Virus record (IMG/VR): IMGVR_UViG_3300044833_000114
Location: 1 to 64,000 of that record
Source: a virus
DNA: 64,000 bases
Strand: one strand, 5' to 3'
Shown here: one piece after another, positions 1-64,000 of the stretch
Position numbering within the stretch: the first letter of the stretch is position 1
Layout: every line of letters starts with the position of its first letter
The notes under the pieces: generated by a model
The model's database searches: none
What the model saw: the letters and a program-made list of their open reading frames with translations, nothing else
What the model was told of the DNA's origin: nothing
Position numbers and translations under genes: made by a program

Positions 1-2
1 TT

Positions 3-470
3 CTTGACAAAGCTGACGTTAAGTCCTACTATGAAACAGAAGAAGAGAGCGACGGAGACAATGACGCAATCGAGAACATCAACGAACTATACAAAGTTTC
101 AACTCGATTCGACAATGTGCCATCCTTTCTTGATCACGCGCGCAAAGCGATCGCAGCCTCTAGAAGATCGAAGCAGCCTCGCCTTGCCCTCTCTACAGTT
201 CACCAAGCCAAAGGGAAAGAGTGGGACCACGTTTACGTTGCAGGAGCGGTCCAGGACATTCTCCCCCACAAACGCGGTGACATCACAGAGGAGCGGCGTA
301 TCTTCTACGTCGCGTGCACCAGGGCCGCTAAAGAGCTGGTCGTGTCGTTCTACGGAATGCCTTCTGAGTTCTTGAAAGGTTTGTGGTCGCCGGAGTCTCA
401 AGCAGAACTCGATAAGCAGCCACTTCCCGGATACAACGGGCAGCCTACGCTTTTTGAGGCACTATTGTAG
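3..470 (+). CDS. UvrD/Rep-like SF1 helicase, C-terminal part (start lies upstream of the window)
   Basis: Frame open from base 3; motif V LSTVHQAKGKEWDHVYV and motif VI EERRIFYVACTRA. Confidence 0.9.
   Translation, partial: LDKADVKSYYETEEESDGDNDAIENINELYKVSTRFDNVPSFLDHARKAIAASRRSKQPRLALSTVHQAKGKEWDHVYVAGAVQDILPHKRGDITEERRIFYVACTRAAKELVVSFYGMPSEFLKGLWSPESQAELDKQPLPGYNGQPTLFEALL
4..32 (+). promoter_or_regulatory. Candidate sigma-70 promoter inside helicase CDS
   Basis: TTGACA(4-9)-17 nt-TACTAT(27-32). Confidence 0.4.
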
Positions 471-473
471 AAT

Positions 474-514
474 TCAACGTTTCACATCAACGTTGTACAT
501 CAATGTTCGACACT
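474..514. repeat. Three tandem 13-bp repeats (TCAAYGTTNNACA), candidate operator array
   Basis: tcaacgtt-tc-aca, tcaacgtt-gt-aca, tcaatgtt-cg-aca in an intergenic gap. Confidence 0.75.
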
Positions 515-548
515 AAGGTGCGAACAGAAAATCGAGAGGAATACCGAA

Positions 549-842
549 ATGGCGAAGGGCAGGCTAGCAGCAGACCTACTGATCGACGAGGTATCTGAAC
601 TACCAATCAACGAACAACCCCGTTGGTTCACAGAATTGTACAAGGACTGGACTGCGGGGGTGAGTACATCCGAGCGATACCTAAGTCCCGACGGTCTTCC
701 GGAAGAGGAAGAGACCGATGCACTCTGCCCACGCTGCGGTATGGATGAACTTTGCTTGTGCCCTGAGTTTGATGAAGAGGAAGAAGATGAGTTCGACGAC
801 GACGAAGAAGATGAGTTCGACGACGAAGAGGAAGGAGACTGA
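549..842 (+). CDS. Small acidic protein with Cys cluster
   Basis: RBS GAGGA; CPRCGMDELCLC followed by a D/E-rich tail. Confidence 0.75.
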   Translation: MAKGRLAADLLIDEVSELPINEQPRWFTELYKDWTAGVSTSERYLSPDGLPEEEETDALCPRCGMDELCLCPEFDEEEEDEFDDDEEDEFDDEEEGD

Positions 843-2038
843 TGGCCTTCCTCTACATAGACGCGGAGGGCAACGAGCGCAACCGTCACTCATACAGCGC
901 TGGGCTCGAGTTCGACCACTGCCCTTTCAAATACTACCTCCACCGCATTGCCGGATGGCGTGAGAAAGATTCAAAGGCTGCGCTGCTCTTCGGCCGCGCT
1001 CTCGAGGATGCGATCGAGTTCTATCACGCGACTGGCGGTAAGGCAGGCGAAGAAGAGTTCATTCGCCTGTGGGTGATGGTGAAGGACAAAGAGCTCACCT
1101 ACACGAAGCGTGAAGTTAACTGGGAAGGATTGATGCGCGCCGGACGAGAGATGATGCGCCTCTACATCATCCGTCAACCATTCCTTCCGATTCCGCTGAG
1201 CACGATATTCCAGCGGCAGTTCACGAAAGAAGTTTTCCCAGGCCACGAGAAGTACGGCGGGATCGAATTCTTCGCGAAGTTGGACATGATCACCAACGCG
1301 CCTCCTGACCATCCGATGCTTCCCAAGATTGTGTGGAAAGAAGAGTACGGCCTGTTTCGCCCGGTGATCATAGACATCAAGACCAGCGGAATCGACCTGG
1401 ACGACACCACCGGAATCGTAGCGCACGATCTGCAGCTGCGGCAGTACGCGTGGGTCCGCGGCATCTACGACGTTGCGTTCCTGTGGTTCAAAAAGTCCCC
1501 GCATAGCTACAAGAAAGGCGCCAGCGTAACCCTCTTGGTCGATGCAGGACGTTTCGTTGCTGGAGACGAAGCTGTTGTCGCTTCCGTGGAAGACGAAGGC
1601 GCTTATCTGGTCGGCAACGACGTCATGCTCGAGGAGATGCACAAGGCTCAGGGACGTAGGGAAAATGGCAGTCTAGACACCAAGAAAGATGCCACGGAAC
1701 GAGCGCGGGTGTGGCGGGAACAGAACGCCGTATTCGTCGCGAAGGAAGGCATCACACGGCAGCGCCTGCAATTCAGCGCCGCCCGCGTGGACCCCAAGAG
1801 CGCGGAAGATGCCGGCCAGATAGCTGCCGACCAGATCGTTCGTATCGTGAACGCCTGGGAATCGAATAAGTGGACCAACACCTTCGGCGTACGGTTTCCG
1901 CACGACGACCGCCTCGACGGTTATTTCCGTGCGTTCGTTTTGCGTGATAACGCGTTTCGCGACTCAATGTTTGAACAAAAATCGGAAGAAGATTTGAACG
2001 ACTACTTTGACGAACCGGAGGAAGTTGAGAATGTCTAA
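842..2038 (+). CDS. PD-(D/E)XK nuclease (RecB/AddB-like)
   Basis: HSYS..CPFKYY..FGRALE N-terminus; KLD...IIDIKTS...LQLRQY motifs. Confidence 0.85.
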   Translation: MAFLYIDAEGNERNRHSYSAGLEFDHCPFKYYLHRIAGWREKDSKAALLFGRALEDAIEFYHATGGKAGEEEFIRLWVMVKDKELTYTKREVNWEGLMRAGREMMRLYIIRQPFLPIPLSTIFQRQFTKEVFPGHEKYGGIEFFAKLDMITNAPPDHPMLPKIVWKEEYGLFRPVIIDIKTSGIDLDDTTGIVAHDLQLRQYAWVRGIYDVAFLWFKKSPHSYKKGASVTLLVDAGRFVAGDEAVVASVEDEGAYLVGNDVMLEEMHKAQGRRENGSLDTKKDATERARVWREQNAVFVAKEGITRQRLQFSAARVDPKSAEDAGQIAADQIVRIVNAWESNKWTNTFGVRFPHDDRLDGYFRAFVLRDNAFRDSMFEQKSEEDLNDYFDEPEEVENV

Positions 2039-2447
2039 TGACGGACTCGCATTTCAAAGATACGCGTTTAATTCGGACAGCACCAAGAAACGCGGGTACG
2101 AAGAGTTACGCAGATTGGTGGGTGGCGAGTTGATAGGTGGGTTTCAGATCAAGAACATCCGTCGTCAAGAAAGAGAAGTCCCACCCTGGGCAAGCACGAA
2201 CGAAGGCATCCGAAAGGTGCTTCTAACGGCGTTCCCGAAACTGCACTTCGACAAGAACCATAGGAAGCGCGCAGGACGCTGGGCGCAAGTAATCCAGATG
2301 CATTTCCTAATAGGTTGGACTTACACGGAAGTGGCAGCTGAACTGAATATCACACTCGAGACGATCAAATCGTTGATACGAAGCGTGAACAGAGCCTCCA
2401 AGGGTTTGCGCGCCAACGGTTCAGGCACACGAACGGGAGGGATTTGA
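2031..2447 (+). CDS. Sigma-70 region-4-like HTH regulator, paralogue 1
   Basis: VIQMHFLIGWTYTEVAAELNITLETIKSLIRS. Confidence 0.7.
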   Translation: MSNDGLAFQRYAFNSDSTKKRGYEELRRLVGGELIGGFQIKNIRRQEREVPPWASTNEGIRKVLLTAFPKLHFDKNHRKRAGRWAQVIQMHFLIGWTYTEVAAELNITLETIKSLIRSVNRASKGLRANGSGTRTGGI

Positions 2448-3013
2448 GAATGCTTAAGAATGAGACGTCGTTTCAGAGGTACGCGTTTGACCCAGATCTT
2501 AGCGGGAAACGAGGCATAGGAGAGTTAAGCAAACTCATCGCTGGAGATGGATTGTGGGGCGACGGTGCAGGGTTCGGCTTTCAGATCAAGAACATTCGCC
2601 GTCAAGACAAAGAAATACCCGAGTGGGCACAAACGAGTGAGGGTATTCAAAAAGTCCTTTTGACCGCTTTTCCTAAACTGCACGTCAACCAAAACCAAAG
2701 AAAGCGCGCCGGCAGATGGGCTCAAATCATACAGCTGTATTTTCAACTTGGATGGACACGCACAGAAGTAGCCGCGGAACTAAACGTTGGGCCCGGGGCA
2801 ATAAAGACTCTCACGCGCAGCATAACGAGAACTTCGAAGGGCTTGAGGACCGATGGTTCGGGTCCCCGAATAGATCACCATGCCACCACTGGTCAGTATT
2901 ACGGAGGGAGTAAAAGACCAAGTGAACCCATTGCTGGCGACGTTCCCGAAGGGTGCCAGTCTCTCTCCTCAAATTTATTAGTCAAGGAAACCCGTGCCGA
3001 AGATCGCACCTAG
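2444..3013 (+). CDS. Sigma-70 region-4-like HTH regulator, paralogue 2
   Basis: IIQLYFQLGWTRTEVAAELNVGPGAIKTL; strongly similar to paralogue 1. Confidence 0.7.
   Translation: MRMLKNETSFQRYAFDPDLSGKRGIGELSKLIAGDGLWGDGAGFGFQIKNIRRQDKEIPEWAQTSEGIQKVLLTAFPKLHVNQNQRKRAGRWAQIIQLYFQLGWTRTEVAAELNVGPGAIKTLTRSITRTSKGLRTDGSGPRIDHHATTGQYYGGSKRPSEPIAGDVPEGCQSLSSNLLVKETRAEDRT
2879..2908 (+). promoter_or_regulatory. 30-bp repeat copy 1, putative phage late promoter
   Basis: CATGCCACCACTGGTCAGTATTACGGAGGG, identical to 6444-6473. Confidence 0.6.
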
Positions 3014-3449
3014 GATGGTTCGAGTTCACTCGTGTAAAGACGCGGCAGCAGGTAAAGGGTCACCGATGGCTTGCCGTTGTCACAAAGCTGTCAGCCTCTA
3101 CCGGGCGGCGCAAATGGTTCGTGGCGGCTCCGCCGAGTGGGTCACGGAAGGAAATCGAACTCTACACAACGATGTGTATGTAGTCGGCGGCGTATCCCGA
3201 CGAACCCCGCGCGGAGCCACGATTGACAGCAAACACATTTATCGCGCGTATGTGATCGGAAGAAAAAAGGAACAGAAGCGGATCGAAGAGTACGGGTTGC
3301 TGACTCTAGAAGCCAGACTTCCGTTGATTCGAGAAGTCTCTCAAGAGCTGTTCGACGAGATGGAAAAGAACGACGCAGGTGTAATGGTCATTCGAACACT
3401 CGTCCAAGAACAAAGAACGCCTGGTGGAATTAGTAAGGAGAACAGATGA
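2994..3449 (+). CDS. Hypothetical protein
   Basis: RBS AAGGA; overlaps neighbouring genes. Confidence 0.7.
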   Translation: MPKIAPRMVRVHSCKDAAAGKGSPMACRCHKAVSLYRAAQMVRGGSAEWVTEGNRTLHNDVYVVGGVSRRTPRGATIDSKHIYRAYVIGRKKEQKRIEEYGLLTLEARLPLIREVSQELFDEMEKNDAGVMVIRTLVQEQRTPGGISKENR

Positions 3450-3817
3450 GCGAAGATTCAACTGTTTTGACTGACGAACAGATCGAGAAGCTCGCGAATA
3501 AAGCCAGCGACACATTCAAAGTGTTCATGGCTAAGAAATTTTTCGAGAAGGAGTTCAAGCAACGCTCCTTCTCCGGCCGCAACCCGACCCTTGGGCCGAT
3601 GATCAAGTGCGCGCAGTGCGGCCTCCGTCACCGCGACAACGTGAAGCACGAGCCAATCAAGTACGCCAACAAGCCAGGGACACCCGAAGGTGAAAGCAAT
3701 CCGATGATTGCGCAGACGAAGCGCTTTCGTCCGGTCGGAAACAAGTATTGGCGCCCACGTCCAGGAATCATGATCTGGATCCCGGATCTCAAAAAGTACG
3801 TCCGTCTCACGCGGTAA
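3446..3817 (+). CDS. Hypothetical protein (CxxC..H)
   Basis: RBS AAGGAG; ATGA overlap. Confidence 0.75.
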   Translation: MSEDSTVLTDEQIEKLANKASDTFKVFMAKKFFEKEFKQRSFSGRNPTLGPMIKCAQCGLRHRDNVKHEPIKYANKPGTPEGESNPMIAQTKRFRPVGNKYWRPRPGIMIWIPDLKKYVRLTR

Positions 3818-3834
3818 GGATCGAAAGGGGCCAC

Positions 3835-5145
3835 ATGAGTCTGTTCGGGAGTTTGTTAGGGAAATCGAAGCCGGTCACGAAGCGAATGGACGAGTCGATT
3901 GTTCCAGATGAGATCGTAAAACTGGAGCAGGATTTGTCGGATCGCGTGGCGGGGCAAGATCGAGCGATTAAGCAATTCGTGCGGATGCATGAATTTGTTC
4001 TCGGTGGGCTCACACCGCAGGACCGTCCGCTAGGTGTCGTCCTGCTTGTGGGTCCGACGGGAAGCGGTAAGACGCACATCGCCGAGACCTTCTGCGACAT
4101 CATGAAGATTTCCCTGATCAAGGTCGACTGCGCGGAGTTTCAGCAATCGCACGAGATCGCCAAACTGATCGGATCCCCTCCGGGATACTTGGGACACAAA
4201 GACACAAAACCAGTCATCACCAAAGAGGCCATCACTAAACGATGGTCGGAACCCAACGCTCCGAAGTACAGCATGATTCTGTTCGACGAGATCGAGAAGG
4301 CTCATAACGCCTTTCATCAAATCCTGCTCGGCATCATGGATCGCGGAACGCTCACGTTAGGAACAAACGAAACGGTCGACCTCAAGAATTGCATCATCGT
4401 CGTGACTTCGAACCTGGGCTCAGGCGAAGTGAAGAAGCTTCTGCAAACCGGCGGCTACGGGTTCGTGAAGAAGAACGAAGGCACGTCGGTATCCGGTGAG
4501 CTGGCTCTCGATGAGGATATCTACCGCGCGTCGAAGGACGCGGTGAAGAAATTCTTCTCGCCCGAATTTTTCAACCGCATCGATCTGATGGTTGTGTTCC
4601 GCTCGCTGACGGAAGACGTGCTCCGGCGAATCCTGGACATCGAGTTGAAGATTGTGCAGGACCGGGTACTGAAGGCTGGCAAGTTCATCCACATCGATGT
4701 CACCAACCGCGGCAAGGAGCTCCTGATTGCGGAGGGCACGAGCAAAGAGTACGGAGCTCGTCACCTGCGGCGCTCTATCGAGCGGTTCCTGGTAAGCAAG
4801 ATCACCCGCGCCCTGACTACAAAGCAAGCGCAGCCGGGAGACATGATTCTCGCTGATCACGAACCCGGCGCGAAAGGACTGGTGCTCGACATCGCGAAGG
4901 GTGCGATGGAGATCCCCCAGCCCACAGAAAAGCCAGTGTGCACAGCCATCGTGAAGAAGCCGAAGCATGCCTTCATCAACCCCGAGGATCGTCAGGCGGC
5001 AAGTCCGTATCGGAGCGCGATCGACCCTGAGTACTGCGGCCGTTGCGGATTCCGGTGGTACGACAAACACCTTTGCGCAGATCTGACTGACTCTCCTCTT
5101 TCGCGTTTCCGAAAAAAGATGGACGAACGGAGGCTCAAGTCGTAA
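3835..5145 (+). CDS. Single-domain ClpA/B/C D2-type AAA+ ATPase
   Basis: Walker A GPTGSGKT, pore loop GSPPGYLG, Walker B ILFDEIEKAH, TSNLG, FSPEFFNRID, YGARHLRR. Confidence 0.92.
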   Translation: MSLFGSLLGKSKPVTKRMDESIVPDEIVKLEQDLSDRVAGQDRAIKQFVRMHEFVLGGLTPQDRPLGVVLLVGPTGSGKTHIAETFCDIMKISLIKVDCAEFQQSHEIAKLIGSPPGYLGHKDTKPVITKEAITKRWSEPNAPKYSMILFDEIEKAHNAFHQILLGIMDRGTLTLGTNETVDLKNCIIVVTSNLGSGEVKKLLQTGGYGFVKKNEGTSVSGELALDEDIYRASKDAVKKFFSPEFFNRIDLMVVFRSLTEDVLRRILDIELKIVQDRVLKAGKFIHIDVTNRGKELLIAEGTSKEYGARHLRRSIERFLVSKITRALTTKQAQPGDMILADHEPGAKGLVLDIAKGAMEIPQPTEKPVCTAIVKKPKHAFINPEDRQAASPYRSAIDPEYCGRCGFRWYDKHLCADLTDSPLSRFRKKMDERRLKS

Positions 5146-5537
5146 TGGATCACGTTCAGCAACCGTACGGAAGCAATCTTTGCGGACAGGCGTGCATTGC
5201 GATGCTCTCCGGGTCATCACTTAATGACGCTGTTCGGCTTGTAGGAAAGAGCGGCTTGACACGAACGCGCGACCTCGTCGCGGCGATTCGTACCGGGCGC
5301 GGTTTCTTGATGGGGGTGAGATGCCCTGACTCGCTTATTCGTTTGCGCGAGAATTCCCTTCCCCGCAACTGCATTGTCAAGGCATCAAGTCCAGACCGGA
5401 AGCGATCGCATTGGATGTTGATTTGGAAATACGTCTTGCACGACCCATCGGTCACGTTCTTGTCTCCCGATGTTTGTCGTTGGGATATCACGTCGTACTT
5501 GCCACTAATCGGTGGAATCTGCGGGAGAGACTCATGA
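5145..5537 (+). CDS. Papain-like (C39-like) peptidase
   Basis: QQ....LCGQACIAML (Gln/Cys), HWMLI (His), HDPS (Asp). Confidence 0.7.
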   Translation: MDHVQQPYGSNLCGQACIAMLSGSSLNDAVRLVGKSGLTRTRDLVAAIRTGRGFLMGVRCPDSLIRLRENSLPRNCIVKASSPDRKRSHWMLIWKYVLHDPSVTFLSPDVCRWDITSYLPLIGGICGRDS

Positions 5538-5851
5538 GCACATTGAATTGGTATCAGGACGAAGCGAAGGGAACGGCCGTCTACAAGGATCAGACGAAGA
5601 TCGATCCGCTGACATACGCCGTGCTAGGCCTCGTGGGCGAGGCCGGAGAGCTGGCGAACAAGCTGAAGAAATTTCATCGCGCGAATCAGGAACCCGATCC
5701 TGCGGTCCTCGCCGACGAACTCGGTGACGTGTTGTGGTACGTGGCAGCGGTGGCTCGAGAGATCGGCTACAGCCTGTATTGGATTGCGAGGATGAATCTG
5801 CAAAAGCTCGCGAAGCGCGCCGCCTTAGGGGAGCTCAAACATCATGGCTAA
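5534..5851 (+). CDS. MazG-like nucleoside triphosphate pyrophosphohydrolase
   Basis: LGLVGEAGELANKLKK...DELGDVLWYVA...NLQKLAKR. Confidence 0.9.
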   Translation: MSTLNWYQDEAKGTAVYKDQTKIDPLTYAVLGLVGEAGELANKLKKFHRANQEPDPAVLADELGDVLWYVAAVAREIGYSLYWIARMNLQKLAKRAALGELKHHG

Positions 5852-6365
5852 TTTTGGGTCGATCGTAGAGTGGGTGCTCCGACTAGAAGACCGGACGCTC
5901 GCAGGAAAGACGGTGAACCTGGGTGATGGCGCCGGCCTGACGCGGTTCGGCATTACCACGAAGAATTGCCCCGGCATGCCTCGGGAGTTTTGGGAATCCA
6001 TGCCCACCGAACAGGCGATCGAGTTGGCGAAGCAATTCTACTACTCGAAGTATTGGCAGCCGATCCGCGGAACCTCGATTCTCAGCGATGAGGTTGCGGC
6101 GACTCTCATGTCGTTCGCGGTCAATGACGGGGTGTACTCCGCAGTCAAGCTGATCGAGGATGTCATCCACCAGGACCGCGACGGCGTCTTCGGTCCCAAC
6201 GACTTAGCAGCCGTAAACCAAGCAGAGCCTGAACAGCTGGCTGCTGCACTCAGGGACGAGCAGGAAGCGAGATACCAGGCGATCGAGGCCCGGATACCGT
6301 CGGACCAAAAATTCGACCGTGGGTGGCGCAAGAGGGCATACGTCCATTACCCAGACCTTCCGTGA
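5844..6365 (+). CDS. Endolysin, GH108 family with C-terminal peptidoglycan-binding region
   Basis: LE......GDGAGLTRFGIT, YYSKYW, FAVNDG, DGVFGP, FDRGWRKR. Confidence 0.85.
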   Translation: MANFGSIVEWVLRLEDRTLAGKTVNLGDGAGLTRFGITTKNCPGMPREFWESMPTEQAIELAKQFYYSKYWQPIRGTSILSDEVAATLMSFAVNDGVYSAVKLIEDVIHQDRDGVFGPNDLAAVNQAEPEQLAAALRDEQEARYQAIEARIPSDQKFDRGWRKRAYVHYPDLP

Positions 6366-6443
6366 GCAAGATTTTGTATTTTACAACACAAGGATCGCGT
6401 AAGTATAGCGTTTTCAATAACTTAAATACAGTCACCAGAGAGT

Positions 6444-6473
6444 CATGCCACCACTGGTCAGTATTACGGAGGG
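6444..6473 (+). promoter_or_regulatory. 30-bp repeat copy 2, putative late promoter heading the packaging/structural operon
   Basis: Identical to 2879-2908. Confidence 0.6.
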
Positions 6474-6477
6474 GAGA

Positions 6478-6636
6478 GTGCGATACCAATATAGCTGTTC
6501 TGGTTGTGACGGAACCGTTTCCAAGCCTGCCGTGAGTACGGACAAGGAAGGGAAAATGGTCCACGGTCTTCACGGCTGGAAGTGCCCCACCTGTGGGCCC
6601 ACGAGTGTCAAACGTTCCCTGAAAAATTCTGATTAG
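6478..6636 (+). CDS. Small Zn-ribbon protein
   Basis: CSGC...WKCPTCG; GTG after GGAGGGG (ORF track start is 6445). Confidence 0.6.
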   Translation: MRYQYSCSGCDGTVSKPAVSTDKEGKMVHGLHGWKCPTCGPTSVKRSLKNSD

Positions 6637-6654
6637 TCACCTGGAGAAATCCCG

Positions 6655-6855
6655 ATGCCCGTATATGTCTATGAGTGTTCTGAAGGTCACCAAACAGATC
6701 GCGTGAAATCGATCAAAGTTTCTGATCGAGTTCTGAACAACGATGTTTGCGAAATCTGTGGAAAGAAAGCAAAACTTATTCCTTCCCGCACCAGTGCCCC
6801 GATCCTTGTTGGTCGCGGTTTTCATGCGAACGACTACGCGGCACCCACCAGGTAA
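6655..6855 (+). CDS. FmdB-family zinc-ribbon protein
   Basis: MPVYVYECSEGH...CEICG...GRGFHANDY. Confidence 0.85.
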   Translation: MPVYVYECSEGHQTDRVKSIKVSDRVLNNDVCEICGKKAKLIPSRTSAPILVGRGFHANDYAAPTR

Positions 6856-6881
6856 GTAAAACCCACCCATCGTTTGTTGAG

Positions 6882-6915
6882 GGGCGACCTTTCCCGAGGT
6901 CGCCCTTTTTCTTTT
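6882..6915 (+). terminator. Intrinsic terminator
   Basis: GGGCGACCT/AGGTCGCCC stem followed by TTTTTCTTTT. Confidence 0.75.
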
Positions 6916-6926
6916 GGAGAATCACC

Positions 6927-7172
6927 ATGAGTTTTTTCAAAGGCCTCGTTGACGATCGCATGAAAGACGTCAACCCCGTCCAGGTCATCACCATCGCTCT
7001 CGGATTGGCCATCATTGTGTGGGGGTCGCATGTTGCGTTTCACACGCACGCTATGCCGAACCTGAACGGAATCGGTGAAGCCCTTGGCGGGGCTGGTCTA
7101 GCGAACGCAGCGCACAAAGCGGAAGACATCATCGACAAGTTCAAGAAGCCAGTCGATCAGCCTAAAGGGTAA
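6927..7172 (+). CDS. Small membrane protein, possible holin
   Basis: RBS GGAG; hydrophobic helix and charged C-terminus; near the endolysin. Confidence 0.55.
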   Translation: MSFFKGLVDDRMKDVNPVQVITIALGLAIIVWGSHVAFHTHAMPNLNGIGEALGGAGLANAAHKAEDIIDKFKKPVDQPKG

Positions 7173-7177
7173 TCATC

Positions 7178-7369
7178 ATGCCGTTTGAAAGCCTCGCACA
7201 AGAAGGGTTCGCTCACGAGCACCCAGAGAAGTTCGGCGGCAAAGCTGTAGTCAAAGAGTTTGATCAAGCAACGAAGGGAAAGAAGCTCCCGAAGCGCAAG
7301 CGTCCGAAGCCAGAACCAGAACCTCCAAAGCCCTCAGTTCGTATGAGGCACCACGCGCGCCCGCGCTAA
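7178..7369 (+). CDS. Small basic phage protein (MPF-S-AQ type)
   Basis: MPFESLAQ...EFDQATKGKKLP pattern seen ahead of packaging genes. Confidence 0.65.
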   Translation: MPFESLAQEGFAHEHPEKFGGKAVVKEFDQATKGKKLPKRKRPKPEPEPPKPSVRMRHHARPR

Positions 7370-7380
7370 GGAACAAGATC

Positions 7381-8121
7381 ATGGCTACCCCAGATGGAGT
7401 GAAGCAGGCCGCGGATGCGGTCGCAGCGAGCAAGAAGGTTCTAGACGATGCCGACAAGTTTCAGAAATCGGCCGGCGGACCACTTAAGAAGGAAACGCCA
7501 GCTGCGCCTGTTAAGTCTGCTCCGAAAGCTAAAAGCTCGGGACTGCTAGCTGAAACAGAGTCTGCAGCCGCGGGTCTTAAAGCCAAGTCGGCCGCTGTCA
7601 AGGAATACACCGACTCCCTTCCGAAAATGCACGACGGTGGGAAAGTCGAGAAAGATGGGGCCCACAATCTTAAGAAGGGCGAGACCGTTCTTCCGGCGGA
7701 TGAAAAGAAAGCCGTGAAAGTTCTGAAGTCCAAAGCATCCGGTGTGATGTCTGCCGCGATGGACGAGGACGACGAGCCGAAGGGTGAAGAGAAGAAAGAG
7801 TCCAAGAAGGACGAGAAGTCGGAAGGAAAGCACAAGACCTCCGACAAGCACAATCCGGCGCACGAAGAGAAGACGGTGAAACATAACTTTCACCGCACAG
7901 AAACCATTCATCACAAAAACGGATCACATACCGTAACGCATTTTCCGCACCCACCGAAGCCGTCGACCGATGGCAGCCCGGTTGAGCAGGATGAGCCAGT
8001 TAGCTACGCCGCGCCAGATATGGCCAGCCTTCACCAAGGCATGGACGCCAATCTCGGCGGCGGAGAAGCCGGCGGAGAACCTAGCGGCGCCCCCGAAGGC
8101 GGAGCCCCAGCACAAGCATAA
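7381..8121 (+). CDS. Hypothetical low-complexity protein
   Basis: RBS AAGGA; K/A/E/H-rich. Confidence 0.75.
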   Translation: MATPDGVKQAADAVAASKKVLDDADKFQKSAGGPLKKETPAAPVKSAPKAKSSGLLAETESAAAGLKAKSAAVKEYTDSLPKMHDGGKVEKDGAHNLKKGETVLPADEKKAVKVLKSKASGVMSAAMDEDDEPKGEEKKESKKDEKSEGKHKTSDKHNPAHEEKTVKHNFHRTETIHHKNGSHTVTHFPHPPKPSTDGSPVEQDEPVSYAAPDMASLHQGMDANLGGGEAGGEPSGAPEGGAPAQA

Positions 8122-8170
8122 AACGAAGAACCGAGAACGACCCGGATTGGGTCCTTCGAAGGTCACGGTC

Positions 8171-10114
8171 ATGTCCGAACCCATTTTTAAGACGGAGTAT
8201 TTGTACGCAGAAGCGAACACTCTTGCGGCGAAGTCTGAAGAAATACTTTCAGTAAAGCACTTCTGGAAGGTCGCCGATCGCGACCTTGCAGGCCCAGCTC
8301 CGAAGACTCTTGAGGAGCTCATTCTCCGCGCGAAGAACTACATCGCACTGGACATCGCGATCGCGAAAGCACCAGACCAGACGAACGCCGACGTTGCAGC
8401 TTGTGTCAAGCGGCTGGAGATTTTGAAGAACTGTCCGTCGTCCCTCGAGACGATGAACTTTCTTCGGTTCATGTGCCGCACGAACTTGCTGTTCCTCGGC
8501 CGAGAGATGTTCAACAGGGCGTTCACGTTTTTGACGCACGCGCCTGTTTGCAACTTCTTCGTGCAGAAGGATTCCAGCAAAGAGATCTACGAGCAAGACG
8601 AAACGAAAGAGCGTCTGCTTCTTTACCCTCGCGGCAGTTTCAAGTCCACGCTCGACGTCATCGATTGCGTTCAGTGGATCATCAACTTCCCGAACATTCG
8701 TATTTTGATTCTCGCGGCCGAGACCGGCCTGGCCACTTCGTTCATCGGCGAAATGAAGAATTATTTCTTCGTCCCGAAGAACGGAGAGCCCACCAATTTC
8801 CAGAAGCTCTTCGTCGAGTGGACCATTTCGTCCAGGACGGAAGGCGCCGAGGACCAGTTCATTTGCCCGTGCCGCTCCGTCGGCGACGAGAAGAAGAAAG
8901 ATCCGACAGCATGGTCGGCATCGATTCTGTCGAACCTGCCTGGTTGGCACTGCGACCTGGCGAAGGGCGACGACGTCGTCAACGACAAGAACTCAGAAAC
9001 GTCGGCCCTCGTAGCCAAAGTAATTCGCAAGGTCAATTACGCCGCGTCTCTCGTGGACCCAGGCGGATTCATAGATTTGCTCGGCACTCCGTACGCCGGC
9101 AATGATCTCTACACATTCACCGCGGAGAAAGCGGAAGGCAACGAGCTTCGTAAGTTGGCTGTTCCGTCCCGCTGGTTGATCCCGGCATCGCAGCACAAGG
9201 ATGACCGCGATTGCACCGACGTGGATTACGAACTCTTGTTTGAGTTCGATAAGACCGGTCGCAAGCGCCTGACGAACGATTTTCTCAACAAGAAGAAGCG
9301 CAAAGACCTTGGCATTTATTTGTCCCAGTACATGCTGAACGCGTCGGGCATTCGCAAGGTGAAGTTTTCGATGGACCTGATGGTCTCTCGAACGATCTCA
9401 CTCGAGCAGCTTCCGCATCAGCTTCGGTACTACATCCTCTGGGATTTCGCCTACGCGGCTCACCTGGGCAGCGATTATTCGTGCGGAGCGGTGATCGGCT
9501 TAGACGTCGAGAATCGCGCATACGTCGTGGAGGTCTTTCGCGACCACTACATCGACAGCGAGCTAGCGAGGGAGGTTGTCACCTCCTATCAGAAGTATCA
9601 GCCGCGGTTGGTGTGCATCGAGAATTCTAACGGCGCTCAGTTCCTGGAACAGACGATCCGTCGATACGCAGAAGAGGCGGGGATTACGTACATCCCTCTG
9701 GACTTCTTCAAGGTCGACAATTCAGCAAACGCAAAGGCAGCCCGAGTGGGCTCTTTGCAGCCTCGTCTTCTCGGCGGCGAGCTGTTCTTCATGAACACGC
9801 TCACTTGTCTGGAGGATCTCTACAAAGAGTTCAAAGATTTCGGAACGTCAACGCACGACGACATTCCGGATTCCATCAGCCATTACCTTCGAGTTCTTCC
9901 GGCCGGTGTCACCGAACCTGGAGGACCTGGCGGGAAAGAGCGCATGGAGAAATTCCACAAGGCGCTCAAAGAAAAAGATTTCTACGACATGATCTTCCAG
10001 CAGGGAGATTACGCACCAGTCGTTTCGCAAGCACCCATCGTTCCTGAATTCGGCACCGGTGAGTCGCCCGACACAGACCTCTACGATCCGTACGGGATCC
10101 CGAACTTTAAATAA
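8171..10114 (+). CDS. terL: Terminase large subunit
   Basis: Walker A LYPRGSFKST, Walker B AKGDD, GTPY, nuclease motifs WDFAY / DYSCG / CIEN / HDDIPDS. Confidence 0.92.
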   Translation: MSEPIFKTEYLYAEANTLAAKSEEILSVKHFWKVADRDLAGPAPKTLEELILRAKNYIALDIAIAKAPDQTNADVAACVKRLEILKNCPSSLETMNFLRFMCRTNLLFLGREMFNRAFTFLTHAPVCNFFVQKDSSKEIYEQDETKERLLLYPRGSFKSTLDVIDCVQWIINFPNIRILILAAETGLATSFIGEMKNYFFVPKNGEPTNFQKLFVEWTISSRTEGAEDQFICPCRSVGDEKKKDPTAWSASILSNLPGWHCDLAKGDDVVNDKNSETSALVAKVIRKVNYAASLVDPGGFIDLLGTPYAGNDLYTFTAEKAEGNELRKLAVPSRWLIPASQHKDDRDCTDVDYELLFEFDKTGRKRLTNDFLNKKKRKDLGIYLSQYMLNASGIRKVKFSMDLMVSRTISLEQLPHQLRYYILWDFAYAAHLGSDYSCGAVIGLDVENRAYVVEVFRDHYIDSELAREVVTSYQKYQPRLVCIENSNGAQFLEQTIRRYAEEAGITYIPLDFFKVDNSANAKAARVGSLQPRLLGGELFFMNTLTCLEDLYKEFKDFGTSTHDDIPDSISHYLRVLPAGVTEPGGPGGKERMEKFHKALKEKDFYDMIFQQGDYAPVVSQAPIVPEFGTGESPDTDLYDPYGIPNFK

Positions 10115-10123
10115 AAGGCAGCT

Positions 10124-12253
10124 ATGTCACGCGTCGATCCGCTGAAAGGCACAAGTACAGCGGGACTCCTCAAGCAAGAAGACGTCAAGAGCCCCATGGA
10201 AGTGACGGATGATGCTGCGCTGAAGATCGTAACACTCGACGCAAAGATGACTCGGTCCTGGATCGAGAGTCGCTATTTCAATATCCGATGGGTCGAAGTT
10301 GACCTGCTGTATCAATCCCCTCCGACGCTAAGAACGTGGGAAGGGACGTCGATGCCGAAGGCGAACATCGCCAAGTTCACGGTTGCGACTCACGTCAACG
10401 CCATCAACTCAAAGCTCGTTGGCGGTTTGTTCTACGAAGAGCCTCCATTCAGATTGACTCCGAAGCCGAGTCTCTCTGCGAACACAGCTCGCGCAATCGA
10501 AGAAATAAGTTCCACACAGCTTGACGAGATGAACTTCAAGCAGGAAGTGAAGTACGGATTTTTCTCGTGCCTGCTAAACGGAACCGGAATTTGGAAGTGG
10601 GGCTGGAAGGATTATTACAAGACTGATTGGGAGTTCACTCCCGTCGACGAACCTATGAAGGTAACAGGGTCGGACGGTCAGACGTCAGAAGTTCCGACTC
10701 AAGATTCTGACAACTTCAAAATGACGCGGAAGGAGAATCTTTGCGCTCATCCGTTCTTCGAGAACTGCGATATTCGTACGGTCCTGGTCGACCCAGGCTG
10801 CCGCGTTCCTGATATTCGCTTTGCCAAGTTCGTCATTCACGAATTTCCCGTCACGTACAAAGACCTGATGCGGATGAAGGACGAGGTCTACTACAACGAA
10901 AAGAACGAACCGATTTACCGTTACAACCTTCCGAGCGAAGAGGTAGTTCGCCAGTGGTTCGACGGAACTCAAGCCATGGATCAGGGTCAGGCTATCGCCG
11001 GCCAGAACATGGTATCGGGTCAGAACAACACGCAATTCGTTCAGCACGCGGCGCCCCTGTTCCAAAAGACGACAGAGGATCCACTGAACGAACCACTGCT
11101 CCTTCAAGAGCGTTGGGACTGCGACAAGGTCATCACCGTCCTTGCCGGACAGCGTGTGATCCGCAACGAGCCTAACCCGTTCGGTTGCATTCCATTTTAT
11201 TCAGTCAACTGGTGGATGATCCAGGATTGCTTCTGGGGCCTCGGCCTTGGGACCGCCCTGGGAGGCGAGCAGCGCCTCCAGCAAGGTTTCATCAACGCCG
11301 TTGCCGATATCGGTACGTTAGCAGCTAATCAACCTATCATCAGATCGCGCGGCGCGAACATCAACACCCAGCAAGTTCGAGCTCGGCTTGGTGGCTTCAT
11401 CGACGTCGATGGAGACGCGACGAAGGCGATGCATCCGATGGATCTTCCCAAGATTCAAGGGGAGATGTTCCAGGTTGTCGCGGCTTCCGAGTCACGCACC
11501 GAGTCGACTTCAGGCGCGAGCGAAATGCTCACGATGGGTTCATCGAAGCCCAGCGGTCGCGGTTCGTCCATGGGACGAACAGCTACTGGCGCGGGAAACA
11601 TGATGCAAGCAGCCGTCGATCGTATCGGCGGACTGGTAGAAGACTTCAACCGACAAGTGTTCCAGCCGTGGTTGTGGAAGATGTACGACCTCAATCGTAT
11701 GTTCCTTCCGCCATCCGTGTTCCGCGAAATCCTCAACGACAAGCTCGACAAAGAAGTTCACGCCTCGTTCAAGGACTTCATGGGAGCCAAGAAGGGCATT
11801 AAGGCCTTCTCCGTTCTTGCTGGTAGTCACATGGCCGCGCGTCAGCAAATGGCGCAGTCGATGCCGTTGATTATGCAGTATTTCACGAACCCAGCACTGG
11901 CCGGTCAGATTGCCGACATCAACGGGGAGTACATCGCTTACTCCGAATTGCTCCACATGCTAACGGATGTGAGCGGTTACGGGAGCGGATCCTACTACTC
12001 CATCTTCCGACCTCTAACAGCCCAGATGAAAGCGCAGCGCGCCGCACAGAATCCGGCCGCAGCCAAGATGGCAGCGCAGTCAGCTAACAACACGCAGAAG
12101 GGTGACATCAAGTCCCAGTTGCAATCGCAACAATGGACGGAGCGAGCGGCCGGAGACATCATCCGCCACTCACTTAAAGCAGCCGGAGACACTGAAGCAG
12201 TTCAAGGAAGTCCCGGCGGAAATGGATTTGGAAGTCAAGAACTTGAAGCATAA
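10124..12253 (+). CDS. Portal protein
   Basis: 709 aa directly after TerL; GTGIWK, VLVDP, IRNEPNPFG..PF, FWGLG, RTATG patterns. Confidence 0.88.
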   Translation: MSRVDPLKGTSTAGLLKQEDVKSPMEVTDDAALKIVTLDAKMTRSWIESRYFNIRWVEVDLLYQSPPTLRTWEGTSMPKANIAKFTVATHVNAINSKLVGGLFYEEPPFRLTPKPSLSANTARAIEEISSTQLDEMNFKQEVKYGFFSCLLNGTGIWKWGWKDYYKTDWEFTPVDEPMKVTGSDGQTSEVPTQDSDNFKMTRKENLCAHPFFENCDIRTVLVDPGCRVPDIRFAKFVIHEFPVTYKDLMRMKDEVYYNEKNEPIYRYNLPSEEVVRQWFDGTQAMDQGQAIAGQNMVSGQNNTQFVQHAAPLFQKTTEDPLNEPLLLQERWDCDKVITVLAGQRVIRNEPNPFGCIPFYSVNWWMIQDCFWGLGLGTALGGEQRLQQGFINAVADIGTLAANQPIIRSRGANINTQQVRARLGGFIDVDGDATKAMHPMDLPKIQGEMFQVVAASESRTESTSGASEMLTMGSSKPSGRGSSMGRTATGAGNMMQAAVDRIGGLVEDFNRQVFQPWLWKMYDLNRMFLPPSVFREILNDKLDKEVHASFKDFMGAKKGIKAFSVLAGSHMAARQQMAQSMPLIMQYFTNPALAGQIADINGEYIAYSELLHMLTDVSGYGSGSYYSIFRPLTAQMKAQRAAQNPAAAKMAAQSANNTQKGDIKSQLQSQQWTERAAGDIIRHSLKAAGDTEAVQGSPGGNGFGSQELEA

Positions 12254-12274
12254 CGTGCTCCCGCGAGGAATCAC

Positions 12275-12661
12275 ATGAGTGTTTTAGATGAATTCGAAAC
12301 CGGGCCGGTAGAAGGGTTAGTGCCGATCGCGATGAGGGACCCGAACTTCTTGAAGCTCACACCTCAAGACAAGGTCACGCTCGCGCAATTTGCTAACTCT
12401 CCGGCCCACGCAGTTTTTCTTAAGCTTGCCGAAGGCGAGGTCGAGAAAGCTGAAACAGCTCACTTCAAGACGTGGAAAGACGAAGCAGAGTTTCAACGCA
12501 CCGGAATATTCGCAGTGGCTATGCGCGTGTTCGTCGAACGCCTGGGCGCGGAGATCCAACGACAGGTTGAAGAGTTTTCCGGCGAAGTCGAATTCGCGAA
12601 GCAGAAGAGATCGCAGCTGGAGAAATCTCCAGAAGAACAAATCCAAGAAGAGTTCAGATAA
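12275..12661 (+). CDS. Hypothetical protein
   Basis: RBS GAGGA; helical; follows the portal gene. Confidence 0.75.
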   Translation: MSVLDEFETGPVEGLVPIAMRDPNFLKLTPQDKVTLAQFANSPAHAVFLKLAEGEVEKAETAHFKTWKDEAEFQRTGIFAVAMRVFVERLGAEIQRQVEEFSGEVEFAKQKRSQLEKSPEEQIQEEFR

Positions 12662-12670
12662 GGACAAACA

Positions 12671-13066
12671 ATGATCGCTCCAACTTTTGATCACGGCAAC
12701 GACTCACTCTGGTTCGTAGTCGCGGTTATCGCGATGTGGTGTGCAGCCGTCGGTGACGACCTGGTGACGCGCATTGGTATTTGGTATCACGGCGAGACGG
12801 AAGCTAACCCGCTTTATCGCAAGCTTATGCCGCTCAGTCTTTATAAGTGGTGGTTCGACGGAGCTGCCGGCGCATTCGCGGATGCCGCAGTACGATTCGT
12901 GCTCTCCATCTTGCTAGTCGTGGCCAGCAAGTCCATCGGCTACGCGGACAACGCGCACTTCTACCTACCGTTCGGTTTAGCCGCAGGCATCGGCGGTTTG
13001 GTGGTTCGCAACTGGCTCTTGATTCGCAAGAAGCCTGTGACCGCAACAATCGGTCAAGTTTCTTAA
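12671..13066 (+). CDS. DUF5658-like membrane protein
   Basis: D..T..G...G..EANPL motif and three hydrophobic helices. Confidence 0.65.
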   Translation: MIAPTFDHGNDSLWFVVAVIAMWCAAVGDDLVTRIGIWYHGETEANPLYRKLMPLSLYKWWFDGAAGAFADAAVRFVLSILLVVASKSIGYADNAHFYLPFGLAAGIGGLVVRNWLLIRKKPVTATIGQVS

Positions 13067-13093
13067 ACAAATTTTCAGATTAAGGAGACCACC

Positions 13094-13267
13094 ATGTTTA
13101 CAGAAATCAAAGCTTATTTCGCCGAGATCGATGCAGAAGCGAAGCTCAAAGCACAGACTCTGATCATCAAAACATACCACAAGATTCTCGCCGAGGACGC
13201 CGCGCTAGTCGCGAAGATTGAGGCTGAGCTGGCCGCAGCGGTCGAGTACGTTGAATCAAAGGTTTAA
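13094..13267 (+). CDS. 57-aa helical protein (not in the ORF track)
   Basis: RBS TAAGGAG; MFTEIKAYFAEIDAEAK...VESKV. Confidence 0.75.
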   Translation: MFTEIKAYFAEIDAEAKLKAQTLIIKTYHKILAEDAALVAKIEAELAAAVEYVESKV

Positions 13268-13272
13268 TCGTC

Positions 13273-13482
13273 ATGAATCCATGGGTCAAAGGACTGTTAG
13301 GCGGATCCATAGCGGGAGCGGGCCAAGGAGTTCTCATGGGTCTGGCTGCCAACGGTATCGCCCCAGGACAGTTTAATTTTCATGGCCACGCGCAAGGAAT
13401 TTTTGTGATAGCCGGGTTGGCTGCTTTGTTCGGTTCGATCATCGGCACCGCGACATACCTCGCGAAGAGTCCCCTCCCGTAG
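13273..13482 (+). CDS. Small two-TM protein, possible holin
   Basis: Two Gly/Ala-rich hydrophobic segments; ends YLAKSPLP. Confidence 0.6.
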   Translation: MNPWVKGLLGGSIAGAGQGVLMGLAANGIAPGQFNFHGHAQGIFVIAGLAALFGSIIGTATYLAKSPLP

Positions 13483-13560
13483 TTGAAGTTTCAGAAACAC
13501 ACAACTTAATCGCAGGTCACTTTGAATTACGCAGCGGATTGCTGCCCAAGGAGAAGTCAA

Positions 13561-14856
13561 ATGAAGTCCGTCCAAGAACTAGTAGTTGCAGGGAAAGTCC
13601 CGGGAGATACCCGGGCCGCAGAGAACCAGCAGGGCTATCCGAATGGCTGGCCTCTGTTCAGCGATATCTCTAAGCAGGTCGCGTACGACTGGAACAATCT
13701 ACCCTCTGACCGAGTGCGAGTTCTGAAATCTGCACCGGATTATAAGGCAGCACTCGACGCTTTCTTGCTCGAGCCGGCGACACCAGTCACGGTCACCGAT
13801 GTGCCCACCATCACTCTCGCGCCGTCTCCGGAAGAACAGATCGTAGACACGACCCCTCCTCCGGCGGGTGAAGTAGTTCCCCCAGCGCCAGCTTCGGCCA
13901 CGGATCCGGTTGTCGAGGATGAGCCCGAAGGAACCAAGTCCGGCCCCTTCGTAAAAGTAAAGGGCGGATGGGAAGCGCGCGTGGAAGCCATCGACGGCTC
14001 CGGCGTTCAAGTCTACAAAGGCAAGACCAAAGACGAAGTCAGCGCGAAGCTGATCCAGGCCCAGCAGCACGCGACGGCCAAGATTCGTCAGCAGGAAGAA
14101 GAGAGGCAGCGTTTGCTCGCGGAAGAGCCGGCCGACCTGGCTCCTGTTCGCAAGCGTCTGGCCCCGCGCAAGTTGACGGCGGATGAGCAGTTCGAATTCG
14201 CGGAAGCGATGTCGAGCGGCGATCCGACCAAAATCAACCGAGCGATGGCGAAGAGAGACGAGATCATTCTCGGCGGACCTGTCGAAGAAGTTGTCGGACA
14301 GGTGAACGAAACCCGGGACGCTCTCGAGTTCGAATCGTACAAGGCTACAGCCAAATCGTTCATGAAGCAGAACCCGGACGTCGCCTTCACCAAGCAATTA
14401 GGTGACGACATCGACGCGATTCTCTCCGAGAACAACTGGGCGTACACCGTTCGCAATCTGAACAAAGCTCTTGCTCAGTTGACGACCGAAGGAAAGATCA
14501 CCTCAAAAGTTTCGACACCCGCGACGGAAGAGGATCTACCGATCCCCACTTCGTCTCGTGAAGCGGCGCCAGTAGTAGTCCCACCGGCACCGCCCGCAGC
14601 AACAGTACCAGCAGCAAGGCCGACACCACCCTCCTCCGCAGCACAGGGAGAAGGCAGGTTACGGCCAGGGTCCGCATCCACAGGAGTATCACCACGCCAA
14701 GCCAGTGTCCGGCACGGCGCGACTCCGCAGCAAACAGTGGGGCTGACCGCCGAGGAATACAACAGGATGTCCGTCAGCGATACGCGTCGCAAGTACAAAA
14801 CTGACCCGGGATTCAGGTCAGCTGTCGACAAGTTAATTGCTGAAGGCAAGATCTGA
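13561..14856 (+). CDS. Capsid scaffolding protein (putative)
   Basis: RBS AAGGAG; immediately before capsid gene; Pro-rich and coiled-coil segments; C-terminal LTAEEYNRMS. Confidence 0.75.
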   Translation: MKSVQELVVAGKVPGDTRAAENQQGYPNGWPLFSDISKQVAYDWNNLPSDRVRVLKSAPDYKAALDAFLLEPATPVTVTDVPTITLAPSPEEQIVDTTPPPAGEVVPPAPASATDPVVEDEPEGTKSGPFVKVKGGWEARVEAIDGSGVQVYKGKTKDEVSAKLIQAQQHATAKIRQQEEERQRLLAEEPADLAPVRKRLAPRKLTADEQFEFAEAMSSGDPTKINRAMAKRDEIILGGPVEEVVGQVNETRDALEFESYKATAKSFMKQNPDVAFTKQLGDDIDAILSENNWAYTVRNLNKALAQLTTEGKITSKVSTPATEEDLPIPTSSREAAPVVVPPAPPAATVPAARPTPPSSAAQGEGRLRPGSASTGVSPRQASVRHGATPQQTVGLTAEEYNRMSVSDTRRKYKTDPGFRSAVDKLIAEGKI

Positions 14857-14900
14857 CGTAAACCGCGCACCTGTAATACCCACCAAGGAAACACCTCGCC

Positions 14901-15932
14901 ATGTCTTTGGGCTTCCCTGCATCAAACGTCACCGGCAATTTGCCGCAGTCGACGGTCAAATTCTATGACAAAGATTTCATAGAAAATCTAAAGGCGGAAA
15001 CTCCTTTCGTGCGTTGCGCGGAACGGCGTGATCTGCCACTCAACAGCGGTAACCAGTTGGTTCTGTTCGAATACAACACGTTCGGCGCCAACACCGCGCA
15101 AGCGACGGAAGGCAACCCGGCCGCAGGTATCGCGACCTCTCTGGTCTCGAACACCTCGACCATCGGCGAATACGCGGATTACGCGTCGTTCAGCTCTCTG
15201 GCACTCGCCACCGCAATCGACGACACCCTCGGAAACGTGGCCAAGGAAATGTCTTACCGCCTCGGTCAGTCTCTGAACAACCTCGTACGCTTCAGCGTCG
15301 ACGGCGCCAGCGCCATCGATTCGTCTGTCCTCGTACAGTTGGCGGCTGCTTCCAGCTCCAGCTTCACCTCTCTGTCGATCGGCACCATTCGCGCCGCGAT
15401 CCAGTCTCTGGCTGGCCGCTCCGTGAAGCCGTTCATGCAAGCGAAAAAGCGTTTCGCTGGGATCATCCACCCATTTGCTTGGGGCGATGCGATCAACGAC
15501 ACCAGCAACAACAGCCCGGTGGATATTTTGAAGCACACCTCCGAAGGGCTGATGAAGATGGAAGAGCTGCCCAGCGCAGACCTCACGGAAGTTTTCGAAC
15601 TCCCGGGAACCGCGGTGGACTTCTTCCAGACAAACCTCGTGACCTTCACGTCGAACTACAAGACGACTGGCGCGACGGCCCTCAGCACGTACATCTTCGG
15701 GCGCGATGGAGTCATTGCCATCAATCTCGCGGGTCGTGGAGACACGGCGTACGGCGACGGGAACTATCGCGGTATCAAGTGCAACGTGGTCCAAAACGCT
15801 CCTGTGAGCGTCTCGGATCCCGAGGGCTTGATTCCCGGCTGGACCAGTTACAAAGTGCATTTCACTGTAACTCTTCCTCCCGACCCGACGCAGCGCGTGC
15901 GCATTATCCAGGCGCTCAGCGGAGTTAGCTAG
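14901..15932 (+). CDS. Major capsid protein (N4-gp56-like)
   Basis: 343 aa; DLPLNSGNQL, TEG, EYADY, IIHP, SDPEG...WTSYK patterns; position. Confidence 0.88.
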   Translation: MSLGFPASNVTGNLPQSTVKFYDKDFIENLKAETPFVRCAERRDLPLNSGNQLVLFEYNTFGANTAQATEGNPAAGIATSLVSNTSTIGEYADYASFSSLALATAIDDTLGNVAKEMSYRLGQSLNNLVRFSVDGASAIDSSVLVQLAAASSSSFTSLSIGTIRAAIQSLAGRSVKPFMQAKKRFAGIIHPFAWGDAINDTSNNSPVDILKHTSEGLMKMEELPSADLTEVFELPGTAVDFFQTNLVTFTSNYKTTGATALSTYIFGRDGVIAINLAGRGDTAYGDGNYRGIKCNVVQNAPVSVSDPEGLIPGWTSYKVHFTVTLPPDPTQRVRIIQALSGVS

Positions 15933-15970
15933 CCAAAAAGTTCCTAGCCGAGGGAACACAAATTCGGTAA

Positions 15971-16027
15971 GGGTAGCGGGGTGTGCCTCGAACACACCCC
16001 GATTATCCGACTCATTCGAGGTGAGTT
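15971..16027 (+). promoter_or_regulatory. Two-hairpin kissing-loop RNA covering the HNH gene RBS
   Basis: Loop CCTCGAA (15986-15992) is complementary to loop TTCGAGG (16015-16021). Confidence 0.7.
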
Positions 16028-16029
16028 AA

Positions 16030-16389
16030 ATGTACCCAAAGAACACGTCTGAAACTCCCGCAATTCAACAGTTGTTTTCCAACTACAAGTATTGGGCGAA
16101 AAGGAGACAACTGGATTTTGATTTAAAGAAAGAACAATTCGAATTTCTCATCAAGCAAGAGTGCTTCTATTGTGGAGCACTGCCTTCTACTGTTTGTGTC
16201 AAACGCCACAGCTCGTGCACCTACAACGGCATCGATCGAAAAGATAATCGAATAGGGTACACAAGAGAGAACTGTGTTCCGTGTTGCTACACCCACAATC
16301 ACATGAAGTCAAATAAGACTTCTGAAGAATTTATCGCGGCTTGTCGGTCAGTTGTTGATCGAGCCGATGCTATGTCTGTAGTCAGCTAA
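16030..16389 (+). CDS. HNH-type endonuclease
   Basis: CFYCG...NGIDRKDNRIGYTRENCVPCC..HNHMK. Confidence 0.85.
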   Translation: MYPKNTSETPAIQQLFSNYKYWAKRRQLDFDLKKEQFEFLIKQECFYCGALPSTVCVKRHSSCTYNGIDRKDNRIGYTRENCVPCCYTHNHMKSNKTSEEFIAACRSVVDRADAMSVVS

Positions 16390-16430
16390 ACCTACGCGCG
16401 AGGGTATCGCGCACACAACTCAATCGGATG

Positions 16431-16493
16431 GAGGGGCTTCCTCAGCCCCTCTGTCTACATAATCCCCCCAACAAGTTTGGAGGATTATGTAGA
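16431..16493 (+). other. Two intergenic hairpins (terminator or processing signals)
   Basis: GAGGGGCT/AGCCCCTC and TCTACATAATCC/GGATTATGTAGA inverted repeats. Confidence 0.6.
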
Positions 16494-16563
16494 TGTGTTT
16501 TGAAGATAAAGCATCGCCCCAGGGAGACCCGCGGCGGAAGACGTAGGTCCCAAGGGGAACAAC

Positions 16564-18408
16564 GTGTCGAAACCTAATCTGAGCATCGGACCAGCGAACA
16601 GCGATTCGAATGCTTTTGAGGTAGTTGGAAGAAACGGTCTCCCTGTTGCGTGGATAGACTCCCTCGGAAATCCCGGTGGGAATTTGGGCAGCCGCGCATC
16701 CTCCCCCACATTCTCTACCGGGGTGATCGACGCGACCAATCCAGCTTACGGTATGAAGTGGGACGCGAAGCAGTTGCAGACTGCTAACTTTACAAGCGGG
16801 TCTAATGTTGTCACCACCACGACCCCGACATTCTCTCCTACCGATGTCGGAAAGGCCTTTTGGGCATTCACAAAATGTGTCGGCGACGACCCTACTCCCA
16901 CGTTTACGCCGGCCATCGCTCGCACGACCATTACCGGATTCATTTCCCCGACACAAGTCACCGTGGGAGCTAATGCTAGTGCTCCTCCTGCGTTTGCAAA
17001 CACAGGTTGTATCATTTTCGGCACCCCGGATGATGCCGCTCTGGCCTTAGTGGAAGCAGCGGCTCTAGCCTCGCTAACTTGTCCATTTATTCTGTTTCCT
17101 CCGCTGGGTACGATTTTAGAATCACCGCACTTCATCCAGTCAGTTCCGTCGTGTAACGCCACTGCTCAAGCGAAAGGTGAAAACTTAATCGGATGGGGCC
17201 AAATGTTCGCTGGCTGGGGCAAGGGCGTTAGCATTCTCTTTTTGTCGCCCAACTTCGCTAACAACATCGCTGGCTGTACCGGAGGAAGTACAGGTAAGGG
17301 CTGCTTCTTTGGGCAGCAAGGCATGCATCTGCGTGGGTTCCAGTTTCAAGGTGGGGCGATGCTATCCACCGGGTTCGCCACACAGAAAAACATTGTGGAG
17401 TTCGCCAGCGACACACTTGTGGAAGATGTCGGTTTTTATATGTTCGGCGGCAATGATGTGAACGTCCAGTGCCTCGTCACGCCTATCGGGGAAGTGAACT
17501 TCACCAACGTCGCGACGATGGATTTCGGGACGGGGTGGGGCGTCAACACCGCTGGTGGTGGCAGTGGCGGCTTTTGGTCACTTGTTCACTCTTCTCTCGG
17601 CGGACACTGCAAAAACGGGCTGGTGACTCTGGGAACAGGCTCCATATTAAACTCTTATAGCTCATATTTTGCGTCGGGAAATTGCTCTCAGGCGAGTTGG
17701 ACTTTTATCACTTTGGGGCAAAATGCCACATGGAACTCCCACAGCGATCTGGTTTTTCAAGACGGGAGTGCCTTAGCGCAAGTAGGAATACAGCCGCAAA
17801 GTTCAACGGCAAGTACAGTCAACCTTTTTGGAACAACCATCGCGGTGCCTCCGGGATATGCCTATCTCAGCAACAATCCGGGTGTTGTTAATTGCCACGG
17901 ATGCGTACTACAAGGCCAAGTATTTTTGAACAATGCCGGGGCAGTATTCAACGACTTTGGTGGTGGGACCTTCTCTTCTTTTGCGGGAAGCGGACCCGTC
18001 AACGGCGTTCAATCGCTCATCGGCAACCAGCTTAACACTGCGGTAGCTTCGCGGAATACGGCACTGGGCACGACCACATTGCTTGCGTCTACAGCTAGTG
18101 TTGCTGGACAAAACTCGGTACTCACTCTTTCTCTTTACGCCTACGATTCAGCGGCTGGGGCAAGCTGCACCGGGAACACGACAGTTACTTGGACTATCAG
18201 TTACACCGACCCCACGAATACCGTGCAAACACAAACTGCGACGGAAACGATCACTACCAACGGCGGCGCAACAGGCGGCGATAAGCTACAGCAAACTTTC
18301 ACATTTCAGATTAAGGGCGGCACGGCAGTTACATATTCAACCGCATACACACCAGGCTCTGGTTGTGTCACGAACCCCAGTTACGCAGCACAATTGACAT
18401 TGAAGTAA
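16564..18408 (+). CDS. Tail spike / receptor-binding protein (beta-helix-like)
   Basis: G/T/S/N-rich; IDATNPAYG, GTPDDAAL head; C-terminal beta-sandwich; 13 Cys by my count. Confidence 0.7.
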   Translation: MSKPNLSIGPANSDSNAFEVVGRNGLPVAWIDSLGNPGGNLGSRASSPTFSTGVIDATNPAYGMKWDAKQLQTANFTSGSNVVTTTTPTFSPTDVGKAFWAFTKCVGDDPTPTFTPAIARTTITGFISPTQVTVGANASAPPAFANTGCIIFGTPDDAALALVEAAALASLTCPFILFPPLGTILESPHFIQSVPSCNATAQAKGENLIGWGQMFAGWGKGVSILFLSPNFANNIAGCTGGSTGKGCFFGQQGMHLRGFQFQGGAMLSTGFATQKNIVEFASDTLVEDVGFYMFGGNDVNVQCLVTPIGEVNFTNVATMDFGTGWGVNTAGGGSGGFWSLVHSSLGGHCKNGLVTLGTGSILNSYSSYFASGNCSQASWTFITLGQNATWNSHSDLVFQDGSALAQVGIQPQSSTASTVNLFGTTIAVPPGYAYLSNNPGVVNCHGCVLQGQVFLNNAGAVFNDFGGGTFSSFAGSGPVNGVQSLIGNQLNTAVASRNTALGTTTLLASTASVAGQNSVLTLSLYAYDSAAGASCTGNTTVTWTISYTDPTNTVQTQTATETITTNGGATGGDKLQQTFTFQIKGGTAVTYSTAYTPGSGCVTNPSYAAQLTLK

Positions 18409-18419
18409 AAGGGAGAGAC

Positions 18420-18701
18420 ATGAAAGCTATTCGTATTTACACACTGAAAGGCTGCCCCACTTGCGAGGAAGTTAAGAAGTTTATACAGGGCATCTCACTC
18501 GAATTTGAGGAGATAGAAATTGGCATCGACCCAATCGCCCAAGGCGGCATTAAAGCACTGGTCGGAAATGTGCAAGCGCCTATAACCATCTCGTTCTTTA
18601 CGAACGACGTAATCATGGGCAACAACGTGGAGAAGCTGAATGAACTGGCAGATTCTGTTAAGCAGCTTCGCGCAAGCGCATTTAACCCTACTGCTAAGTA
18701 A
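18420..18701 (+). CDS. Glutaredoxin/NrdH-like protein
   Basis: IRIYTLKGCPTCEEVKKFI...QAPI (CxxC plus cis-Pro loop); no signal peptide. Confidence 0.88.
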   Translation: MKAIRIYTLKGCPTCEEVKKFIQGISLEFEEIEIGIDPIAQGGIKALVGNVQAPITISFFTNDVIMGNNVEKLNELADSVKQLRASAFNPTAK

Positions 18702-18924
18702 GGGTACTATTTTTGACCGCTTCTGGCCTAAGCGTCTATCTGCACTTCGTAGTTGTCCAATGTGTTTGGGTTTCTGGACTGCTGGCATAGTCTCCATCTT
18801 CGTCGGCTGGAAGTTGTGGCTGGGCATCGCGGCCATCGGGCATCTCATTTACCTCATTCGAGAAAAATATCTACCTTGTGCGGCATGCTCGGCTCCCGAA
18901 CTGCCCGCCTTTAAAATTTCGTAA
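18640..18924 (+). CDS. DUF1360-like membrane protein with two CxxC motifs
   Basis: LLLSKGTIFDRF...SCPMCLGFW; C-terminal CAAC; about three hydrophobic helices. Confidence 0.7.
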   Translation: MNWQILLSSFAQAHLTLLLSKGTIFDRFWPKRLSALRSCPMCLGFWTAGIVSIFVGWKLWLGIAAIGHLIYLIREKYLPCAACSAPELPAFKIS

Positions 18925-18944
18925 TCGGTCTAAGGAAAACCGTC

Positions 18945-20462
18945 GTGCCCACAACTTTTGTACAAACCAGCGCGGTGAATAATAACGTAATCGGTTTTCA
19001 GAGCAACGTCACTCTTGGAAATATTTTGATTGTGGCTTATGCGGATAGCACCGCCGCAACAGGTATAGCTGACACCATGGGCAATACCTGGACTCTGGTA
19101 GCACCTGGCGGCGCAAACGAAGCCGCAGTGTGGTGGGCAAAAGCGAAAAGTACCGGTCCATGTTCCCTTACTATTTCCGCCACTGTTGTTAATCCCGGAC
19201 TGGTGATTGCTGAATACGCGGGACCAAACGGCGCATCAGGTTCCAGTCCTTATCAAATTATTGGGGCAAACGCGACGGCAGTAAATGCAGGACCCGCAAC
19301 TGCGGTAGCTGGGGCGTTCACAGTAATTTATAACTTCGGTCAAAGCACGACTTATGTAAGCAGTTCTGGAGGCACGCCGAGACAATCGCCATTCGGTACC
19401 ACGCGTTTAAATCTAATAGACAACGTATCAGCCACAGGTTCTTACACGGAAACAGGAACTATGTCCGGAGGATCCACTAACCAGTTCGGCGGTTCTGCGA
19501 TAACGATTGGTCTTGGTTTGGCGCCGGCAGCGACTCCGACGTACAGCCCCGTTGCGGGCTCGTATGGATCATCGCAATCTGTGACCATTACTTGCACGAC
19601 TCCAAGCAGCACGATTACGTACACGACTGACGGAAGTACGCCGGTTCCCGGGTCACACGGCACTGTTTATTCCGGCCCGGTCTCCGTCACCACAACTCAA
19701 ACGATTAAAGCCGTTGCGTCAGCAACGAACTTTGTCAACAGCGCGGAAGCGGACGCCACGTACACAATCACTGGTGGAGGCACACCAGGATCCGCACCCA
19801 GTTCAGGGTTGCAGTCAGTTCAGTTTTTCGGTCGTCTCCCTAACGGACAAATTGCAGCGGTTGCCGTGGACACCCACGGAAACCTGGCGATCTCAGGAGG
19901 CACCGGCGGCGCGATCAACACCGTCGACGTTCTCGGCAACGGTCAAGCCACACCCGCGATGCTTTACGGTGCAACGCCGAGCAGGAAGGTAGTCGCCGTC
20001 GCAGTGGACGCGAACGGAAATCTTTGTGCCACGGTCGGAACAGGTGGCGGGAATCCGAATACCACAGTCGACATCGCGGCTTACGCAGTTCCTACACCGG
20101 TTCAGGTTGTGGGACGAGAACCGATAAGCGGCACTCTATACGCGGTTCCGTTGAACGCATCAAACGCGCTTTTCAATTCCGTGAATCCAGGCAGTACACC
20201 GACAGCATCTCTCGCAGCTCCGTTGGCGAAACCACGCAAGTTGATTTTGTGTGGACGCACACCGAGCGGACAGATCGTGGCGGTGGCTCTGGACGCATCC
20301 GGCCGGCTGTGCATCTCGGGCAGCGGGTCTAGTGGATCCGTCAATGTCGTCGACGTCTACAAGAACGGTCAGCCTCTCGGAATTCAAATCTTCGGCATCA
20401 ACGCTTCGGGAAGCTTGCAGGCAGTGCCTCTCGATGCAAACGGAAACCTATCACTCTCTTAA
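18945..20462 (+). CDS. Virion protein with chitobiase/Fn3-associated domain and five C-terminal repeats
   Basis: ATPTYSPVAGSY..SQSVTI...YTTDGSTP...YSGPV; five G..P.G...AV..D..GNL repeats. Confidence 0.75.
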   Translation: MPTTFVQTSAVNNNVIGFQSNVTLGNILIVAYADSTAATGIADTMGNTWTLVAPGGANEAAVWWAKAKSTGPCSLTISATVVNPGLVIAEYAGPNGASGSSPYQIIGANATAVNAGPATAVAGAFTVIYNFGQSTTYVSSSGGTPRQSPFGTTRLNLIDNVSATGSYTETGTMSGGSTNQFGGSAITIGLGLAPAATPTYSPVAGSYGSSQSVTITCTTPSSTITYTTDGSTPVPGSHGTVYSGPVSVTTTQTIKAVASATNFVNSAEADATYTITGGGTPGSAPSSGLQSVQFFGRLPNGQIAAVAVDTHGNLAISGGTGGAINTVDVLGNGQATPAMLYGATPSRKVVAVAVDANGNLCATVGTGGGNPNTTVDIAAYAVPTPVQVVGREPISGTLYAVPLNASNALFNSVNPGSTPTASLAAPLAKPRKLILCGRTPSGQIVAVALDASGRLCISGSGSSGSVNVVDVYKNGQPLGIQIFGINASGSLQAVPLDANGNLSLS

Positions 20463-20525
20463 GCAACGGCATGGGCATCCGAACACAGCAGCATGATGCC
20501 CACCGTCTTTCTAGGTAGTACCTCC

Positions 20526-20855
20526 ATGAAAATTCCGTACTCGTATTTGTTACTCGGTCCAGGTGCGCTCTTTGCTCTCGGATTCGTTTTGAACGCAGTC
20601 GTTATGGCTGCGAACCACGGACAGATGCCCGTCCTCATTCCGGGCGGCATCGCTGACGGCTGTCCACTCGACCCTCAAGACTTCCTGCACTCCTGTATGA
20701 CTAGCGCAACGCATCTGAAAATCATCGCAGATTGGGTTGTGGCGAAGAGCCTCGGGGTAGCAAGCCCAGGAGACTTCTTCTTGTGGGCTGGTGATTCGTC
20801 ATTCTGGCCTGCGTTAACAGCTTGGATAGCGCTGATGCTCAAAGGCAATCGCTAG
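20526..20855 (+). CDS. DUF5317-like membrane protein
   Basis: LNAVVMAANHGQMPV...H...THLKIIAD...SPGD. Confidence 0.75.
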   Translation: MKIPYSYLLLGPGALFALGFVLNAVVMAANHGQMPVLIPGGIADGCPLDPQDFLHSCMTSATHLKIIADWVVAKSLGVASPGDFFLWAGDSSFWPALTAWIALMLKGNR

Positions 20856-20896
20856 AAAAATATTCTTAAAGTAGAGCTCCCCGAGGAGGGAATCTC

Positions 20897-21631
20897 ATGG
20901 CAAACATCGGTACAGCAAATATCGTTCGCAAGCAAATGCCCTCCGGAGCACCGGAGCACGTCAAGCGTAGGTTGATGGGAACATCGGCCGACTCCCGCGC
21001 CCCATGGGAGACCTACACCCAAGCGGATCCTCTAGCCAACTGCTCAGAGCAGATGAAGGCAGAGATCGCGGAGTACTCCAGGAAACATCACGGCACAACT
21101 TCCTCACAGAACGTGGAGGAGTTGATCCGACAGAAAGAGATGTCGACGGAGATGGTGAAGGAATACAAGTGGTACAAGCAAGAAGAGCTTGTGGATTCAC
21201 CCGAGCGCGTCGGCCGCATCATGCACTGTCTCGAATTCCTCCGGCTGTTGGAGACGATTCGCCCAGCCTATCTGTCGGCGAATATTCGCAAGGGCCTGAG
21301 TGGCCTCGCCGTCTGGCATCCGAAAGATGTCGTCGACGAAGAAACGGGCACGACGAAGCGAGTCGATTGGCAGTACGTATGTGGTGTTCAAGTCGGGTTC
21401 ATGCACGAGTTCTCAAGCATGCACTTCGACAAGCGCGGCCTGCCGCTGAACGAGAAGTGGCGTGGATGGCGCACCGTTCTCCTCCGCCTGATTCAACTGG
21501 GTCATGTAACAGAGCAGCAAGCTCTAGACGTGTTCGGTGATCCTACCGAGTCCGGCTCGCGCAGATACAGAGAGCAGTTGTTCTGCTTCCGAAATCGCAA
21601 ACGCGACGAAGCAGATCACAAGGATGAATAA
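20897..21631 (+). CDS. Hypothetical phage protein
   Basis: RBS GGAGG; RGWRTVLLRLI motif. Confidence 0.8.
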   Translation: MANIGTANIVRKQMPSGAPEHVKRRLMGTSADSRAPWETYTQADPLANCSEQMKAEIAEYSRKHHGTTSSQNVEELIRQKEMSTEMVKEYKWYKQEELVDSPERVGRIMHCLEFLRLLETIRPAYLSANIRKGLSGLAVWHPKDVVDEETGTTKRVDWQYVCGVQVGFMHEFSSMHFDKRGLPLNEKWRGWRTVLLRLIQLGHVTEQQALDVFGDPTESGSRRYREQLFCFRNRKRDEADHKDE

Positions 21632-21785
21632 CATGTTTCTTTCATGGTCACCAGTCGAAGGAACTCACAATTACACCACGCTAGGCGTTACGGCTACCCC
21701 GCATAACGTGCTGGCCTCCAAAGGCGCCACAGCTCACACAATCGCTGGAACTCCAGGGACCGGTCAGATCCGCCTCGGTAAGTAA
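21624..21785 (+). CDS. Small hypothetical protein
   Basis: RBS AAGGA; overlaps the upstream stop. Confidence 0.5.
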   Translation: MNNMFLSWSPVEGTHNYTTLGVTATPHNVLASKGATAHTIAGTPGTGQIRLGK

Positions 21786-21944
21786 GAAAGTTTCAAGCCA
21801 CACAACTTGAAAAGTAAGGGCGCCGATCGTTCGGTGTTCGCTATTCGCGAATACCGAATCGACGCAACGCCACCAGTACGACCAGACGGTGCTGCCGGAC
21901 GAAGTTGTTACCCGGGCGGTCTGGACGTGCTCAGGAGAAATGCC

Positions 21945-22592
21945 ATGAGTAAGGATAAAGAAATAAAATCGCAACTGCCTCAGGCAGATGCGAACGACGG
22001 CGGCTTGGGAGAAATACTGATCTCGCAGTCGATGAATGATCTAGTCCCAGCAACGACTCGTCTGAAGTCTCAAGATGAACTCAATTCCGAAATGACGTTG
22101 ATTCGTCTGGAATCTGAGAAGCTCCGGTTGGAGAAAGAAAAACTCGAACTCGAAAAACTGAAAAACGACGTTTTGGAAATTCGCCGGCAGAAAGAAACCG
22201 ACCGTATTTCCCGCGAGACGGTTCAGGAGTCTCTGAACTTCACGACCGAAAAGCGCATCAACGACGAGACGAATTGCACCCACATGAAGGGCGGCGATTC
22301 CGGATCGATGATGAACGGTGGTCCGGCTCAAGGCAACGATGCCTCGAACTACGCCATGTTCCAACACACGCTAACCACGGGAGTCACCTTCCGTCTGTGT
22401 TCGCGTTGCGGCAAGACGTGGTTCCCGAAGGACCCCGATTACCGTTGGGCGATGTCCCGTCCGACGCGCAACAGCCCGAGCACGGGTTCTCCGTCTCCGG
22501 GTCTGGTTCGTAACCAGGCGCACGTCCGCGTCAAGTCCGAAGTTGAACATCGCCAGCGTCCCCGCAGCGAGTGGGAATACGACGGCGTGTAA
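21945..22592 (+). CDS. Coiled-coil plus Zn-binding hypothetical protein
   Basis: RBS AGGAG; CTH...H...CSRCGKTW. Confidence 0.8.
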   Translation: MSKDKEIKSQLPQADANDGGLGEILISQSMNDLVPATTRLKSQDELNSEMTLIRLESEKLRLEKEKLELEKLKNDVLEIRRQKETDRISRETVQESLNFTTEKRINDETNCTHMKGGDSGSMMNGGPAQGNDASNYAMFQHTLTTGVTFRLCSRCGKTWFPKDPDYRWAMSRPTRNSPSTGSPSPGLVRNQAHVRVKSEVEHRQRPRSEWEYDGV

Positions 22593-22594
22593 CG

Positions 22595-22618
22595 AAACCC
22601 CTCGAATGAGGGGGTTTT
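22595..22618 (+). terminator. Possible intrinsic terminator
   Basis: AAACCCCTC-GAAT-GAGGGGGTTTT directly after a stop codon. Confidence 0.55.
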
Positions 22619-22827
22619 GATGAAAGGAATATCACCAATTACCTGACCACGTAAAGGTGAAGGTGCTACCCGGCTCGACACGATTCGCACAGAAATGAGG
22701 CGTGAGTGGGGTGTAAACAGCGAGCGAAGGCTTTGTGGGTTGTGCCTGCTTTCTCCCGCAAGGGAAAAACAGCCCTCCGTTATTCCGGCGGCGAATAGAA
22801 CGGCCGCGCACACATCGGAGAGAGGAA

Positions 22828-23886
22828 ATGGGAAACAGTACAACGAAGCTCCAGAGCATCGTGGACTACGCCAGGACTTATCCTGACCTCAATCCCGTCC
22901 TCTCTACCGGTGGATTTTCTCAAGAGCCTGCACTGACGATCGCCAATGACGTCATGATCGCGATGCTCTCGAAGCCCTATGCTCCGAAATGGAATCGCAT
23001 TCGGCTTCCGTTTTTCTACACCAACTCCTGGCAGCAAGACTATGCCCTGCCAGGGACCACGAATCTTGCGTGGTTGGAGTACGGCATTCTGATCGACATT
23101 AACTCGACGACAGAACCGAAAGCTAAGTACACCCTGGAAACCGATCGCGATCTGCCCGAGACGTCTGTGCAATACGGACGGCCGGGACAGACTTGCTGGT
23201 TACCAAACGACCAGCTGATTTACGGAACATGGGGTGGCGGAAACACTGGCGAAGGTAGCCAGTCGAATCCCGGCCCGGGCTCCGTGTATGGATTTCTTCT
23301 GGGCGCAGTTGCACAACCCTCTAACCCTCTTCTTCAGATTCAAGACCCCAACGGAAATTTTTGGGTGCTCACCAACGCTCTCACACAGAGCGTCACGCTC
23401 GGCCTGGTTCAACCAACGTGGCCGACCGCAGTCAAATTCCCCACACCAACAAACCCTTCAGTCGTAGCCACCACCCAGGCCGACGGCACAGGTATCTGGA
23501 CTGCAATAAATCCCAAGGGTCAAGGTCTGCGTTTGAATCCTATCCCTTCGCAGCAAGGTAAGGTCTGGCAGGCTCGCGTTTTTGGGCAGGCTCGTCCGGT
23601 GCAGTTCACGTCCCTGAGCCAGGTCATCGATCCGGTTCCTGACGACTACGCTGACGTTTTCCGCCGCGGCTTCATTGCCTACTCCTACATGCATTCGAAA
23701 GATGGGAAAATCCGCGCGAAATTCCTGGATCAACAAAAGCTGTGGCAAGAATCTCTTGTGCAGTTCGTGCAGAAGGGTGATCGCGAGCGCGACAACACAG
23801 GGATCTTCCCATCAGAAGCAATCATGGCATCCCCGGGCGGTACTTATTTGGGTCCTGGCGATCCGTATCAAACCGGCGGGTACTAA
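22828..23886 (+). CDS. Head-tail adaptor / tail tubular protein, paralogue 1
   Basis: EPALTIAN..KWNR..QQDY..LRLNPIP..VPDDY adaptor-like pattern. Confidence 0.7.
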   Translation: MGNSTTKLQSIVDYARTYPDLNPVLSTGGFSQEPALTIANDVMIAMLSKPYAPKWNRIRLPFFYTNSWQQDYALPGTTNLAWLEYGILIDINSTTEPKAKYTLETDRDLPETSVQYGRPGQTCWLPNDQLIYGTWGGGNTGEGSQSNPGPGSVYGFLLGAVAQPSNPLLQIQDPNGNFWVLTNALTQSVTLGLVQPTWPTAVKFPTPTNPSVVATTQADGTGIWTAINPKGQGLRLNPIPSQQGKVWQARVFGQARPVQFTSLSQVIDPVPDDYADVFRRGFIAYSYMHSKDGKIRAKFLDQQKLWQESLVQFVQKGDRERDNTGIFPSEAIMASPGGTYLGPGDPYQTGGY

Positions 23887-23890
23887 TCCA

Positions 23891-24523
23891 ATGAAGAAAC
23901 CCATCCTCTATTTAGTGAGGCATGGATCCACCGTAGACAGCAAACTGAAAATCTTTCGTGGCAACCGGGACTCAGCTCTCGACAAGAAAGGTTTTCTAGA
24001 CGCCCACACCTTGAAAGAGTTCATGGAACGAAAGGAGTGGCATCGAATCTTTTGCTCCACTCTTACTCGTGCGATCCAGACCGCGACAATCATCTGCGAC
24101 GACCAGGAAGATCACCAGCCCGAGACCATCGATGGACTCGAGCCCTGGCGCATCGGCTTCCTGACGGGCCTCCCAAAGAACGAAGAAAATAAAGTAAAGA
24201 TGGCTTTTTACATCGAGCATCTTGACAAGACTCCCGAAGGCGGAGAGTCCCGTCGTGACTTTGAGGCGCGCGTCTGGCCGGTCCTGGCAGAACTGATTCA
24301 GATCGGATGGGAGCAAGGCATACCCTGCATTGCTGTAGCGCACTCTTCCATCGTTCACTCACTCAACCATTTGCTAGAAGGTGAGAACCACAAAGACGTC
24401 GCCGTCAAACCCGGTGGCGTCGTAGAGATTTATTTCGAAGACGGCGAAATTCGCCATCGAGCAATCTTCAAAGCCGGCACCGACGACTCCTCGTTCGGCG
24501 CAAAGCAAAGCCCCACCTCTTAA
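23891..24523 (+). CDS. Histidine phosphatase (phosphoglycerate-mutase family)
   Basis: LYLVRHG, STLTRAIQTA, PEGGES, AVAHS. Confidence 0.9.
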   Translation: MKKPILYLVRHGSTVDSKLKIFRGNRDSALDKKGFLDAHTLKEFMERKEWHRIFCSTLTRAIQTATIICDDQEDHQPETIDGLEPWRIGFLTGLPKNEENKVKMAFYIEHLDKTPEGGESRRDFEARVWPVLAELIQIGWEQGIPCIAVAHSSIVHSLNHLLEGENHKDVAVKPGGVVEIYFEDGEIRHRAIFKAGTDDSSFGAKQSPTS

Positions 24524-24540
24524 GTTCTCAAGGAAAAATC

Positions 24541-25482
24541 ATGGCTGCTACGAAATCTTTACAAGATTCGATCAATTGGATTCGTCCGTTCCTTAACTGG
24601 GCGAGCGTTACCATTGGCGTGAACAGTGAGCCGGCCGTGACCAGTGCGAATCAGGCGCTGCAAACGATCGTGGGTCCTCCCTTCGTCTGGCCTTGGAATC
24701 GAAACTACACCTACTTCTTCACCAACATTGGTCAGCAGGATTACAACGCTGCGATCTCGGGCTTCGGATTCCTCGAGAGCGCGTCGATCGAACTCTGCGG
24801 AAACATCACGTCCGTAGTTGCTAACGGCACCACAGCCGTATTCCAAGCCAAGAACGGATTCAACACGTTGCCGGACGCGGGATTGACTCAGACCGTCACG
24901 ATCTCTGGATGCACAACGTCTGGTTTGAACGGCACCTTCCCCCTCATTGCTTGTGACTCTAATTCTTTCACGATCAACACTTCCGTAACTGTCTCGGAAG
25001 TGGAAGTAGGCGCCACTGCTGTCGCCGGAAAAGCCACGCAGCTCACACTTCAGTGGGGCTCTCTGTCTGAAGAGCGCGCCACCGATCGTCCTACCTTCAT
25101 CGCGACTCAGGAGTCAGATGAGAGCGGAACGACCTTCACCTTCCGATTGATGCCGGTGCCGGACCAGCCATACCGCGTCAACCTGGTCTACCAGCAATCT
25201 CCCTCTCAATTCAATCCAAGCAACCTGAATCAGGCGTGGGGAATTCCCGATCAGCTTCAGTACATCTACAACTACTTCTTCGCTTTCTTCATGTTCGACT
25301 ACTTCGAGGATGCACGCGCGGCTCGCTATCGCCAGCTGGCTGTTGCTTCTCTCCTCGCTCGTCAGTCCGGACTCTCAACCACCGCCAGGAATCTTTTCCT
25401 CGGAAACTTCCTGCAGCTCATGAAAGAAGAGACAGCTTCGCAGTCTGAAGTAACCCAAGGGGATTCGGGTAGAGGAATTTAA
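24541..25482 (+). CDS. Head-tail adaptor, paralogue 2, with inserted beta domain
   Basis: EPAVTSAN..PWNR..QQDY..FRLMPVPD..IPD; insert ITSVV..VTISG...LNGTF. Confidence 0.7.
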   Translation: MAATKSLQDSINWIRPFLNWASVTIGVNSEPAVTSANQALQTIVGPPFVWPWNRNYTYFFTNIGQQDYNAAISGFGFLESASIELCGNITSVVANGTTAVFQAKNGFNTLPDAGLTQTVTISGCTTSGLNGTFPLIACDSNSFTINTSVTVSEVEVGATAVAGKATQLTLQWGSLSEERATDRPTFIATQESDESGTTFTFRLMPVPDQPYRVNLVYQQSPSQFNPSNLNQAWGIPDQLQYIYNYFFAFFMFDYFEDARAARYRQLAVASLLARQSGLSTTARNLFLGNFLQLMKEETASQSEVTQGDSGRGI

Positions 25483-28400
25483 TGGCTAACATTCTACAGG
25501 CCAACGGCGCGCAGCCACAGAAGCCGACGAAGTTTGTCAGCCTCTTCACCTCGCGGTTCATGTCTGGGTTGTTTACCAACCGCAGTCTACTGCGCGGCCC
25601 CCTGTCTTTCATCTATTCGGACTACTACCACGCCGGAGCCACAGACGCTCTGTGCGATGGCTTGAACTCCGAGGTGTCTATCCGGCAGACCATGATTCGC
25701 CGTCCCGGAAATCCTGTGTGGTGTTCTGTCCAGACGACGGAGGCCATCGACAGTTTCTACTCCTTCCACCAATCGAACGGCACGATCTCGGTGATTGCCG
25801 ACGGCACTGCGCACGTCTACGTTGCCACGCCCACAAGTTTGACATCGATCTTCACAAAGTCGGCCGCTGCAGGCGAAGCCACTTTCCAAGGAATCGACAC
25901 GACCCTCTACATCGCCGACGGCGTGGATACGGTGAAGTACATCCCTGGCACCACGAACCCGCAGACAGGCAAGCCTATGTGGAATTGGGGCGGTGCTGCG
26001 CCGACGGTAGCTCCGACTCTCGCGGTCACTCCGACAGGAACCTCCGGTATCGCTTGGGTCGCCTCCACTATGTGGACCACCATGGGGATGCTGTTCGACG
26101 CCAACGGAAACATTCAGCAGTTGACGAGCGTCAACGCTTCGGGAACGAACACGACTCAGCTGGGGACCACCGGAAACGGAGCACCCGCTTTCGTATCTGG
26201 ACCCGGCACCACAGTTACAGAAACCAGTGGAACACCAATCGTCTGGTCGAATCGGGGCCTCATCGGCTCCTGGTCTTCTGGCGCCTCTTATTACAATGCC
26301 TCGACAACTCCCGCCGGCGCAACCCTGAATCTTTCTTGCATCATCTATGACCCGATAACGAAAGCTTGCTACATGCAAATCAACGGAGGTGCTGGTGTTG
26401 TAAGAACCTCCGGCAATACGCGCCCGAATTTCCGCGCAGTGGTGGGTTGGAATCAGGACGGAGATGGAAACTGCAAATGGTTTTACCTCGGCGGTATCGG
26501 GGTTCCAGGGCTCTGGCAACCGTCACACACCTATCAGCTGCTTGGAAGCGTCAGCAACGACGATAGCAATTCGGGAATCGTTACTCCGACGACCGTGTCT
26601 CAGGCCGGGATCGGAACTGCGAATGGGACTCCGCTTTTTTGGTGGATAGCCACCAATACAGGTACATCCGGAACTTCCGGCTCGTACATTCCCACCTGGG
26701 CTACTACTCCAGGATTCCCCACCAACGACGGAACCAACATGATTTGGAACTGCGTCTGCAACGGGACGTGGCTCGCAAACACAAATTATTTTCCGTGGTC
26801 ATCGACCGCGACTTCCTTCGGGGCGATCAAGGACCCGAACGGAAACATCCAGATCTGCATCACAGCGAACGGCCCCAGCGCGCCTACGATACCCGCCACC
26901 TGGGCCACCACCTACGGCAACACCACGCTTGATGGCGTAGGAAGCGGCAACTCTTTCGTTGGCGTCACCTGGGCTTGCGTCGGGTCTTCGTTGTCCTGGG
27001 CGCCGAATACGCAGTGGTATCTACCCACCGGCGGATTCGTTCCTCCTCAGGCCTCGCAGGCGTACGGCGGCGCAACTTTGTCGCAAGCCGGGATCAACGA
27101 ATACGTCATCAACTCAGGCAAAAGTCAGACGCCGGGTCCACCGGCGTGGGGCGCGCTGCACACAAACACCACAGACGGAACTGTTACCTGGTACTCGGCT
27201 TCCGCCTTTACCGCGGCTGGCTTCTCCTTTACCACGGGATACGGCTGGTGCTACGCGTACAAAGCCCGCAAGCTCTCGGACAGCAGCGTTCTCACCGCGC
27301 CGCCTCTACAGATACCGGGCACAAACTCCCCCAATATCACCGGCCCTCTAGGACCCCCAACAGGCTGCGGGGATGGCACGGTCACTTCCGCATCTCCGGT
27401 CGCACAGATTGTCGGAGGAAATACCGGAGCACAAATTCTCATCACGATGGTCGGGTCGACTGATCCTCAGTTCGACACCATCTCCGTATATCGTTCCACG
27501 GATGGATTCGGTGCAGGAGGTCCTTATCTATTCCTGACGGACATTCCGATGCCTCCGATGCGCGGGGCCCTTCCCGGTATAGCCCAGATCATCGACTTCA
27601 TGCCGGACAAAGCGACTGCGCTACTTCCAGGATTAGATCCCCTCGAAGAGGCGCCCGTAGACAACGTCAACGATCCTCCCCCGGGACAATTCGGTTCCAC
27701 GCAGTTCGTTTCTTCTGGAGCGAACACTCCAACAATTCCTTTGGCCGGCACGGCGATCCAGGGGCAGGTGTATCACCAAGGACGTTTGTGGGCTTTCGTC
27801 GGAAACACGGTGTTTGCTTCTGGCGGACCCGATACGAATCCAGGCAACGGATTCACAGCGTGGCCTCCGATTAATGAATTTCCTTTCGACTCTCCAATTG
27901 TTCGGCTTCTTCCGACGGCTAACTCTCTGATCGTGTTCACGACGACAGACGTTTATCTGATCGGCGGCGGACCCGCGATCGCGGATTACTACTCTCAGTT
28001 ACTGGTCGGCGGTGTCGGCCTGCTTTCGTACAACGCCGTCACCGTAATGCTGGGACTTCCCTATCTGTTCACATCCGATCGCCAGTACATAACGATCGAT
28101 CCGAGCGGCGGCTTCACGCGTATCGGTCACCCGATCGGCGACAAACTCACCCAGTACAACCCCACGGCGGTCTACACGACCTACCACAGCTATGGAGACC
28201 TGGAGCACGCCCTGTTCCTGACCGACGGTTCAAGTGAGTGGTACCGTTGCGACCCCAACCCGACACCGGACAGCCAAATGACAGGCCCGATCTGGAGTCC
28301 GAGAGCGACAATCGCTGGCGGATTCAAGGCCGTTCAATCCATCGTGGTTAGCCCGGGGACTACGAAACTTCTCATCGGCCCCGCGGGCGCTGGAAATATT

Positions 28401-28850
28401 CTCGCGAGAGACTCGACCTTCACAAACTTCCAAGACAACGGGAGCGCGTATTCGTCGTTCTTCGTGGCGGGGAACATCGTGCTGGCTCAAGCCGGACAGA
28501 TGGCTCAGCTGGATTTCATCGAAGCTGATTTCGTTCAGGTCGGGACACAAGCGACGGTCTCAGTGATGTTCGACGAACTGAGTCCAACGAACGGAGCATC
28601 GTTCGAGAAAATTTCGAATGAGTTTGTCTCTGACCCTCCGAAACTATTCGGACCTACCGGAATACCGAAGACGATGTGGATGAACAGATACTTTTTTGGA
28701 CAAACCACACCAGGTAACGGCGGAACACAAGAACCTATTCCCGCATGGTGCAAAAGCCTGCAGCTCAAAGTCGATTTCGGAAACACTGACACAATTCAAA
28801 ACGAACTGTTGGCGTTCACGATTTTCGGCGCCCTTTACCAGGAGAAATAA
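25482..28850 (+). CDS. Tail nozzle-like protein with carbohydrate-binding-like repeats
   Basis: IRRPG start, YHQGRLW..VFASG propeller-like motifs; repeated W..T.Y / SG...P.W / T.DG.V.W. Confidence 0.7.
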   Translation: MANILQANGAQPQKPTKFVSLFTSRFMSGLFTNRSLLRGPLSFIYSDYYHAGATDALCDGLNSEVSIRQTMIRRPGNPVWCSVQTTEAIDSFYSFHQSNGTISVIADGTAHVYVATPTSLTSIFTKSAAAGEATFQGIDTTLYIADGVDTVKYIPGTTNPQTGKPMWNWGGAAPTVAPTLAVTPTGTSGIAWVASTMWTTMGMLFDANGNIQQLTSVNASGTNTTQLGTTGNGAPAFVSGPGTTVTETSGTPIVWSNRGLIGSWSSGASYYNASTTPAGATLNLSCIIYDPITKACYMQINGGAGVVRTSGNTRPNFRAVVGWNQDGDGNCKWFYLGGIGVPGLWQPSHTYQLLGSVSNDDSNSGIVTPTTVSQAGIGTANGTPLFWWIATNTGTSGTSGSYIPTWATTPGFPTNDGTNMIWNCVCNGTWLANTNYFPWSSTATSFGAIKDPNGNIQICITANGPSAPTIPATWATTYGNTTLDGVGSGNSFVGVTWACVGSSLSWAPNTQWYLPTGGFVPPQASQAYGGATLSQAGINEYVINSGKSQTPGPPAWGALHTNTTDGTVTWYSASAFTAAGFSFTTGYGWCYAYKARKLSDSSVLTAPPLQIPGTNSPNITGPLGPPTGCGDGTVTSASPVAQIVGGNTGAQILITMVGSTDPQFDTISVYRSTDGFGAGGPYLFLTDIPMPPMRGALPGIAQIIDFMPDKATALLPGLDPLEEAPVDNVNDPPPGQFGSTQFVSSGANTPTIPLAGTAIQGQVYHQGRLWAFVGNTVFASGGPDTNPGNGFTAWPPINEFPFDSPIVRLLPTANSLIVFTTTDVYLIGGGPAIADYYSQLLVGGVGLLSYNAVTVMLGLPYLFTSDRQYITIDPSGGFTRIGHPIGDKLTQYNPTAVYTTYHSYGDLEHALFLTDGSSEWYRCDPNPTPDSQMTGPIWSPRATIAGGFKAVQSIVVSPGTTKLLIGPAGAGNILARDSTFTNFQDNGSAYSSFFVAGNIVLAQAGQMAQLDFIEADFVQVGTQATVSVMFDELSPTNGASFEKISNEFVSDPPKLFGPTGIPKTMWMNRYFFGQTTPGNGGTQEPIPAWCKSLQLKVDFGNTDTIQNELLAFTIFGALYQEK

Positions 28851-30482
28851 ATGCCGGGACTTGATGACGCAACGAAGAAGCCTAGCAACATCGGCGAGTT
28901 GATTCCGCCGGCTACTCCGACTGCGCAGAACGTCCCGCCTATCATTCCTCGCGAGCAGCCCGGGTTGTCTCCCACCTCACTCGGACCAGCCCCATCGCTG
29001 TGGACGACTGGGTATGACAGCGTTCGCCAGTGGGCTCGCCCGGGAACGTCACAAGGCCGCTTCCCTACTCTACCCACCAAATCGAACCCTCAGTTGAACG
29101 CGGCTGCGAGATCCGTCGCTACTCAAGTAGTGGCGAGCACTCCCAGTACGGGTGGACAACCAATCACATTAACTGCGCCTGCAGAGATTGTGGTGTCCGG
29201 ATCTCCGGGCTTTAACATTGCATTGGCGTGGGCGACCGAAGCTGGGGGCACTATATTTGCAGGACCTCCTGCCGGGGCTGTGGGATTTGATGCTGCGTTT
29301 ACTGGATTCGCTTCTGCATCGGGTGGTACGGGTGGAACGCTTACTGTAGTAGGAGGCCCTACATCTACCGCGAGTGAATGGGCATTGTACATCTCCGGGG
29401 CACAAGGCACTTCGTTTACCAGCAGTCCGTCAGGTTGGACAGCATTAGCGGGTAACGGTGCCACGGGCGCTGCGTTGATGAAAAATATCACAGGAGCAGT
29501 AAACGCAAGTCAGGCATTTAGCGGAACTGGAAACGCCGCAGGCGTGCTGTGCTATTTCGCGGGTTCTGTCCCAACGGTTGTTCAAGCTCCAAGTTCGGTC
29601 GGCAGCGGCGGTCTCCCAACTCTCAGTATTCCATTTTTATCAAACACTGTAGCTGGGAACGCCGCCATTGTGTGGGTCCACTCGCCTTTGATTTCGCCGA
29701 GTGGTGGTGGCCCCAATCCTCCGCAGCCTATGGCTTGCACAGACTCTCAAGGTAATGTGGGGATTTTGATTGGTTCAGCATTCAGTCCTTCTAGCCCTAC
29801 CTCCGGCACAGGTATGCAGGTTTCCGTATTCTTGATTCCTAATCTGAAAGGTGCTGCTGAGACGATAACAGTTATCGTTCCCGGTTTCCCCGCGAACACT
29901 CAAGTGGGGACTATGCAGATTTATGAAATCACCCCACCGCCACCTCTCGCTGCGAGACCGCGTTTTAGACCGGTAACAGTCTTGGATTTGCTAACCGGCA
30001 CGACGGGCAGTGGGTTAATTGCACTATCGTCAAGTCCGACAATCTCGAACCCCTTAATCGCAGGGACGATCACAAGTTACAACGGCACCGCCACCGTAGG
30101 GGCTGGAATCCCTAGCATAGTCGCGCAAGTCAACAACACTACAGCATCTGCAAACATTGGGACCACAACGCTGTTCTCACCTCAAGCAGCCGGACTCTAC
30201 CGAGTATCTTACTCAGTAATCGTAAAGACGGTAGGTGGAACATCAACGTTGCCGAATTTGACTTTTGTCTGGACCGATGCCGATAACGCTACATCGCAGT
30301 CCGCAAGTTTCGCCGCAGGCACACCTACAGCAAACACCCTCACGACTTTGTTTACCGGGACTCAAATTATGTCTGTTAGGTCTGGAACCCTTATTCAGTA
30401 CAAGACGGGCGATGTAACAGCATACGCGTCCACAGGTGCTGCGATGGTTTATTCAGTACGTATCAGACTTGAGGCTCTCTAA
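28851..30482 (+). CDS. Tail fibre/needle-like protein
   Basis: G/T/S-rich, follows the nozzle; C-terminal domain resembles that of 16564-18408. Confidence 0.65.
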   Translation: MPGLDDATKKPSNIGELIPPATPTAQNVPPIIPREQPGLSPTSLGPAPSLWTTGYDSVRQWARPGTSQGRFPTLPTKSNPQLNAAARSVATQVVASTPSTGGQPITLTAPAEIVVSGSPGFNIALAWATEAGGTIFAGPPAGAVGFDAAFTGFASASGGTGGTLTVVGGPTSTASEWALYISGAQGTSFTSSPSGWTALAGNGATGAALMKNITGAVNASQAFSGTGNAAGVLCYFAGSVPTVVQAPSSVGSGGLPTLSIPFLSNTVAGNAAIVWVHSPLISPSGGGPNPPQPMACTDSQGNVGILIGSAFSPSSPTSGTGMQVSVFLIPNLKGAAETITVIVPGFPANTQVGTMQIYEITPPPPLAARPRFRPVTVLDLLTGTTGSGLIALSSSPTISNPLIAGTITSYNGTATVGAGIPSIVAQVNNTTASANIGTTTLFSPQAAGLYRVSYSVIVKTVGGTSTLPNLTFVWTDADNATSQSASFAAGTPTANTLTTLFTGTQIMSVRSGTLIQYKTGDVTAYASTGAAMVYSVRIRLEAL

Positions 30483-30494
30483 AAGGATCGTAAC

Positions 30495-30857
30495 ATGGCA
30501 CCGTCAAAAACAAATCAATCGCTCCTCATGGAGCTAGTCTCTGGACAATCATCCCTCGTGACCGAAGTGAGGATGTTGAACACACGTCTGTTCGAACAGA
30601 ACGGAGTAATTCCGAATCTCTATCAGAAGCACGAAGAAGCAATGAAAGAGATTCAAAACGCGAAAGACAAAGTCACAGACGCCGTCAATGAGTTGAAGAA
30701 CACAGAACTAAAAGAGCACGACCAAAAGATCGGGGATCTGGAAAAGAAAACCTCTCTCGTGTTGTGGCGCACAGCTCTCATAACCAGCGTCGCCGGTTCG
30801 GGTGTGGGAATCGGAGTCACAATGTTATTCAAAAAGATTTTCAAGGTCTCAGTATGA
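30495..30857 (+). CDS. Coiled-coil protein with C-terminal TM helix
   Basis: RBS AAGGA; heptad pattern and hydrophobic tail. Confidence 0.7.
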   Translation: MAPSKTNQSLLMELVSGQSSLVTEVRMLNTRLFEQNGVIPNLYQKHEEAMKEIQNAKDKVTDAVNELKNTELKEHDQKIGDLEKKTSLVLWRTALITSVAGSGVGIGVTMLFKKIFKVSV

Positions 30858-31276
30858 ACATTGACTTTCGCGAACCCAACGAAGCAGATCTCCCCCATAT
30901 TTCCCGATGGATCACAGAGGACTCCTGCCCACAGCATCACGGAGTGGATCCAAAATTCTGGTTGCCCGAAGTAGACAAAGACGGCAACCGAACTGTTGGG
31001 ACCAAGAGCATCGCGGTCACTGAAGCCGGCAAACCGGTCTTCTACCTGAAGCTCGAGAACGTGATGCGCTGCTACATCCAGTTCCCTCCTGACGCAGAGC
31101 GGGACAAGCTGACTACTTCTATCGCGCTCAAGAAGGCGTTCCTGACCGTGGCCGCTGGCGCGAAAGCACTCGGATATCGCGAAATGATTTTTGAAACAAA
31201 GTCGGAAGGACTGGCCGGATTCTTTTCCAAGTTTAATTTCACCCCTGTCGAAAACAATTTTCTTGTGAGGATTTAG
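30854..31276 (+). CDS. GNAT-fold-like virion assembly protein (putative)
   Basis: FREPNEADLPHISRW..AKALGYREMIFET..FFSKFNF; position before ejection genes. Confidence 0.55.
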   Translation: MNIDFREPNEADLPHISRWITEDSCPQHHGVDPKFWLPEVDKDGNRTVGTKSIAVTEAGKPVFYLKLENVMRCYIQFPPDAERDKLTTSIALKKAFLTVAAGAKALGYREMIFETKSEGLAGFFSKFNFTPVENNFLVRI

Positions 31277-31939
31277 ATGAGTACCCTAATCGAATTCAAA
31301 TACGTTGGACCAACCTACACCAACTGCGATCCCTCGAACGCACAGAAGGGCGCGCTGTCTTCGGACCAGGGTTGGCAGTCCACACTGACCAACTCCTACA
31401 AGAGCGTCTTCGGTCTCGGCACCCAAATGTACCAGAAGCTGTCCGCCGGACTGGACAGCGTCATCTCTAAGGGCCGCGAAGCCATGGGGTACAGCCCTCA
31501 AGAATTGGCGCTGAAGAACTCTGAGGCAATCAATTCCGCAGCTGCGTCGGCGAAGTCTGTCAATCGCGCGATCGGAGCAAAGGCCGCGACGTCGAGCGCC
31601 ACACCTGGTGTTGAGTCCGGCGTAGTTCAGGCTGAACGCGCAGGCGCTGACACCTCGATCATGAACAATCTTTCGAACAAGGAAGCCGACATCACAGAGT
31701 CAGGGTTTCAGGTTCAACGCGAGGGTTTCGACAAAGCCGTCGCCGAGAAAGAGGGATCTCTGTCCGCTTCTTTCAGTCCGTCGACGTCGATGGACTCGGG
31801 CATCAATTCCGCAAACGCAGCTGTTTCGGAGCAAGCGAACGCCAACGAGCAGCAGAGTAGCTCGTGGATGGGTATGGTCGGCGGTCTCGCTGACTCTGCC
31901 GTCGGCGGACTGTCCCAAGGATTGGCGAAAAAGATTTAA
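31277..31939 (+). CDS. Internal virion/ejection protein (small)
   Basis: A/S/Q-rich helical, Gly-rich C-terminus; position. Confidence 0.65.
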   Translation: MSTLIEFKYVGPTYTNCDPSNAQKGALSSDQGWQSTLTNSYKSVFGLGTQMYQKLSAGLDSVISKGREAMGYSPQELALKNSEAINSAAASAKSVNRAIGAKAATSSATPGVESGVVQAERAGADTSIMNNLSNKEADITESGFQVQREGFDKAVAEKEGSLSASFSPSTSMDSGINSANAAVSEQANANEQQSSSWMGMVGGLADSAVGGLSQGLAKKI

Positions 31940-31956
31940 TTCAAAGGAGAAAGGTC

Positions 31957-32373
31957 ATGGCAAACACTAAGCGCATCGAAGCCCTAGCCGACGGAATAGC
32001 ATTCCTGAACAGAATGCACGACCCGGCATCGGACGCGTATCAACTACGCAATCCAGGGCTCGCAAGAGCCTACAGCTACCGGCATCTCGGAGAAGTAGAC
32101 AACAAGGGTCGGAGAATTTTCACCTCGCTCATCGGTGGTTACCGGTTCCTGATTCAGGACCTGGAGCGAAAATGTTCCGGACAGACTCGGGCTAACGGCT
32201 ACAACGGAAAGCTCCACAACAACGACAAGCTTCCCGATCTGTTGAAGACCTTCAAACTCGACAATATCGAGGACGGTCACATCTTCACACTGCTCGACTT
32301 TTTGGACAAGGCATTACCTGGGCAAGGCGTATCGTCCCAGACTCAACTCTCGTTTTTTCTTGAGGAAAACTAA
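31957..32373 (+). CDS. Lysozyme-like virion-associated protein (putative)
   Basis: LRNPGL...D.KGRRIFTS..GGY..L..DL resembles NNPGN-type phage muramidase-like proteins. Confidence 0.4.
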   Translation: MANTKRIEALADGIAFLNRMHDPASDAYQLRNPGLARAYSYRHLGEVDNKGRRIFTSLIGGYRFLIQDLERKCSGQTRANGYNGKLHNNDKLPDLLKTFKLDNIEDGHIFTLLDFLDKALPGQGVSSQTQLSFFLEEN

Positions 32374-32375
32374 TC

Positions 32376-34433
32376 ATGGGCGACGCACAACAGCAACAAG
32401 TAGATCCCGCTTTGTCGAATGTTTTGGAGAAAGCCAACGTTCCGCTCATCACTCCGCAAGAGGACCAGGAACAAGTCGCGCGCGCCGCGCAACCTGCCGC
32501 CCAGCCCGCAGCGGCTCCTGCTGCTGGCGGTGCACCTAGTGCTGCACCCGCTCCGGCTCCAGCTGCCCCGGGGGCTGCGCAGCCAGCTCAACCCGCGGCG
32601 GCAGGAAGCGCTCCGGCCCAAGACCAGAGTCGCCTCGGAAACATAGAGGATAAGGGCAAGCACGTCCTCGGAGACATCTTCCAAACTCTCGCCGGCGGCA
32701 AGAAAAAGGAATGGCAGCAAACGCCTAACGGGCCTGTCGCCACTTACCGCGACCTCAAACCTGGTGAGATGGCTCAAGGTATTTTGGCTGCGGCGATCAC
32801 CGGTCTGGCTTCCGGCTACGACCCGAAGAACCGCGGCAAGGGTCCGGCGATGTCGTCTGCGTTCAGTGCTGGCTTCAAAGGTGAGCAAGAGCAACGCGAC
32901 AAGCAGGCCGACCAGAAGGAACAAGAAGCTCAGAAACAATTCAGCAATCAGAACCTGTCCGACGAGATGGTTCTCAGAAAGCAGAGGGCTGCCACCGAGC
33001 AGCAAGAAGCGGTCCAGAGAATGTCCAAGGACGCCCAGGAAATCCAGCAGATTCAACAGAGGGCTGCAGAAGGAAAAACCCTTTTTGATGAAGGTCAGAA
33101 AGATCGCATCATCAACCAGGTCGGAGCCTTCGAATCCAAGAAGACGGCCGGATGGACTGAGATCCCTCACCCTGTTACGCCCGGAGAAAGTTTCGGGTTT
33201 GCTGACATGAAGGAAGCGCAGGAGTACGCCAACAAGTATGGCGCTCACCTGCTTAACCCCGGCGAGTTCAACACAGCTCCTGTCTACAATCCGGCGAGCG
33301 GCCTGTGGGTTCCGATGCAACAGCCCAAGGGCTACGACGAACTGAAGCAAGTTCGTTTCGCGAAGATGGAGAACGGGCAGCCCGTGAAGGATCCGAAAAA
33401 CCCCGGCAAGTATTTGTCGGATGGTTCGAAGGACGCTACCGGACGCGCGATGACTCCGGCCGAGATGACGAACAAGGACTACGAGAGCTGGTTGACCGGC
33501 GACTCGAAAATCAGAATGGACAAAGCCACAGCTACTGAAAAGTATGCCATGGCATCCGAGCTGATTGCCAAGCAACAGAAAGACAAGATGCTGGCGCAAG
33601 CTGATTCTCGATACGCCGACGCCGGCGGTGATCCGTTCGCTGTCAACATCAAAGACGGAACATGGACCATGACAGACGGAGATCGCAGCCGCTTGAGAAA
33701 CGCGGCCGTGAGCAATCTCGCAGGAATGGAGAAGGCTCGCGAAGCAGCGCAGAAGGAACTGGAGAACGCGAGTACGGCAGATGAAAAAGCCGCAGCAAGA
33801 GCGACCTTCGAGAAGGCTGACCAGGGTTGGAATTACTACAACACTCAGCTATCCACGTTGAACGGTCGCATCAGCAAGGCGGGTTCTTTGGCCAACTCCT
33901 ACATCAGGAACTTCTCTGATGAGAACGGGTACAGCGGAGATAAGGCCCTGGAGAAGTTTGACGAAGCTGTCAAGCGCGGGGACTACAAGACCTCGGGCAT
34001 GACGCCCGAAGAACTCACGCGGACTCGAGGGAATCTTCTCTCAGCTCAATCGAAGGCCGAGGCGGCTAAGAAAAATCCACTCCCCGCAGACCCGATGGCT
34101 CAGAAAGCGATCGCACTGTTCCAGAACACACCGAAGGAACAGATCGCCGGACACATCTCTGACGCGGTGACGAAGGGGACACTGACCGCAGACCAGGGTG
34201 ACCAGCTCTACAAATACTACCAACTCACTCCTCCACCCTCTAAGTCTCAAAGCAAGGCTCAGTCGTCGCTGGAAGGTATCGGCTCCAACTACAGCATGGT
34301 GCAAATGCCTGACGGCTCTCAGCAGAAAATCGGCAACGACCTGGTGTCTGAGTTCGTTTCAAAAAGAGGCGCCAAGCTAATTGGTCAGGGAACCGACGCA
34401 CGATCCAGCACGGAAGTTGAAAGAGAGAAGTAA
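32376..34433 (+). CDS. Internal virion/ejection protein (medium)
   Basis: 685 aa, Q/A/K-rich helical; position. Confidence 0.7.
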   Translation: MGDAQQQQVDPALSNVLEKANVPLITPQEDQEQVARAAQPAAQPAAAPAAGGAPSAAPAPAPAAPGAAQPAQPAAAGSAPAQDQSRLGNIEDKGKHVLGDIFQTLAGGKKKEWQQTPNGPVATYRDLKPGEMAQGILAAAITGLASGYDPKNRGKGPAMSSAFSAGFKGEQEQRDKQADQKEQEAQKQFSNQNLSDEMVLRKQRAATEQQEAVQRMSKDAQEIQQIQQRAAEGKTLFDEGQKDRIINQVGAFESKKTAGWTEIPHPVTPGESFGFADMKEAQEYANKYGAHLLNPGEFNTAPVYNPASGLWVPMQQPKGYDELKQVRFAKMENGQPVKDPKNPGKYLSDGSKDATGRAMTPAEMTNKDYESWLTGDSKIRMDKATATEKYAMASELIAKQQKDKMLAQADSRYADAGGDPFAVNIKDGTWTMTDGDRSRLRNAAVSNLAGMEKAREAAQKELENASTADEKAAARATFEKADQGWNYYNTQLSTLNGRISKAGSLANSYIRNFSDENGYSGDKALEKFDEAVKRGDYKTSGMTPEELTRTRGNLLSAQSKAEAAKKNPLPADPMAQKAIALFQNTPKEQIAGHISDAVTKGTLTADQGDQLYKYYQLTPPPSKSQSKAQSSLEGIGSNYSMVQMPDGSQQKIGNDLVSEFVSKRGAKLIGQGTDARSSTEVEREK

Positions 34434-34446
34434 AAGGACTCGATAA

Positions 34447-37400
34447 ATGTCTTCATCTAATCCTCTCGACGCTTTGACTCCTCAGAACCCGACCACCAAT
34501 CTAGGGGGTCAGCCCATGCCATCGGGCAACCCTCTAGATCAGTTATCGAAGGAGAATCAAACTCCTTCGCTGCCTGCACCGACTGCGATGTCGCAAACGG
34601 CGCCGGTGAACGGGAATCCTTTGGACCAGCTTCTGACCAAACCTCAGCCGGCGGAAACACCGGTAGCGGCTACCATTGCGCCCACCTCTCTTGCAACGAC
34701 AGGCGCAGTCGCAGGTAACCCGCTCGATAGTTTGAATCCGCTCGATCGGCTTTATCCGGCCGGAAGAGTGTTGACCAACAAAGAAGCTGCGTACGGAAAC
34801 AGCGATCCAGAAAAGATGGAGGACGAGCCCTGGTACAGCAAGGCGTGGGAGTGGATGGACTCTCCGCTTTACGATTTGCACAAATGGGGTACGCGCACAG
34901 GTGCGGGAACATTTGAGCGCGGACTCGAGACTGGGTTGGAGGATATCGGATCAGGATTCCTGAGTCCCCTCCAACTCGGTCTAACAATCGCCACGTTCGG
35001 CGGCAGCACCGTGGAAGCCGCGGGGATCGGAGCCCTGCGGTCTATCGGTGTTTCTGAAATCGCTGCGCCGATCGTGGCTCGCGGGGCGAAGGCCTTGATG
35101 ACCGCAGGTTTCAGCGCACAGATGATCGGCGGGATGCTGCAGCAGTCCCCGCAGCTCCTGGACGCGCTGAAAGACGGCGACACAGAGAACGCAACCAGGC
35201 TTGCGACCAACATCGCGGCGTCCGGACTATTCCTGACGCAAGGCTTGAAGCACGGCTATGAAGACGTCAACGCCGTCAAGAACTACGTCAAGGGGAAGAA
35301 CCTCACCACGACAGAGCGCTTGGCTCTGGTGACGGAACTCTCCGGCAATTACGACGCTGCGAAAAGCGCAGGCACGGACTACGCGCGCAGCCGGCAGGAA
35401 GACATCGTCGCGCAGCTGAAGGCTGCCGGGGCGTTCGGCAACGACACCACCGAAGCTGGCATGCGTCACTTCATTACTCAGGGCGGCGACCTCGAACGCA
35501 TCGCCAAGATGCGCGGCATCGCGGACGGCACCATCAAGCCTCGGCCTCTGACTGCGGAAGAATCGGCTCAGCAGGACCAGGCGGCTGAACTGCGAGACTG
35601 GGCCGGCAAGAGCCACGACATCACGAAGAGAAACGACGGATCTCTGCAGACCTTCTATCTCGACGACAGCGCGCCGGGTACACACAAGCTGGGCCAGACG
35701 TTGTCTGCGTCCGGAGACAAGGACGACGCTCACTACGTTCAGATGAAGAATCCTTTCTCTGTGCGGACGGAAGAGTCGTTGCAGAAATACATCGAGCAGG
35801 CTGGCGGCGAGGAAGCAGCGAAGAAGAAGTTAGCTGACGCCGGTTATGATGGCATCGTCTACAAGACGGCGGAAGACGAACCGAAACTCATCACCTTCGG
35901 GAACGATCAGTATCGCCCGGTGCCGGAGTTCAAAGCCGCGCACGATGCTGCGTGGAATCGCGAGCATGTGTACTACGCTGTCGACAAGAAGAATTTGGAG
36001 CATGTTCTAAATCAAGGTATCGGAAAGAATCCAAAGAAAGCAAACGTTGTGTACTCCGCTACTCCTGAGGAAGCTCTCAAGTCTGCGACACTACCAGACA
36101 GCGGAAAGAAGAGCGACCTCACCGTTCTATCAGTGCCACGTCAAGAAGTCGAAGCCGGCGCTCGCGAGACGAACGCCGCCATCCACGGAAAGCTTAAGCG
36201 CGGTGCGATCGGCCCTGTCGACGTCGCCGGGAAATCTCCTGTAGAGGGAGAGGTTGCTTACAGAGTGCGGGACGTCGGGGAGGAAGGAGTTCCTAGCGAG
36301 AGCCATTCTCAGGCCACGATGTCACTCTCCGAAGCCAAGGAAAGAATTTTCGACAGCCGAGGAAAAATCCAAGGCAAGCCTCAGGAGATCGTCGCCATTC
36401 CTTTGGGTGGATTAGAGTACGACAGGAAACCCGGCCCCAACGGAAACGACTGGGTCAAGTTCAAAAAGGATGTTCCGGAATCCAACGTAAAGCAGTTGTC
36501 AGATCTGGGACCTAAGCCTGTTGCGGATGACATGCTGATCACCGAGAAGCGGCACATGCCAGGTCACCTCCTGGAAATGGAGACCGACAAGGAAGGAAAC
36601 CCCAAAGCGACCGGCCGCTCTTTCCCGCTGCGCCCTCTCGGCGCCGAAGATATGCCAGGTGACAACTCTCGTTTCAACAACAGCTACACCGAAGAAGAGA
36701 AGCAGAAATATCTCGCCGGTCTCGACGCAGCGCAGAAGCTCACGCCTGAACAGCAGCAGATCGCCCAGACGATCCGGAAGATCTACGACAACTCTTTCCA
36801 GCGCGCATGGGAGAAGGGTATGGTCCGCGACTGGATCCAGTCCTATCACCCGCAAGCATGGGCCAGCGATCCCGGCGGGATGTGGAAGTGGTTGTTCAAC
36901 AAGGACACCGAGAAGGTCACCAACGGCGCCCTGAACGACCTCCGTCACCAGACCAACGACGGGAGCTTCGACACCAACATCAACTCCGCGCGCCACCGCG
37001 CATTCAACACGGAGTTCCAGGGCATCATGGCAGGCGAGAAGTTCAAGACCGACGACCTGTCGATGCACCTGTTCAATCACCTCAAGGCCGTCGAGCACGC
37101 CGCAGCTGCGCGAGACTACCTGAACAATCTCCGCAAGCAAGACACCAAGGCTACCGACGGCAGGCCGGCAGTAGTCCTGCAAGGCAAGGCGCGAGTAATC
37201 GGCGGAGAAGAGAATCCAGCTGTCGCTATCAGCCCCGCGTCTGCGCAGTCTATCCGCATCACTCCAGAGAAGATCGAGATGATGCGTGTACCGGATCCCA
37301 AGACTGGCGTGAGCCCTCTTGAAGACGGCTTGGAGAAAGGCATCATTCAGAAACTCCCGTGGACCTCTGCTGACGAAAAGGGCAACAACGTTCCGGCGTA

Positions 37401-38976
37401 CGCCTACACGTCTGACGGCTACGTCCTGATGGACCACCCGTCCACGCGCGCGTGGGGATACATCGGCCAAGACACCGCTGGCAACCCGGCGCTGATGGAA
37501 GGCAAGATGATGGTGCATCCGGATCTCGAGAAGGAAGTTCGTCGGGTCCTGGGCATCGATAAGTCCGTAGTTCGTGAGAGTAAGATCCTCAGCGGCATCA
37601 ACAAGGCTGCAGGCGAAGCCAAAGGATTGATGCTCTCCATCTCTCCGTTCCACATCGGGCAGGAAGGGCTGCGCGCTCTTATGGTCGGCATCAACCCGTT
37701 CAAGTACGGGCACATGGACATCAACGAAAACCCCAACCTGCTGCGAGGCGTTAAGAACGGATTGCTGCGCAACGACTACCAGGCCGAGGACAACTACTCG
37801 AGCGGGTACGCAAGCCACAGCAAAATCATCAGCAAGATTCCCGGCCTCAACCGGATGCAGAGCGCGATGCAATCCTTCCTGTTCGAGAAGTACATTCCCG
37901 GACTGAAGGACCGCTCCTACTTGAAGCTGTACGAAGACGTCCTCGCGAAGAACCCCAGCCTCCTTCCAGATGAAGCCGCGTCCAGAGCTGCTGACATGAC
38001 GAACGATGTGTTCGGCGGACAGAACTGGCGCAAGCTCGGCGTCTCCGCCTCAACGCAAGACTTCATGCGGATGTTCGCTCTGGCTCCAGACTGGCTCACA
38101 TCGGAAATCAGAATGGGTATGCGCGCGTTCGGAATGATGGATAAAGAAACCGGAGCCCTGTCGCGCCGGATGATGGCCACGCAGATGGCCTGCATCTGGG
38201 GTACAGCTCGCGTCATGAACATGATCACATCCGGCCAGATGCACAACGAGGCTCCGTTCGGCGTTGTACGGAAGAACGACAAGGGAGAAGAAGTCATCTA
38301 CTCTGTTCGTACTCTTCCGACCGACATCGTCCACGCGCTGAGCGATCCCCGCGGATTTATCGCCGGTCGCGTAAACCCTCTCACCGTTCGTCCTGCCGTG
38401 GAATTCATTTCCGGTCGCGACGCGATGGGGCGCAGAGCTCCGATGGATGTGCAGGCTCACGACCTGGTTCGCAACGTCGTTCCGATCGTGGGACAGAACC
38501 TCATCAAGGGAAACGACGTCAGCACTCTCGACCAGATCTATAAGGGCACGGGCGGGAACGTCTACCGCTACAGAACGGAAGCCGAGAAGATGGCAGAGCA
38601 GTACGCCTCCGACCGGATGCCGTCCGGCCCGGTGGACCCGGAGAATCTCCAAGCTCACCAACGGGAGATCCGTCTCGAGGATGCTTACCGCAAGGGGCAG
38701 ATCGGGAAGGGAGAGCTCAAGCAGAGTCTGGCACCGAGACGTGTGGACGAAGTTGTCCGCCGCTCGAAGATGACCCCTCTGCAAGCTCGCTTCGATCGGC
38801 TGCCGATCTCGGAAGCCATCAACGTTTGGAACTCCGCGACCGCACAAGAGAAGGACACGTTGCACGACGTGCTGTGGAAGAAGAAACGGGAATGGCTGAA
38901 GCTCCACAAACCAGCGGAGCGTTCAAGCGAACCGGTGTGGCGCAAGATGCAGAACACCTGGGCTGACCTGCAGTAA
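34447..38976 (+). CDS. Large polyvalent ejection protein with ART-like domains and LPD38-like C-terminus
   Basis: 1509 aa; five NPLD motifs; MKNPF..AGYDGIVY..ITF..DQ; NPLTVRPAVEFISGRD. Confidence 0.75.
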   Translation: MSSSNPLDALTPQNPTTNLGGQPMPSGNPLDQLSKENQTPSLPAPTAMSQTAPVNGNPLDQLLTKPQPAETPVAATIAPTSLATTGAVAGNPLDSLNPLDRLYPAGRVLTNKEAAYGNSDPEKMEDEPWYSKAWEWMDSPLYDLHKWGTRTGAGTFERGLETGLEDIGSGFLSPLQLGLTIATFGGSTVEAAGIGALRSIGVSEIAAPIVARGAKALMTAGFSAQMIGGMLQQSPQLLDALKDGDTENATRLATNIAASGLFLTQGLKHGYEDVNAVKNYVKGKNLTTTERLALVTELSGNYDAAKSAGTDYARSRQEDIVAQLKAAGAFGNDTTEAGMRHFITQGGDLERIAKMRGIADGTIKPRPLTAEESAQQDQAAELRDWAGKSHDITKRNDGSLQTFYLDDSAPGTHKLGQTLSASGDKDDAHYVQMKNPFSVRTEESLQKYIEQAGGEEAAKKKLADAGYDGIVYKTAEDEPKLITFGNDQYRPVPEFKAAHDAAWNREHVYYAVDKKNLEHVLNQGIGKNPKKANVVYSATPEEALKSATLPDSGKKSDLTVLSVPRQEVEAGARETNAAIHGKLKRGAIGPVDVAGKSPVEGEVAYRVRDVGEEGVPSESHSQATMSLSEAKERIFDSRGKIQGKPQEIVAIPLGGLEYDRKPGPNGNDWVKFKKDVPESNVKQLSDLGPKPVADDMLITEKRHMPGHLLEMETDKEGNPKATGRSFPLRPLGAEDMPGDNSRFNNSYTEEEKQKYLAGLDAAQKLTPEQQQIAQTIRKIYDNSFQRAWEKGMVRDWIQSYHPQAWASDPGGMWKWLFNKDTEKVTNGALNDLRHQTNDGSFDTNINSARHRAFNTEFQGIMAGEKFKTDDLSMHLFNHLKAVEHAAAARDYLNNLRKQDTKATDGRPAVVLQGKARVIGGEENPAVAISPASAQSIRITPEKIEMMRVPDPKTGVSPLEDGLEKGIIQKLPWTSADEKGNNVPAYAYTSDGYVLMDHPSTRAWGYIGQDTAGNPALMEGKMMVHPDLEKEVRRVLGIDKSVVRESKILSGINKAAGEAKGLMLSISPFHIGQEGLRALMVGINPFKYGHMDINENPNLLRGVKNGLLRNDYQAEDNYSSGYASHSKIISKIPGLNRMQSAMQSFLFEKYIPGLKDRSYLKLYEDVLAKNPSLLPDEAASRAADMTNDVFGGQNWRKLGVSASTQDFMRMFALAPDWLTSEIRMGMRAFGMMDKETGALSRRMMATQMACIWGTARVMNMITSGQMHNEAPFGVVRKNDKGEEVIYSVRTLPTDIVHALSDPRGFIAGRVNPLTVRPAVEFISGRDAMGRRAPMDVQAHDLVRNVVPIVGQNLIKGNDVSTLDQIYKGTGGNVYRYRTEAEKMAEQYASDRMPSGPVDPENLQAHQREIRLEDAYRKGQIGKGELKQSLAPRRVDEVVRRSKMTPLQARFDRLPISEAINVWNSATAQEKDTLHDVLWKKKREWLKLHKPAERSSEPVWRKMQNTWADLQ

Positions 38977-38991
38977 CAGGAGGCAAGACAG

Positions 38992-39246
38992 ATGAGCAGA
39001 ACCACGACCAACACGGTGCAACATCCTGAGCACGGCGAAGTAGACTGCGACCGTTGCCTCAGGAACGTATCCAATAGCCGACTGCCTGACGGCGGTATGA
39101 CGGCTGGCTATTACGTGGTGACCGGCCAGAGCGGTTGGGCTGAGTTCGCCAACCCCGGGGAGCAGTACGTATGTGACGCCTGCATGTGGTCTGACCCACG
39201 GTATGCGGCTTCCTACCTGCTACGTGGTGCACAGCCATGCAGTTGA
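38992..39246 (+). CDS. Small Zn-finger protein
   Basis: RBS GGAGG; CDRC...CDAC. Confidence 0.7.
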   Translation: MSRTTTNTVQHPEHGEVDCDRCLRNVSNSRLPDGGMTAGYYVVTGQSGWAEFANPGEQYVCDACMWSDPRYAASYLLRGAQPCS

Positions 39247-39270
39247 CAGATCAAAAAGAGGAACTAATTT

Positions 39271-39684
39271 ATGGTGCCATCTGACTACGTAGTTTGCCAG
39301 CTCGCAAATTTGATGTGGAACGAAAGCCACGACGACCTGCTGCTCGGCATGACGGTGTGCGGATTAATCGTCCGCAACCGCATGCTCGCCGGCTGGGAAG
39401 ACGGGCAGTGGCTCCGCCTGATCCAGAAGCACGACAGCTACAACATGACGGGCGCAGCGCCTCGCGTGTTGAAGATGGGAGACCCCCATCACGACCAGAT
39501 GTTCCGTCGCTGCCTCGCCGTCGCAGAGAACATTTACAACGCGAGAGAAAGGGATATTTGCGAAGGGGCTGTGTGGTACGGCCGGCTCAATGAATGTTCG
39601 GATGAATTCAAAGAGAAAATTGTTCGACGCATGGGCGAGCACGCAATGGTCGCCACCGTCGGAAGGAATGCGTGTTTCAAATGA
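39271..39684 (+). CDS. SleB-like cell wall hydrolase (Hydrolase_2)
   Basis: LANLMWNES...GMTVC..VRNR...DICEGAVWY...VATVG...FK. Confidence 0.7.
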   Translation: MVPSDYVVCQLANLMWNESHDDLLLGMTVCGLIVRNRMLAGWEDGQWLRLIQKHDSYNMTGAAPRVLKMGDPHHDQMFRRCLAVAENIYNARERDICEGAVWYGRLNECSDEFKEKIVRRMGEHAMVATVGRNACFK

Positions 39685-39911
39685 ACGACGATATCCGCAA
39701 GACCAAGTACACGAAAGCAGAAGTCGGCTACAAGAAATCAGACGACCCGTGCAAACACCGCTGCGGGATCTGCGAGTATCATCTCCACGTCCCGGGGACA
39801 TGCCGGCTGGAGTGCGGCATCGTTGCTGGGCCGATCCAGGACACGGATGGGTGCAAGCTCTTCAGCATCGACCTGGTCGACGCTGCGATGCATCCTTTCC
39901 CAAAATCGTAA
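39681..39911 (+). CDS. HiPIP-like 4-Cys protein
   Basis: Y......CGIC...CGIVAGPI...DGCKLF. Confidence 0.6.
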   Translation: MNDDIRKTKYTKAEVGYKKSDDPCKHRCGICEYHLHVPGTCRLECGIVAGPIQDTDGCKLFSIDLVDAAMHPFPKS

Positions 39912-40065
39912 GCGTCTTCGGCGAATCACCTAGCAAACGAGACCACTCTTTCATAGTGTGTAGCTGTCCGCTCTGCAGAGCTCGCGCTATTCGCTCCAAC
40001 ACGCCGTCCGCATCCTGCGGTATCTTATCGCGTGGTGTCCAACGGTCAGCATATCTGTTTGGCAT
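39862..40065 (-). CDS. Hypothetical protein
   Basis: RBS GGAG; follows the 40066 stop directly. Confidence 0.5.
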   Translation of the reverse strand: MPNRYADRWTPRDKIPQDADGVLERIARALQSGQLHTMKEWSRLLGDSPKTLTILGKDASQRRPGRC

Positions 40066-40299
40066 CTATTCTCCTGGCTTGCCTGGTTTCAATGTGTCGG
40101 GGCTTTCCGTATCATTCTCTCTTAGTATCCAGCGCACCAAGCGTATGAAGTCTACACGCTCAACTGTCACGGTATCGCCTAGCGTGGTCCTTATTCGTGC
40201 TTGGTGCTCTGCTAGGATTATGGTCAATGTTGGTAAAACTAACGTGTGGCCGGGAAGCGCGCTTGTCAGACTGTAGTATGTGTCGTTCTCTACTTCCAA
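40066..40299 (-). CDS. Small protein, tandem paralogue B
   Basis: Aligns end to end with 40323-40574. Confidence 0.75.
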   Translation of the reverse strand: MEVENDTYYSLTSALPGHTLVLPTLTIILAEHQARIRTTLGDTVTVERVDFIRLVRWILRENDTESPDTLKPGKPGE

Positions 40300-40322
40300 A
40301 AGGTCATCCTCAATTCTGTCTT

Positions 40323-40574
40323 CTATCCCGTTTCCCCTATCGCGCGTCTCACGCTCTGTGGCACGCTTTCCACGTCCCTGTCGTTCTCTCGTAGTATCCT
40401 TCTAACTAAGCTCATGAACTCCGCGCGGCTAACGGTTACGACCTCGCCGAGTGTCGTGTGTATCTTCGCTTCCCTGTCAGCAATGACGATTGTCAAGCAC
40501 GGTGGCACAGCCAAACTTCCCGACCTGGCACTCTTTAGCCTGTACGTTGAATCCTGCGCAGCATCCGTTTCCAT
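40323..40574 (-). CDS. Small protein, tandem paralogue A
   Basis: Shares LTI..A...A.I.TTLG..VTV.R..F..LVR.ILREND with paralogue B. Confidence 0.75.
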   Translation of the reverse strand: METDAAQDSTYRLKSARSGSLAVPPCLTIVIADREAKIHTTLGEVVTVSRAEFMSLVRRILRENDRDVESVPQSVRRAIGETG

Positions 40575-40867
40575 CGTTTCTTCCGTTCTAAATGCCGTTG
40601 GCCGAGCCCATCCATGTTAACCGCTATTTTTCCCCGCGGTTTTAAGCTCGGCCGTTTGGCATCTGTTCCCTCTGGAGTTATTCGGGACATTCCTTTCCAG
40701 TGAGCATTACGGCGCCAGGTTACATTTGTTTTCCTCCCGCATACGTATTACTCCCTAGTCACGTACTGTGTCAAGTGAAATCGTATACTTGATGTATCAT
40801 CCGCTACGTAGACGGTCCCGATCCGCTCTTCGACTTCGATCTGGTCTCCGCCGTGCTGTGCTGTGGA

Positions 40868-41260
40868 TTAATGTTTCCCGGGAGATCCCGATCGTGGATC
40901 GGGTTCTGGCAGAAGGGCTTTAGCCATCTGACGAAGTTCGTTCAGATTCTCTGCGGTCGGCTCCGCTTCAAAATACTTCTCGCTTATCAACTTCACGAGT
41001 TCGCGTCCTTTGTCCGTAATCTCCAAGGTATTGAACCGCACATCCTTTCTATCCTTGGTCCTTTTCAGCAGACCTTTATCCTGCAGCGAGTTCACCACCT
41101 CTGTGACGACGTTCTCATTCTTATCCCGCACCTTCGCCACAGCGGTCTGAGTAGCAGGCCGCTCTGCTATGGCTGTGAGCACCAATAGCTCGTTGGCCGA
41201 AATCCCCACCACGTCTTTCAGGTCGCGCTCGACGCGCTTCCAGCGCGCAGCAGCAGCCAC
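40868..41260 (-). CDS. MarR-family winged-helix regulator (probable repressor)
   Basis: ISANELLVL..TQTAVA..VTEVVNSLQDKGLLKR..D.KDVR...LEITDKG. Confidence 0.88.
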   Translation of the reverse strand: MAAAARWKRVERDLKDVVGISANELLVLTAIAERPATQTAVAKVRDKNENVVTEVVNSLQDKGLLKRTKDRKDVRFNTLEITDKGRELVKLISEKYFEAEPTAENLNELRQMAKALLPEPDPRSGSPGKH

Positions 41261-41479
41261 AGCTTCCTTTACAAATTTAGATATCTTTGAAATTGTTTTA
41301 CCCTGCCTCTATTACCTTTGCACACACGTACGATACAGAGTAGAATAGTATCGTTGGTATACGGCTTATCTACAGGGGACCTGCCCGGTTGTCCGCCGTG
41401 GTTTTGAAATTCAATAAATTCTAACGTACGAATTTGTTTGCGGAGCATACCTGCTTACCCGCATTAAAGAAAGGGAAAA

Positions 41480-42007
41480 ATGATATTCAACCTGAAGACT
41501 CGGAGGTTCGCGCACTTGCACTTTTCCTCCGCAACTAAGTGTGCCCTTTTGGTATTTGTAGGTTCTTGGGTTGGCGCAACTGTGGCTGTTCATTTTTGGC
41601 GCACGACGCTGGGAATACTTTTCGGGAGCATCGTCGCCGCAGGGTTATCCGGGTTGGTGTGCAAACTGCAATCCCACAATGTACGTACGGAACTGAGCGG
41701 GCTGCAGGCGTACCAGGCGCAGGCGTTCCACCACCAAATCACGGTGATGAATTCACTCACCAAAATTTATTTGATGACCGACCTTATCGGGCACCCTAGC
41801 CACCAGCCCTGCGAAATTTGCGACTCATATAAGAGCGCCGTCTACGCTGAGGTTGACAAGATTCGCAAGTCCGTTTACCGAAGTGTGGAGATACTTATGG
41901 GCAGTGAAGAGGACTTCGACATCCCGCAAGAGCTCAAGAATGACGCGACACGGAACAAACAGTTAGCGGAAAAAGAGAAAGTGAAGGCTCACACTAACCG
42001 AGGGTAG
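41480..42007 (+). CDS. Two-TM membrane protein (lysogenic conversion or exclusion candidate)
   Basis: Two N-terminal hydrophobic helices; divergent from MarR; H..CEIC. Confidence 0.65.
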   Translation: MIFNLKTRRFAHLHFSSATKCALLVFVGSWVGATVAVHFWRTTLGILFGSIVAAGLSGLVCKLQSHNVRTELSGLQAYQAQAFHHQITVMNSLTKIYLMTDLIGHPSHQPCEICDSYKSAVYAEVDKIRKSVYRSVEILMGSEEDFDIPQELKNDATRNKQLAEKEKVKAHTNRG

Positions 42008-42163
42008 CCCCGGGCCGAAAGAGAGTGAGGGCTTGTTCAAATACTCATGCTCCTTTCCTTTAGGGTGAATCAAGGGTTAATCCACCCGTTTGCTTTTGTT
42101 TCGCTTCTTGCAGATAAGTGGCGCCGATTCAACGGGTTAGTTTTTGTAAAACTGATAGTTATT

Positions 42164-42205
42164 CAGATTCAGAGTCTGGAGTCCTACCAATTGGACGACC
42201 TCCCA
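42164..42205 (-). other. attP core: 5' half of tRNA-Gln(CUG), not a complete tRNA
   Basis: TGGGAGG-TC-GTCCAATTGGTAGGAC-T-CCAGA-CTCTGAA-TCTG, no T-arm; 12 bp from the integrase stop. Confidence 0.85.
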
Positions 42206-42217
42206 AACTGTATGATT

Positions 42218-43333
42218 CTACGCTGCTTGCGTCTGTTTTCCCAGTCCTGATTGAGGGTGAACAGGGTGAAGCAGAGATGGAATCGAGTTGAGAATTCGCT
42301 TCCTGTACTCTGGTCTGAGATGAGTGTATAGCTTGACCATTTCATCGCTACCGTGCCCAATCCAAGCGCGAATCGTTTCGATTGGCGTGTTGCATTCGAC
42401 AAGATAGCTGACCCTGCCGTGCCGGAAAGCGTGCGTCCCAGATTGCGGGATGCCCAGTTTTCTCAGCAGCGGATACAGAACCCGGTTGAGAATTCTCGGA
42501 TGTTTGAACGTGGTTCCGTGTTTCGTTTGAAACACGAAGCCGAGTGTTCTACCGTTCAAATGTTTTTTGATCATCTCACCCAGGCCGATCTGGATATCGA
42601 TTGTCCGATAAGCTTTCAGGCTCTTCGGACTTTGAACCTTGCCGCGCCGTACCGACCGTCGAACATGGATCAGTAAGCGTTGCAGATCGACATCCTCGAC
42701 GCGCAACCCGTACGCTTCCCCTGAGCGCAATCCTGTTTCAGTAAAGACTGCGAACAAAGTCTTGTACGGCTCTCTCACGGCATCAACGATCATCTGCATC
42801 TGCTCCGGAGAATGACAAGGATGCTGCCGCCTCGGTTCCAAGGCGGACGGAAAGTGGATCAGCGTCTTATCAAATTTTCTTCCGAGAACCATCTGCAGCG
42901 TCTTCGCGATCCCGCGTTGGGTGTACGGCGATAACCTCGACAGTGATCCCAACCACTCGTTCACCGACTCTTCCCCGATCAAATCAACCGGATGCTTCCC
43001 CCACTGCGGGAGAAGATACGTGTTGATGTGCCAGTTCATGGTGTCCTGAGTGCCTAGTTTCTGCCGCACGAGATACATCTGCGTCCACCTGATTACGCGT
43101 TTTTCGAATAACTCGCTGGACGGGATAACATACGACGGCTCGTTTAAGCCTTCGGATGCTATGACCGATTTAAGTTTCCGGCGAGCTTCTGATTTGGTCA
43201 TTTCCGAGACAGGTCCTAGGACGACCGCTTTGTTGACGCGCCGATCCTGCCCTGGCACATCCACAAGATAGCGACCACGATATGACCCGCTACGGACTTC
43301 AACTGAACCGTTCTGCCCGATTCTACGAGACAA
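42218..43333 (-). CDS. int: Tyrosine integrase
   Basis: Arm-binding-like N-terminus (SRRIGQNGSVE, probable TTG start); TGLRSGE, PKS, HAFRH, IGH, LYTH. Confidence 0.93.
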   Translation of the reverse strand: MSRRIGQNGSVEVRSGSYRGRYLVDVPGQDRRVNKAVVLGPVSEMTKSEARRKLKSVIASEGLNEPSYVIPSSELFEKRVIRWTQMYLVRQKLGTQDTMNWHINTYLLPQWGKHPVDLIGEESVNEWLGSLSRLSPYTQRGIAKTLQMVLGRKFDKTLIHFPSALEPRRQHPCHSPEQMQMIVDAVREPYKTLFAVFTETGLRSGEAYGLRVEDVDLQRLLIHVRRSVRRGKVQSPKSLKAYRTIDIQIGLGEMIKKHLNGRTLGFVFQTKHGTTFKHPRILNRVLYPLLRKLGIPQSGTHAFRHGRVSYLVECNTPIETIRAWIGHGSDEMVKLYTHLRPEYRKRILNSIPSLLHPVHPQSGLGKQTQAA

Positions 43334-43403
43334 CGATTTACCCCGCTTTCTCGTTGAATCGGCGTCGGCTATCACGGTATCAGGTTTAGGAAATTGGATC
43401 AAA

Positions 43404-43649
43404 CTAGGCGTCCAGACGTTCCAGAATTCGGTCGACGATGGCGTAACAATTGACTTCTCCGACTTCCGCGTAGCTACAAATTCCCTCGCGAACAATGTCC
43501 ACCAGTTCTTCTCGGAGATCTTCCTCGGTGGTGTCTTCCTCTTCCGGTTCCTCCTCCCAGGGGTGGTATCCAAACTGCGTCCGGTTGTTGTGGACGGAGT
43601 TCCGGGGCGACATGCGACACTTCTTGCACGGATACGCGGAGACGCTCAT
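43404..43649 (-). CDS. Hypothetical protein
   Basis: CKKC..H..H, acidic; coupled to the upstream stop. Confidence 0.65.
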   Translation of the reverse strand: MSVSAYPCKKCRMSPRNSVHNNRTQFGYHPWEEEPEEEDTTEEDLREELVDIVREGICSYAEVGEVNCYAIVDRILERLDA

Positions 43650-44698
43650 CAAGCCGCCTTTGTTCTTTCTGCCGGGTCCATGCTGGCGATGATTTCATCT
43701 AGGTCGTGAGCCATAGTTCTATCCATGTTCCACACGTATTTCTTGCGAAAGTCTTTCAGCTGATCCAGAGGGCTAGCCATTGTTGGAATGAAAAACGAAC
43801 GGAGCAGTCGAAGAACGGATTTCACTTTCTCCGGAACAAGCACCCACTTGATCCCGGCGTTAGTGGCGCGCTGGATTTCTTCCTGGCTGGAGACAGGCAC
43901 CGCATGTATTCCGTAGGACGAACTGAAATAACTAGCTTGATCTAAGGCCAATCTGGAAGTTGGCGCGGCGTGACTCTCAACGTACTCGACGTCGGGAGCT
44001 TCCTCGTTCATGAGCTCTACGGCTCTCTTGCCGCCTCGATCGGTCCAGAGCTTACTGGTCTCCCACGCCAGGTCGAAGCCGGATACCATCCCGCGGTCCC
44101 GATCCAGATTGATGGTGCCGGCACGGAAAGCGTAGCCGCACTTGAATCCTTTAACTGTGGTCACATACAGTCCGCCGACGTAGATGCGCCCCATCTGGTC
44201 TGGAGCCTCGAGGATGCTGTTGAAAGTCTCATCTTGTGGCCGGATGTTTTTCCGGATCGTGTCCCAGTCGGACTCCGTCACATCGCCGACGATGAACTCC
44301 ACGCCTTCGCGTTCTTCCACAGGCTCTGTGTAGATCTTGAGTACCACGGAGTTGAAGGTGTCATCGTGCTCCAGCTTTGGTTGCCAGCTCTCCGAGCCCG
44401 TCAATACTTCGACGGGATTACCCAAGCGCGCGAGCACGAGCAGAGAAAGCTTGAATCCTTCTCCGAACTTGCCGCGAAGATTTTGTTCGCGCTTCGATGA
44501 GTTTCCGAGAACGAGCATCGAATGATCAAGCCGACCGCGCGTAGTCGCGATGCGAAGTAGATTGCCGTCGTAGGTCAACGAAGCTTTGCAAACTCCGTCC
44601 GCGGTTTCGTCGAGCGCATTCTGCCAGAGCTCACGCACGGCTTCCCACAAACCCCAACCGATCACGTAGCCGTCCGACATTGGTAAAGTAAATTTCAT
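43649..44698 (-). CDS. GHKL/HATPase-domain ATP-binding protein
   Basis: AVRELWQNALD (N-box), LGNSSK, GKFGEGFK. Confidence 0.85.
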   Translation of the reverse strand: MKFTLPMSDGYVIGWGLWEAVRELWQNALDETADGVCKASLTYDGNLLRIATTRGRLDHSMLVLGNSSKREQNLRGKFGEGFKLSLLVLARLGNPVEVLTGSESWQPKLEHDDTFNSVVLKIYTEPVEEREGVEFIVGDVTESDWDTIRKNIRPQDETFNSILEAPDQMGRIYVGGLYVTTVKGFKCGYAFRAGTINLDRDRGMVSGFDLAWETSKLWTDRGGKRAVELMNEEAPDVEYVESHAAPTSRLALDQASYFSSSYGIHAVPVSSQEEIQRATNAGIKWVLVPEKVKSVLRLLRSFFIPTMASPLDQLKDFRKKYVWNMDRTMAHDLDEIIASMDPAERTKAA

Positions 44699-44909
44699 CT
44701 GATCACCCTATCGCGAAACAAATAACCGATCGCAAAACAAAGACCGCCAAACACAACCACCACTGCTACGGGGTACCAATCCATCAGAACCACTCCCATA
44801 ATTCGTTGTCTTTCAACGGGTAGAAAACATGACCGCGCGAAGAATAGTGTGACGACCACACAAACAGACCGTGTTCGGTTCGGATCAAGAGTTCGTTGCA
44901 TCGCCAAGG

Positions 44910-45113
44910 CATCAGTAGTACTCCTTCAACTCGTGGTCCTTACAAATGGCGTTTGTTGCTTGAGCCATGCCACAGATTCTTTTGTCGGATACTTGTACAG
45001 GTGCAGCGTCCCGGGCGTGTATTTCTGCCCGTTCATAAAGGCGATTTGCTTTGCTTCTTCCAGCGTGGCCTGTTCGTACTCAACCTTGTTCATCAGTAGT
45101 ACTCCTTCAACTC
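44910..45113. repeat. 23-bp direct repeat flanking a 55-aa ORF (44926-45093)
   Basis: CATCAGTAGTACTCCTTCAACTC at 44910-44932 and 45091-45113. Confidence 0.9.
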
Positions 45114-45599
45114 ATGTGCCTTCGCGATCGCGCGTTCCTTAGCTGTAGCTCCGACGTAGCTGATCATGACCCCCACTGGCGGACACACGCTCCACCACTC
45201 CATGGTGTCGAACCTCTTATCGATGCCGACGGCGATGTTGGCAACCCACTCCACGTTCTTGAGGCACTCGAGATATCGGTTGTTGTTTGTCATCCCTCTT
45301 TCGTACGGATGGCTCTGAACGAACTTCCTAAGCTTCACCAGGGCAATGCTGTCCTCCAGCTGCTTGATGAGATCAGGCGTCTCGCCCTTGACTGTGAGTT
45401 TCAGGCTGTCGAACATTTCCTTCGTGAATATAGGGGGGACCAATATCTTTTTGTCACTCCAATTCATGTACTGGACGGGACCGGGGCCGACCGGTACCCT
45501 AACAAGTTTCTCTTTCTCAACAGCGGCTGGCTTCGTCGGATGGAGTTCGAACCATCGCTTGCGTAGTAATGCTTCTTTCTGTTCGAGCGTTGACATCAA
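45093..45599 (-). CDS. Hypothetical protein
   Basis: Coupled ORF within the array. Confidence 0.7.
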   Translation of the reverse strand: MMSTLEQKEALLRKRWFELHPTKPAAVEKEKLVRVPVGPGPVQYMNWSDKKILVPPIFTKEMFDSLKLTVKGETPDLIKQLEDSIALVKLRKFVQSHPYERGMTNNNRYLECLKNVEWVANIAVGIDKRFDTMEWWSVCPPVGVMISYVGATAKERAIAKAHELKEYY

Positions 45600-46243
45600 A
45601 CCTTAGCTCCTTCCACCTTTAGGATGCAGCATGCTCCGTACGTGAACGGGCCGACGCGGAAGGCTTCGTCACCAACAGGTCTGCAACACCGGGCGCACAC
45701 GATGCTCCGCGTTGGCTTCAGCGCGACGGTCGTTAGATTTTCCTGAACCTTGGTGCTCATTGTTTCCCTTCCAGCCATCGCTGTGCCCTGCGTACGAAGT
45801 ATTCCTTCTTGTGGCAGTGTTCCCATCCATGATCGTGCTCAAAACCTGCACAGATGTGATGCAGTGCCTTGAACGCACCTCGGAACTCGCGGTGTAGCTT
45901 CTCAGCCAGTGCTTCGACTTCACCGGTCTGATTACCGTGTTCTGCTCTCTGGCTTTGTTCAGCCACAGACCGCAACCATGCTAGGCGTTCAGGTGTCATC
46001 ACTGCCGCTTCCATGTCTTGCAGGAACCGTTCTGCGGCTTTGCCTGTTATCGGTGGTGTGGCTTCTATAGGTCTACTCATTCGATTCCCTCTTTCACGTC
46101 TCGTTCGACGTGGTGCTTCCAATGCTTCTTGATGAATGGGAACAGCAAGCCGCTGAGCACTAGGTCGAACAAGACCATCAGGAAGATCTCGAACTGCCAA
46201 TGCGCCTTGTCGCGGAGCAGCGTCCAGAACGTTTCGTGATCCA

Positions 46244-46519
46244 TCACCCTTCTCTCAGGAACAAAGCTTCTTTGATTAGATCAAGCGCTGCGTAAAGAGC
46301 TTTCTTATATCTCTCTTCTCGCTCGCCTACCGGTGGCGCCGCTCCACCTTTGTTGTGCTTGCACCGGTCTTCCTGCGGTATCCCGTAATACCATTTCATG
46401 AATTTTGAGTCGTAGAAGCGAGGGTCGGGGAATCCGTAGTCGTCCACTTTGAGTGAGCACCGCGGACATAACTGAAACTTCGTTCCGCTCGAGAGCGTGT
46501 GTCCGATCACTGCGTTCAT
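46244..46519 (-). CDS. Hypothetical protein
   Basis: RBS GGAGG; ATGA overlap. Confidence 0.65.
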   Translation of the reverse strand: MNAVIGHTLSSGTKFQLCPRCSLKVDDYGFPDPRFYDSKFMKWYYGIPQEDRCKHNKGGAAPPVGEREERYKKALYAALDLIKEALFLREG

Positions 46520-46890
46520 TGGGCCTCCACGGGCTCGCCGTACTCAACCATTTCTTTCAAACTGCTGTTTAAGCGATCCGCGCTCGGTCTTGCTGCAGGT
46601 ACTTTGCCGTTCTCGTCGGTGCGCGGGTAGGCTAGGGACCAGGTGCTGCGACACACCAGACGTGTTTGTGGGTCTCCAATGTATCCGGTTGTTTCATACC
46701 GCACTGTCCGAAGTTCAATCAGGCCGTCTCCGTCCGCGATTAGCTCGTTGCCGCTGAACTTCACGACCTGGCGCTCGAGGGCATTACCGTTGCGCTTGAG
46801 GTCTTCGAACATCTCGTCGCGCTTGTCTTTCTCTGTCGTTGTGATCACTTCGAAATTATCGTACATCGTTTCTCCTTTGATGTCAAACAT
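46516..46890 (-). CDS. Hypothetical protein (start uncertain)
   Basis: AAGGAG precedes MYDN. Confidence 0.65.
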   Translation of the reverse strand: MFDIKGETMYDNFEVITTTEKDKRDEMFEDLKRNGNALERQVVKFSGNELIADGDGLIELRTVRYETTGYIGDPQTRLVCRSTWSLAYPRTDENGKVPAARPSADRLNSSLKEMVEYGEPVEAQ

Positions 46891-47016
46891 TGATTTAGTT
46901 TCTTATCTTCAAACGATACCGAATCCACTTTGTGTAGTAGCCAGATCGCAGAAGGTGAATGAAAACAGCCAACTTTTCTGGAATGGGTATGGTGATCGTC
47001 ATATATCCTTCAAACG

Positions 47017-47511
47017 TTATCCTGCCACCAATGTCTTCAGATCACCCTCTGACGTTTCCTTCGCGACCAGGGCTTCGTGCAGCAGAGCCTCGGCCTTCAG
47101 CAGTTCCGATTTGATCTTCTCCACGCGTGCCAGGTTCTGGGCCCAGTCCTTCGAGGCTTTAGCGTAGGCCGAGGCGGCGCGCATAACCTTGGAGGCGTGG
47201 GAGTCGTCAGTCGGCAGAGTGTCGAAAGATTCCTTGGCCGTTCGCGCAGGGATGAGGCTAGCTTTTCCGTTCGCTATGATCTGTAGGGGCCCCCACGCGT
47301 CCGGATCGGTCGACAATTCGAAATCAGTCTTCTTGTTGAACGCAGCCTGCTCGGCGAGTAGTGCCGGACCATCCATTTGCTCGATGTCCGGCGGTGGGGC
47401 TCCTGTGATCTCAGAGGGCGCCGTAGGCACGAACGTCTGAGGCTTCTTGCGCTCCAGGGATGCGCAGACCATGCATCTCGTTTGGTTGTGTTTCTCGCAA
47501 CGCTCGTTCAT
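47017..47511 (-). CDS. Hypothetical protein, N-terminal C..H...CxxC
   Basis: RBS AGGAG before MNERCEKH. Confidence 0.7.
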   Translation of the reverse strand: MNERCEKHNQTRCMVCASLERKKPQTFVPTAPSEITGAPPPDIEQMDGPALLAEQAAFNKKTDFELSTDPDAWGPLQIIANGKASLIPARTAKESFDTLPTDDSHASKVMRAASAYAKASKDWAQNLARVEKIKSELLKAEALLHEALVAKETSEGDLKTLVAG

Positions 47512-47805
47512 TGTTTCTCCTGTTCTTTCTTTATCTGATAATAGGCCGGCAGCGGGTTGCGGTACGTCACAACTCCCGGTGGCTTTGGAAACGCTTTGTC
47601 CCACTCGCGCTCCCACCTGATATTCTCTGGTGTGTTGAAGCTGCTGAAAGATCTTCCCTTCGCTTGTAGCTCCTTCATGCCTTCTCCTCTTCCGTCGGAG
47701 CGGGATCAACACCGTTCTTCTCCAACTTCTTGACGCGAGCTTCTAGTTTCTTTACTTTTTCTTCAAGTCCTTCAATTAGACTCTCAACCCACCATCGCGG
47801 CGCGT

Positions 47806-48729
47806 TCATGCGATCTCCTTAGGAAGCGTGAATCCCAATCCAGCTTTCGCAGCCCACTGCTTGCGGAGCTCCTCTTTCTCGCCGAGCTTCGAATAACGAT
47901 CGGTGATGCCCTGCCCTTCGTGGCCCACCCAGTAGCGGATGATGTCCTCAGGCACGCCGATCTCGCGCAGCCGGGTAATCCGGAGACGCCGGAATGCGTG
48001 GAAGCCCTTGATGCCCAGGGGCTTGAGGCTGTACTTCTTCAGGTGACTCTCCCAGAGGGGCGTGCCCTCGCTCGTCTGGAACAGATAGGCGCCGGCCGGG
48101 AGGGTTCGAGAGGCTGTGTAGCCAACCAGGAACTCGTTCAGCTTAGGGTCCAGGTCAACGATCCGAACAGCCGCGGGGGTCTTTGGGTCCTGTTCCTGAC
48201 GGCCCCACAGGCTCAGCCGGACGTCTATGGCAGCCTTTGTGGGATCCCAGCCTGTGTGCACCCCGTCCCAGCCGTATCGCACGGCTGTGGCTTCACCTAT
48301 GCGAAGACCGGTACCTGCAAGGATGGCGTAGAACACTCCGTAGCGATCCTTGAGAGCTGCCGCCAGCTGCTCATCGGTGACCGTGGGTTGCTTCTGCTTG
48401 ACGACCGGGGGCAGGTCGATGAACTTGTGGTTCCATTCTCGAGGATAGAGGAGCACTCCGTCTGGGCTGACAGCCGAGGCCACGATCTGCTTGGTCAGCG
48501 AGACCACCTCGGTGATACTCTTGGGGCCCAGGCCTTTCGCCTGCAGGTCCCGAGCGAACTTGCGTAGGCCTCCGTTGTTGAAGGTCGCGAGATCCTCGGC
48601 ACCGAGCAGAGGCAGGACGTGGTTCTTCAGGTAGGAGTTGTAAGCCTGAAGAGTCGCAGGCTTGATCGGGCCGCAATTCCTCGTGGTTAGATCTCTCACC
48701 AATTCTTCCGACTGCTGCGCGAAGTTCAT
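47806..48729 (-). CDS. Second tyrosine recombinase lacking an arm-binding domain
   Basis: TGLRIGE, PKT, FHAFRR, VGH, TDRYS; 307 aa. Confidence 0.9.
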   Translation of the reverse strand: MNFAQQSEELVRDLTTRNCGPIKPATLQAYNSYLKNHVLPLLGAEDLATFNNGGLRKFARDLQAKGLGPKSITEVVSLTKQIVASAVSPDGVLLYPREWNHKFIDLPPVVKQKQPTVTDEQLAAALKDRYGVFYAILAGTGLRIGEATAVRYGWDGVHTGWDPTKAAIDVRLSLWGRQEQDPKTPAAVRIVDLDPKLNEFLVGYTASRTLPAGAYLFQTSEGTPLWESHLKKYSLKPLGIKGFHAFRRLRITRLREIGVPEDIIRYWVGHEGQGITDRYSKLGEKEELRKQWAAKAGLGFTLPKEIA

Positions 48730-49080
48730 CCCTCGCTCCTTTCAAAGGCGCCCTGAATTTCGGCGTATACCTTGTCGCGTTTTCGCCTACGTGCAGATAA
48801 TCCGCAATCGCAAAAATCTCCGTGGGGCCCGTTGGTCGCACCGTACGAACAGTCCGGCGAATGTTCTAATGTTTGCGTTTCAAGATACGTAGCCGCTGCC
48901 TCCAACGCCTCGCGCACCTTGTTGGTCACATGATCCTCACAGCCACCATAATGCTGGTGGACGACAGCCAGTAGAACGCTTTCTTCCAATCGCCTTGAGC
49001 CACGTAGGCCACAGTCGCAGCGACATCGAGAACGATCATGATGTTGACTATGAAGTTTCCCCAGTTGATTGTGTGCCAAC

Positions 49081-49333
49081 TCATTCGGGCACCGGGCCGT
49101 CAGTGAATCCAACAGGCTCTCCTTTCAAGGTGACGAGATACGTGTCCCACCCGATGCGATGATCAATTCCGTCTCCGTACCCGTACTTTCGTACCTTGAT
49201 GTCCGTGCTTCCGTGTAACACATACCCGCGAGTCTCTTCAAACACGATGTGCTTCAACTCTTCGAGCGTGTTGAACTCCTGGACTTCTTTCATCGCGGTT
49301 GCCAATCCGCCTCGCACTGGTCTGAACTTCATG
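49081..49333 (-). CDS. Hypothetical phage protein
   Basis: RGGL..AM...D.RIGWDTY.V...GFTD. Confidence 0.65.
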
Positions 49334-49360
49334 GTCTTCTTCTCCGTTCCATCAGTTTGA

Positions 49361-49390
49361 AGATTATCACACGTCAACGTTCGATGTCAA
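49361..49390 (-). promoter_or_regulatory. Sigma-70 promoter
   Basis: TTGACA-18-TAATCT with TGn extension; intergenic. Confidence 0.6.
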
Positions 49391-49394
49391 CGTC

Positions 49395-49757
49395 TTATTT
49401 GTTCTCCCAATCCCAAAACCCTTGATGCCCTCTGGCCGGGACAGGCTCCTTAAACTTCTGGATGCGCTCGAAGAAGTAGCCCCACCGCCCGGGTGCGTAG
49501 TCGCCATAAGGGTCCGGAGCGACGAACCGGTCGGGAAATTGGAGGAGTCCACTCTTGAAAGCCGTACCGAGCACGGCACCTGTTGGAATCGTGTCGGGGT
49601 TGTAGCCGAAGCGAATGCAAGCTTCGTGATCGACGTGCAGACCGGCATGAATAGCGACGGGGCCGACGTGATGCCAGGGACGCGGCCGTGTCTCTATGGG
49701 CTTTCGTCCGTCGACGATCAAACTAGCCCAGGGTTGCCACAGCGTGAGTGCTTTCAT
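49395..49757 (-). CDS. ASCH-domain protein
   Basis: MKALTLWQPWASLIVDGRKPIETR..GPVAIHAG...PVPARGHQGFW. Confidence 0.92.
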   Translation of the reverse strand: MKALTLWQPWASLIVDGRKPIETRPRPWHHVGPVAIHAGLHVDHEACIRFGYNPDTIPTGAVLGTAFKSGLLQFPDRFVAPDPYGDYAPGRWGYFFERIQKFKEPVPARGHQGFWDWENK

Positions 49758-49983
49758 CTTCCCTCCGCTCTATTTCGTTCGAACTCTGCTTGCTCATCCC
49801 AAAACTTGTCTCCGCAATCGCACGGCACATACTTTAAATGTTCAATACCGTCGCAGCATGGGCAGTTGGGAATCGGCCACCGGGCGGCTTTCGGGTCTCC
49901 CTTGGCACCGCACTCGCAGTCGGCGGGGTTGCCGGTCGGCGGAGTGAAGTGGCTGTAAACTATTTTCTTATGCGACATTAGCT

Positions 49984-50448
49984 TTATCTCCCTCCTTCGA
50001 ATACGTTCGGATCTTTGAAGTGGCCGTCGACGACCGAGACGAACTCGAAGACGCCGTGCGGGTCGTTGCTGCCCTCGAAGCTGATCATCTCCACCTGGCT
50101 CAGGTAGTTCGTCGGGCAGGTGTGCTCGTCGTAGAAGTACCGCTGGTGTTCGACGTACTTTTCCTTCGAGTCCTTCTGGCTGTGTGCGTACTTCCACGCA
50201 TTCAGCGTCAAGATGATCGGCGGTTTCGTTCTAGACTTGAGCGTGACCGTCACCGGAGTCTCGACCTCACCGGTTGGGGTAAGCTTGAACATCCGCTCGC
50301 CGACTCGAGTCACGTTGAAATAATTGTGGCACTCGGGGCACGCCCAGGATCCGACCTTCTGACCAACCTTGATATGGCTGACAGCGAAGTCATGTTTCTT
50401 GCACGACGGGCAGGTCACGAATAGTTTTTCTTTAGCTCGTACGATCAT
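49984..50448 (-). CDS. Zn-ribbon hypothetical protein
   Basis: CPSC...WACPEC; YFYDEHTCPTN. Confidence 0.7.
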   Translation of the reverse strand: MIVRAKEKLFVTCPSCKKHDFAVSHIKVGQKVGSWACPECHNYFNVTRVGERMFKLTPTGEVETPVTVTLKSRTKPPIILTLNAWKYAHSQKDSKEKYVEHQRYFYDEHTCPTNYLSQVEMISFEGSNDPHGVFEFVSVVDGHFKDPNVFEGGR

Positions 50449-50710
50449 TGTTTCTCCTCGGATACCGAATGTCGTCATCTCCCATGCTCTTACCGGTGCC
50501 GTCGGGCTTAACCCATCCGCGCCCGTCCCGATAGTCGATCTTCCCTGCGTAGACGTCTTCCTCTTGCTGCGGAGTCATCCGCATGCCTGGGCAGTCCGTT
50601 GGCAGTGACCCTTCGGCGCCGCCGCAGACGCTGCACAGAAAAAGATTGCAGAGGTTGCAACCGTACGGCTCACCGCATCTTCCGTTGCACCTTGCTCGTG
50701 TGTGTTCCAT
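50432..50710 (-). CDS. Cys-rich small protein
   Basis: CNLC..LCSVCGGAEGSLPTDCPG. Confidence 0.7.
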   Translation of the reverse strand: MEHTRARCNGRCGEPYGCNLCNLFLCSVCGGAEGSLPTDCPGMRMTPQQEEDVYAGKIDYRDGRGWVKPDGTGKSMGDDDIRYPRRNNDRTS

Positions 50711-50809
50711 AACCTCTCCCAAAAATTTAGAGAGGCGCGTCTAACATAGATTGCGGGGTGCCCGCCCCACACGCGCCTCTCCTACTGCTTGGGCTGGACT
50801 GAGTGTAAA

Positions 50810-52912
50810 TCATTGATCACTGGACTTCACTCCATAGACCCCGGCCCCAAACAAAACTTCTTGCGGCAGTTGTCGATGATAGAGTCGAATCATCTTCTGA
50901 CCGATCTTGAACATCTTGTCGGACAGTGACGTCTTCCCTGCTAGAATCTTTCCAAAGTTCGTGTCTCGTTTGTTGAAGCCGCACCCATCTTGATCTTGGG
51001 CTCCGTCGCACGAGGCTGCCAGCATGCGCAGCCCGCGGAGGACGGCTTGCTCTTGCTCGTCGGTGAAGGTTCGCGTTGCTGCCACAATGTCTTGCACCGT
51101 CTCTGGTCTAATGGGGTCGGTGAACGATTCGGGAAGAGAACCGAACTCGGGCTCGACGCGCATCTTCTCCAGCTCTTCCCGTGTGACGAAGCGACGCGGG
51201 ATCGTGCCCGGGATGTGCGTGGGTGGTGGCGTCGGGATAATATCGACGACCCTGAACTCCGGCGCCTTGATCTCCGCCGGCAGCGTGTCTAAGGCCTTGT
51301 CGATTACTTCTTGCTTGTCGATGATGATCTGGGCCATGCGTTCATCGAGCGAACCCTCGAGCACCAGGTGGCGTACGAAGACGGTGTCGGTCTGGCCTAT
51401 TCTGTGGCAGCGATCTTCGGCTTGACTAACGTTACCCGGGACCCAGTCGAGCTCACCGAATATGACGGTAGACGAAGCAGTGAGCGTAATGCCAACGCCC
51501 GCTGCGCGTATAGTTCCAATAAATACTTTGCAAGTTGGGTCCGACTGAAATCTGTCAACAGCCGCTTGCCTGTCTTCGTTCTTGCTGCGACCGTCAATAT
51601 GAACAGCGGAATTCCCAAAGGCAGAAACAAGAGCATCCACGACCTCGTAGTGATGCACGAAGATGCAAACTTTTTCCAGCTCCTCAAGCGCGCTTTCAAC
51701 GTGCTCCACGATGAAGGGGATCTTAGCGACGGCCACTTCCTTTCGTACCTGAGATAGCTGCGCGAAAGCTGGTGTTTCAAAATCCCCGTCAGCAATAGAA
51801 TCTTTGTACTCCTCATACGTTTGCTTTTCCTTTTCGAGAATGTCTTCGAGGCCTTTGGACTCGAGCACCAGGACCTGACGGCGCTTCGGTGGAAGCTCTT
51901 TCAGCACATCCCTCTTGAGACGACGAACCATGAACAAGGAACGCATACGCTCCTGCAGGTCATCCAGGTTGGAGGCGCCGCTGAAGTCCCACCCGAACTT
52001 GTGCTTGAATGCACCGCAGTACTTCTTGGCGTAAGCGAAGAAGTCTTTCTCGAAGCCCGGTGCGAGTGCCGAGATGATCGGCCAAAGTTCCTTTGGGCGG
52101 TTTACGATCGGCGTACCCGTTAGGAAGATTCGCCGCTGGGCTTTGATAGGTGTGATCTCCGGCTTCACTCCGATGACGTTGCCTTCCTCGTCTTTTATTT
52201 TTGATTCCTTGCGCCCGAAGATCTCCTGAGCTCGAGCCGTCTTGGGGTTCTTAACCATATGAGCTTCGTCGACGATCAGAACGTGCCATTCGGTCTTGCG
52301 GATGTCTTCCTGCCACTTGTGCAGCAACTCGTAGTTGAGAACCACGACGTCAGACGTGGGGAATTTCTTGGTGGTGGGCTTCACGATTTCGACCGACAAG
52401 TTCTTCGTGTCCCACTTCGTGAACTCGCGTCGCCAGTTCAGCTTGAGCGACGCGGGGCAGATGACGAGGACCGACCGCGCGTGGGGGTCGGCGTTGACAG
52501 TGCCGATGGCTTGGATTGTTTTTCCCAATCCCATCTCGTCACCGAAAAGAGTGTCTTTATGCTGAGTAGCATATGCAATTCCTCCCCGTTGGTAGGGGAG
52601 ATAATCAAGGCTGGGTGGATGGGGAATTTCGATTGCCGCATCGACTGACCTTGATGCCGCGATGGCTGCGAGACGACCTGCTTCAAACTCTTCAAACTTG
52701 GCTTTAGCTTCGGGAGAGATAGTCGGAGCAAGTGGGCGAAGTCCGGCGAGGCGCTGCGTGGCTGGGGTGCAGTACCACCGTTGTTGGTCCTTTGGTTTCT
52801 CCCAGTCGAATTTGAATCCGAATTGCTTGAGCGTTTCTTTGTGGTCATAGGTATCCCGCGTCCCTGGCGCATCTTCGACTTCGAAGCGATCGTTTTGCCA
52901 CACGATTCTCAT
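50810..52912 (-). CDS. SNF2-family (SMARCAL1/HARP-like) helicase
   Basis: GDEMGLGKT, ICPASL, VDEAH, LTGTP, RRLK, GVGITLT, QAEDRCHRIGQ. Confidence 0.95.
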   Translation of the reverse strand: MRIVWQNDRFEVEDAPGTRDTYDHKETLKQFGFKFDWEKPKDQQRWYCTPATQRLAGLRPLAPTISPEAKAKFEEFEAGRLAAIAASRSVDAAIEIPHPPSLDYLPYQRGGIAYATQHKDTLFGDEMGLGKTIQAIGTVNADPHARSVLVICPASLKLNWRREFTKWDTKNLSVEIVKPTTKKFPTSDVVVLNYELLHKWQEDIRKTEWHVLIVDEAHMVKNPKTARAQEIFGRKESKIKDEEGNVIGVKPEITPIKAQRRIFLTGTPIVNRPKELWPIISALAPGFEKDFFAYAKKYCGAFKHKFGWDFSGASNLDDLQERMRSLFMVRRLKRDVLKELPPKRRQVLVLESKGLEDILEKEKQTYEEYKDSIADGDFETPAFAQLSQVRKEVAVAKIPFIVEHVESALEELEKVCIFVHHYEVVDALVSAFGNSAVHIDGRSKNEDRQAAVDRFQSDPTCKVFIGTIRAAGVGITLTASSTVIFGELDWVPGNVSQAEDRCHRIGQTDTVFVRHLVLEGSLDERMAQIIIDKQEVIDKALDTLPAEIKAPEFRVVDIIPTPPPTHIPGTIPRRFVTREELEKMRVEPEFGSLPESFTDPIRPETVQDIVAATRTFTDEQEQAVLRGLRMLAASCDGAQDQDGCGFNKRDTNFGKILAGKTSLSDKMFKIGQKMIRLYHRQLPQEVLFGAGVYGVKSSDQ

Positions 52913-52918
52913 TTGATT

Positions 52919-52947
52919 AGTATACCTCCTTTATGACGTAATGTCAA
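52919..52947 (-). promoter_or_regulatory. Consensus sigma-70 promoter for the SNF2 gene
   Basis: TTGACA-17-TATACT, 6 nt from the ATG. Confidence 0.8.
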
Positions 52948-53657
52948 ACGTTATCTTCGAACGTGTCGAGATCCATGACAAACGTTTCCCAGGCCTTCGT
53001 TTGGTAGATGATTGAAGACGTTGATTGTTCGTCGTCCCAAATAATTGTAGCGCCACCGGCAACGTGATCGCCGATGGTTCCGTAACTGTAGCCTTCATCT
53101 TCGGGCTGCATATTGAGTCGAACGCGCGCGCCCTTGGGGAGTTCTACCAGTTGCTCTAGCGTCAAGATTTGTACCAATACTCATAAACTCCGCCGCCACG
53201 ACCTCCAGCAGCCATATCTGCGTAGACTTTAAACCTCCAACGCTGTCCGCACCGGGCGCACCTCACTCGGTGCCAATCGCCGTCCCAGTTTTCAAAGCGG
53301 GGCGTGAAACCTGGGCAGCGAAACAGACGGTGGAAAAATAAGAGCACCTTCTTCAATGTTTCTCCTTTGAAACACCGGGGGACAGGAAGGGGAGAGATCT
53401 ACTCCCCTTCAAAATATTTTAAGAACGGGCTCCGCGGCGAATACAAATACAGTCATTGCAGAGAAAACCGTCTTCGGCGACTTTTCGTCCACATCCGTCT
53501 GCGCAAAATGCCTTGTACTGCGCTTCTCTGACTTCACGCTGCATCGTGGTGCGGACTAACTTGGCTTCGCGCAGTGTGCTGTAAACATCGACCAGCTTTC
53601 CGTCCGGGTAAAGAACTTCGTAGCCCCAAGTTTCGCGCTTTTTGATGGTGAACATTT

Positions 53658-53993
53658 TTATTGTTTGACGCTCCGTCTTGATATTTCTAGCGGCGGGGGG
53701 ACTTCACGCCGCGGAGCAAAGGCTCCTGTTTGTAGAAAATAGTCAGACATTTGTTTAAGTCTTGTGCCGGCCTCCTCGATGTCGCGGCGCCTTTGTTCCT
53801 CAGAAATATTTGAACGCGACGTCAGCGCCTGGAGGAAGGTCTGCATACCGCCGAGCATTACAACCTGATTGACTTTCCTTTTGATCATGATGGATGACAG
53901 GGATCTTGCTACTTCTTCGATGGCCTGGGCTAACTCAGAATCCGAAATATTGCCGTATTCTGAGTCAGCCAACAACGTGCTGGGATCGTTCAT
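53658..53993 (-). CDS. Hypothetical protein
   Basis: ORF within the array. Confidence 0.6.
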   Translation of the reverse strand: MNDPSTLLADSEYGNISDSELAQAIEEVARSLSSIMIKRKVNQVVMLGGMQTFLQALTSRSNISEEQRRRDIEEAGTRLKQMSDYFLQTGAFAPRREVPPPLEISRRSVKQ

Positions 53994-54023
53994 TTAGGGC
54001 CCGGGCGCGGGACTTACTCCTTT

Positions 54024-54425
54024 TTACTTCCTTTCGTGCATAGCCGCAGTTTCGTGATCGACTACGAAGAAGCGACGCGCATCCTTTCCACCCGGGGACA
54101 GCAAAGTATATTTCTTGTCGTACCCGTGCAGTTTGAACTGGTATCTAATTCGAGCCACAAACCTCTTGGGTGGCATCTCCTTGCCGTCAGGACCTACGAG
54201 TTTCTCAGGAATTGCAATCTCCAAAGCTTCGGATGGAGCTAACCCACCCTCCATTCCTTTCACGATATCGAGCCAGACCGGCATCGCCAAAAGAGCCGCT
54301 GGGGTTCCATGTCCTCTCCCCGTCGGTGGTAGCGCCGAACGGGAAATCTTGCGAACCGTGGGGCCGTCGATACTTGCGGTGTGAATAGTCTTATCTTCCT
54401 TCTTACGCATCGTGTGTTTCACCAT
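54024..54425 (-). CDS. Hypothetical basic protein
   Basis: RBS AGGA; has its own promoter. Confidence 0.7.
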   Translation of the reverse strand: MVKHTMRKKEDKTIHTASIDGPTVRKISRSALPPTGRGHGTPAALLAMPVWLDIVKGMEGGLAPSEALEIAIPEKLVGPDGKEMPPKRFVARIRYQFKLHGYDKKYTLLSPGGKDARRFFVVDHETAAMHERK

Positions 54426-54464
54426 CTTTCCTGTTCTCGTCTTATCGTCGAGAACATTTGTGCC

Positions 54465-54494
54465 ATCCTACGCCTCCCGTCTTCCGTATGTCAA
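54465..54494 (-). promoter_or_regulatory. Sigma-70 promoter
   Basis: TTGACA-18-TAGGAT. Confidence 0.65.
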
Positions 54495-54742
54495 GCGACC
54501 GTTGTGACGGTATTAGCACCTCCATTGGCACAACCCCAACATGCGGGTTTGAATGCTCCGTCTTTGTCCTTCAGTGCATAACCCGGATATTCCCCTTCGC
54601 AGAAGAAACACTTATCGTCATTCGCTGCGGCCCACGCCGCTCCTTCTGACTTCGTATCTGACATCGATTCTCCGTTTCATTGATCATGTGCTCTAGATAC
54701 AGTGTGCTCGCGATATACATTTGGTTCAACGTTACTGTCGTA

Positions 54743-57182
54743 CTAGTGTGCTTGGTACTTCCGGCTACGCAGCACCTCAACGCGTTCAATCTTCCACATC
54801 GACCGGCCACGGTCTGGAAAGGCTCCGTGCCATAGTTCTTGCAGAGCACGTTCGCGGGCCTGTTCCTCGTCCTCCGCAAACACGTCAACTTTACCGTCGT
54901 ACTGCTCGTAAAATCCTGGCGTCGAACGAATCCACACGCGATATTTGTTCATCCGAGCTCCTCTTCTTTGAGCAGTTCGTCGACCCGAGCTTTCAACCAT
55001 TTGTCGAAACCAACTTGGTCGTACAGGCGTGAATGGCGACCATCAAAGAAGAAAAGTTCCGGCCTCTCCTTCTCGGCTTCGTTGATCCGACGTCTCATCC
55101 AAAGAATGAAGCCGCACATTTTGCCGCCGGGATACGCCTCCTCGTCACGGAGCAGAATGTCTTCCGGCTGCTCTCCGTGCGCCTTGGCGTAGAGCACATA
55201 CCTAGGATTGAAGTCTGTTGCCACTGTCGACCTCCTGGAGAATCTCTGCCATCATCTGCAGCTCGCAGTCCGTGCAGTACTGCACTTCGTCTTTGTCCAG
55301 TTCGCAGTCGCACATCCAGCATTTGTTTTCCACTAGTCTCTCCTCGCGTTCGGGTCTTGTGAAAGATTCGCCAATGCTTCTCGGATATAGTACAGGGCAT
55401 CGTGCTCTGCGTCGTTTGAGTCTCCGTCGAGAGCGATGTCTGCCACATCGATCAAATGGTTCAGCTTCGTCAAAGTCAAAATCACTTTCTCGCCGGGTCT
55501 AGGTTCCCTTCCGAATTGATACTGACTCTTCGCCATCTACCCCTCCTCTGGTTCGTCGAACGGATCATCGTTACGATGTCCGTGTGCAGCGATGTTCGAA
55601 AGTTCCGTGGCCAGGTGGATGCGGACATGCTCTTCGAAAACATCAGACACAAACTCAGGAAGATTCTTGGCCTTTAGTCCGCGCTTCCCCACCGGAAACT
55701 CCCTCAAGACTTCTTCGGCGGCGGTGAGTGCCTTGTCTAGCACCTCAAGCTGATCGTCGTTCAAACTTAGAAACAAACCCTCTTTGCTCATCTATTCCTC
55801 CTCGCTCAAAGACTCAATCAAGTCGTCTATCGCGTCGTCGATGCCGCGCAGTTCTCTGTCACAATCAGTTTTCAGGACGGCTGCGTGGATGGCTTTATCC
55901 ACAGCAACCTGCGCGACTTTGAGATTCCGAAGTACTTCCTTGGTGCTGTTCGTCATCGATCCTCCTTAAATTGGAAAGCAGAGTGCGCCGCAGGACGGGC
56001 ACTCAACATCGGTGTAGACATCGCCCGGGGCTATTCGTTCCGACAAATCTTTTGCCGGGTTGAGTTGATTTTCGTAGAACTCGGTTTCGCAGTCTTGGCA
56101 GGCGTATAGCTTGCCTTCACCTTCCGGCAGCTTGATGAAGTCTCCGACGTGACCGGTCCATCGGCACTTGCAGGCCGCACCGGATTGTTCGTTCCACTCG
56201 TGATCTCCGTCCTCGACAACTGACCCTTCTGTCGTTAAGCCCACTTGCACATATGCCATGACGCTCAGCCGATCACCGCGCTTACAATTCGGGCACAGAT
56301 AGTTGAAGTCGTTTCCAAGATGTTCGCTCATCAGTCTCTCGCCTCCTCGATGATTACGTTGTCCGCATTTGCGACCCACATGAGCAACTGCTCAGCCTCG
56401 TTGGCTTGTTCTAGGAACTGCTCGGAAAGGCTGCGGATTACTTTGTTTGACTTCGGTTCCAGTTCTCGAACGTTCTCTCTGAACTTGTCTCGCGCGATCT
56501 CCAGCGACAACTGCAAGAGACTTCGCTGGTCTTCTGTAAGTGCTACGCTGACGCTCATATTCCTACCTCCGCTCCCTGAGTCGCTTCCGCTTGTCGCATG
56601 TACATGTTCGTTGCGATTACGTCTCCGTCGCGCAGCCCTTCCGTTGCCAACGTCACCGACCAAAAATAGAGACTGTCGGTGTTGCCGCCTTCGGCGACAA
56701 TGCGCAGCAGCTCCGCGGCCTTCTTGATCACATCCTGACTCGTGTAGGTCTTCATCGGATCTGCACTCCTCTCATTTTGGTGTGGTCTTCGTCTTCAAAT
56801 TCGAAGTAGTCGATGTAGTAGCTTTTCTTTGGGTTATCGAAGTCGTACTTGTAGGTGTACATAGGGTGCTCTTTGACTTCGGTCGCAGGCACCGGGCCGT
56901 AGTCGCTGTCTGCGCGGAACACCGGCAGGCCCTGCGCTTCGATGCCTAGCTCCTGCAGATGGCGAACAAGTTCACCGACCGTTATTGGTTTTCCGCCTAA
57001 GCTCATGCTGCCACCAGCTTTCCGTCGACGATCTCGAACAGCCGCATCGTTCTTGGATCTCCCGGCACCGTTCGTGCGTTGACGTAGACTTTGCCGTTCT
57101 CGCACCAGGGGTAGGAGACAAGCTCCTTCCCCTGAACCATCGCGAACGGTTTCATTCCTTGTGCCACGAGTCGCTCACGCAT
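54743..57182 (-). other. Run of about 11 small translationally coupled early genes of unknown function
   Basis: Overlapping stop/start codons with GGAG-type RBS, e.g. 54949-55224, 55333-55536, 55537-55791, 56555-56755. Confidence 0.7.
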
Positions 57183-57190
57183 GCTTAGGC

Positions 57191-57931
57191 TCACGCTGCC
57201 ACCTCCATGATTTGAATTAACTGCGGTTGCTGCACCAGGTGCGTCGTCGGCTGCACGAAGCCGGAGCAGTCTTTCCTTGCGCGTCCCTTTGCGCGCAGAC
57301 CGATGATGCGGCTGTGTGGGTCCGTCTTGAAACGAAGGTCGTGCAAGTCTCCGTCGTAGACTTTGTACCCTTGCCACGTCTTCGGAAGCTGATGTCCTCG
57401 CTTGACGCCAAACACTACTGCAACGTTGACTCCGTGCATTAGTGCGTCCATAGCGTCGTCGATGTTCGTCTCTGATAGTGAGAACGTCAAATGGTAGTTA
57501 GGCAATGTCCGTTCCCATGGTCGCGGGTGTTTTGTGTAGTCGTAAAGCTGAACGTGTGGAAACATCGGCGCAATAGTGTGAGCTAAGTACGGAAGATCAG
57601 ACGTTCCGTTGAGTCGCACGCAAGGCTTTAGGCCGTCACGTTTCGCCTTACGGACGAGTGCTTCAATCTCCGAACACAATTGTAGCACGAACGCCGAACG
57701 ATCTTGAATCAAAAACTTCGTCTTCCGAATGCGCGCTCGGTTGATCATCGGAAACGCAGCCGCCCTGCCTGCAGTGAACAGGCAAGCCGCCTTGCATCCC
57801 GCTGACGCCGAAGCACATGTGTTGGTGACGCCGGACGAATCAGCTGGAGCGAGATAAAGGATCCCTGTTAGATAACCCTTCTTCTCACCCTTGATCGTCT
57901 TGGCGTCGTGGCTTACGGATAGTAGTTTCAT
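57191..57931 (-). CDS. Gp88-like protein (radical-SAM-like fold)
   Basis: C....AGCKAAC, VRLNGTSD, YDYTK, NYHLTFS, DGDLHDLRF, GLRAKG. Confidence 0.8.
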   Translation of the reverse strand: MKLLSVSHDAKTIKGEKKGYLTGILYLAPADSSGVTNTCASASAGCKAACLFTAGRAAAFPMINRARIRKTKFLIQDRSAFVLQLCSEIEALVRKAKRDGLKPCVRLNGTSDLPYLAHTIAPMFPHVQLYDYTKHPRPWERTLPNYHLTFSLSETNIDDAMDALMHGVNVAVVFGVKRGHQLPKTWQGYKVYDGDLHDLRFKTDPHSRIIGLRAKGRARKDCSGFVQPTTHLVQQPQLIQIMEVAA

Positions 57932-58248
57932 GATTGTCCTTGATCCTGGCCCTCCGCTTTGAAGATGGCCTTATTCGCAGCAGCATCGGCAACCATCAAC
58001 GAGAAGTGTTTCCTAACGTCCAGTTTTACGACGCCGCGAAGTTCCCGTCGCAGGTCGCGGAGTGCATCCAACATCTCCGGCGCCGCTGCGATGAGACGTG
58101 CGTTGGACATCACTTCGGTGCCCGTCTGTCCGTTGGATGAGATTTCGGCTATCACTGCCTCACTTCCCGGCGCAATGACTAGACCGTTTGGCGATTCCTC
58201 CGAGACTTCAACAGTCCACGGTCCCGGAGTAAATTTCACTTCAGTCAT
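57928..58248 (-). CDS. Conserved phage early protein
   Basis: FTPGPW...NARLIAAAPEML. Confidence 0.8.
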   Translation of the reverse strand: MTEVKFTPGPWTVEVSEESPNGLVIAPGSEAVIAEISSNGQTGTEVMSNARLIAAAPEMLDALRDLRRELRGVVKLDVRKHFSLMVADAAANKAIFKAEGQDQGQS

Positions 58249-58262
58249 GTTTTCTCCTTTTC

Positions 58263-58340
58263 TTGGGGCACACAAGTGCATCCCGCACCACGGCCTTGTT
58301 AATTAACAGGGCCGTGGTATGTGAGGCGCTTTGCTTACTC
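58263..58340 (-). promoter_or_regulatory. Structured intergenic element, copy F (divergent)
   Basis: GAGTAA..long hairpin..CGGGA..CCCCAA then AGGAG. Confidence 0.55.
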
Positions 58341-58782
58341 TTTTTCTTGTACGGGTGTGACGACTGCGATCAGTCCGGGTCGGCGCATCTCCCCGAACTT
58401 TCTAGCTGCAGCCTGGTCCATTGCGCGGATGATGGTGTAGGTTTGTCCGTCCTTCTCGTCTCGCACTAGGTTCTCGGGGCGCACGCTGCCCCGATACCAC
58501 TCGATGCGGTACCGCCGGCGGTCAGACATTTCGCTCATCTTGTTCGTAGGCGAGCTGGTCCAGATAATCCTCTGAACCTTTCAGCGTGTGTTTCTTCACG
58601 TTGTTCAAGACTTCCTCCAGCTCCTCGACCGAGATGACGTTGGCCGCGATGCAGTATTCGCGCAAGTCGAGAATACGCACCTCGGCTGTCTCTGCGTTCT
58701 TGGCGAACACGGTATCATGAAACCACTGCTGCTCGTCGTTGTCGTAGCTGATGACCAAGTAGCGGTTCAGTTTTTTAGGCAT
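58335..58782 (-). other. Two small hypothetical genes (58335-58538, 58522-58782)
   Basis: Coupled ORFs. Confidence 0.6.
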
Positions 58783-59392
58783 TGTGTTCTGCTCCGTATT
58801 TCTGCGCGGCTGTTTCGCCTTGCGCGGTTAGCTTTGCTATGTGTGCTGCTTCGCTCTTCGCGGCTGCTGTGGCTTCTTCCCTGCAGTACTTGATATCGCC
58901 GATGAAACCCCAGCACGAATCCAGGTGCGAGTCTTCTGGGCTCTCGATGATGTAGCCGTAGACTTCGCCGGTGAGATAGCTGTCGTACTCGGATACCTCA
59001 GCCACCAGCAAGTCGATCGCTTCCTGACGCCGCTTCTTGGTGACGTTCTTGCACATCCAGTTCTCACGGATATCTTTCTTCTCCGCGTAGATGAATCCAA
59101 CCTGACCGCTGTCCCACGGACAAGAGAACGGGGAAGTACGCATCGTGATGCCGCTGTGGTCGTAGAGATAAAGCGGCAGAGCTACGCCGCCCTCTTTCTC
59201 AATGCGCTCCACGAACTCTTTGGCTTCTTCCACGCTCATGCTGTGCTTGTCGCCCAGGTCGTAGCGACGGTGAAAGCAAACCATGTGGCCGAAGTTGTCG
59301 TGGTCGGTGCGCGGATTGAATGGTTCAGAGTCCTGCAAGATGCGAACGGTTAGCCCGTCCACCTCGAAGCGCTCTACGTCATCGTTGTGCAT
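58775..59392 (-). CDS. Conserved phage early protein
   Basis: LPLYLYDHSGITM..WDSGQVGFIY..YLTGEVYGY..DSCWGF. Confidence 0.8.
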   Translation of the reverse strand: MHNDDVERFEVDGLTVRILQDSEPFNPRTDHDNFGHMVCFHRRYDLGDKHSMSVEEAKEFVERIEKEGGVALPLYLYDHSGITMRTSPFSCPWDSGQVGFIYAEKKDIRENWMCKNVTKKRRQEAIDLLVAEVSEYDSYLTGEVYGYIIESPEDSHLDSCWGFIGDIKYCREEATAAAKSEAAHIAKLTAQGETAAQKYGAEHNA

Positions 59393-59406
59393 ACGTTCTC
59401 CTTTTA

Positions 59407-59463
59407 TTGGGCGAGTGATGCCCGACAGCGCCACCATCACTGATGGCGCTGGCATGCTCACTC
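59407..59463 (-). promoter_or_regulatory. Structured intergenic element, copy E
   Basis: GAGTGA-GCATGC-hairpin-TCGGGCATCACTCGCCCAA. Confidence 0.8.
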
Positions 59464-60628
59464 CCTGTCTATGTTGAACCACTGCTCTCCCAGCTCTTCT
59501 TTCTGCTCGGTGCTTAAGGCTTCGTTTAAGACTTGAAACAAGGTCTCTTCCGGCAGCACGTTAATAACCTGCCGAAGTAAATCTGCGGTTTGCTCTGTTG
59601 TCAGCTTTCCGATATCGATCATGCTTCCTCCCTTTTTGCGTAAGATGGTGCGAAGAACTCGAACAAATCTGCGTCGTGTTCGCGCAGGAATTCCCACTCG
59701 CGGTCAGACAAGAGCAAATCATCTGCTGGAGTTGATTCGAGATTGTCATAATCGAGAAGGTCTATATCGACGCCTCCCTCATTGATTGCTATATTGGCGA
59801 CACCTCCGTTGATCGTCACAAGCAAATACGGCTTAAATGCTTGCGCGATCTTCTTGCTTGCCGTCCTGAGTCGTCCGTGCTCCAAAGCGCTCGCGGCACT
59901 CCGGAGTAAACGTGCTTGTTCTGCTCTGGTCATTTCGCCTCCAATGATTTGTTGTGCAGCTTGACGATGTGCTTTGCGACTTTCTCGGATATAGCTACTC
60001 CGGTGACTTCTTCTTCGCCGTCTTCGCTTGTGATGATGAACATCCCGGCGTGTAGACCGTAGGTCTTCTCGTCATCTGCAAGCTGCCATACCGCCCATTT
60101 CTGCTTGAGTATGTTCATGACACCTTCCTTTCGTTCTGCGCTACGTGGCGCGGGCAGTACTTGCTTCCTTGGGTTGCGTCTTCGATGCACAACCCGGCGT
60201 CGCAGCACGAAGGTCCGTAGCTTATTTCTGCTCCCGCCAAAATATCCGAAAGCTTGTGGTAGGCGTCGCGCGCCGGTCCCTCCGACTCTTCGCCGGAGAA
60301 CTCACGGTCGATGAACTGCGTGTACTCCGCGCGCTTCTCGTTGACTTCAATCGTGATCGTGATCTTTGCACTCATGCTGCCTCCCTTTCCTGCTTCTTAA
60401 ACTCAAGTTTCTGCTTTGGTTTTGGTGTCGGCCTCACTGCGCGGCCGAAAGAGAGTACGAAACCTACAGACACAACGAACCACGCTGAGAAAACTCCTGC
60501 TGCTATCATCAGGCCTCCCTTTCTATGAACGGCTGCACGCGGTTTGCTTCGCGCTGCCATCCCTCAAACTCTTGAATCTCCAGCTCCAGCTCTGTTTCTG
60601 TTTGTATTTCTGTTTGAGTCTCTTGCAT
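59458..60628 (-). other. Six small hypothetical genes
   Basis: Coupled ORFs with GGAG-type RBS, e.g. 59619-59933, 60115-60375. Confidence 0.6.
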
Positions 60629-60641
60629 GTTTCTCCTTTGC

Positions 60642-60698
60642 TTGGGAAGTGAATCCCGACGCGCACCCTCTCAGCGAAGGTGCGCGGCATGTTCACTC
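60642..60698 (-). promoter_or_regulatory. Structured intergenic element, copy C
   Basis: GAGTGAACATGC-hairpin-TCGGGATTCACTTCCCAA. Confidence 0.8.
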
Positions 60699-61626
60699 AC
60701 GCTGCGACTGCTGCCAGCTCCGGTTCTTGTTGCGGTTGCTCTACGGGCTTCTCGAACTTCACGTCTCGGATGTGATCGCAGGCTTTCTGCGCCGCGCTGA
60801 TGGATTGCATCAGCATCTTCTTGTTGTTGTCGTTGAGCTTGAGCTTCTCAAGCCAGTGCTTGATGTAGGCCGCACTGTTCTCGACGACCGCAGGGGCGAT
60901 GCCGACGACACCGCACAGCATCGAAGCGCCGAACTCTGCGACCAGCTCCTCAGCGCTGTACTTGTCGCCGCCAAAGCCATCACCGTTCGTGATGCCTTCG
61001 CGACTCAGCCTCTTGAGTGCGCCGGTTGAGTGCACCATCTCGTGGAACAAGGTGCTGTAGTATTCGCGTTGCTCCTTGAATGCTCCGCGAACCGGCGTGC
61101 CGATCAGGTCTTCGGACGGACGGTAGAAGGCTGCACCGGCGTCCACCAGCTTCGGCTTATCCGGGTATCCATCCCAGATTGCTTGCGCCGCCGGCAGATC
61201 CTCGATTGGTGCCTGGGGTTTGTTGAGCCCGAGTTCTTCGGCTAGCTCCGGGTTGCACTGGGTGATGTTGAAGACGTGCCAGGTCTTCCAGTACCCGGCG
61301 CGCGTGGTGCCGTCCTCGCCCGTCTCTTCGTTCCTGCTCTTGCGGTCATAAACTGCGTACTTGCAGATCGCAGTTCCCTTCTCACCCTTCATGACGTGAC
61401 CGCCCAGGTCCTTGGCCTGCTTCGCAGTGAGCCACCAGGGAGAAGCCTTCTGCTGCAACATGAGCAGGAAGACATTCATTCCGCGGTACTCTTTCTGACT
61501 GATGAGATTCTTGGGAAGGCCTTGACTGACCCAGGGCTTGCGCCACGGGACAGTGCCTGCCTCAAGCTGCGATATGATCTGGTCTGCCGCTTGCTGATAC
61601 GGCGACACTTTCTTCTGGTCTTCCAT
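60697..61626 (-). CDS. ardC: ArdC-family antirestriction protein (ssDNA-binding plus zincin)
   Basis: PWRKPW, YRGMN, WLTAKQA..LGGHV.KGEKG, TLFHEMVHSTG, EELVAE. Confidence 0.92.
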   Translation of the reverse strand: MEDQKKVSPYQQAADQIISQLEAGTVPWRKPWVSQGLPKNLISQKEYRGMNVFLLMLQQKASPWWLTAKQAKDLGGHVMKGEKGTAICKYAVYDRKSRNEETGEDGTTRAGYWKTWHVFNITQCNPELAEELGLNKPQAPIEDLPAAQAIWDGYPDKPKLVDAGAAFYRPSEDLIGTPVRGAFKEQREYYSTLFHEMVHSTGALKRLSREGITNGDGFGGDKYSAEELVAEFGASMLCGVVGIAPAVVENSAAYIKHWLEKLKLNDNNKKMLMQSISAAQKACDHIRDVKFEKPVEQPQQEPELAAVAA

Positions 61627-61637
61627 AGTCACCTCGA

Positions 61638-61688
61638 TTGGGAATGAGTCCCGGTCGCCCTACCAAGGCAGGGCGAACGCGTTCACTC
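61638..61688 (-). promoter_or_regulatory. Structured intergenic element, copy B
   Basis: GAGTGAACGCGT-hairpin-CCGGGACTCATTCCCAA. Confidence 0.85.
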
Positions 61689-61973
61689 CGTAGGTATGTC
61701 CAGCTCGAATTCAAACGGATTGAAGTAATGCGGACGATGTATCTCGTCGCCATCCCCGTCATAAATTGTGTTGTCGAAGTTCTCAATGAACTTCTCGACG
61801 TCGGCGGGCAGATCAACTCGCACTTTGAGAGCCGTGACGGTCGCGTATGAGCCTTCAACGTGCACGATTGTATTCAGAGCTTCACTCATGCACAGAGCTA
61901 TCGGGCAGTGATTTGGGTCGTCCTGTATTCCTCTCGCGATGTGGTCTTTCGTAACTTCAAATTTACGCAGCAT
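61683..61973 (-). CDS. Hypothetical protein
   Basis: RBS AGGAGG; VT..HI..G....CPIA. Confidence 0.75.
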   Translation of the reverse strand: MLRKFEVTKDHIARGIQDDPNHCPIALCMSEALNTIVHVEGSYATVTALKVRVDLPADVEKFIENFDNTIYDGDGDEIHRPHYFNPFEFELDIPTE

Positions 61974-61985
61974 TCGTCCTCCTGT

Positions 61986-62036
61986 TTGGGAATGAGTCCC
62001 GGCGAGCCCACCGTGATGGGCTCGACGCGTTCACTC
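61986..62036 (-). promoter_or_regulatory. Structured intergenic element, copy A
   Basis: Flanks identical to copy B with a different inner hairpin. Confidence 0.85.
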
Positions 62037-62222
62037 TGCGAAAGTAACGAACGTTATTTCGAAGTACTCATCCTGCGGCCCCGACTCATTGTCCATGCCT
62101 CGTTCCGGTTCGTACTCCTCTTTCCAGTACTCTTGCAACTTGTCTTCTGTTGGCTCTTCGCGAAACAGAGCGAAGTCTTCTCCGTGTCTGTGGTGATAAA
62201 TCCCCAACCAATGACCCTTCAT
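62031..62222 (-). CDS. Small acidic protein
   Basis: RBS GGAGG. Confidence 0.65.
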   Translation of the reverse strand: MKGHWLGIYHHRHGEDFALFREEPTEDKLQEYWKEEYEPERGMDNESGPQDEYFEITFVTFAE

Positions 62223-62509
62223 GCGACCTCCTGTTTTCCTGCGTAGTGGATTGTTGGCTTGCTAACGCTGGGTGGTGCGCCTTTCTTGTTGAGCACGTAG
62301 CCGTCGAAGTGCATGTCCCGCTCAATCTTCAAACCAAACGGGCCTTTGACAGACTGAAGCTCGGACAGATTGAAGTAGCCGAGTTCCTTCTCGTGGCCTT
62401 CGACCAGACCGAAGAACATAAACTCAGTCCATGTCTCCTTCGGGCATTCGGTGCAGTCGAAGCATGCATGCTCGGGGCAGACCAGCGAACCCTCGACTGC
62501 GTACCAGGA
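62219..62509 (-). pseudogene. DUF2958-like gene, 5'-truncated
   Basis: WYAVEG...FFGLVEGHEKELGYFNLSEL...IERD lies directly behind an in-frame TGA with no start codon. Confidence 0.65.
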
Positions 62510-62631
62510 TCACAGCGCCCTCCTTGTGTGGCCGCATCTTAGGCAACGCCACCACTTACCGAGTACGTTGGCTAACTCAAACTTGCGTTGCTTCTGACAA
62601 TGTGTGCAGGTCAGCCAGCGAATGTCGGGAG

Positions 62632-63149
62632 TCATAACACTCCCGCTGACTTCGCCACTTGTTCCTCAAAGTTGCCGTGGTCCAGCCATCGCGACACAAA
62701 CTTCGTGACGCAAGATTGTCCACAGACATCCGCATCGAATGCAGGATTAGTTCCGTTAGAATCTCCCGCTGCCATAATGCGAAGTTCGACGTCGCCACTC
62801 TTCAACGTAACCACGACGTGAATCCTCCACCAGTGGTTCGCCTCTTTCTTCGGCGCACCGCAACAATCGCAAACAACTACTTTGTTCATCATTGGTTGCC
62901 TCCAAAGTCGTACTCGAATGCAGCGTCGTGACCTAGCGTGCGCAGGCCCACCACCGTCATGCTGCCGTCTTTGGCGCGGTACTCTGAAGTGTCCGAATAG
63001 CGGAATTGTTGCTTAGGCCAATACTCTGAATCGTGCTTCCGTTGAACCCTTGGCCGCACAGGCTGTAGGGAGATGACTGTGTCCAGGGTGCCGTCATCTT
63101 CAAGACACACGTCGAACAGTACGCCGTTTGCGCGTATTCTCATCGTCAC
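62632..63149 (-). other. Two small hypothetical genes (62632-62892 Zn-finger; 62889-63149)
   Basis: CDCCG..DVCG..C; coupled ORFs. Confidence 0.65.
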
Positions 63150-63154
63150 GCCTC

Positions 63155-63215
63155 TTGGGGGAAAGTATCCCGCAAGCCCCCAAGCTAAGCCGGAGGGCTT
63201 ACGCGCTACTTACTC
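63155..63215 (-). promoter_or_regulatory. Structured intergenic element, copy D
   Basis: GAGTAAGTA..hairpin..CGGGATACTTTCCCCCAA. Confidence 0.7.
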
Positions 63216-63812
63216 CACAGCTTTCTTCCAGATGCTGAACGAGATGTCGAACTGACCTACGCCGTCGATGTTGAAGAGCAAACGCTTGTGACCTGCGTCG
63301 TGCAAGCGCTTGTATATCGCTTTAGGGTTGTCATTCTGTCCTGGGTGAAAGCCGCTCTCGAAGTCTCCTTCGAGCTTGATGTAGCCGTAATCGGCTGGGC
63401 TGATGTGGTCGTTGAGTGCACGGCGTGGGTTGTCTTCGATGCTTTCCAGATACTCTTCTATCGGGCAGCAGTCCACACAGAACAGCTCGCAGTCGTTCAT
63501 GATGAAGTAACTGGGCTGCCATCCCCAGCAGTTAGGGCTCATGCGAATAGCCTTGTTGCACTCCTGACAGTTAGACCATTCGTCCGACCACTCGATCTCG
63601 TAGCCGTAAGCTTCCAGCAAACGAGTCGCATCACCGGAGAACTTGTTCCAGTTGCCGAACAGAATTCCCTTCTTCGGGTCTTTGTAGCCTGGTTCCGCGT
63701 ACTCGTGGGACCAGCCTAGGTTCTCGATCTCGCTTTCTCTTGCTCGCAAATCGTATGGTCCGCAGGATGGCGGACGACACAGCGACTTGCGAAGAATGTA
63801 CTCTGGAGTCAT
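63210..63812 (-). CDS. Conserved phage hypothetical protein
   Basis: YAEPGY..GNWN..EWSDEW..CQEC..FESGFHPGQNDNP. Confidence 0.75.
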   Translation of the reverse strand: MTPEYILRKSLCRPPSCGPYDLRARESEIENLGWSHEYAEPGYKDPKKGILFGNWNKFSGDATRLLEAYGYEIEWSDEWSNCQECNKAIRMSPNCWGWQPSYFIMNDCELFCVDCCPIEEYLESIEDNPRRALNDHISPADYGYIKLEGDFESGFHPGQNDNPKAIYKRLHDAGHKRLLFNIDGVGQFDISFSIWKKAVE

Positions 63813-64000
63813 AGCAGTCCTTTCGCGTTGGGAGAATGTCCCGCAGCGCCCACACTCTCGGATGGGCGCTACGTGCTCTTCTCTCACTTATCCGTTCGGA
63901 TTCATTGCCTTCTCGCCCCAACCTCTGGGGTGAGGTTCTTCGTGGTCTACATATTCGTCGTCGCGTTCCGCTTCTATCTCGGCGCACCAGTTGCATGTAT

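Follow-up and report, generated by a model that had tools for sequence, protein, structure and literature searches.

In an uncultured soil phage, and in at least 21 contigs related to it, a glutaredoxin gene is paired with the gene for a small membrane protein that has two CxxC motifs. In the surveyed loci the two are an obligately linked pair, and they usually sit right behind the gene for a Cys-rich, signal-less tail spike. A plausible, if tentative, reading is that the glutaredoxin and its partner, a two-CxxC member of the DUF1360 family, form a cytoplasm-facing, membrane-anchored relay that makes or reshuffles the disulfides of these spikes.

Cryo-EM studies from 2024 to 2026 repeatedly show disulfide-stapled phage particles, though virions are assembled in the reducing cytoplasm. 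According to a 2026 paper, no thiol-oxidoreductase machinery of phages has been described so far (PMC13576161), and whether host- or phage-encoded oxidoreductases form these bonds is an open question (bioRxiv 10.64898/2026.07.24.740622, 2026). The pair presented here is a testable candidate for such disulfide-forming machinery.

Gene layout and the glutaredoxin

The genes lie in a window of 64,000 nucleotides, positions 1 to 64,000 of IMG/VR record IMGVR_UViG_3300044833_000114. The record totals 93,931 bp and is rated 100% complete by CheckV. The features of the window that are discussed here are as follows.

5844-6365: endolysin (phrog_315)
About 6925-7172: conserved single-TM holin candidate
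16564..18408, + strand: tail spike/fibre-like protein, 614 aa, 13 Cys (2.1%), without signal peptide; candidate client
18420..18701, + strand: glutaredoxin-like protein, 93 aa, with CPTC at 18453-18464; PF00462; predicted cytoplasmic
18640..18701, + strand: 62-nt gene overlap in the +1 frame, between the glutaredoxin 3' end and the membrane-protein 5' end
18640..18924, + strand: membrane protein, 94 aa, a divergent DUF1360-family member, with CPMC at 18754-18765 and LPCAAC (CAAC at 18877-18888)
18945..20462, + strand: second fibre-like protein, 505 aa, 5 Cys, with a CHB_HEX_C/Fn3-associated domain (Pfam PF13290, E 3.4e-13)
25482-28850: 1122-aa protein, the "nozzle" of the earlier note, 13 Cys (1.2%)

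The spike stop codon and the glutaredoxin start are 11 nt apart, and 20 nt separate the membrane-protein stop from the second fibre-like gene in the same tightly packed operon. The glutaredoxin ORF starts with an ATG preceded by AGGGAGAG, and the membrane ORF with an ATG behind GGAGAAG, in the +1 frame relative to the glutaredoxin. A holin identity for the membrane protein was rejected as the main reading, as the endolysin and the conserved single-TM protein sit 12 kb upstream. The earlier note had seen no ribonucleotide reductase (RNR) in the window, and this extends to the part of the record beyond it: across the entire 93,931 bp, searches for class I, II and III RNR, PAPS reductase and thioredoxin gave zero matches. 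Erv1/ALR (PF04777) was likewise without a match in the genome, a search that is uninformative since control genomes also gave none.

The glutaredoxin scores 34.4 bits (E 2.5e-8) on the Pfam family Glutaredoxin (PF00462), above the cut-off of 22.9, and its orthologues in L001 and other loci match this family as well. Its N-terminus has no hydrophobic stretch, and the protein is signal-less, as the earlier note had described it. CPTC occupies residues 12-15, a dithiol CxxC right behind the first beta strand; C12, P13 and C15 are invariant in the alignment of glutaredoxins (A3), and P54 is at a conserved cis-Pro-type position. CPHC is present in 16 of 21 partner glutaredoxins (CPHC, CPTC, CVHC, CPFC and CPYC occur among all partners), and that the window member has CPTC was counted against the disulfide-relay reading. 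CPHC carries the dipeptide of DsbA, which in DsbA and in thioredoxin variants favours a more oxidising protein.

The top NCBIfam match was the YruB-family glutaredoxin-like protein at a sub-threshold score, and none of the NCBIfam equivalog cut-offs was reached, all scores being far lower (36 vs 88.6 bits). A profile search of the PDB returned the small Grx-like proteins 7c10, 3zij and 3ic4. NrdH-like glutaredoxins of mycobacteriophages were among the tblastn matches, and the gene for one of these lies close to an RNR gene, unlike the gene in the window. The YruB family (TIGR02196), NrdH (TIGR02194), the three solved proteins and T4 NrdC share the fold, the size and the dithiol CxxC after strand 1. 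However, the window gene has no RNR or peroxiredoxin context and is overlapped by the gene for its membrane partner.

The two-CxxC membrane protein and its linkage to the glutaredoxin

A profile search that gave 110 representative clusters at E<=1e-3 confirms the membrane ORF as a genuine, conserved gene. Only C39, C42, W46, C80 and C83 are invariant in an alignment of 33 diverse two-CxxC members (A4). His14 and His68 were considered as metal or haem ligands and dropped, since neither is conserved across the wider two-CxxC subfamily. In an alignment of 22 proteins with one CxxC (A7) the equivalent invariant positions are C43, C46 and W50, and both alignments share the motif CxxC-x-G-x-W where the hydrophobic segment begins. 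Comparison of A4 with A7 by hhalign gave a probability of 99.4% (E 5.4e-22, 81 columns), and 19 of the 22 one-CxxC proteins match PF07098 (DUF1360) at E<=0.01. This profile-profile match to bona fide members shows that the membrane protein is a divergent member of DUF1360, from a subfamily that gained a C-terminal LPCxxC. The window protein has no Pfam match at E<=10, a six-frame search of the genome with DUF1360 was also empty, and the L001 orthologue scores 14.6 bits against PF07098, where the cut-off is 21.

DUF1360 (PF07098; PHROG 781) occurs in phages and bacteria, and the homology covers helix 1, CxxC-x-G-F-W and the hydrophobic hairpin. The wider family carries the first CxxC alone, and its one-CxxC genes often sit inside phage structural modules. 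What sets the window subfamily apart from the surveyed one-CxxC proteins is the added LPCxxC, a short tail of aromatic and basic residues, and obligate pairing with a glutaredoxin. The prokaryote genome contigs searched contained no relative of the two-CxxC protein, and the literature searched has only two passing mentions of DUF1360.

CPMC is predicted to mark where the main hydrophobic segment or hairpin starts on the cytoplasmic side, with LPCAAC just past its end. Lys plus Arg residues average 4.2 in the loop ahead of CPMC and 4.6 in the C-terminal tail, compared with 0.1 in the N-terminus and the turn of the hairpin. This positive-inside charge distribution predicts that both CxxC motifs face the cytoplasm, and so agrees with the orientation proposed in the earlier note, whose description of an overlapping membrane protein with CPMC and CAAC was also borne out. 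An AlphaFold2 model from a 13-sequence alignment is of low confidence (pLDDT 63.7) and informs on helix boundaries only; it places helices at 3-21, 30-37, 40-55 and 57-77, which with the hydropathy profile gives at most three membrane segments. In the same low-confidence model the first CxxC forms part of the opening turn of a helix, the position that redox-active CxxC motifs take.

Linkage of the two genes was assessed across the locus survey. A portal-seeded survey added three pair loci, for a total of 22 distinct contigs, and all 22 contigs in which the two-CxxC gene has upstream DNA hold an adjoining glutaredoxin gene, nearly always overlapping, though these linkage counts are not phylogenetically independent. 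Likewise, 25 of 25 matches to the glutaredoxin HMM are in loci that also hold the two-CxxC protein, with the glutaredoxin gene directly upstream and overlapping. The sole exception to direct adjacency is L107, with an HNH gene between the two; in every other pair locus the overlap is 38-120 nt or more. The conserved AQxHLTLLL helix of the membrane protein shares its coding DNA with the C-terminal tail of the glutaredoxin. Close glutaredoxin homologues that were found independently are all in pair loci, and about 130 locus entries for one-CxxC DUF1360 include none with this glutaredoxin within 3-6 kb. Where the second, C-terminal CxxC appears, so does the glutaredoxin. The sequences of the two partners have diverged in step, down to about 20% identity (Mantel r 0.89 over 20 loci, p<=0.0005). 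A search with profile A2 for longer proteins gave no natural fusion of the glutaredoxin and the membrane protein, which is weak evidence.

Cys-rich spikes beside the pair

Spikes encoded next to the pair contain 12-24 Cys (1.5-3.8%), against 0.3-0.6% for portals and capsids of the same loci. The earlier note had counted about 13 Cys in both the spike and the "nozzle" of the window. The count is exact for the spike, but the 1122-aa protein is not Cys-rich, because 13 Cys over that length is ordinary for this genome, and its "nozzle" identity is without a PHROG match. The window spike is unmatched in Pfam and PHROG searches and has no hydrophobic segment at its N-terminus. It is homologous (23-27% identity) to the pair-adjacent Cys-rich spikes of L001, L098 and L094 and to the signal-peptide-bearing protein of L185, and C173, C238, C247 and C535 are invariant in the spike alignment (A6). 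Cysteines of pair-adjacent spikes are kept or gained as close pairs, and from this pattern we infer that they behave like disulfide pairs. The odd number of cysteines in the window spike was counted against the disulfide-relay reading. An AlphaFold2 model of this spike from a 6-sequence alignment is all-beta and unreliable (pLDDT 49.1).

Loci L185, L222 and L210 have no pair and encode homologous Cys-rich proteins with Sec signal peptides, whereas the pair-adjacent spikes have none. The L185 protein is 40% identical to the L098 spike, and spike cysteines recur in the homologues that bear signal peptides. The nearest backbone relatives, with portals 81-83% identical, have no pair, and the spikes in the same slot are Cys-poor (0.5-0.6%). 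Marine-phage DUF1360 genes of the one-CxxC kind lie among Cys-poor proteins (median 0.46%).

The association is not found in every case. Pair-bearing L182, L188 and L017 have no Cys-rich neighbour, and the nearly complete L016 genome, which also carries the pair, has a spike with 8 Cys (0.9%) and otherwise Cys-poor virion proteins. Co-occurrence of the pair with Cys-rich tails, which the earlier note had suggested as a check, is therefore the usual situation, though several pair-bearing genomes depart from it. Whole-genome Cys tables for two pair-bearing genomes gave mixed support, and no spike homologues were found at other sites in four pair-bearing genomes.

A proposed relay and its alternatives

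The proposed relay would act at the cytoplasmic face of the host inner membrane by membrane-anchored thiol-disulfide exchange, with both proteins produced late in infection alongside the tail spikes. CxxC-x-G-x-W at the cytoplasmic end of the hairpin would be kept oxidised by an electron acceptor in the membrane, for which quinone is a guess. The disulfide would be handed to the adjacent C-terminal LPCxxC, which would then oxidise the soluble glutaredoxin, and the oxidised glutaredoxin would introduce or reshuffle disulfides in the signal-less Cys-rich spikes before lysis. Which way the electrons run, that a quinone takes them up and that the spike is the client are steps that we purely infer, and no oxidant, quinone site or flavin domain was identified for the relay.

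The earlier note had drawn a comparison to DsbA and DsbB. The linked pair, the predicted cytoplasmic position of the CxxC motifs and the absence of RNR agree with an oxidising system of this kind, but the membrane protein has no homology to DsbB (PF02600) or VKOR (PF07884), either in sequence or by Pfam match. In E. coli DsbA-DsbB, and in bacterial VKOR and its thioredoxin-like partner, a soluble CxxC protein of thioredoxin fold is likewise combined with a small membrane protein. In both cases a membrane CxxC stands at the start of a TM helix, with a second Cys pair that would contact the soluble partner, and the CPHC of most partner glutaredoxins recalls DsbA. W46, an aromatic residue one helical turn past the membrane CxxC, is placed like Tyr139 of human VKORC1. 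DsbB and VKOR have 4-5 TM helices and periplasmic Cys pairs, whereas the window protein has about 3 helices in 94 aa and both of its pairs are predicted by the positive-inside rule to be cytoplasmic. Its partner has a glutaredoxin fold, unlike the DsbA fold.

For a virus-encoded cytoplasmic disulfide route we take as the model the poxvirus E10R - A2.5L - G4L pathway, along with the Erv1-type oxidases of ASFV and mimivirus. The poxvirus pathway likewise places a membrane-associated CxxC protein early in the chain, with a glutaredoxin/thioredoxin-like CxxC protein as its final carrier. It differs in having three components, whereas the pair has two, with a DUF1360 membrane part and a bacterial host; an Erv1/ALR flavin oxidase belongs to the poxvirus route, and the search for one here was, as said above, uninformative. 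PMC13576161 refers to the poxvirus pathway as the viral example already known. A broader reading, which we consider possible but doubtful, is that DUF1360 is an unrecognised class of membrane thiol oxidase acting at the cytoplasmic face, and its glutaredoxin-coupled two-CxxC form the first phage-encoded disulfide machinery for virion (tail-spike) proteins in the reducing cytoplasm of bacteria. DUF1360 and the glutaredoxin would then be a functional counterpart, from unrelated parts, of DsbB-DsbA and poxvirus E10R-G4L.

An unlikely but serious competitor is structural zinc. Both CxxC motifs would bind one Zn, as in a LITAF-type ribbon, making the protein a membrane anchor or scaffold; the glutaredoxin would at most guard or switch the Zn-thiolate site, as in redox switches of the RsrA/Hsp33 kind. 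CPxC, a typical zinc-knuckle motif, is followed by about 35 hydrophobic residues and PCxxC, and since both ends are predicted on one side of the membrane the four cysteines must be near each other. LITAF/SIMPLE (PF10601), whose topology is reportedly described in PMC5142333, has the same order of CxxC, membrane-embedded hydrophobic stretch and CxxC with both knuckles cytoplasmic, and the nearest named ESM Atlas clusters were LITAF-like zinc-ribbon, partly viral, at 0.85-0.88, which is below the reliability mark of that tool. However, no zf-LITAF-like Pfam match was found even at E<=10, nor is there detectable sequence similarity to LITAF, which has no glutaredoxin partner. The window protein also has a longer hydrophobic part, an extra N-terminal helix and a one-CxxC parent family. 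Because that family has only the first CxxC, the first Cys pair must serve some function there that needs no four-Cys site, and its placement in a first helix turn, although modelled at low confidence, resembles a redox motif. A structural site would also leave the strict coupling between the second CxxC and a dithiol glutaredoxin unexplained.

Electrons might instead flow the other way, from host glutathione or thioredoxin reductase through the glutaredoxin to the membrane protein, bringing reducing power into or across the membrane in a CcdA/DsbD-like manner, or timing lysis or superinfection exclusion by redox. We regard such a reductive or regulatory relay as improbable. Among solved structures, the glutaredoxin is closest to small Grx-like proteins of the YruB/NrdH type, which are reductants, and transfer from thioredoxin to DsbD/CcdA is an established reductive relay from cytoplasm to membrane. 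Small membrane proteins encoded beside receptor-binding genes often serve in exclusion or lysis, and the pair loci without Cys-rich neighbours would fit. However, both CxxC motifs are predicted at the cytoplasmic interface rather than mid-membrane, CPHC favours an oxidising protein, and the endolysin and holin candidate are 12 kb distant. The pair also tracks Cys-rich signal-less spikes and is missing from close relatives with Cys-poor spikes. Far less probable still is an ordinary glutaredoxin of nucleotide metabolism, an RNR donor like T4 NrdC or NrdH that lies by chance beside an unrelated membrane gene. Phages commonly carry glutaredoxin and NrdH genes, and the mycobacteriophage relatives, one of them near an RNR gene, point in this direction. 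This reading is largely refuted by the absence of RNR of any class from the complete-rated 94-kb record; the position 11 nt behind a spike gene in a late structural operon and the strict linkage and overlap with the two-CxxC gene across 22 contigs also argue against it.

The module is small (two genes of 93 and 94 codons), conserved and tied to Cys-rich spikes, which lends it to direct testing in E. coli. If the module is an oxidase, it would offer a compact tool for production of disulfide-bonded proteins in the bacterial cytoplasm. This would also be the first function for DUF1360, which many phages and bacteria encode, and a third, non-homologous solution for membrane-driven disulfide generation. 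If it is a zinc-anchored scaffold or a reductive switch, the pair would still be a conserved, uncharacterised partner system of tail-spike genes.

Genes of the pair and the family of the membrane protein

The glutaredoxin and membrane protein genes lie in a closely packed block on the plus strand, flanked by the major capsid gene and a conserved 244-aa gene. The window makes up the first 64 kb of the parent IMG/VR record, which is 93,931 bp long and is rated complete by CheckV.

Genes at the locus
14901-15932: major capsid gene (phrog_1357), intact
16030-16389, plus strand: HNH endonuclease, directly after the capsid gene and first in the packed block
16564-18408, plus strand: spike-like protein, 614 aa
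18420-18701, plus strand: glutaredoxin, 93 aa, CPTC, Pfam PF00462 above cut-off
18640-18924, plus strand: membrane protein, 94 aa, CPMC and CAAC
18945-20462, plus strand: fibre-like protein, 505 aa
20493-20855, plus strand: DUF5317 membrane protein, 120 aa (Pfam, E 3.6e-9), after the second fibre gene

The glutaredoxin start lies 11 nt 3' of the spike stop and is preceded by AGGGAGAG. The membrane gene, whose ATG is preceded by GGAGAAG, overlaps the glutaredoxin gene by 62 nt in the +1 frame. The C-terminal tail of the glutaredoxin (S-A-x-N-P) is overprinted by its partner's AQxHLTLLL helix and looks conserved because the overlap encodes that helix. In several close relatives (L174:16182-17362, L162:14406-16462, L166:12396-13289 and L188:13832-15064), the major capsid gene is apparently interrupted by a ~170-aa ORF bearing a LAGLIDADG-like motif (GxxDGEG), which suggests a homing endonuclease within an intron or intein.

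The membrane protein has no match of its own in Pfam, PHROG or NCBIfam. A word-indexed search returned six relatives at 46-54% identity, and 110 related clusters emerged when 1.8 billion representatives were searched with a profile. Both motifs occur in about 45 of the clusters, with C-x-x-C-x-G-F-W at the start of a hydrophobic segment, (K/R)-x-LPCxxC just after it, and then a short tail whose ending is often aromatic, basic, aliphatic. The other clusters carry the first CxxC only, and the one-CxxC proteins retrieved match both phrog_781 and, above cut-off, Pfam DUF1360 (PF07098). Since profile-profile comparison of 33 two-CxxC with 22 one-CxxC proteins also gave 99.4% probability over 81 columns, we place the window protein as a divergent DUF1360 member that has evidently gained a C-terminal CxxC. 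Only C39, C42, W46, C80 and C83 are invariant across the diverse two-CxxC subfamily; the conservation of two histidines, seemingly invariant in close relatives, breaks there. A literature search for DUF1360 yielded two passing mentions only, with no function assigned to the family.

Across the 33 two-CxxC sequences, mean Lys+Arg is 4.2 in the loop before the first CxxC and 4.6 in the C-terminal tail, as compared to 0.1 each in the N-terminus and the hairpin turn. The positive-inside rule predicts a cytoplasmic location for the two CxxC motifs, irrespective of whether helix 1 crosses the membrane. Together with the lack of a signal peptide on the glutaredoxin, this distribution bears out, as a prediction, the cytoplasmic placement proposed in the earlier note.

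Linkage of the glutaredoxin and the two-CxxC protein

Two HMMs, one for the partner glutaredoxin (alignment A3) and one for the two-CxxC protein (alignment A4), were run on all ORFs of 157 loci and the window. All glutaredoxin matches (25/25) were at loci that also encode a two-CxxC protein, the glutaredoxin lying directly upstream and overlapping except in L107; these loci share ancestry and hence do not count as independent events. L100, the only two-CxxC locus without a glutaredoxin match, starts within the gene. No partner glutaredoxin was found within the 3-6 kb flanks of ~130 one-CxxC locus entries (0/~130). A further survey, started from the portal protein, yielded three more pair loci, giving 22 distinct contigs in total, and a glutaredoxin-only query retrieved pair-bearing contigs, one unrelated stand-alone glutaredoxin and nothing else. 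Both proteins diverge down to about 20% identity over 20 loci, and their pairwise identities are correlated (Mantel r 0.89, p<=0.0005). Across these loci the pair is obligate, and its linkage, its overlap and both Cys pairs have persisted through deep divergence and through movement from one phage backbone to another.

The two genes of L107 are separated by an inserted HNH homing endonuclease gene (L107:1488-1970). Its relative L108 has an overlapping pair with the same kind of HNH gene upstream. In L107, a mobile endonuclease seems to have broken up a translationally coupled pair. The partner glutaredoxin ORF of L001 (L001:5330-5938) encodes 202 aa from its predicted start codon, with an N-terminal extension of ~110 aa before the CPHC domain.

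Cysteine-rich spikes beside the pair

At most of the informative loci, the pair comes directly after large spike or fibre genes or is flanked by them. The count of 13 Cys in the upstream window spike was correct. The same count for the 1122-aa protein (25482-28850), called the nozzle in the earlier note, also held, but at 1.2% that protein is not Cys-rich.

Cysteines per pair-adjacent spike or fibre
Window: 13
L001: 19
L104: 20
L094: 17
L098: 24
L097: 19 and 22
L014/L015: 16 and 19
L013: 12
L101: 12

Cys content is 1.5-3.8% in these spikes, as compared to 0.0-0.6% in portal, capsid and scaffold proteins from those loci. In alignments of spikes at 23-30% identity, cysteines are kept, or arise jointly, in close pairs, such as C173/C197, C238/C247 and C444/C447 of the window spike; 18 of the 19 Cys of the L001 spike form nine nearest-neighbour pairs. 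The cysteines seem to behave like disulfide partners, but for CxxC pairs metal binding is another possibility. Internal CxxC motifs occur at residues 444-447 of the window spike, 133-136 and 428-431 of the L001 spike, 454-457 of the L013 spike, and 433-436 of the second L015 spike, and in a trimer such a motif could be an axial metal site instead of a disulfide.

Where the pair is absent, Cys-rich homologues have classical Sec signal peptides.

Pair-less homologues with Sec signal peptides
L185:5000-7000, minus strand: 666 aa, 24 Cys, 40% identical to the L098 spike
L222:3665-6925: 1086 aa, 34 Cys
L210:649-5760: 1703 aa, 67 Cys

The L185 protein has conserved Cys columns in common with the window spike. 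Since signal peptides are absent from the pair-adjacent spikes, one Cys framework appears in two settings, with an export signal or signal-less beside the pair. L101:4738-6951 and L001:6002-6943 belong with these among the very large proteins of relatives that combine a Sec signal peptide with extreme Cys content, some of which are homologous to virion spikes. The closest backbone relatives, L174 and L226, have portals 81-83% identical to that of the window and the same gene order, but they lack the pair, and the spike in the corresponding slot is Cys-poor (0.5-0.6%). L162 lacks both large spike and pair. Together, these comparisons argue that the pair moves with the Cys-rich spike cassette and not with the phage backbone.

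A candidate cytoplasmic relay

We propose that the pair is a thiol-disulfide relay facing the cytoplasm. The ancestral DUF1360 CxxC would sit at the membrane interface, and the added C-terminal CxxC beside it would be the contact for the dithiol glutaredoxin, the diffusible arm. By analogy with DsbB and VKOR, one may guess at a quinone as the electron sink. Disulfide exchange between the two proteins is probable, the strongest argument being the strict correlation of the second CxxC with the glutaredoxin. The full reading, with its oxidising direction, is more tentative and falls a little short of an even chance. That direction is favoured because most partner glutaredoxins have CPHC, the active-site dipeptide of DsbA, because the pair is co-transcribed with signal-less spikes whose cysteines resemble disulfide pairs, because exported homologues manage without the pair, and because the cytoplasm, already reducing, needs no added reductant.

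A real alternative is that the four Cys of the two CxxC motifs form a Zn(Cys)4 site, since LITAF-like zinc ribbons, to which the ESM Atlas points weakly, have the identical plan of CxxC, membrane-embedded stretch and CxxC. Against the relay, the pair lies between terminase and portal genes in L182 and L188, beside a 0.2%-Cys fibre or none, and L017 has the pair without a spike nearby. In the nearly complete genomes L016 and L188, the sole spike has 8 Cys and the tail proteins are moderately Cys-containing and 20 kb from the pair, respectively. One-CxxC DUF1360 genes of marine phages lie in head modules with Cys-poor neighbours. Among solved structures, the glutaredoxin comes closest to small Grx-like proteins of the YruB/NrdH type, and structure predictions for the membrane protein and the spike were both of low confidence.

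The absence of ribonucleotide reductase noted earlier extends, for all classes, to the whole 93,931-bp record, which also lacks PAPS reductase and thioredoxin. By contrast, mycobacteriophage Anthony has an NrdH-like glutaredoxin in its replication block, near an RNR gene. A holin function was rejected as the main reading, as an endolysin and a conserved putative holin sit 12 kb away.

Lysis genes
5844-6365: endolysin
about 6925-7172, within ORF 6747-7172: holin candidate, ~81 aa, single TM, ~550 nt after the endolysin gene

A look-alike of the holin candidate occurs at L185:7110-7361.

The logic of the proposed relay resembles that of DsbA-DsbB, of VKOR with its thioredoxin partner and of the poxvirus E10R-A2.5L-G4L pathway, but the membrane component here is non-homologous and is predicted to face the opposite way. 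Thiol-oxidoreductase machinery has not been described in phages (PMC13576161, 2026), and whether disulfides are catalysed by host- or phage-encoded enzymes is regarded as an open question (bioRxiv 10.64898/2026.07.24.740622, 2026). What is new here is a glutaredoxin-coupled two-CxxC subfamily, which would provide a candidate redox partner and a concrete mechanism.

Follow-up and report, generated by a model that had tools for sequence, protein, structure and literature searches.

A conserved, covarying RNA element in the early-gene gaps of an uncultured temperate phage

A conserved RNA element is present in nearly all of the gaps that separate the small early genes of a 94-kb uncultured temperate phage, known from a 93,931-bp virus record whose bases 1-64000 constitute the window analysed here. 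The element folds as RNA on the mRNA strand into a long, irregular helix, and its 3′ arm can instead form a small hairpin that is mutually exclusive with that helix; both structures covary among the copies, and related metagenomic phage contigs carry the same family. It is quite possible, and is the explanation tentatively favored here, that the elements are cis-acting RNA modules in the gaps of the early operon that mark cut sites for host RNase III.

Array of elements in the early region

The family comprises 13-15 paralogous copies, seven in the window and 6-8 beyond its end (64.1-66.3 kb), and the array runs to about 66.3 kb of the virus record. All lie on the minus (mRNA) strand, in gaps between ORFs of that same strand that have Shine-Dalgarno (SD) sequences. 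A previous sequence-only reading of this DNA had proposed six copies; all six (A through F below) are present on the minus strand, but copy G and the copies past the window had been missed. Its inclusion of copy A holds in that the element exists at that site; however, this copy is atypical: its 5′ spacer is long, its lower stem is weak, and the covariance model (R2) does not pick it up. The copies, with the z-score of their fold and their R2 score, are as follows.

58263..58341, minus strand: copy A (atypical); 5′ arm GAGUAA over the stop codon of a 67-aa ORF; upper hairpin 58286-58319; small 3′ hairpin 58265-58284, followed by AA, SD and AUG at 58248; z -4.3, long helix not its minimum-energy fold.
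59407..59464, minus strand: copy B; arm GAGUGA:UCACUC over the stop codon of a 54-aa ORF (DRE*); upper hairpin 59426-59451 with GUGA loop; small hairpin GGGC:GCCC 59409-59423; AUG 59392; z -5.2, 53.5 bits.
60642..60699, minus strand: copy C; arm GAGUGAA:UUCACUU, 2-nt overlap with the ardC stop codon; upper hairpin 60660-60686; small hairpin GGGA:UCCC 60644-60657; AUG 60628; z -4.6, 48.7 bits.
61638..61689, minus strand: copy D, directly upstream of ardC; arm GGAGUGA:UCAUUCC (one G·U) that takes in the final codon and stop codon of a 96-aa ORF (PTE*); upper hairpin 61655-61676 with CUUG loop; small hairpin 61640-61652; AUG 61626; z -4.3, 54.2 bits.
61986..62037, minus strand: copy E; stop codon of a 63-aa ORF (FAE*) inside the arm; upper hairpin 62003-62024; small hairpin 61988-62000; AUG 61973; z -4.5, 64.5 bits.
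63155..63216, minus strand: copy F; arm AAGUA:UACUU over the stop codon of a 200-aa ORF (AVE*); long upper hairpin 63171-63203 with a mismatch-interrupted tip; small hairpin 63159-63171; AUG 63143; z -3.1, 26.7 bits (E 3e-4).
63828..63885, minus strand: copy G; arm GAGAA:UUCUC, 4 nt past the stop codon of an 88-aa ORF; upper hairpin 63842-63873; small hairpin 63830-63842; AUG 63812; z -5.9, 37.9 bits (E 5e-7).
65022-65073, 65290-65345 and 65524-65575, minus strand: canonical copies beyond the window.
65763-65822, 66040-66102, 66239-66298, 64164-64215 (copy N2) and 64753-64795, minus strand: looser copies beyond the window.

The window contains 12 occurrences of the motif TTGGG-N5-14-CCCG, compared with 5.0 ± 2.1 in shuffled sequence (none of 100 shuffles reached 12), and seven of them lie at 58.2-63.9 kb, all on one strand. 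A structural descriptor finds ten matches in the approximately 7-kb early block (59.4-66.3 kb) and three elsewhere in the 94-kb genome, both strands considered, and R2 recovers copies F and G, which are both outside its training set. No resemblance to a named motif had been recognized from the sequence, and the scans agree: with permissive thresholds, Rfam gave no match near its gathering score at 54-64 kb or 64-72 kb (the best, copy Ix against mir-2300, scores 26.5 bits where the gathering score is 90), and scans for sigma-70 promoters and intrinsic terminators placed no site on any element. Intrinsic terminators are ruled out, as there is no minus-strand call and the hairpins are followed by CGGG... 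rather than by a U-tract.

Two alternative folds

In most copies, the long helix consists of a lower stem of 5-8 bp, two 2-bp steps lying between three 1x1 mismatches, and a variable upper stem of 9-11 bp; the total length is 22-24 helical steps in 13 of 15 copies, whose successive stems measure 6-8, 2, 2 and 9-11 bp. The apical loop has four bases in seven of the 12 copies from the phage's own genome, and loop sequences include UACG, UGCG, CUUG, GUGA and GAAA. The inner hairpins had been said to differ in sequence and to stay paired, and folding bears this out, with the long helix as the minimum-energy fold in 12 of 13 copies (z -3.1 to -6.4). For example, copies D and E have identical flanks (repeat family D7), and the different upper hairpin of E is fully compensated.

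The covariation that this pattern implied was scored as an in-register pair count on a sequence-only MAFFT alignment. In that alignment 97.8% of the cells are paired and 16 of the 19 pairs have changes on both sides; no shuffle among 500 reached these values, and slid controls were 34-45% paired. A different score, the longest complementarity anywhere between cognate and non-cognate arms (6.15 vs 5.31), was too noisy, and the in-register count was used in its place. The helices contain 30 G·U pairs and only four A·C, and this large excess indicates that the folding strand is the mRNA sense, as had been proposed. The sense fold is also stabler than the antisense fold in 13 of 15 copies, with summed folding energies of -452.8 and -390.7 kcal/mol, respectively.

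The claim that the 3′ arm has two competing pairings also stands. The second hairpin, of 4-6 bp, encloses the 3′ arm, cannot coexist with the long helix and covaries as well; its stems have at least six different sequences (GGGA:UCCC, GGGC:GCCC, GAGC:GCUC, GGUCAC:GUGACC, GACGC:GCGUC and GGGAA:UUCCC). Folded by itself it has z values between -2.2 and -6.3 in 17 of 18 copies. Blocking of the 5′ arm shifts the minimum-energy fold to the upper hairpin plus the small hairpin in 14 of 15 copies; otherwise the long helix is favored over this refolded state by 0.7-8.7 kcal/mol.

The small hairpin lies directly 5′ of the SD in most copies, and its CGGG...CCCAA is conserved. Many of the early ORFs have no known function, and such a conserved hairpin might be an operator for a phage or host RNA-binding protein, or a site for a dedicated endoribonuclease (a translational repressor or a Cas6/Csy4-like enzyme that recognizes the CGGG/CCCAA hairpin). 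This is quite improbable; the loops vary in sequence and track the 5′ arm, and among the ORFs that were scanned, none showed a nuclease or RNA-binding domain. Sequence-specific recognition is further disfavored by copies K, L and Ix, in which the small hairpin is retained although its stem is of wholly different sequence.

The elements are closely tied to the boundaries of the flanking genes. The 5′ arm shares bases with the stop codon of the upstream gene in 11 of 15 copies. The protein ends reported earlier (AE*, TE*, VE*, RE* and KE*), like the overlap with the ardC stop codon, are correct. In copies H, G, M and N2, the stop codon is 4-129 nt upstream of the arm, so the overlap is frequent but not obligatory. 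In 14 of 15 copies, 9-17 nt separate the end of the element from the next AUG, and in copy N2 the 3′ arm overlaps the SD. Such placement would suit uncleaved structural spacers that act as insulators or stabilizers against 3′ exonucleases and Rho loading; a terminating ribosome would melt the lower stem and allow the small hairpin to form, and re-initiation or 30S loading would be tuned in this way. The predicted change of fold on blocking of the arm, with its modest energy gaps, is consistent with this idea, but we consider it unlikely. The predicted accessibility of the SD and AUG does not differ consistently between the two states, four copies have the stop codon outside the arm, and the first copy in the related contig L021 has no evident upstream ORF; in addition, it would not explain why the length stays at two turns or why the mismatch pattern is conserved. 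Because SD accessibility is not consistently dependent on the state, a simple on/off translational switch is unlikely, and SD sequestration as the purpose of the two states is rejected on the same prediction.

Relatives and probable gene exchange

Further members of the family were found in metagenomic phage contigs. An ArdC alignment run against metagenome, viral and genome loci gave 80 loci of each kind, sets that leave out the closest ArdC relatives (60-89% identity). The element is present in only two of the metagenome loci (L202 and L203) and in none of the viral loci, which have at most 45% identity; the best genome loci are Acidobacteriota MAGs at 44% identity, and the 80 genome loci were screened by script scans only, without R2. 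A single-protein ArdC search of IMG/VR gave no match. A loose DNA pattern in IMG/VR matched mostly by chance but identified two real cases, L021 and L105, while two tighter patterns gave chance matches only. Across about 2.7 Mb of other loci, R2 found one further match, L021. Searches with R2 in four and then in 151 Acidobacteriota genomes gave no match and are uninformative, as few candidates were scored, and blastn against cultured phages revealed no relative.

In L202, the element lies directly upstream of ardC, as copy D does, and the gene content around ardC differs between the two phages. Copy B and L203:13238-13296 share 95% identity over 59 nt, whereas the neighboring gene is 68.5% identical at the nucleotide level; the homology stops exactly at the 3′ edge of the element, the genes downstream of it are unrelated, and only one of the two sides has a 54-aa ORF (this comparison covers only two relatives). 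Since the elements appear to mark places where related phages differ in gene content, they may serve as landmarks for the annotation of gene boundaries in uncultured phages. A secondary, evolutionary role as junctions for gene exchange between related phages is likely.

Whether such exchange is the principal role is a different matter. Portable connectors might act mainly at the DNA level, supplying flanking homology for the exchange, insertion or deletion of early genes, a role compatible with an RNA function. The relatives' loci described above would fit it, as would the identical flanks and different hairpins of copies D and E around a single 96-aa gene. Their analogs would be the PeSLs (promoter-early stem-loops) of T4-type phages, composite terminator/promoter DNA motifs (PMC2839356, PMC4122927) that likewise are short repeats between small early genes of unknown function and, as may be the case here, lie where the gene content of relatives differs. 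The elements described here, unlike PeSLs, have no promoter or terminator; they covary in the manner of RNA and have two alternative folds. Recombination alone would not account for the compensated upper stems, the G·U bias, the second covarying hairpin or the fixed SD distance, and a mainly DNA-level role therefore seems improbable.

The sequence-only reading had also raised an attC-like alternative, in which folded single-stranded DNA sites would define cassettes moved by a phage tyrosine recombinase. The array does resemble an integron in its co-oriented arrangement of about one gene per element, its conserved flanks around a variable center that conserves structure, and its imperfect helix, and the phage has two tyrosine recombinases. 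However, the 451-aa recombinase scores 39.1 bits against the integron integrase model TIGR02249, whose cut-off is 265, and the 307-aa recombinase does not match it, so that integron integrase identity is rejected for both; their genes are also 10-16 kb away from the array. No RYYYAAC/GTTRRRY cores are found when the sites are read directly, the arms being GAGUGA, GCGAGU, CUAGUU and similar sequences. The elements, in contrast to attC sites, are tightly coupled to a ribosome-binding site, and the mRNA-sense strand is the one that folds better and is favored by the G·U pairs; the second hairpin and fixed SD spacing would also lack an explanation. This alternative lacks support, and we regard it as extremely improbable.

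Candidate RNase III processing and known systems

If the elements are RNase III processing sites, the module would fold in the primary transcript into the irregular helix of 22-24 steps, in which the last codon and stop codon of the upstream gene would pair with a segment ending 9-17 nt before the AUG. Host RNase III, which recognizes about two turns of double-stranded RNA, would then cut the conserved middle zone, where two 2-bp steps lie between the three 1x1 mismatches and the 3′ strand carries CGGG. If T7 is a guide, probably only the 3′ strand would be cut. The hairpin of 9-11 bp, in most cases with a tetraloop cap, would remain on the upstream cistron and block 3′ exonucleases; the downstream fragment, having lost its pairing partner, would refold its new 5′ end into the small 4-6 bp hairpin (e.g., GGGA...UCCC), followed by AA and the SD, and would thus carry a protective 5′ stem-loop, although the small hairpin may have a different purpose. 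We infer the cleavage, the enzyme, the cut site and the stabilizing effect. An ideal RNase III substrate is 22 bp long, mismatches and loops lead to single-strand cuts by RNase III that leave 3′ hairpins as stability determinants, and the T7 early precursor has five such signals (PMC3867540). Neither an RNase III nor a dsRBD protein was found among the products of the phage, and RNase III is encoded in all four of the Acidobacteriota genomes that carry the nearest ArdC homologs.

An extended form of the processing model is conceivable, in which the elements are bistable, ribosome-sensing connectors that are cut and refolded: termination within the 5′ arm would select between the cleavable helix and the protective hairpin, so that translation of the preceding cistron would set the expression and lifetime of each cistron, and the modules would double as gene-swap junctions with ready-made expression signals. 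This fuller scheme is rather unlikely. With its 13-15 copies, strong covariation and two defined folds, the family lends itself to studies of site choice by RNase III and of the way in which hairpins at the 5′ and 3′ ends determine how long each cistron lasts.

Among known repeats, the SAS and ESAS of Cluster K mycobacteriophages, for which no function is known (PMC3203893), are similar in being multi-copy and co-oriented, in being associated with non-structural genes only and in lying a few bases before start codons. SAS is a fixed 13-mer, GGGATAGGAGCCC; it has a GGGA...CCC core like that of the present elements, and upstream of about half of the SAS there is an inverted repeat whose spacer varies. 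Hairpin formation by the ESAS repeats gained little support in that study, whereas covariation is strong here. On our reading of the published motif, SAS holds an SD-like GGAG within it; here, the SD is downstream of the motif, and the loop between GGGA and UCCC, unlike that of SAS, is variable and can pair with the region of the upstream stop codon. Membership of the present motif (GGGM-N5-7-KCCC-AA, with variable loop and downstream SD) in the SAS family is rejected.

The closest parallel, already drawn by the sequence-only reading, is with the early RNase III signals of phage T7. R0.3, R0.5, R1, R1.1 and R1.3 are likewise several related copies in early-gene gaps, and each forms an irregular hairpin of about two turns with unpaired positions between its upper and lower stems. 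In R0.5, the 5′ arm GAGUGAUAG overlaps the stop codon of gene 0.4, a placement shared by most copies here. An upper hairpin, an internal loop on the 3′ side and the 3′ arm UUAUCACUU come next, ahead of SD and AUG, a layout that the present elements match. By the coordinates of Dunn and Studier from 1983, T7 cuts reportedly lie 25-35 nt before the next start, and the conserved CGGG is at a similar distance from the next start in the present phage. R2 found no significant match in T7 bases 400-8000 (best 8.8 bits, E = 1), so the likeness is one of layout and not of homology. There are also differences: T7 sites have one asymmetric internal loop rather than three 1x1 mismatches; the extra covarying small hairpin, which would cap the downstream 5′ end, has no comparable counterpart in the folded T7 sites; and the present phage is temperate and from a soil metagenome. 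If these are indeed processing sites, T7-style handling of early mRNA, in which a long message is cut into hairpin-capped units, would extend to an unrelated temperate soil phage, and the new addition would be a downstream product seemingly built to refold into its own 5′ cap.

Copies of the element and their setting

The sequence-only reading had described a layout of GAGUGA or GAGUAA, a variable GC-rich hairpin, CGGG-N-CCCAA, a Shine-Dalgarno (SD) sequence and AUG, and this layout is indeed present on the minus strand at all six of its sites (copies A to F, at 58263, 59407, 60642, 61638, 61986 and 63155). In the window the motif has 12 occurrences (5.0 ± 2.1 in shuffles), seven of them on one strand at 58.2–63.9 kb. 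A match to TTGGGAGTTCACTCCCG at window 10627–10643, inside the portal gene, is without a flanking hairpin, stop codon or SD and was rejected as a chance match. A seventh copy (G) had been overlooked in the window, and a scan of the whole record showed that the array runs on past the window end:

Further copies of the element (record positions)
63828–63885, minus strand: copy G, in the window
64164–64215: copy N2, weak
64753–64795: copy M, weak
65022–65073: copy H, canonical
65290–65345: copy Ix, canonical
65524–65575: copy I, canonical
65763–65822: copy J, looser
66040–66102: copy K, looser
66239–66298: copy L, looser

A hairpin at window 57748–57799 (minus strand), about 130 nt inside a GP88-like gene (57191–57931), has an element-like, mismatch-punctuated architecture with a 9-bp top and 1x1 loops. 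It scores 19 bits (E 0.03) with R2, a covariance model made from ten copies, and has a fold z-score of −3.5; it may be a processing site within the gene or a chance fold.

The window spans positions 1–64000 of its IMG/VR source record (93,931 bp, graded complete by CheckV), which carries genes for a large terminase, portal, helicase, ArdC anti-restriction protein and two tyrosine recombinases; the structural genes are on the plus strand, and ~42 to 67 kb is transcribed from the minus strand. No close relative was found among cultured phages. Among isolate and MAG genomes, the ArdC homologues closest to this one are from Acidobacteriota and only 44% identical, so the host assignment is weak. 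The operon seems to start just after a structured leader:

Record 66602–67300 (L121:2602–3300, L121 being the record beyond the window): GC-rich non-coding leader, ~460–700 nt, preceding the first early gene

Folding of 459 nt of this leader gave a series of hairpins (z −3.0), and Rfam holds no match to it. Long leaders lie at the same relative place in L203 (8830–9567), a metagenome locus with an ArdC relative, and in the IMG/VR contig L021 (about 5000–5470). The window also holds an exact 30-bp direct repeat, CATGCCACCACTGGTCAGTATTACGGAGGG, on the plus strand at 2879–2908 and 6444–6473 (3.5 kb apart), and three copies of a 32-nt direct repeat (72–100% identical) at 44782–45122, spaced by 128 and 181 nt. 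On the minus strand each copy of the latter reads as a conserved region with an SD and an AUG, a pattern that suggests the starts of three small paralogous genes.

Anatomy of the long helix and its covariation

Separate folding of each gap gave the same picture in copies L, K, J, I, Ix, H, F, E, D, C and B: a lower stem of 5–8 bp, a middle zone of three 1x1 mismatches separated by 2 bp each, and an upper stem of 9–11 bp. The apical loop has four bases in seven of 12 own-genome copies (UACG, UGCG, CACG, CUUG, GUGA or GAAA), and the helix is 22–24 steps long in 13 of 15 copies, three of the 15 being from relatives. All 13 copies tested have fold z-scores of −3.1 to −6.4 relative to dinucleotide shuffles. 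The 5′ strand of the lower stem overlaps the upstream stop codon in 11 of 15 copies, which accounts for the terminal Glu of five proteins (GAG-UGA or GAG-UAA), and the 3′ end lies 9–17 nt before the next AUG in 14 of 15; thus, the element is nearly the entire intercistronic gap. No Rfam family matches it; the best near-match of any copy, that of Ix (L121:1284–1356) to the microRNA precursor model mir-2300, is not significant (26.5 bits, gathering score 90) and shows that the element is shaped like a eukaryotic RNase III (Drosha/Dicer) substrate.

The inner hairpins had been said to differ in sequence while remaining paired, and covariation bears this out. Ten copies (seven own-genome, two from L202, a metagenome contig whose ArdC is 61% identical, and one from L203) were aligned with MAFFT on sequence alone; 97.8% of the long-helix cells form standard pairs, and 16 of 19 pairs are changed on both sides. 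None of 500 shuffles reached any of the five measures, and pairing falls to 34–45% when partner columns are slid. Per-stem covariation counts agree with this result and are partly circular, because each copy's own fold supplied the stems. The family is also supported by three checks that are not circular. An initial covariance model built from I, H and Ix only, all outside the window, recovered E, G, F, D and B. R2 found the untrained copies G (37.9 bits) and F (26.7 bits), and its search of ~2.7 Mb of unrelated loci from phages and metagenomes gave a single further match, in L021 (28.7 bits). A purely structural descriptor, which calls for a hairpin, a lower stem and, close by, a stop codon and an SD-start, matched ten times in the ~7-kb early block (59.4–66.3 kb) as against three times over both strands of the remainder of the 94-kb genome.

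The folding strand is the mRNA, as several observations together argue. The folds hold 30 G.U pairs against four A.C juxtapositions; in 13 of 15 copies the fold is better on the sense strand than on the antisense (summed, −452.8 versus −390.7 kcal/mol); R2 scores sense far above antisense (e.g. 65 versus 22.6 bits); and the one position at which the lower stems of copy B and its L203 counterpart differ is a change of G-C to G.U. Several of the apical tetraloops are members of the stable UNCG, GNRA and CUUG RNA classes.

Signals of other kinds were rejected. A promoter scan led us to reject a sigma-70 promoter, and a terminator scan did not find the element to be an intrinsic terminator, which excludes plain terminators. 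The sequence-only reading had also offered attC-like cassette boundaries for the second recombinase, and this too is rejected: the element is without core sites, and neither phage recombinase approaches the integron-integrase model:

Window 42218–43573: tyrosine recombinase gene, 451 aa, not of integron type
Window 47806–48729: tyrosine recombinase gene, 307 aa, not of integron type

The alternative 3′ hairpin

The 3′ strand of the lower stem doubles as the loop segment of a small hairpin of 4–6 bp, after which come AA and the SD. Its stem is GGGA:UCCC in copies C, D, E, F, G and L202, GGGC:GCCC in B, H, I and L203, GAGC:GCUC in L, GGUCAC:GUGACC in K, GACGC:GCGUC in Ix and GGGAA:UUCCC in L021, so that changes are compensated between copies; 17 of 18 copies have a z-score between −2.2 and −6.3 for this hairpin. 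The trailing CCC lies outside the long helix; its conservation is therefore explained by the small hairpin alone. With the 5′ arm free, the long helix is favored by 0.7–8.7 kcal/mol (mean 5.7); with it blocked, the predicted fold is the upper hairpin plus the small hairpin in 14 of 15 copies. Together with the compensated stems, these predicted folds indicate that the two competing pairings proposed for the 3′ arm are real. No consistent difference between the two states was predicted in how accessible the SD and start codon are, which makes a switch that hides the ribosome site unlikely; copy N2, whose 3′ arm includes the SD, is an exception.

Relatives and comparison with known systems

The closest ArdC relatives are 60–89% identical. 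L202 has two canonical copies with the arm GAGUGU paired to ACACUC, one of them directly upstream of ardC, the place of copy D in this phage. The L203 copy is 95% identical to copy B over 59 nt, next to a gene that is just 68.5% identical; homology ends at the element's 3′ edge, the genes downstream are unrelated, and a 54-aa ORF near copy B is present only in this phage and absent from L203. Further stop-to-SD hairpins in L203 have arms of other sequence, and one of them resembles copy L. The IMG/VR contigs L021 and L105 each hold two copies, whose arm and loop are different and covary (AGGGU paired to AUCCU). Around a single 96-aa gene, copies D and E are identical in their flanks and differ in their upper hairpins, which are fully compensated. 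All this is consistent with a secondary role of the element as a module junction, in which it is like the PeSLs of T4-type phages (PMC2839356, PMC4122927); by itself that role leaves the RNA-type constraints unexplained.

Two other contigs carry hairpins between genes. The unrelated lower-GC phage contig L199 (IMGVR_UViG_3300015242_000025, 10867–11502) has three copies of a different stop-to-RBS family, with conserved arms AUAGAUGA and UAUCUAU on either side of variable 13–16 bp hairpins, and SD and AUG directly after. L184 (IMGVR_UViG_3300047313_000015) has two, at 7784–7839 and 8140–8191, with CUAG-containing arms overlapping a UAG stop, variable 10–12 bp upper stems and an ACC(C)AA tail before the SD; these may be a distant branch of the element's class.

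The ideal helix length for RNase III is 22 bp, and targets with loops, bulges or mismatches are cut on a single strand, which leaves 3′ hairpins that stabilize the product; the T7 early precursor has five such processing signals (PMC3867540). By analogy, the best-supported reading, which we hold tentatively and at somewhat less than even confidence, is that the element may be an RNase III processing signal of the T7 type to which a refolding step has been added. A 3′-strand cut would fall in the conserved, mismatch-punctuated middle zone, which has CGGG on its 3′ strand; the upstream cistron would retain a tetraloop-capped 3′ hairpin, and the downstream 5′ end would be free to refold into the small hairpin. 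No RNase III or dsRBD protein was found among those encoded by the phage. RNase III is encoded in each of the four Acidobacteriota genomes that carry the nearest ArdC homologues; this is to be expected and says little about the real host.

For comparison, the five early intergenic regions of T7 were folded. T7 R0.5 has the same layout as the element: its 5′ arm GAGUGAUAG overlaps the gene 0.4 stop, and an upper hairpin, an internal loop on the 3′ side and the 3′ arm UUAUCACUU follow in that order before the SD and AUG. With the T7 cut coordinates as reported by Dunn and Studier in 1983, the element's middle zone with CGGG lies at a similar distance from the next AUG to that of the T7 cuts. R2 did not recognize the T7 sites. 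Where T7 has one internal loop, the element has another pattern of mismatches, and none of the folded T7 sites shows anything like its covarying second hairpin, which would cap the 5′ end of the downstream fragment. The SAS/ESAS of Cluster K mycobacteriophages are a partial look-alike, with a GGGA...CCC core near start codons, but they are of fixed sequence, and their authors report little evidence for hairpins (PMC3203893). The element's sequence family is in none of the libraries searched; its kind is a known one, that of the intercistronic hairpins of RNase III type in the early mRNAs of phages.
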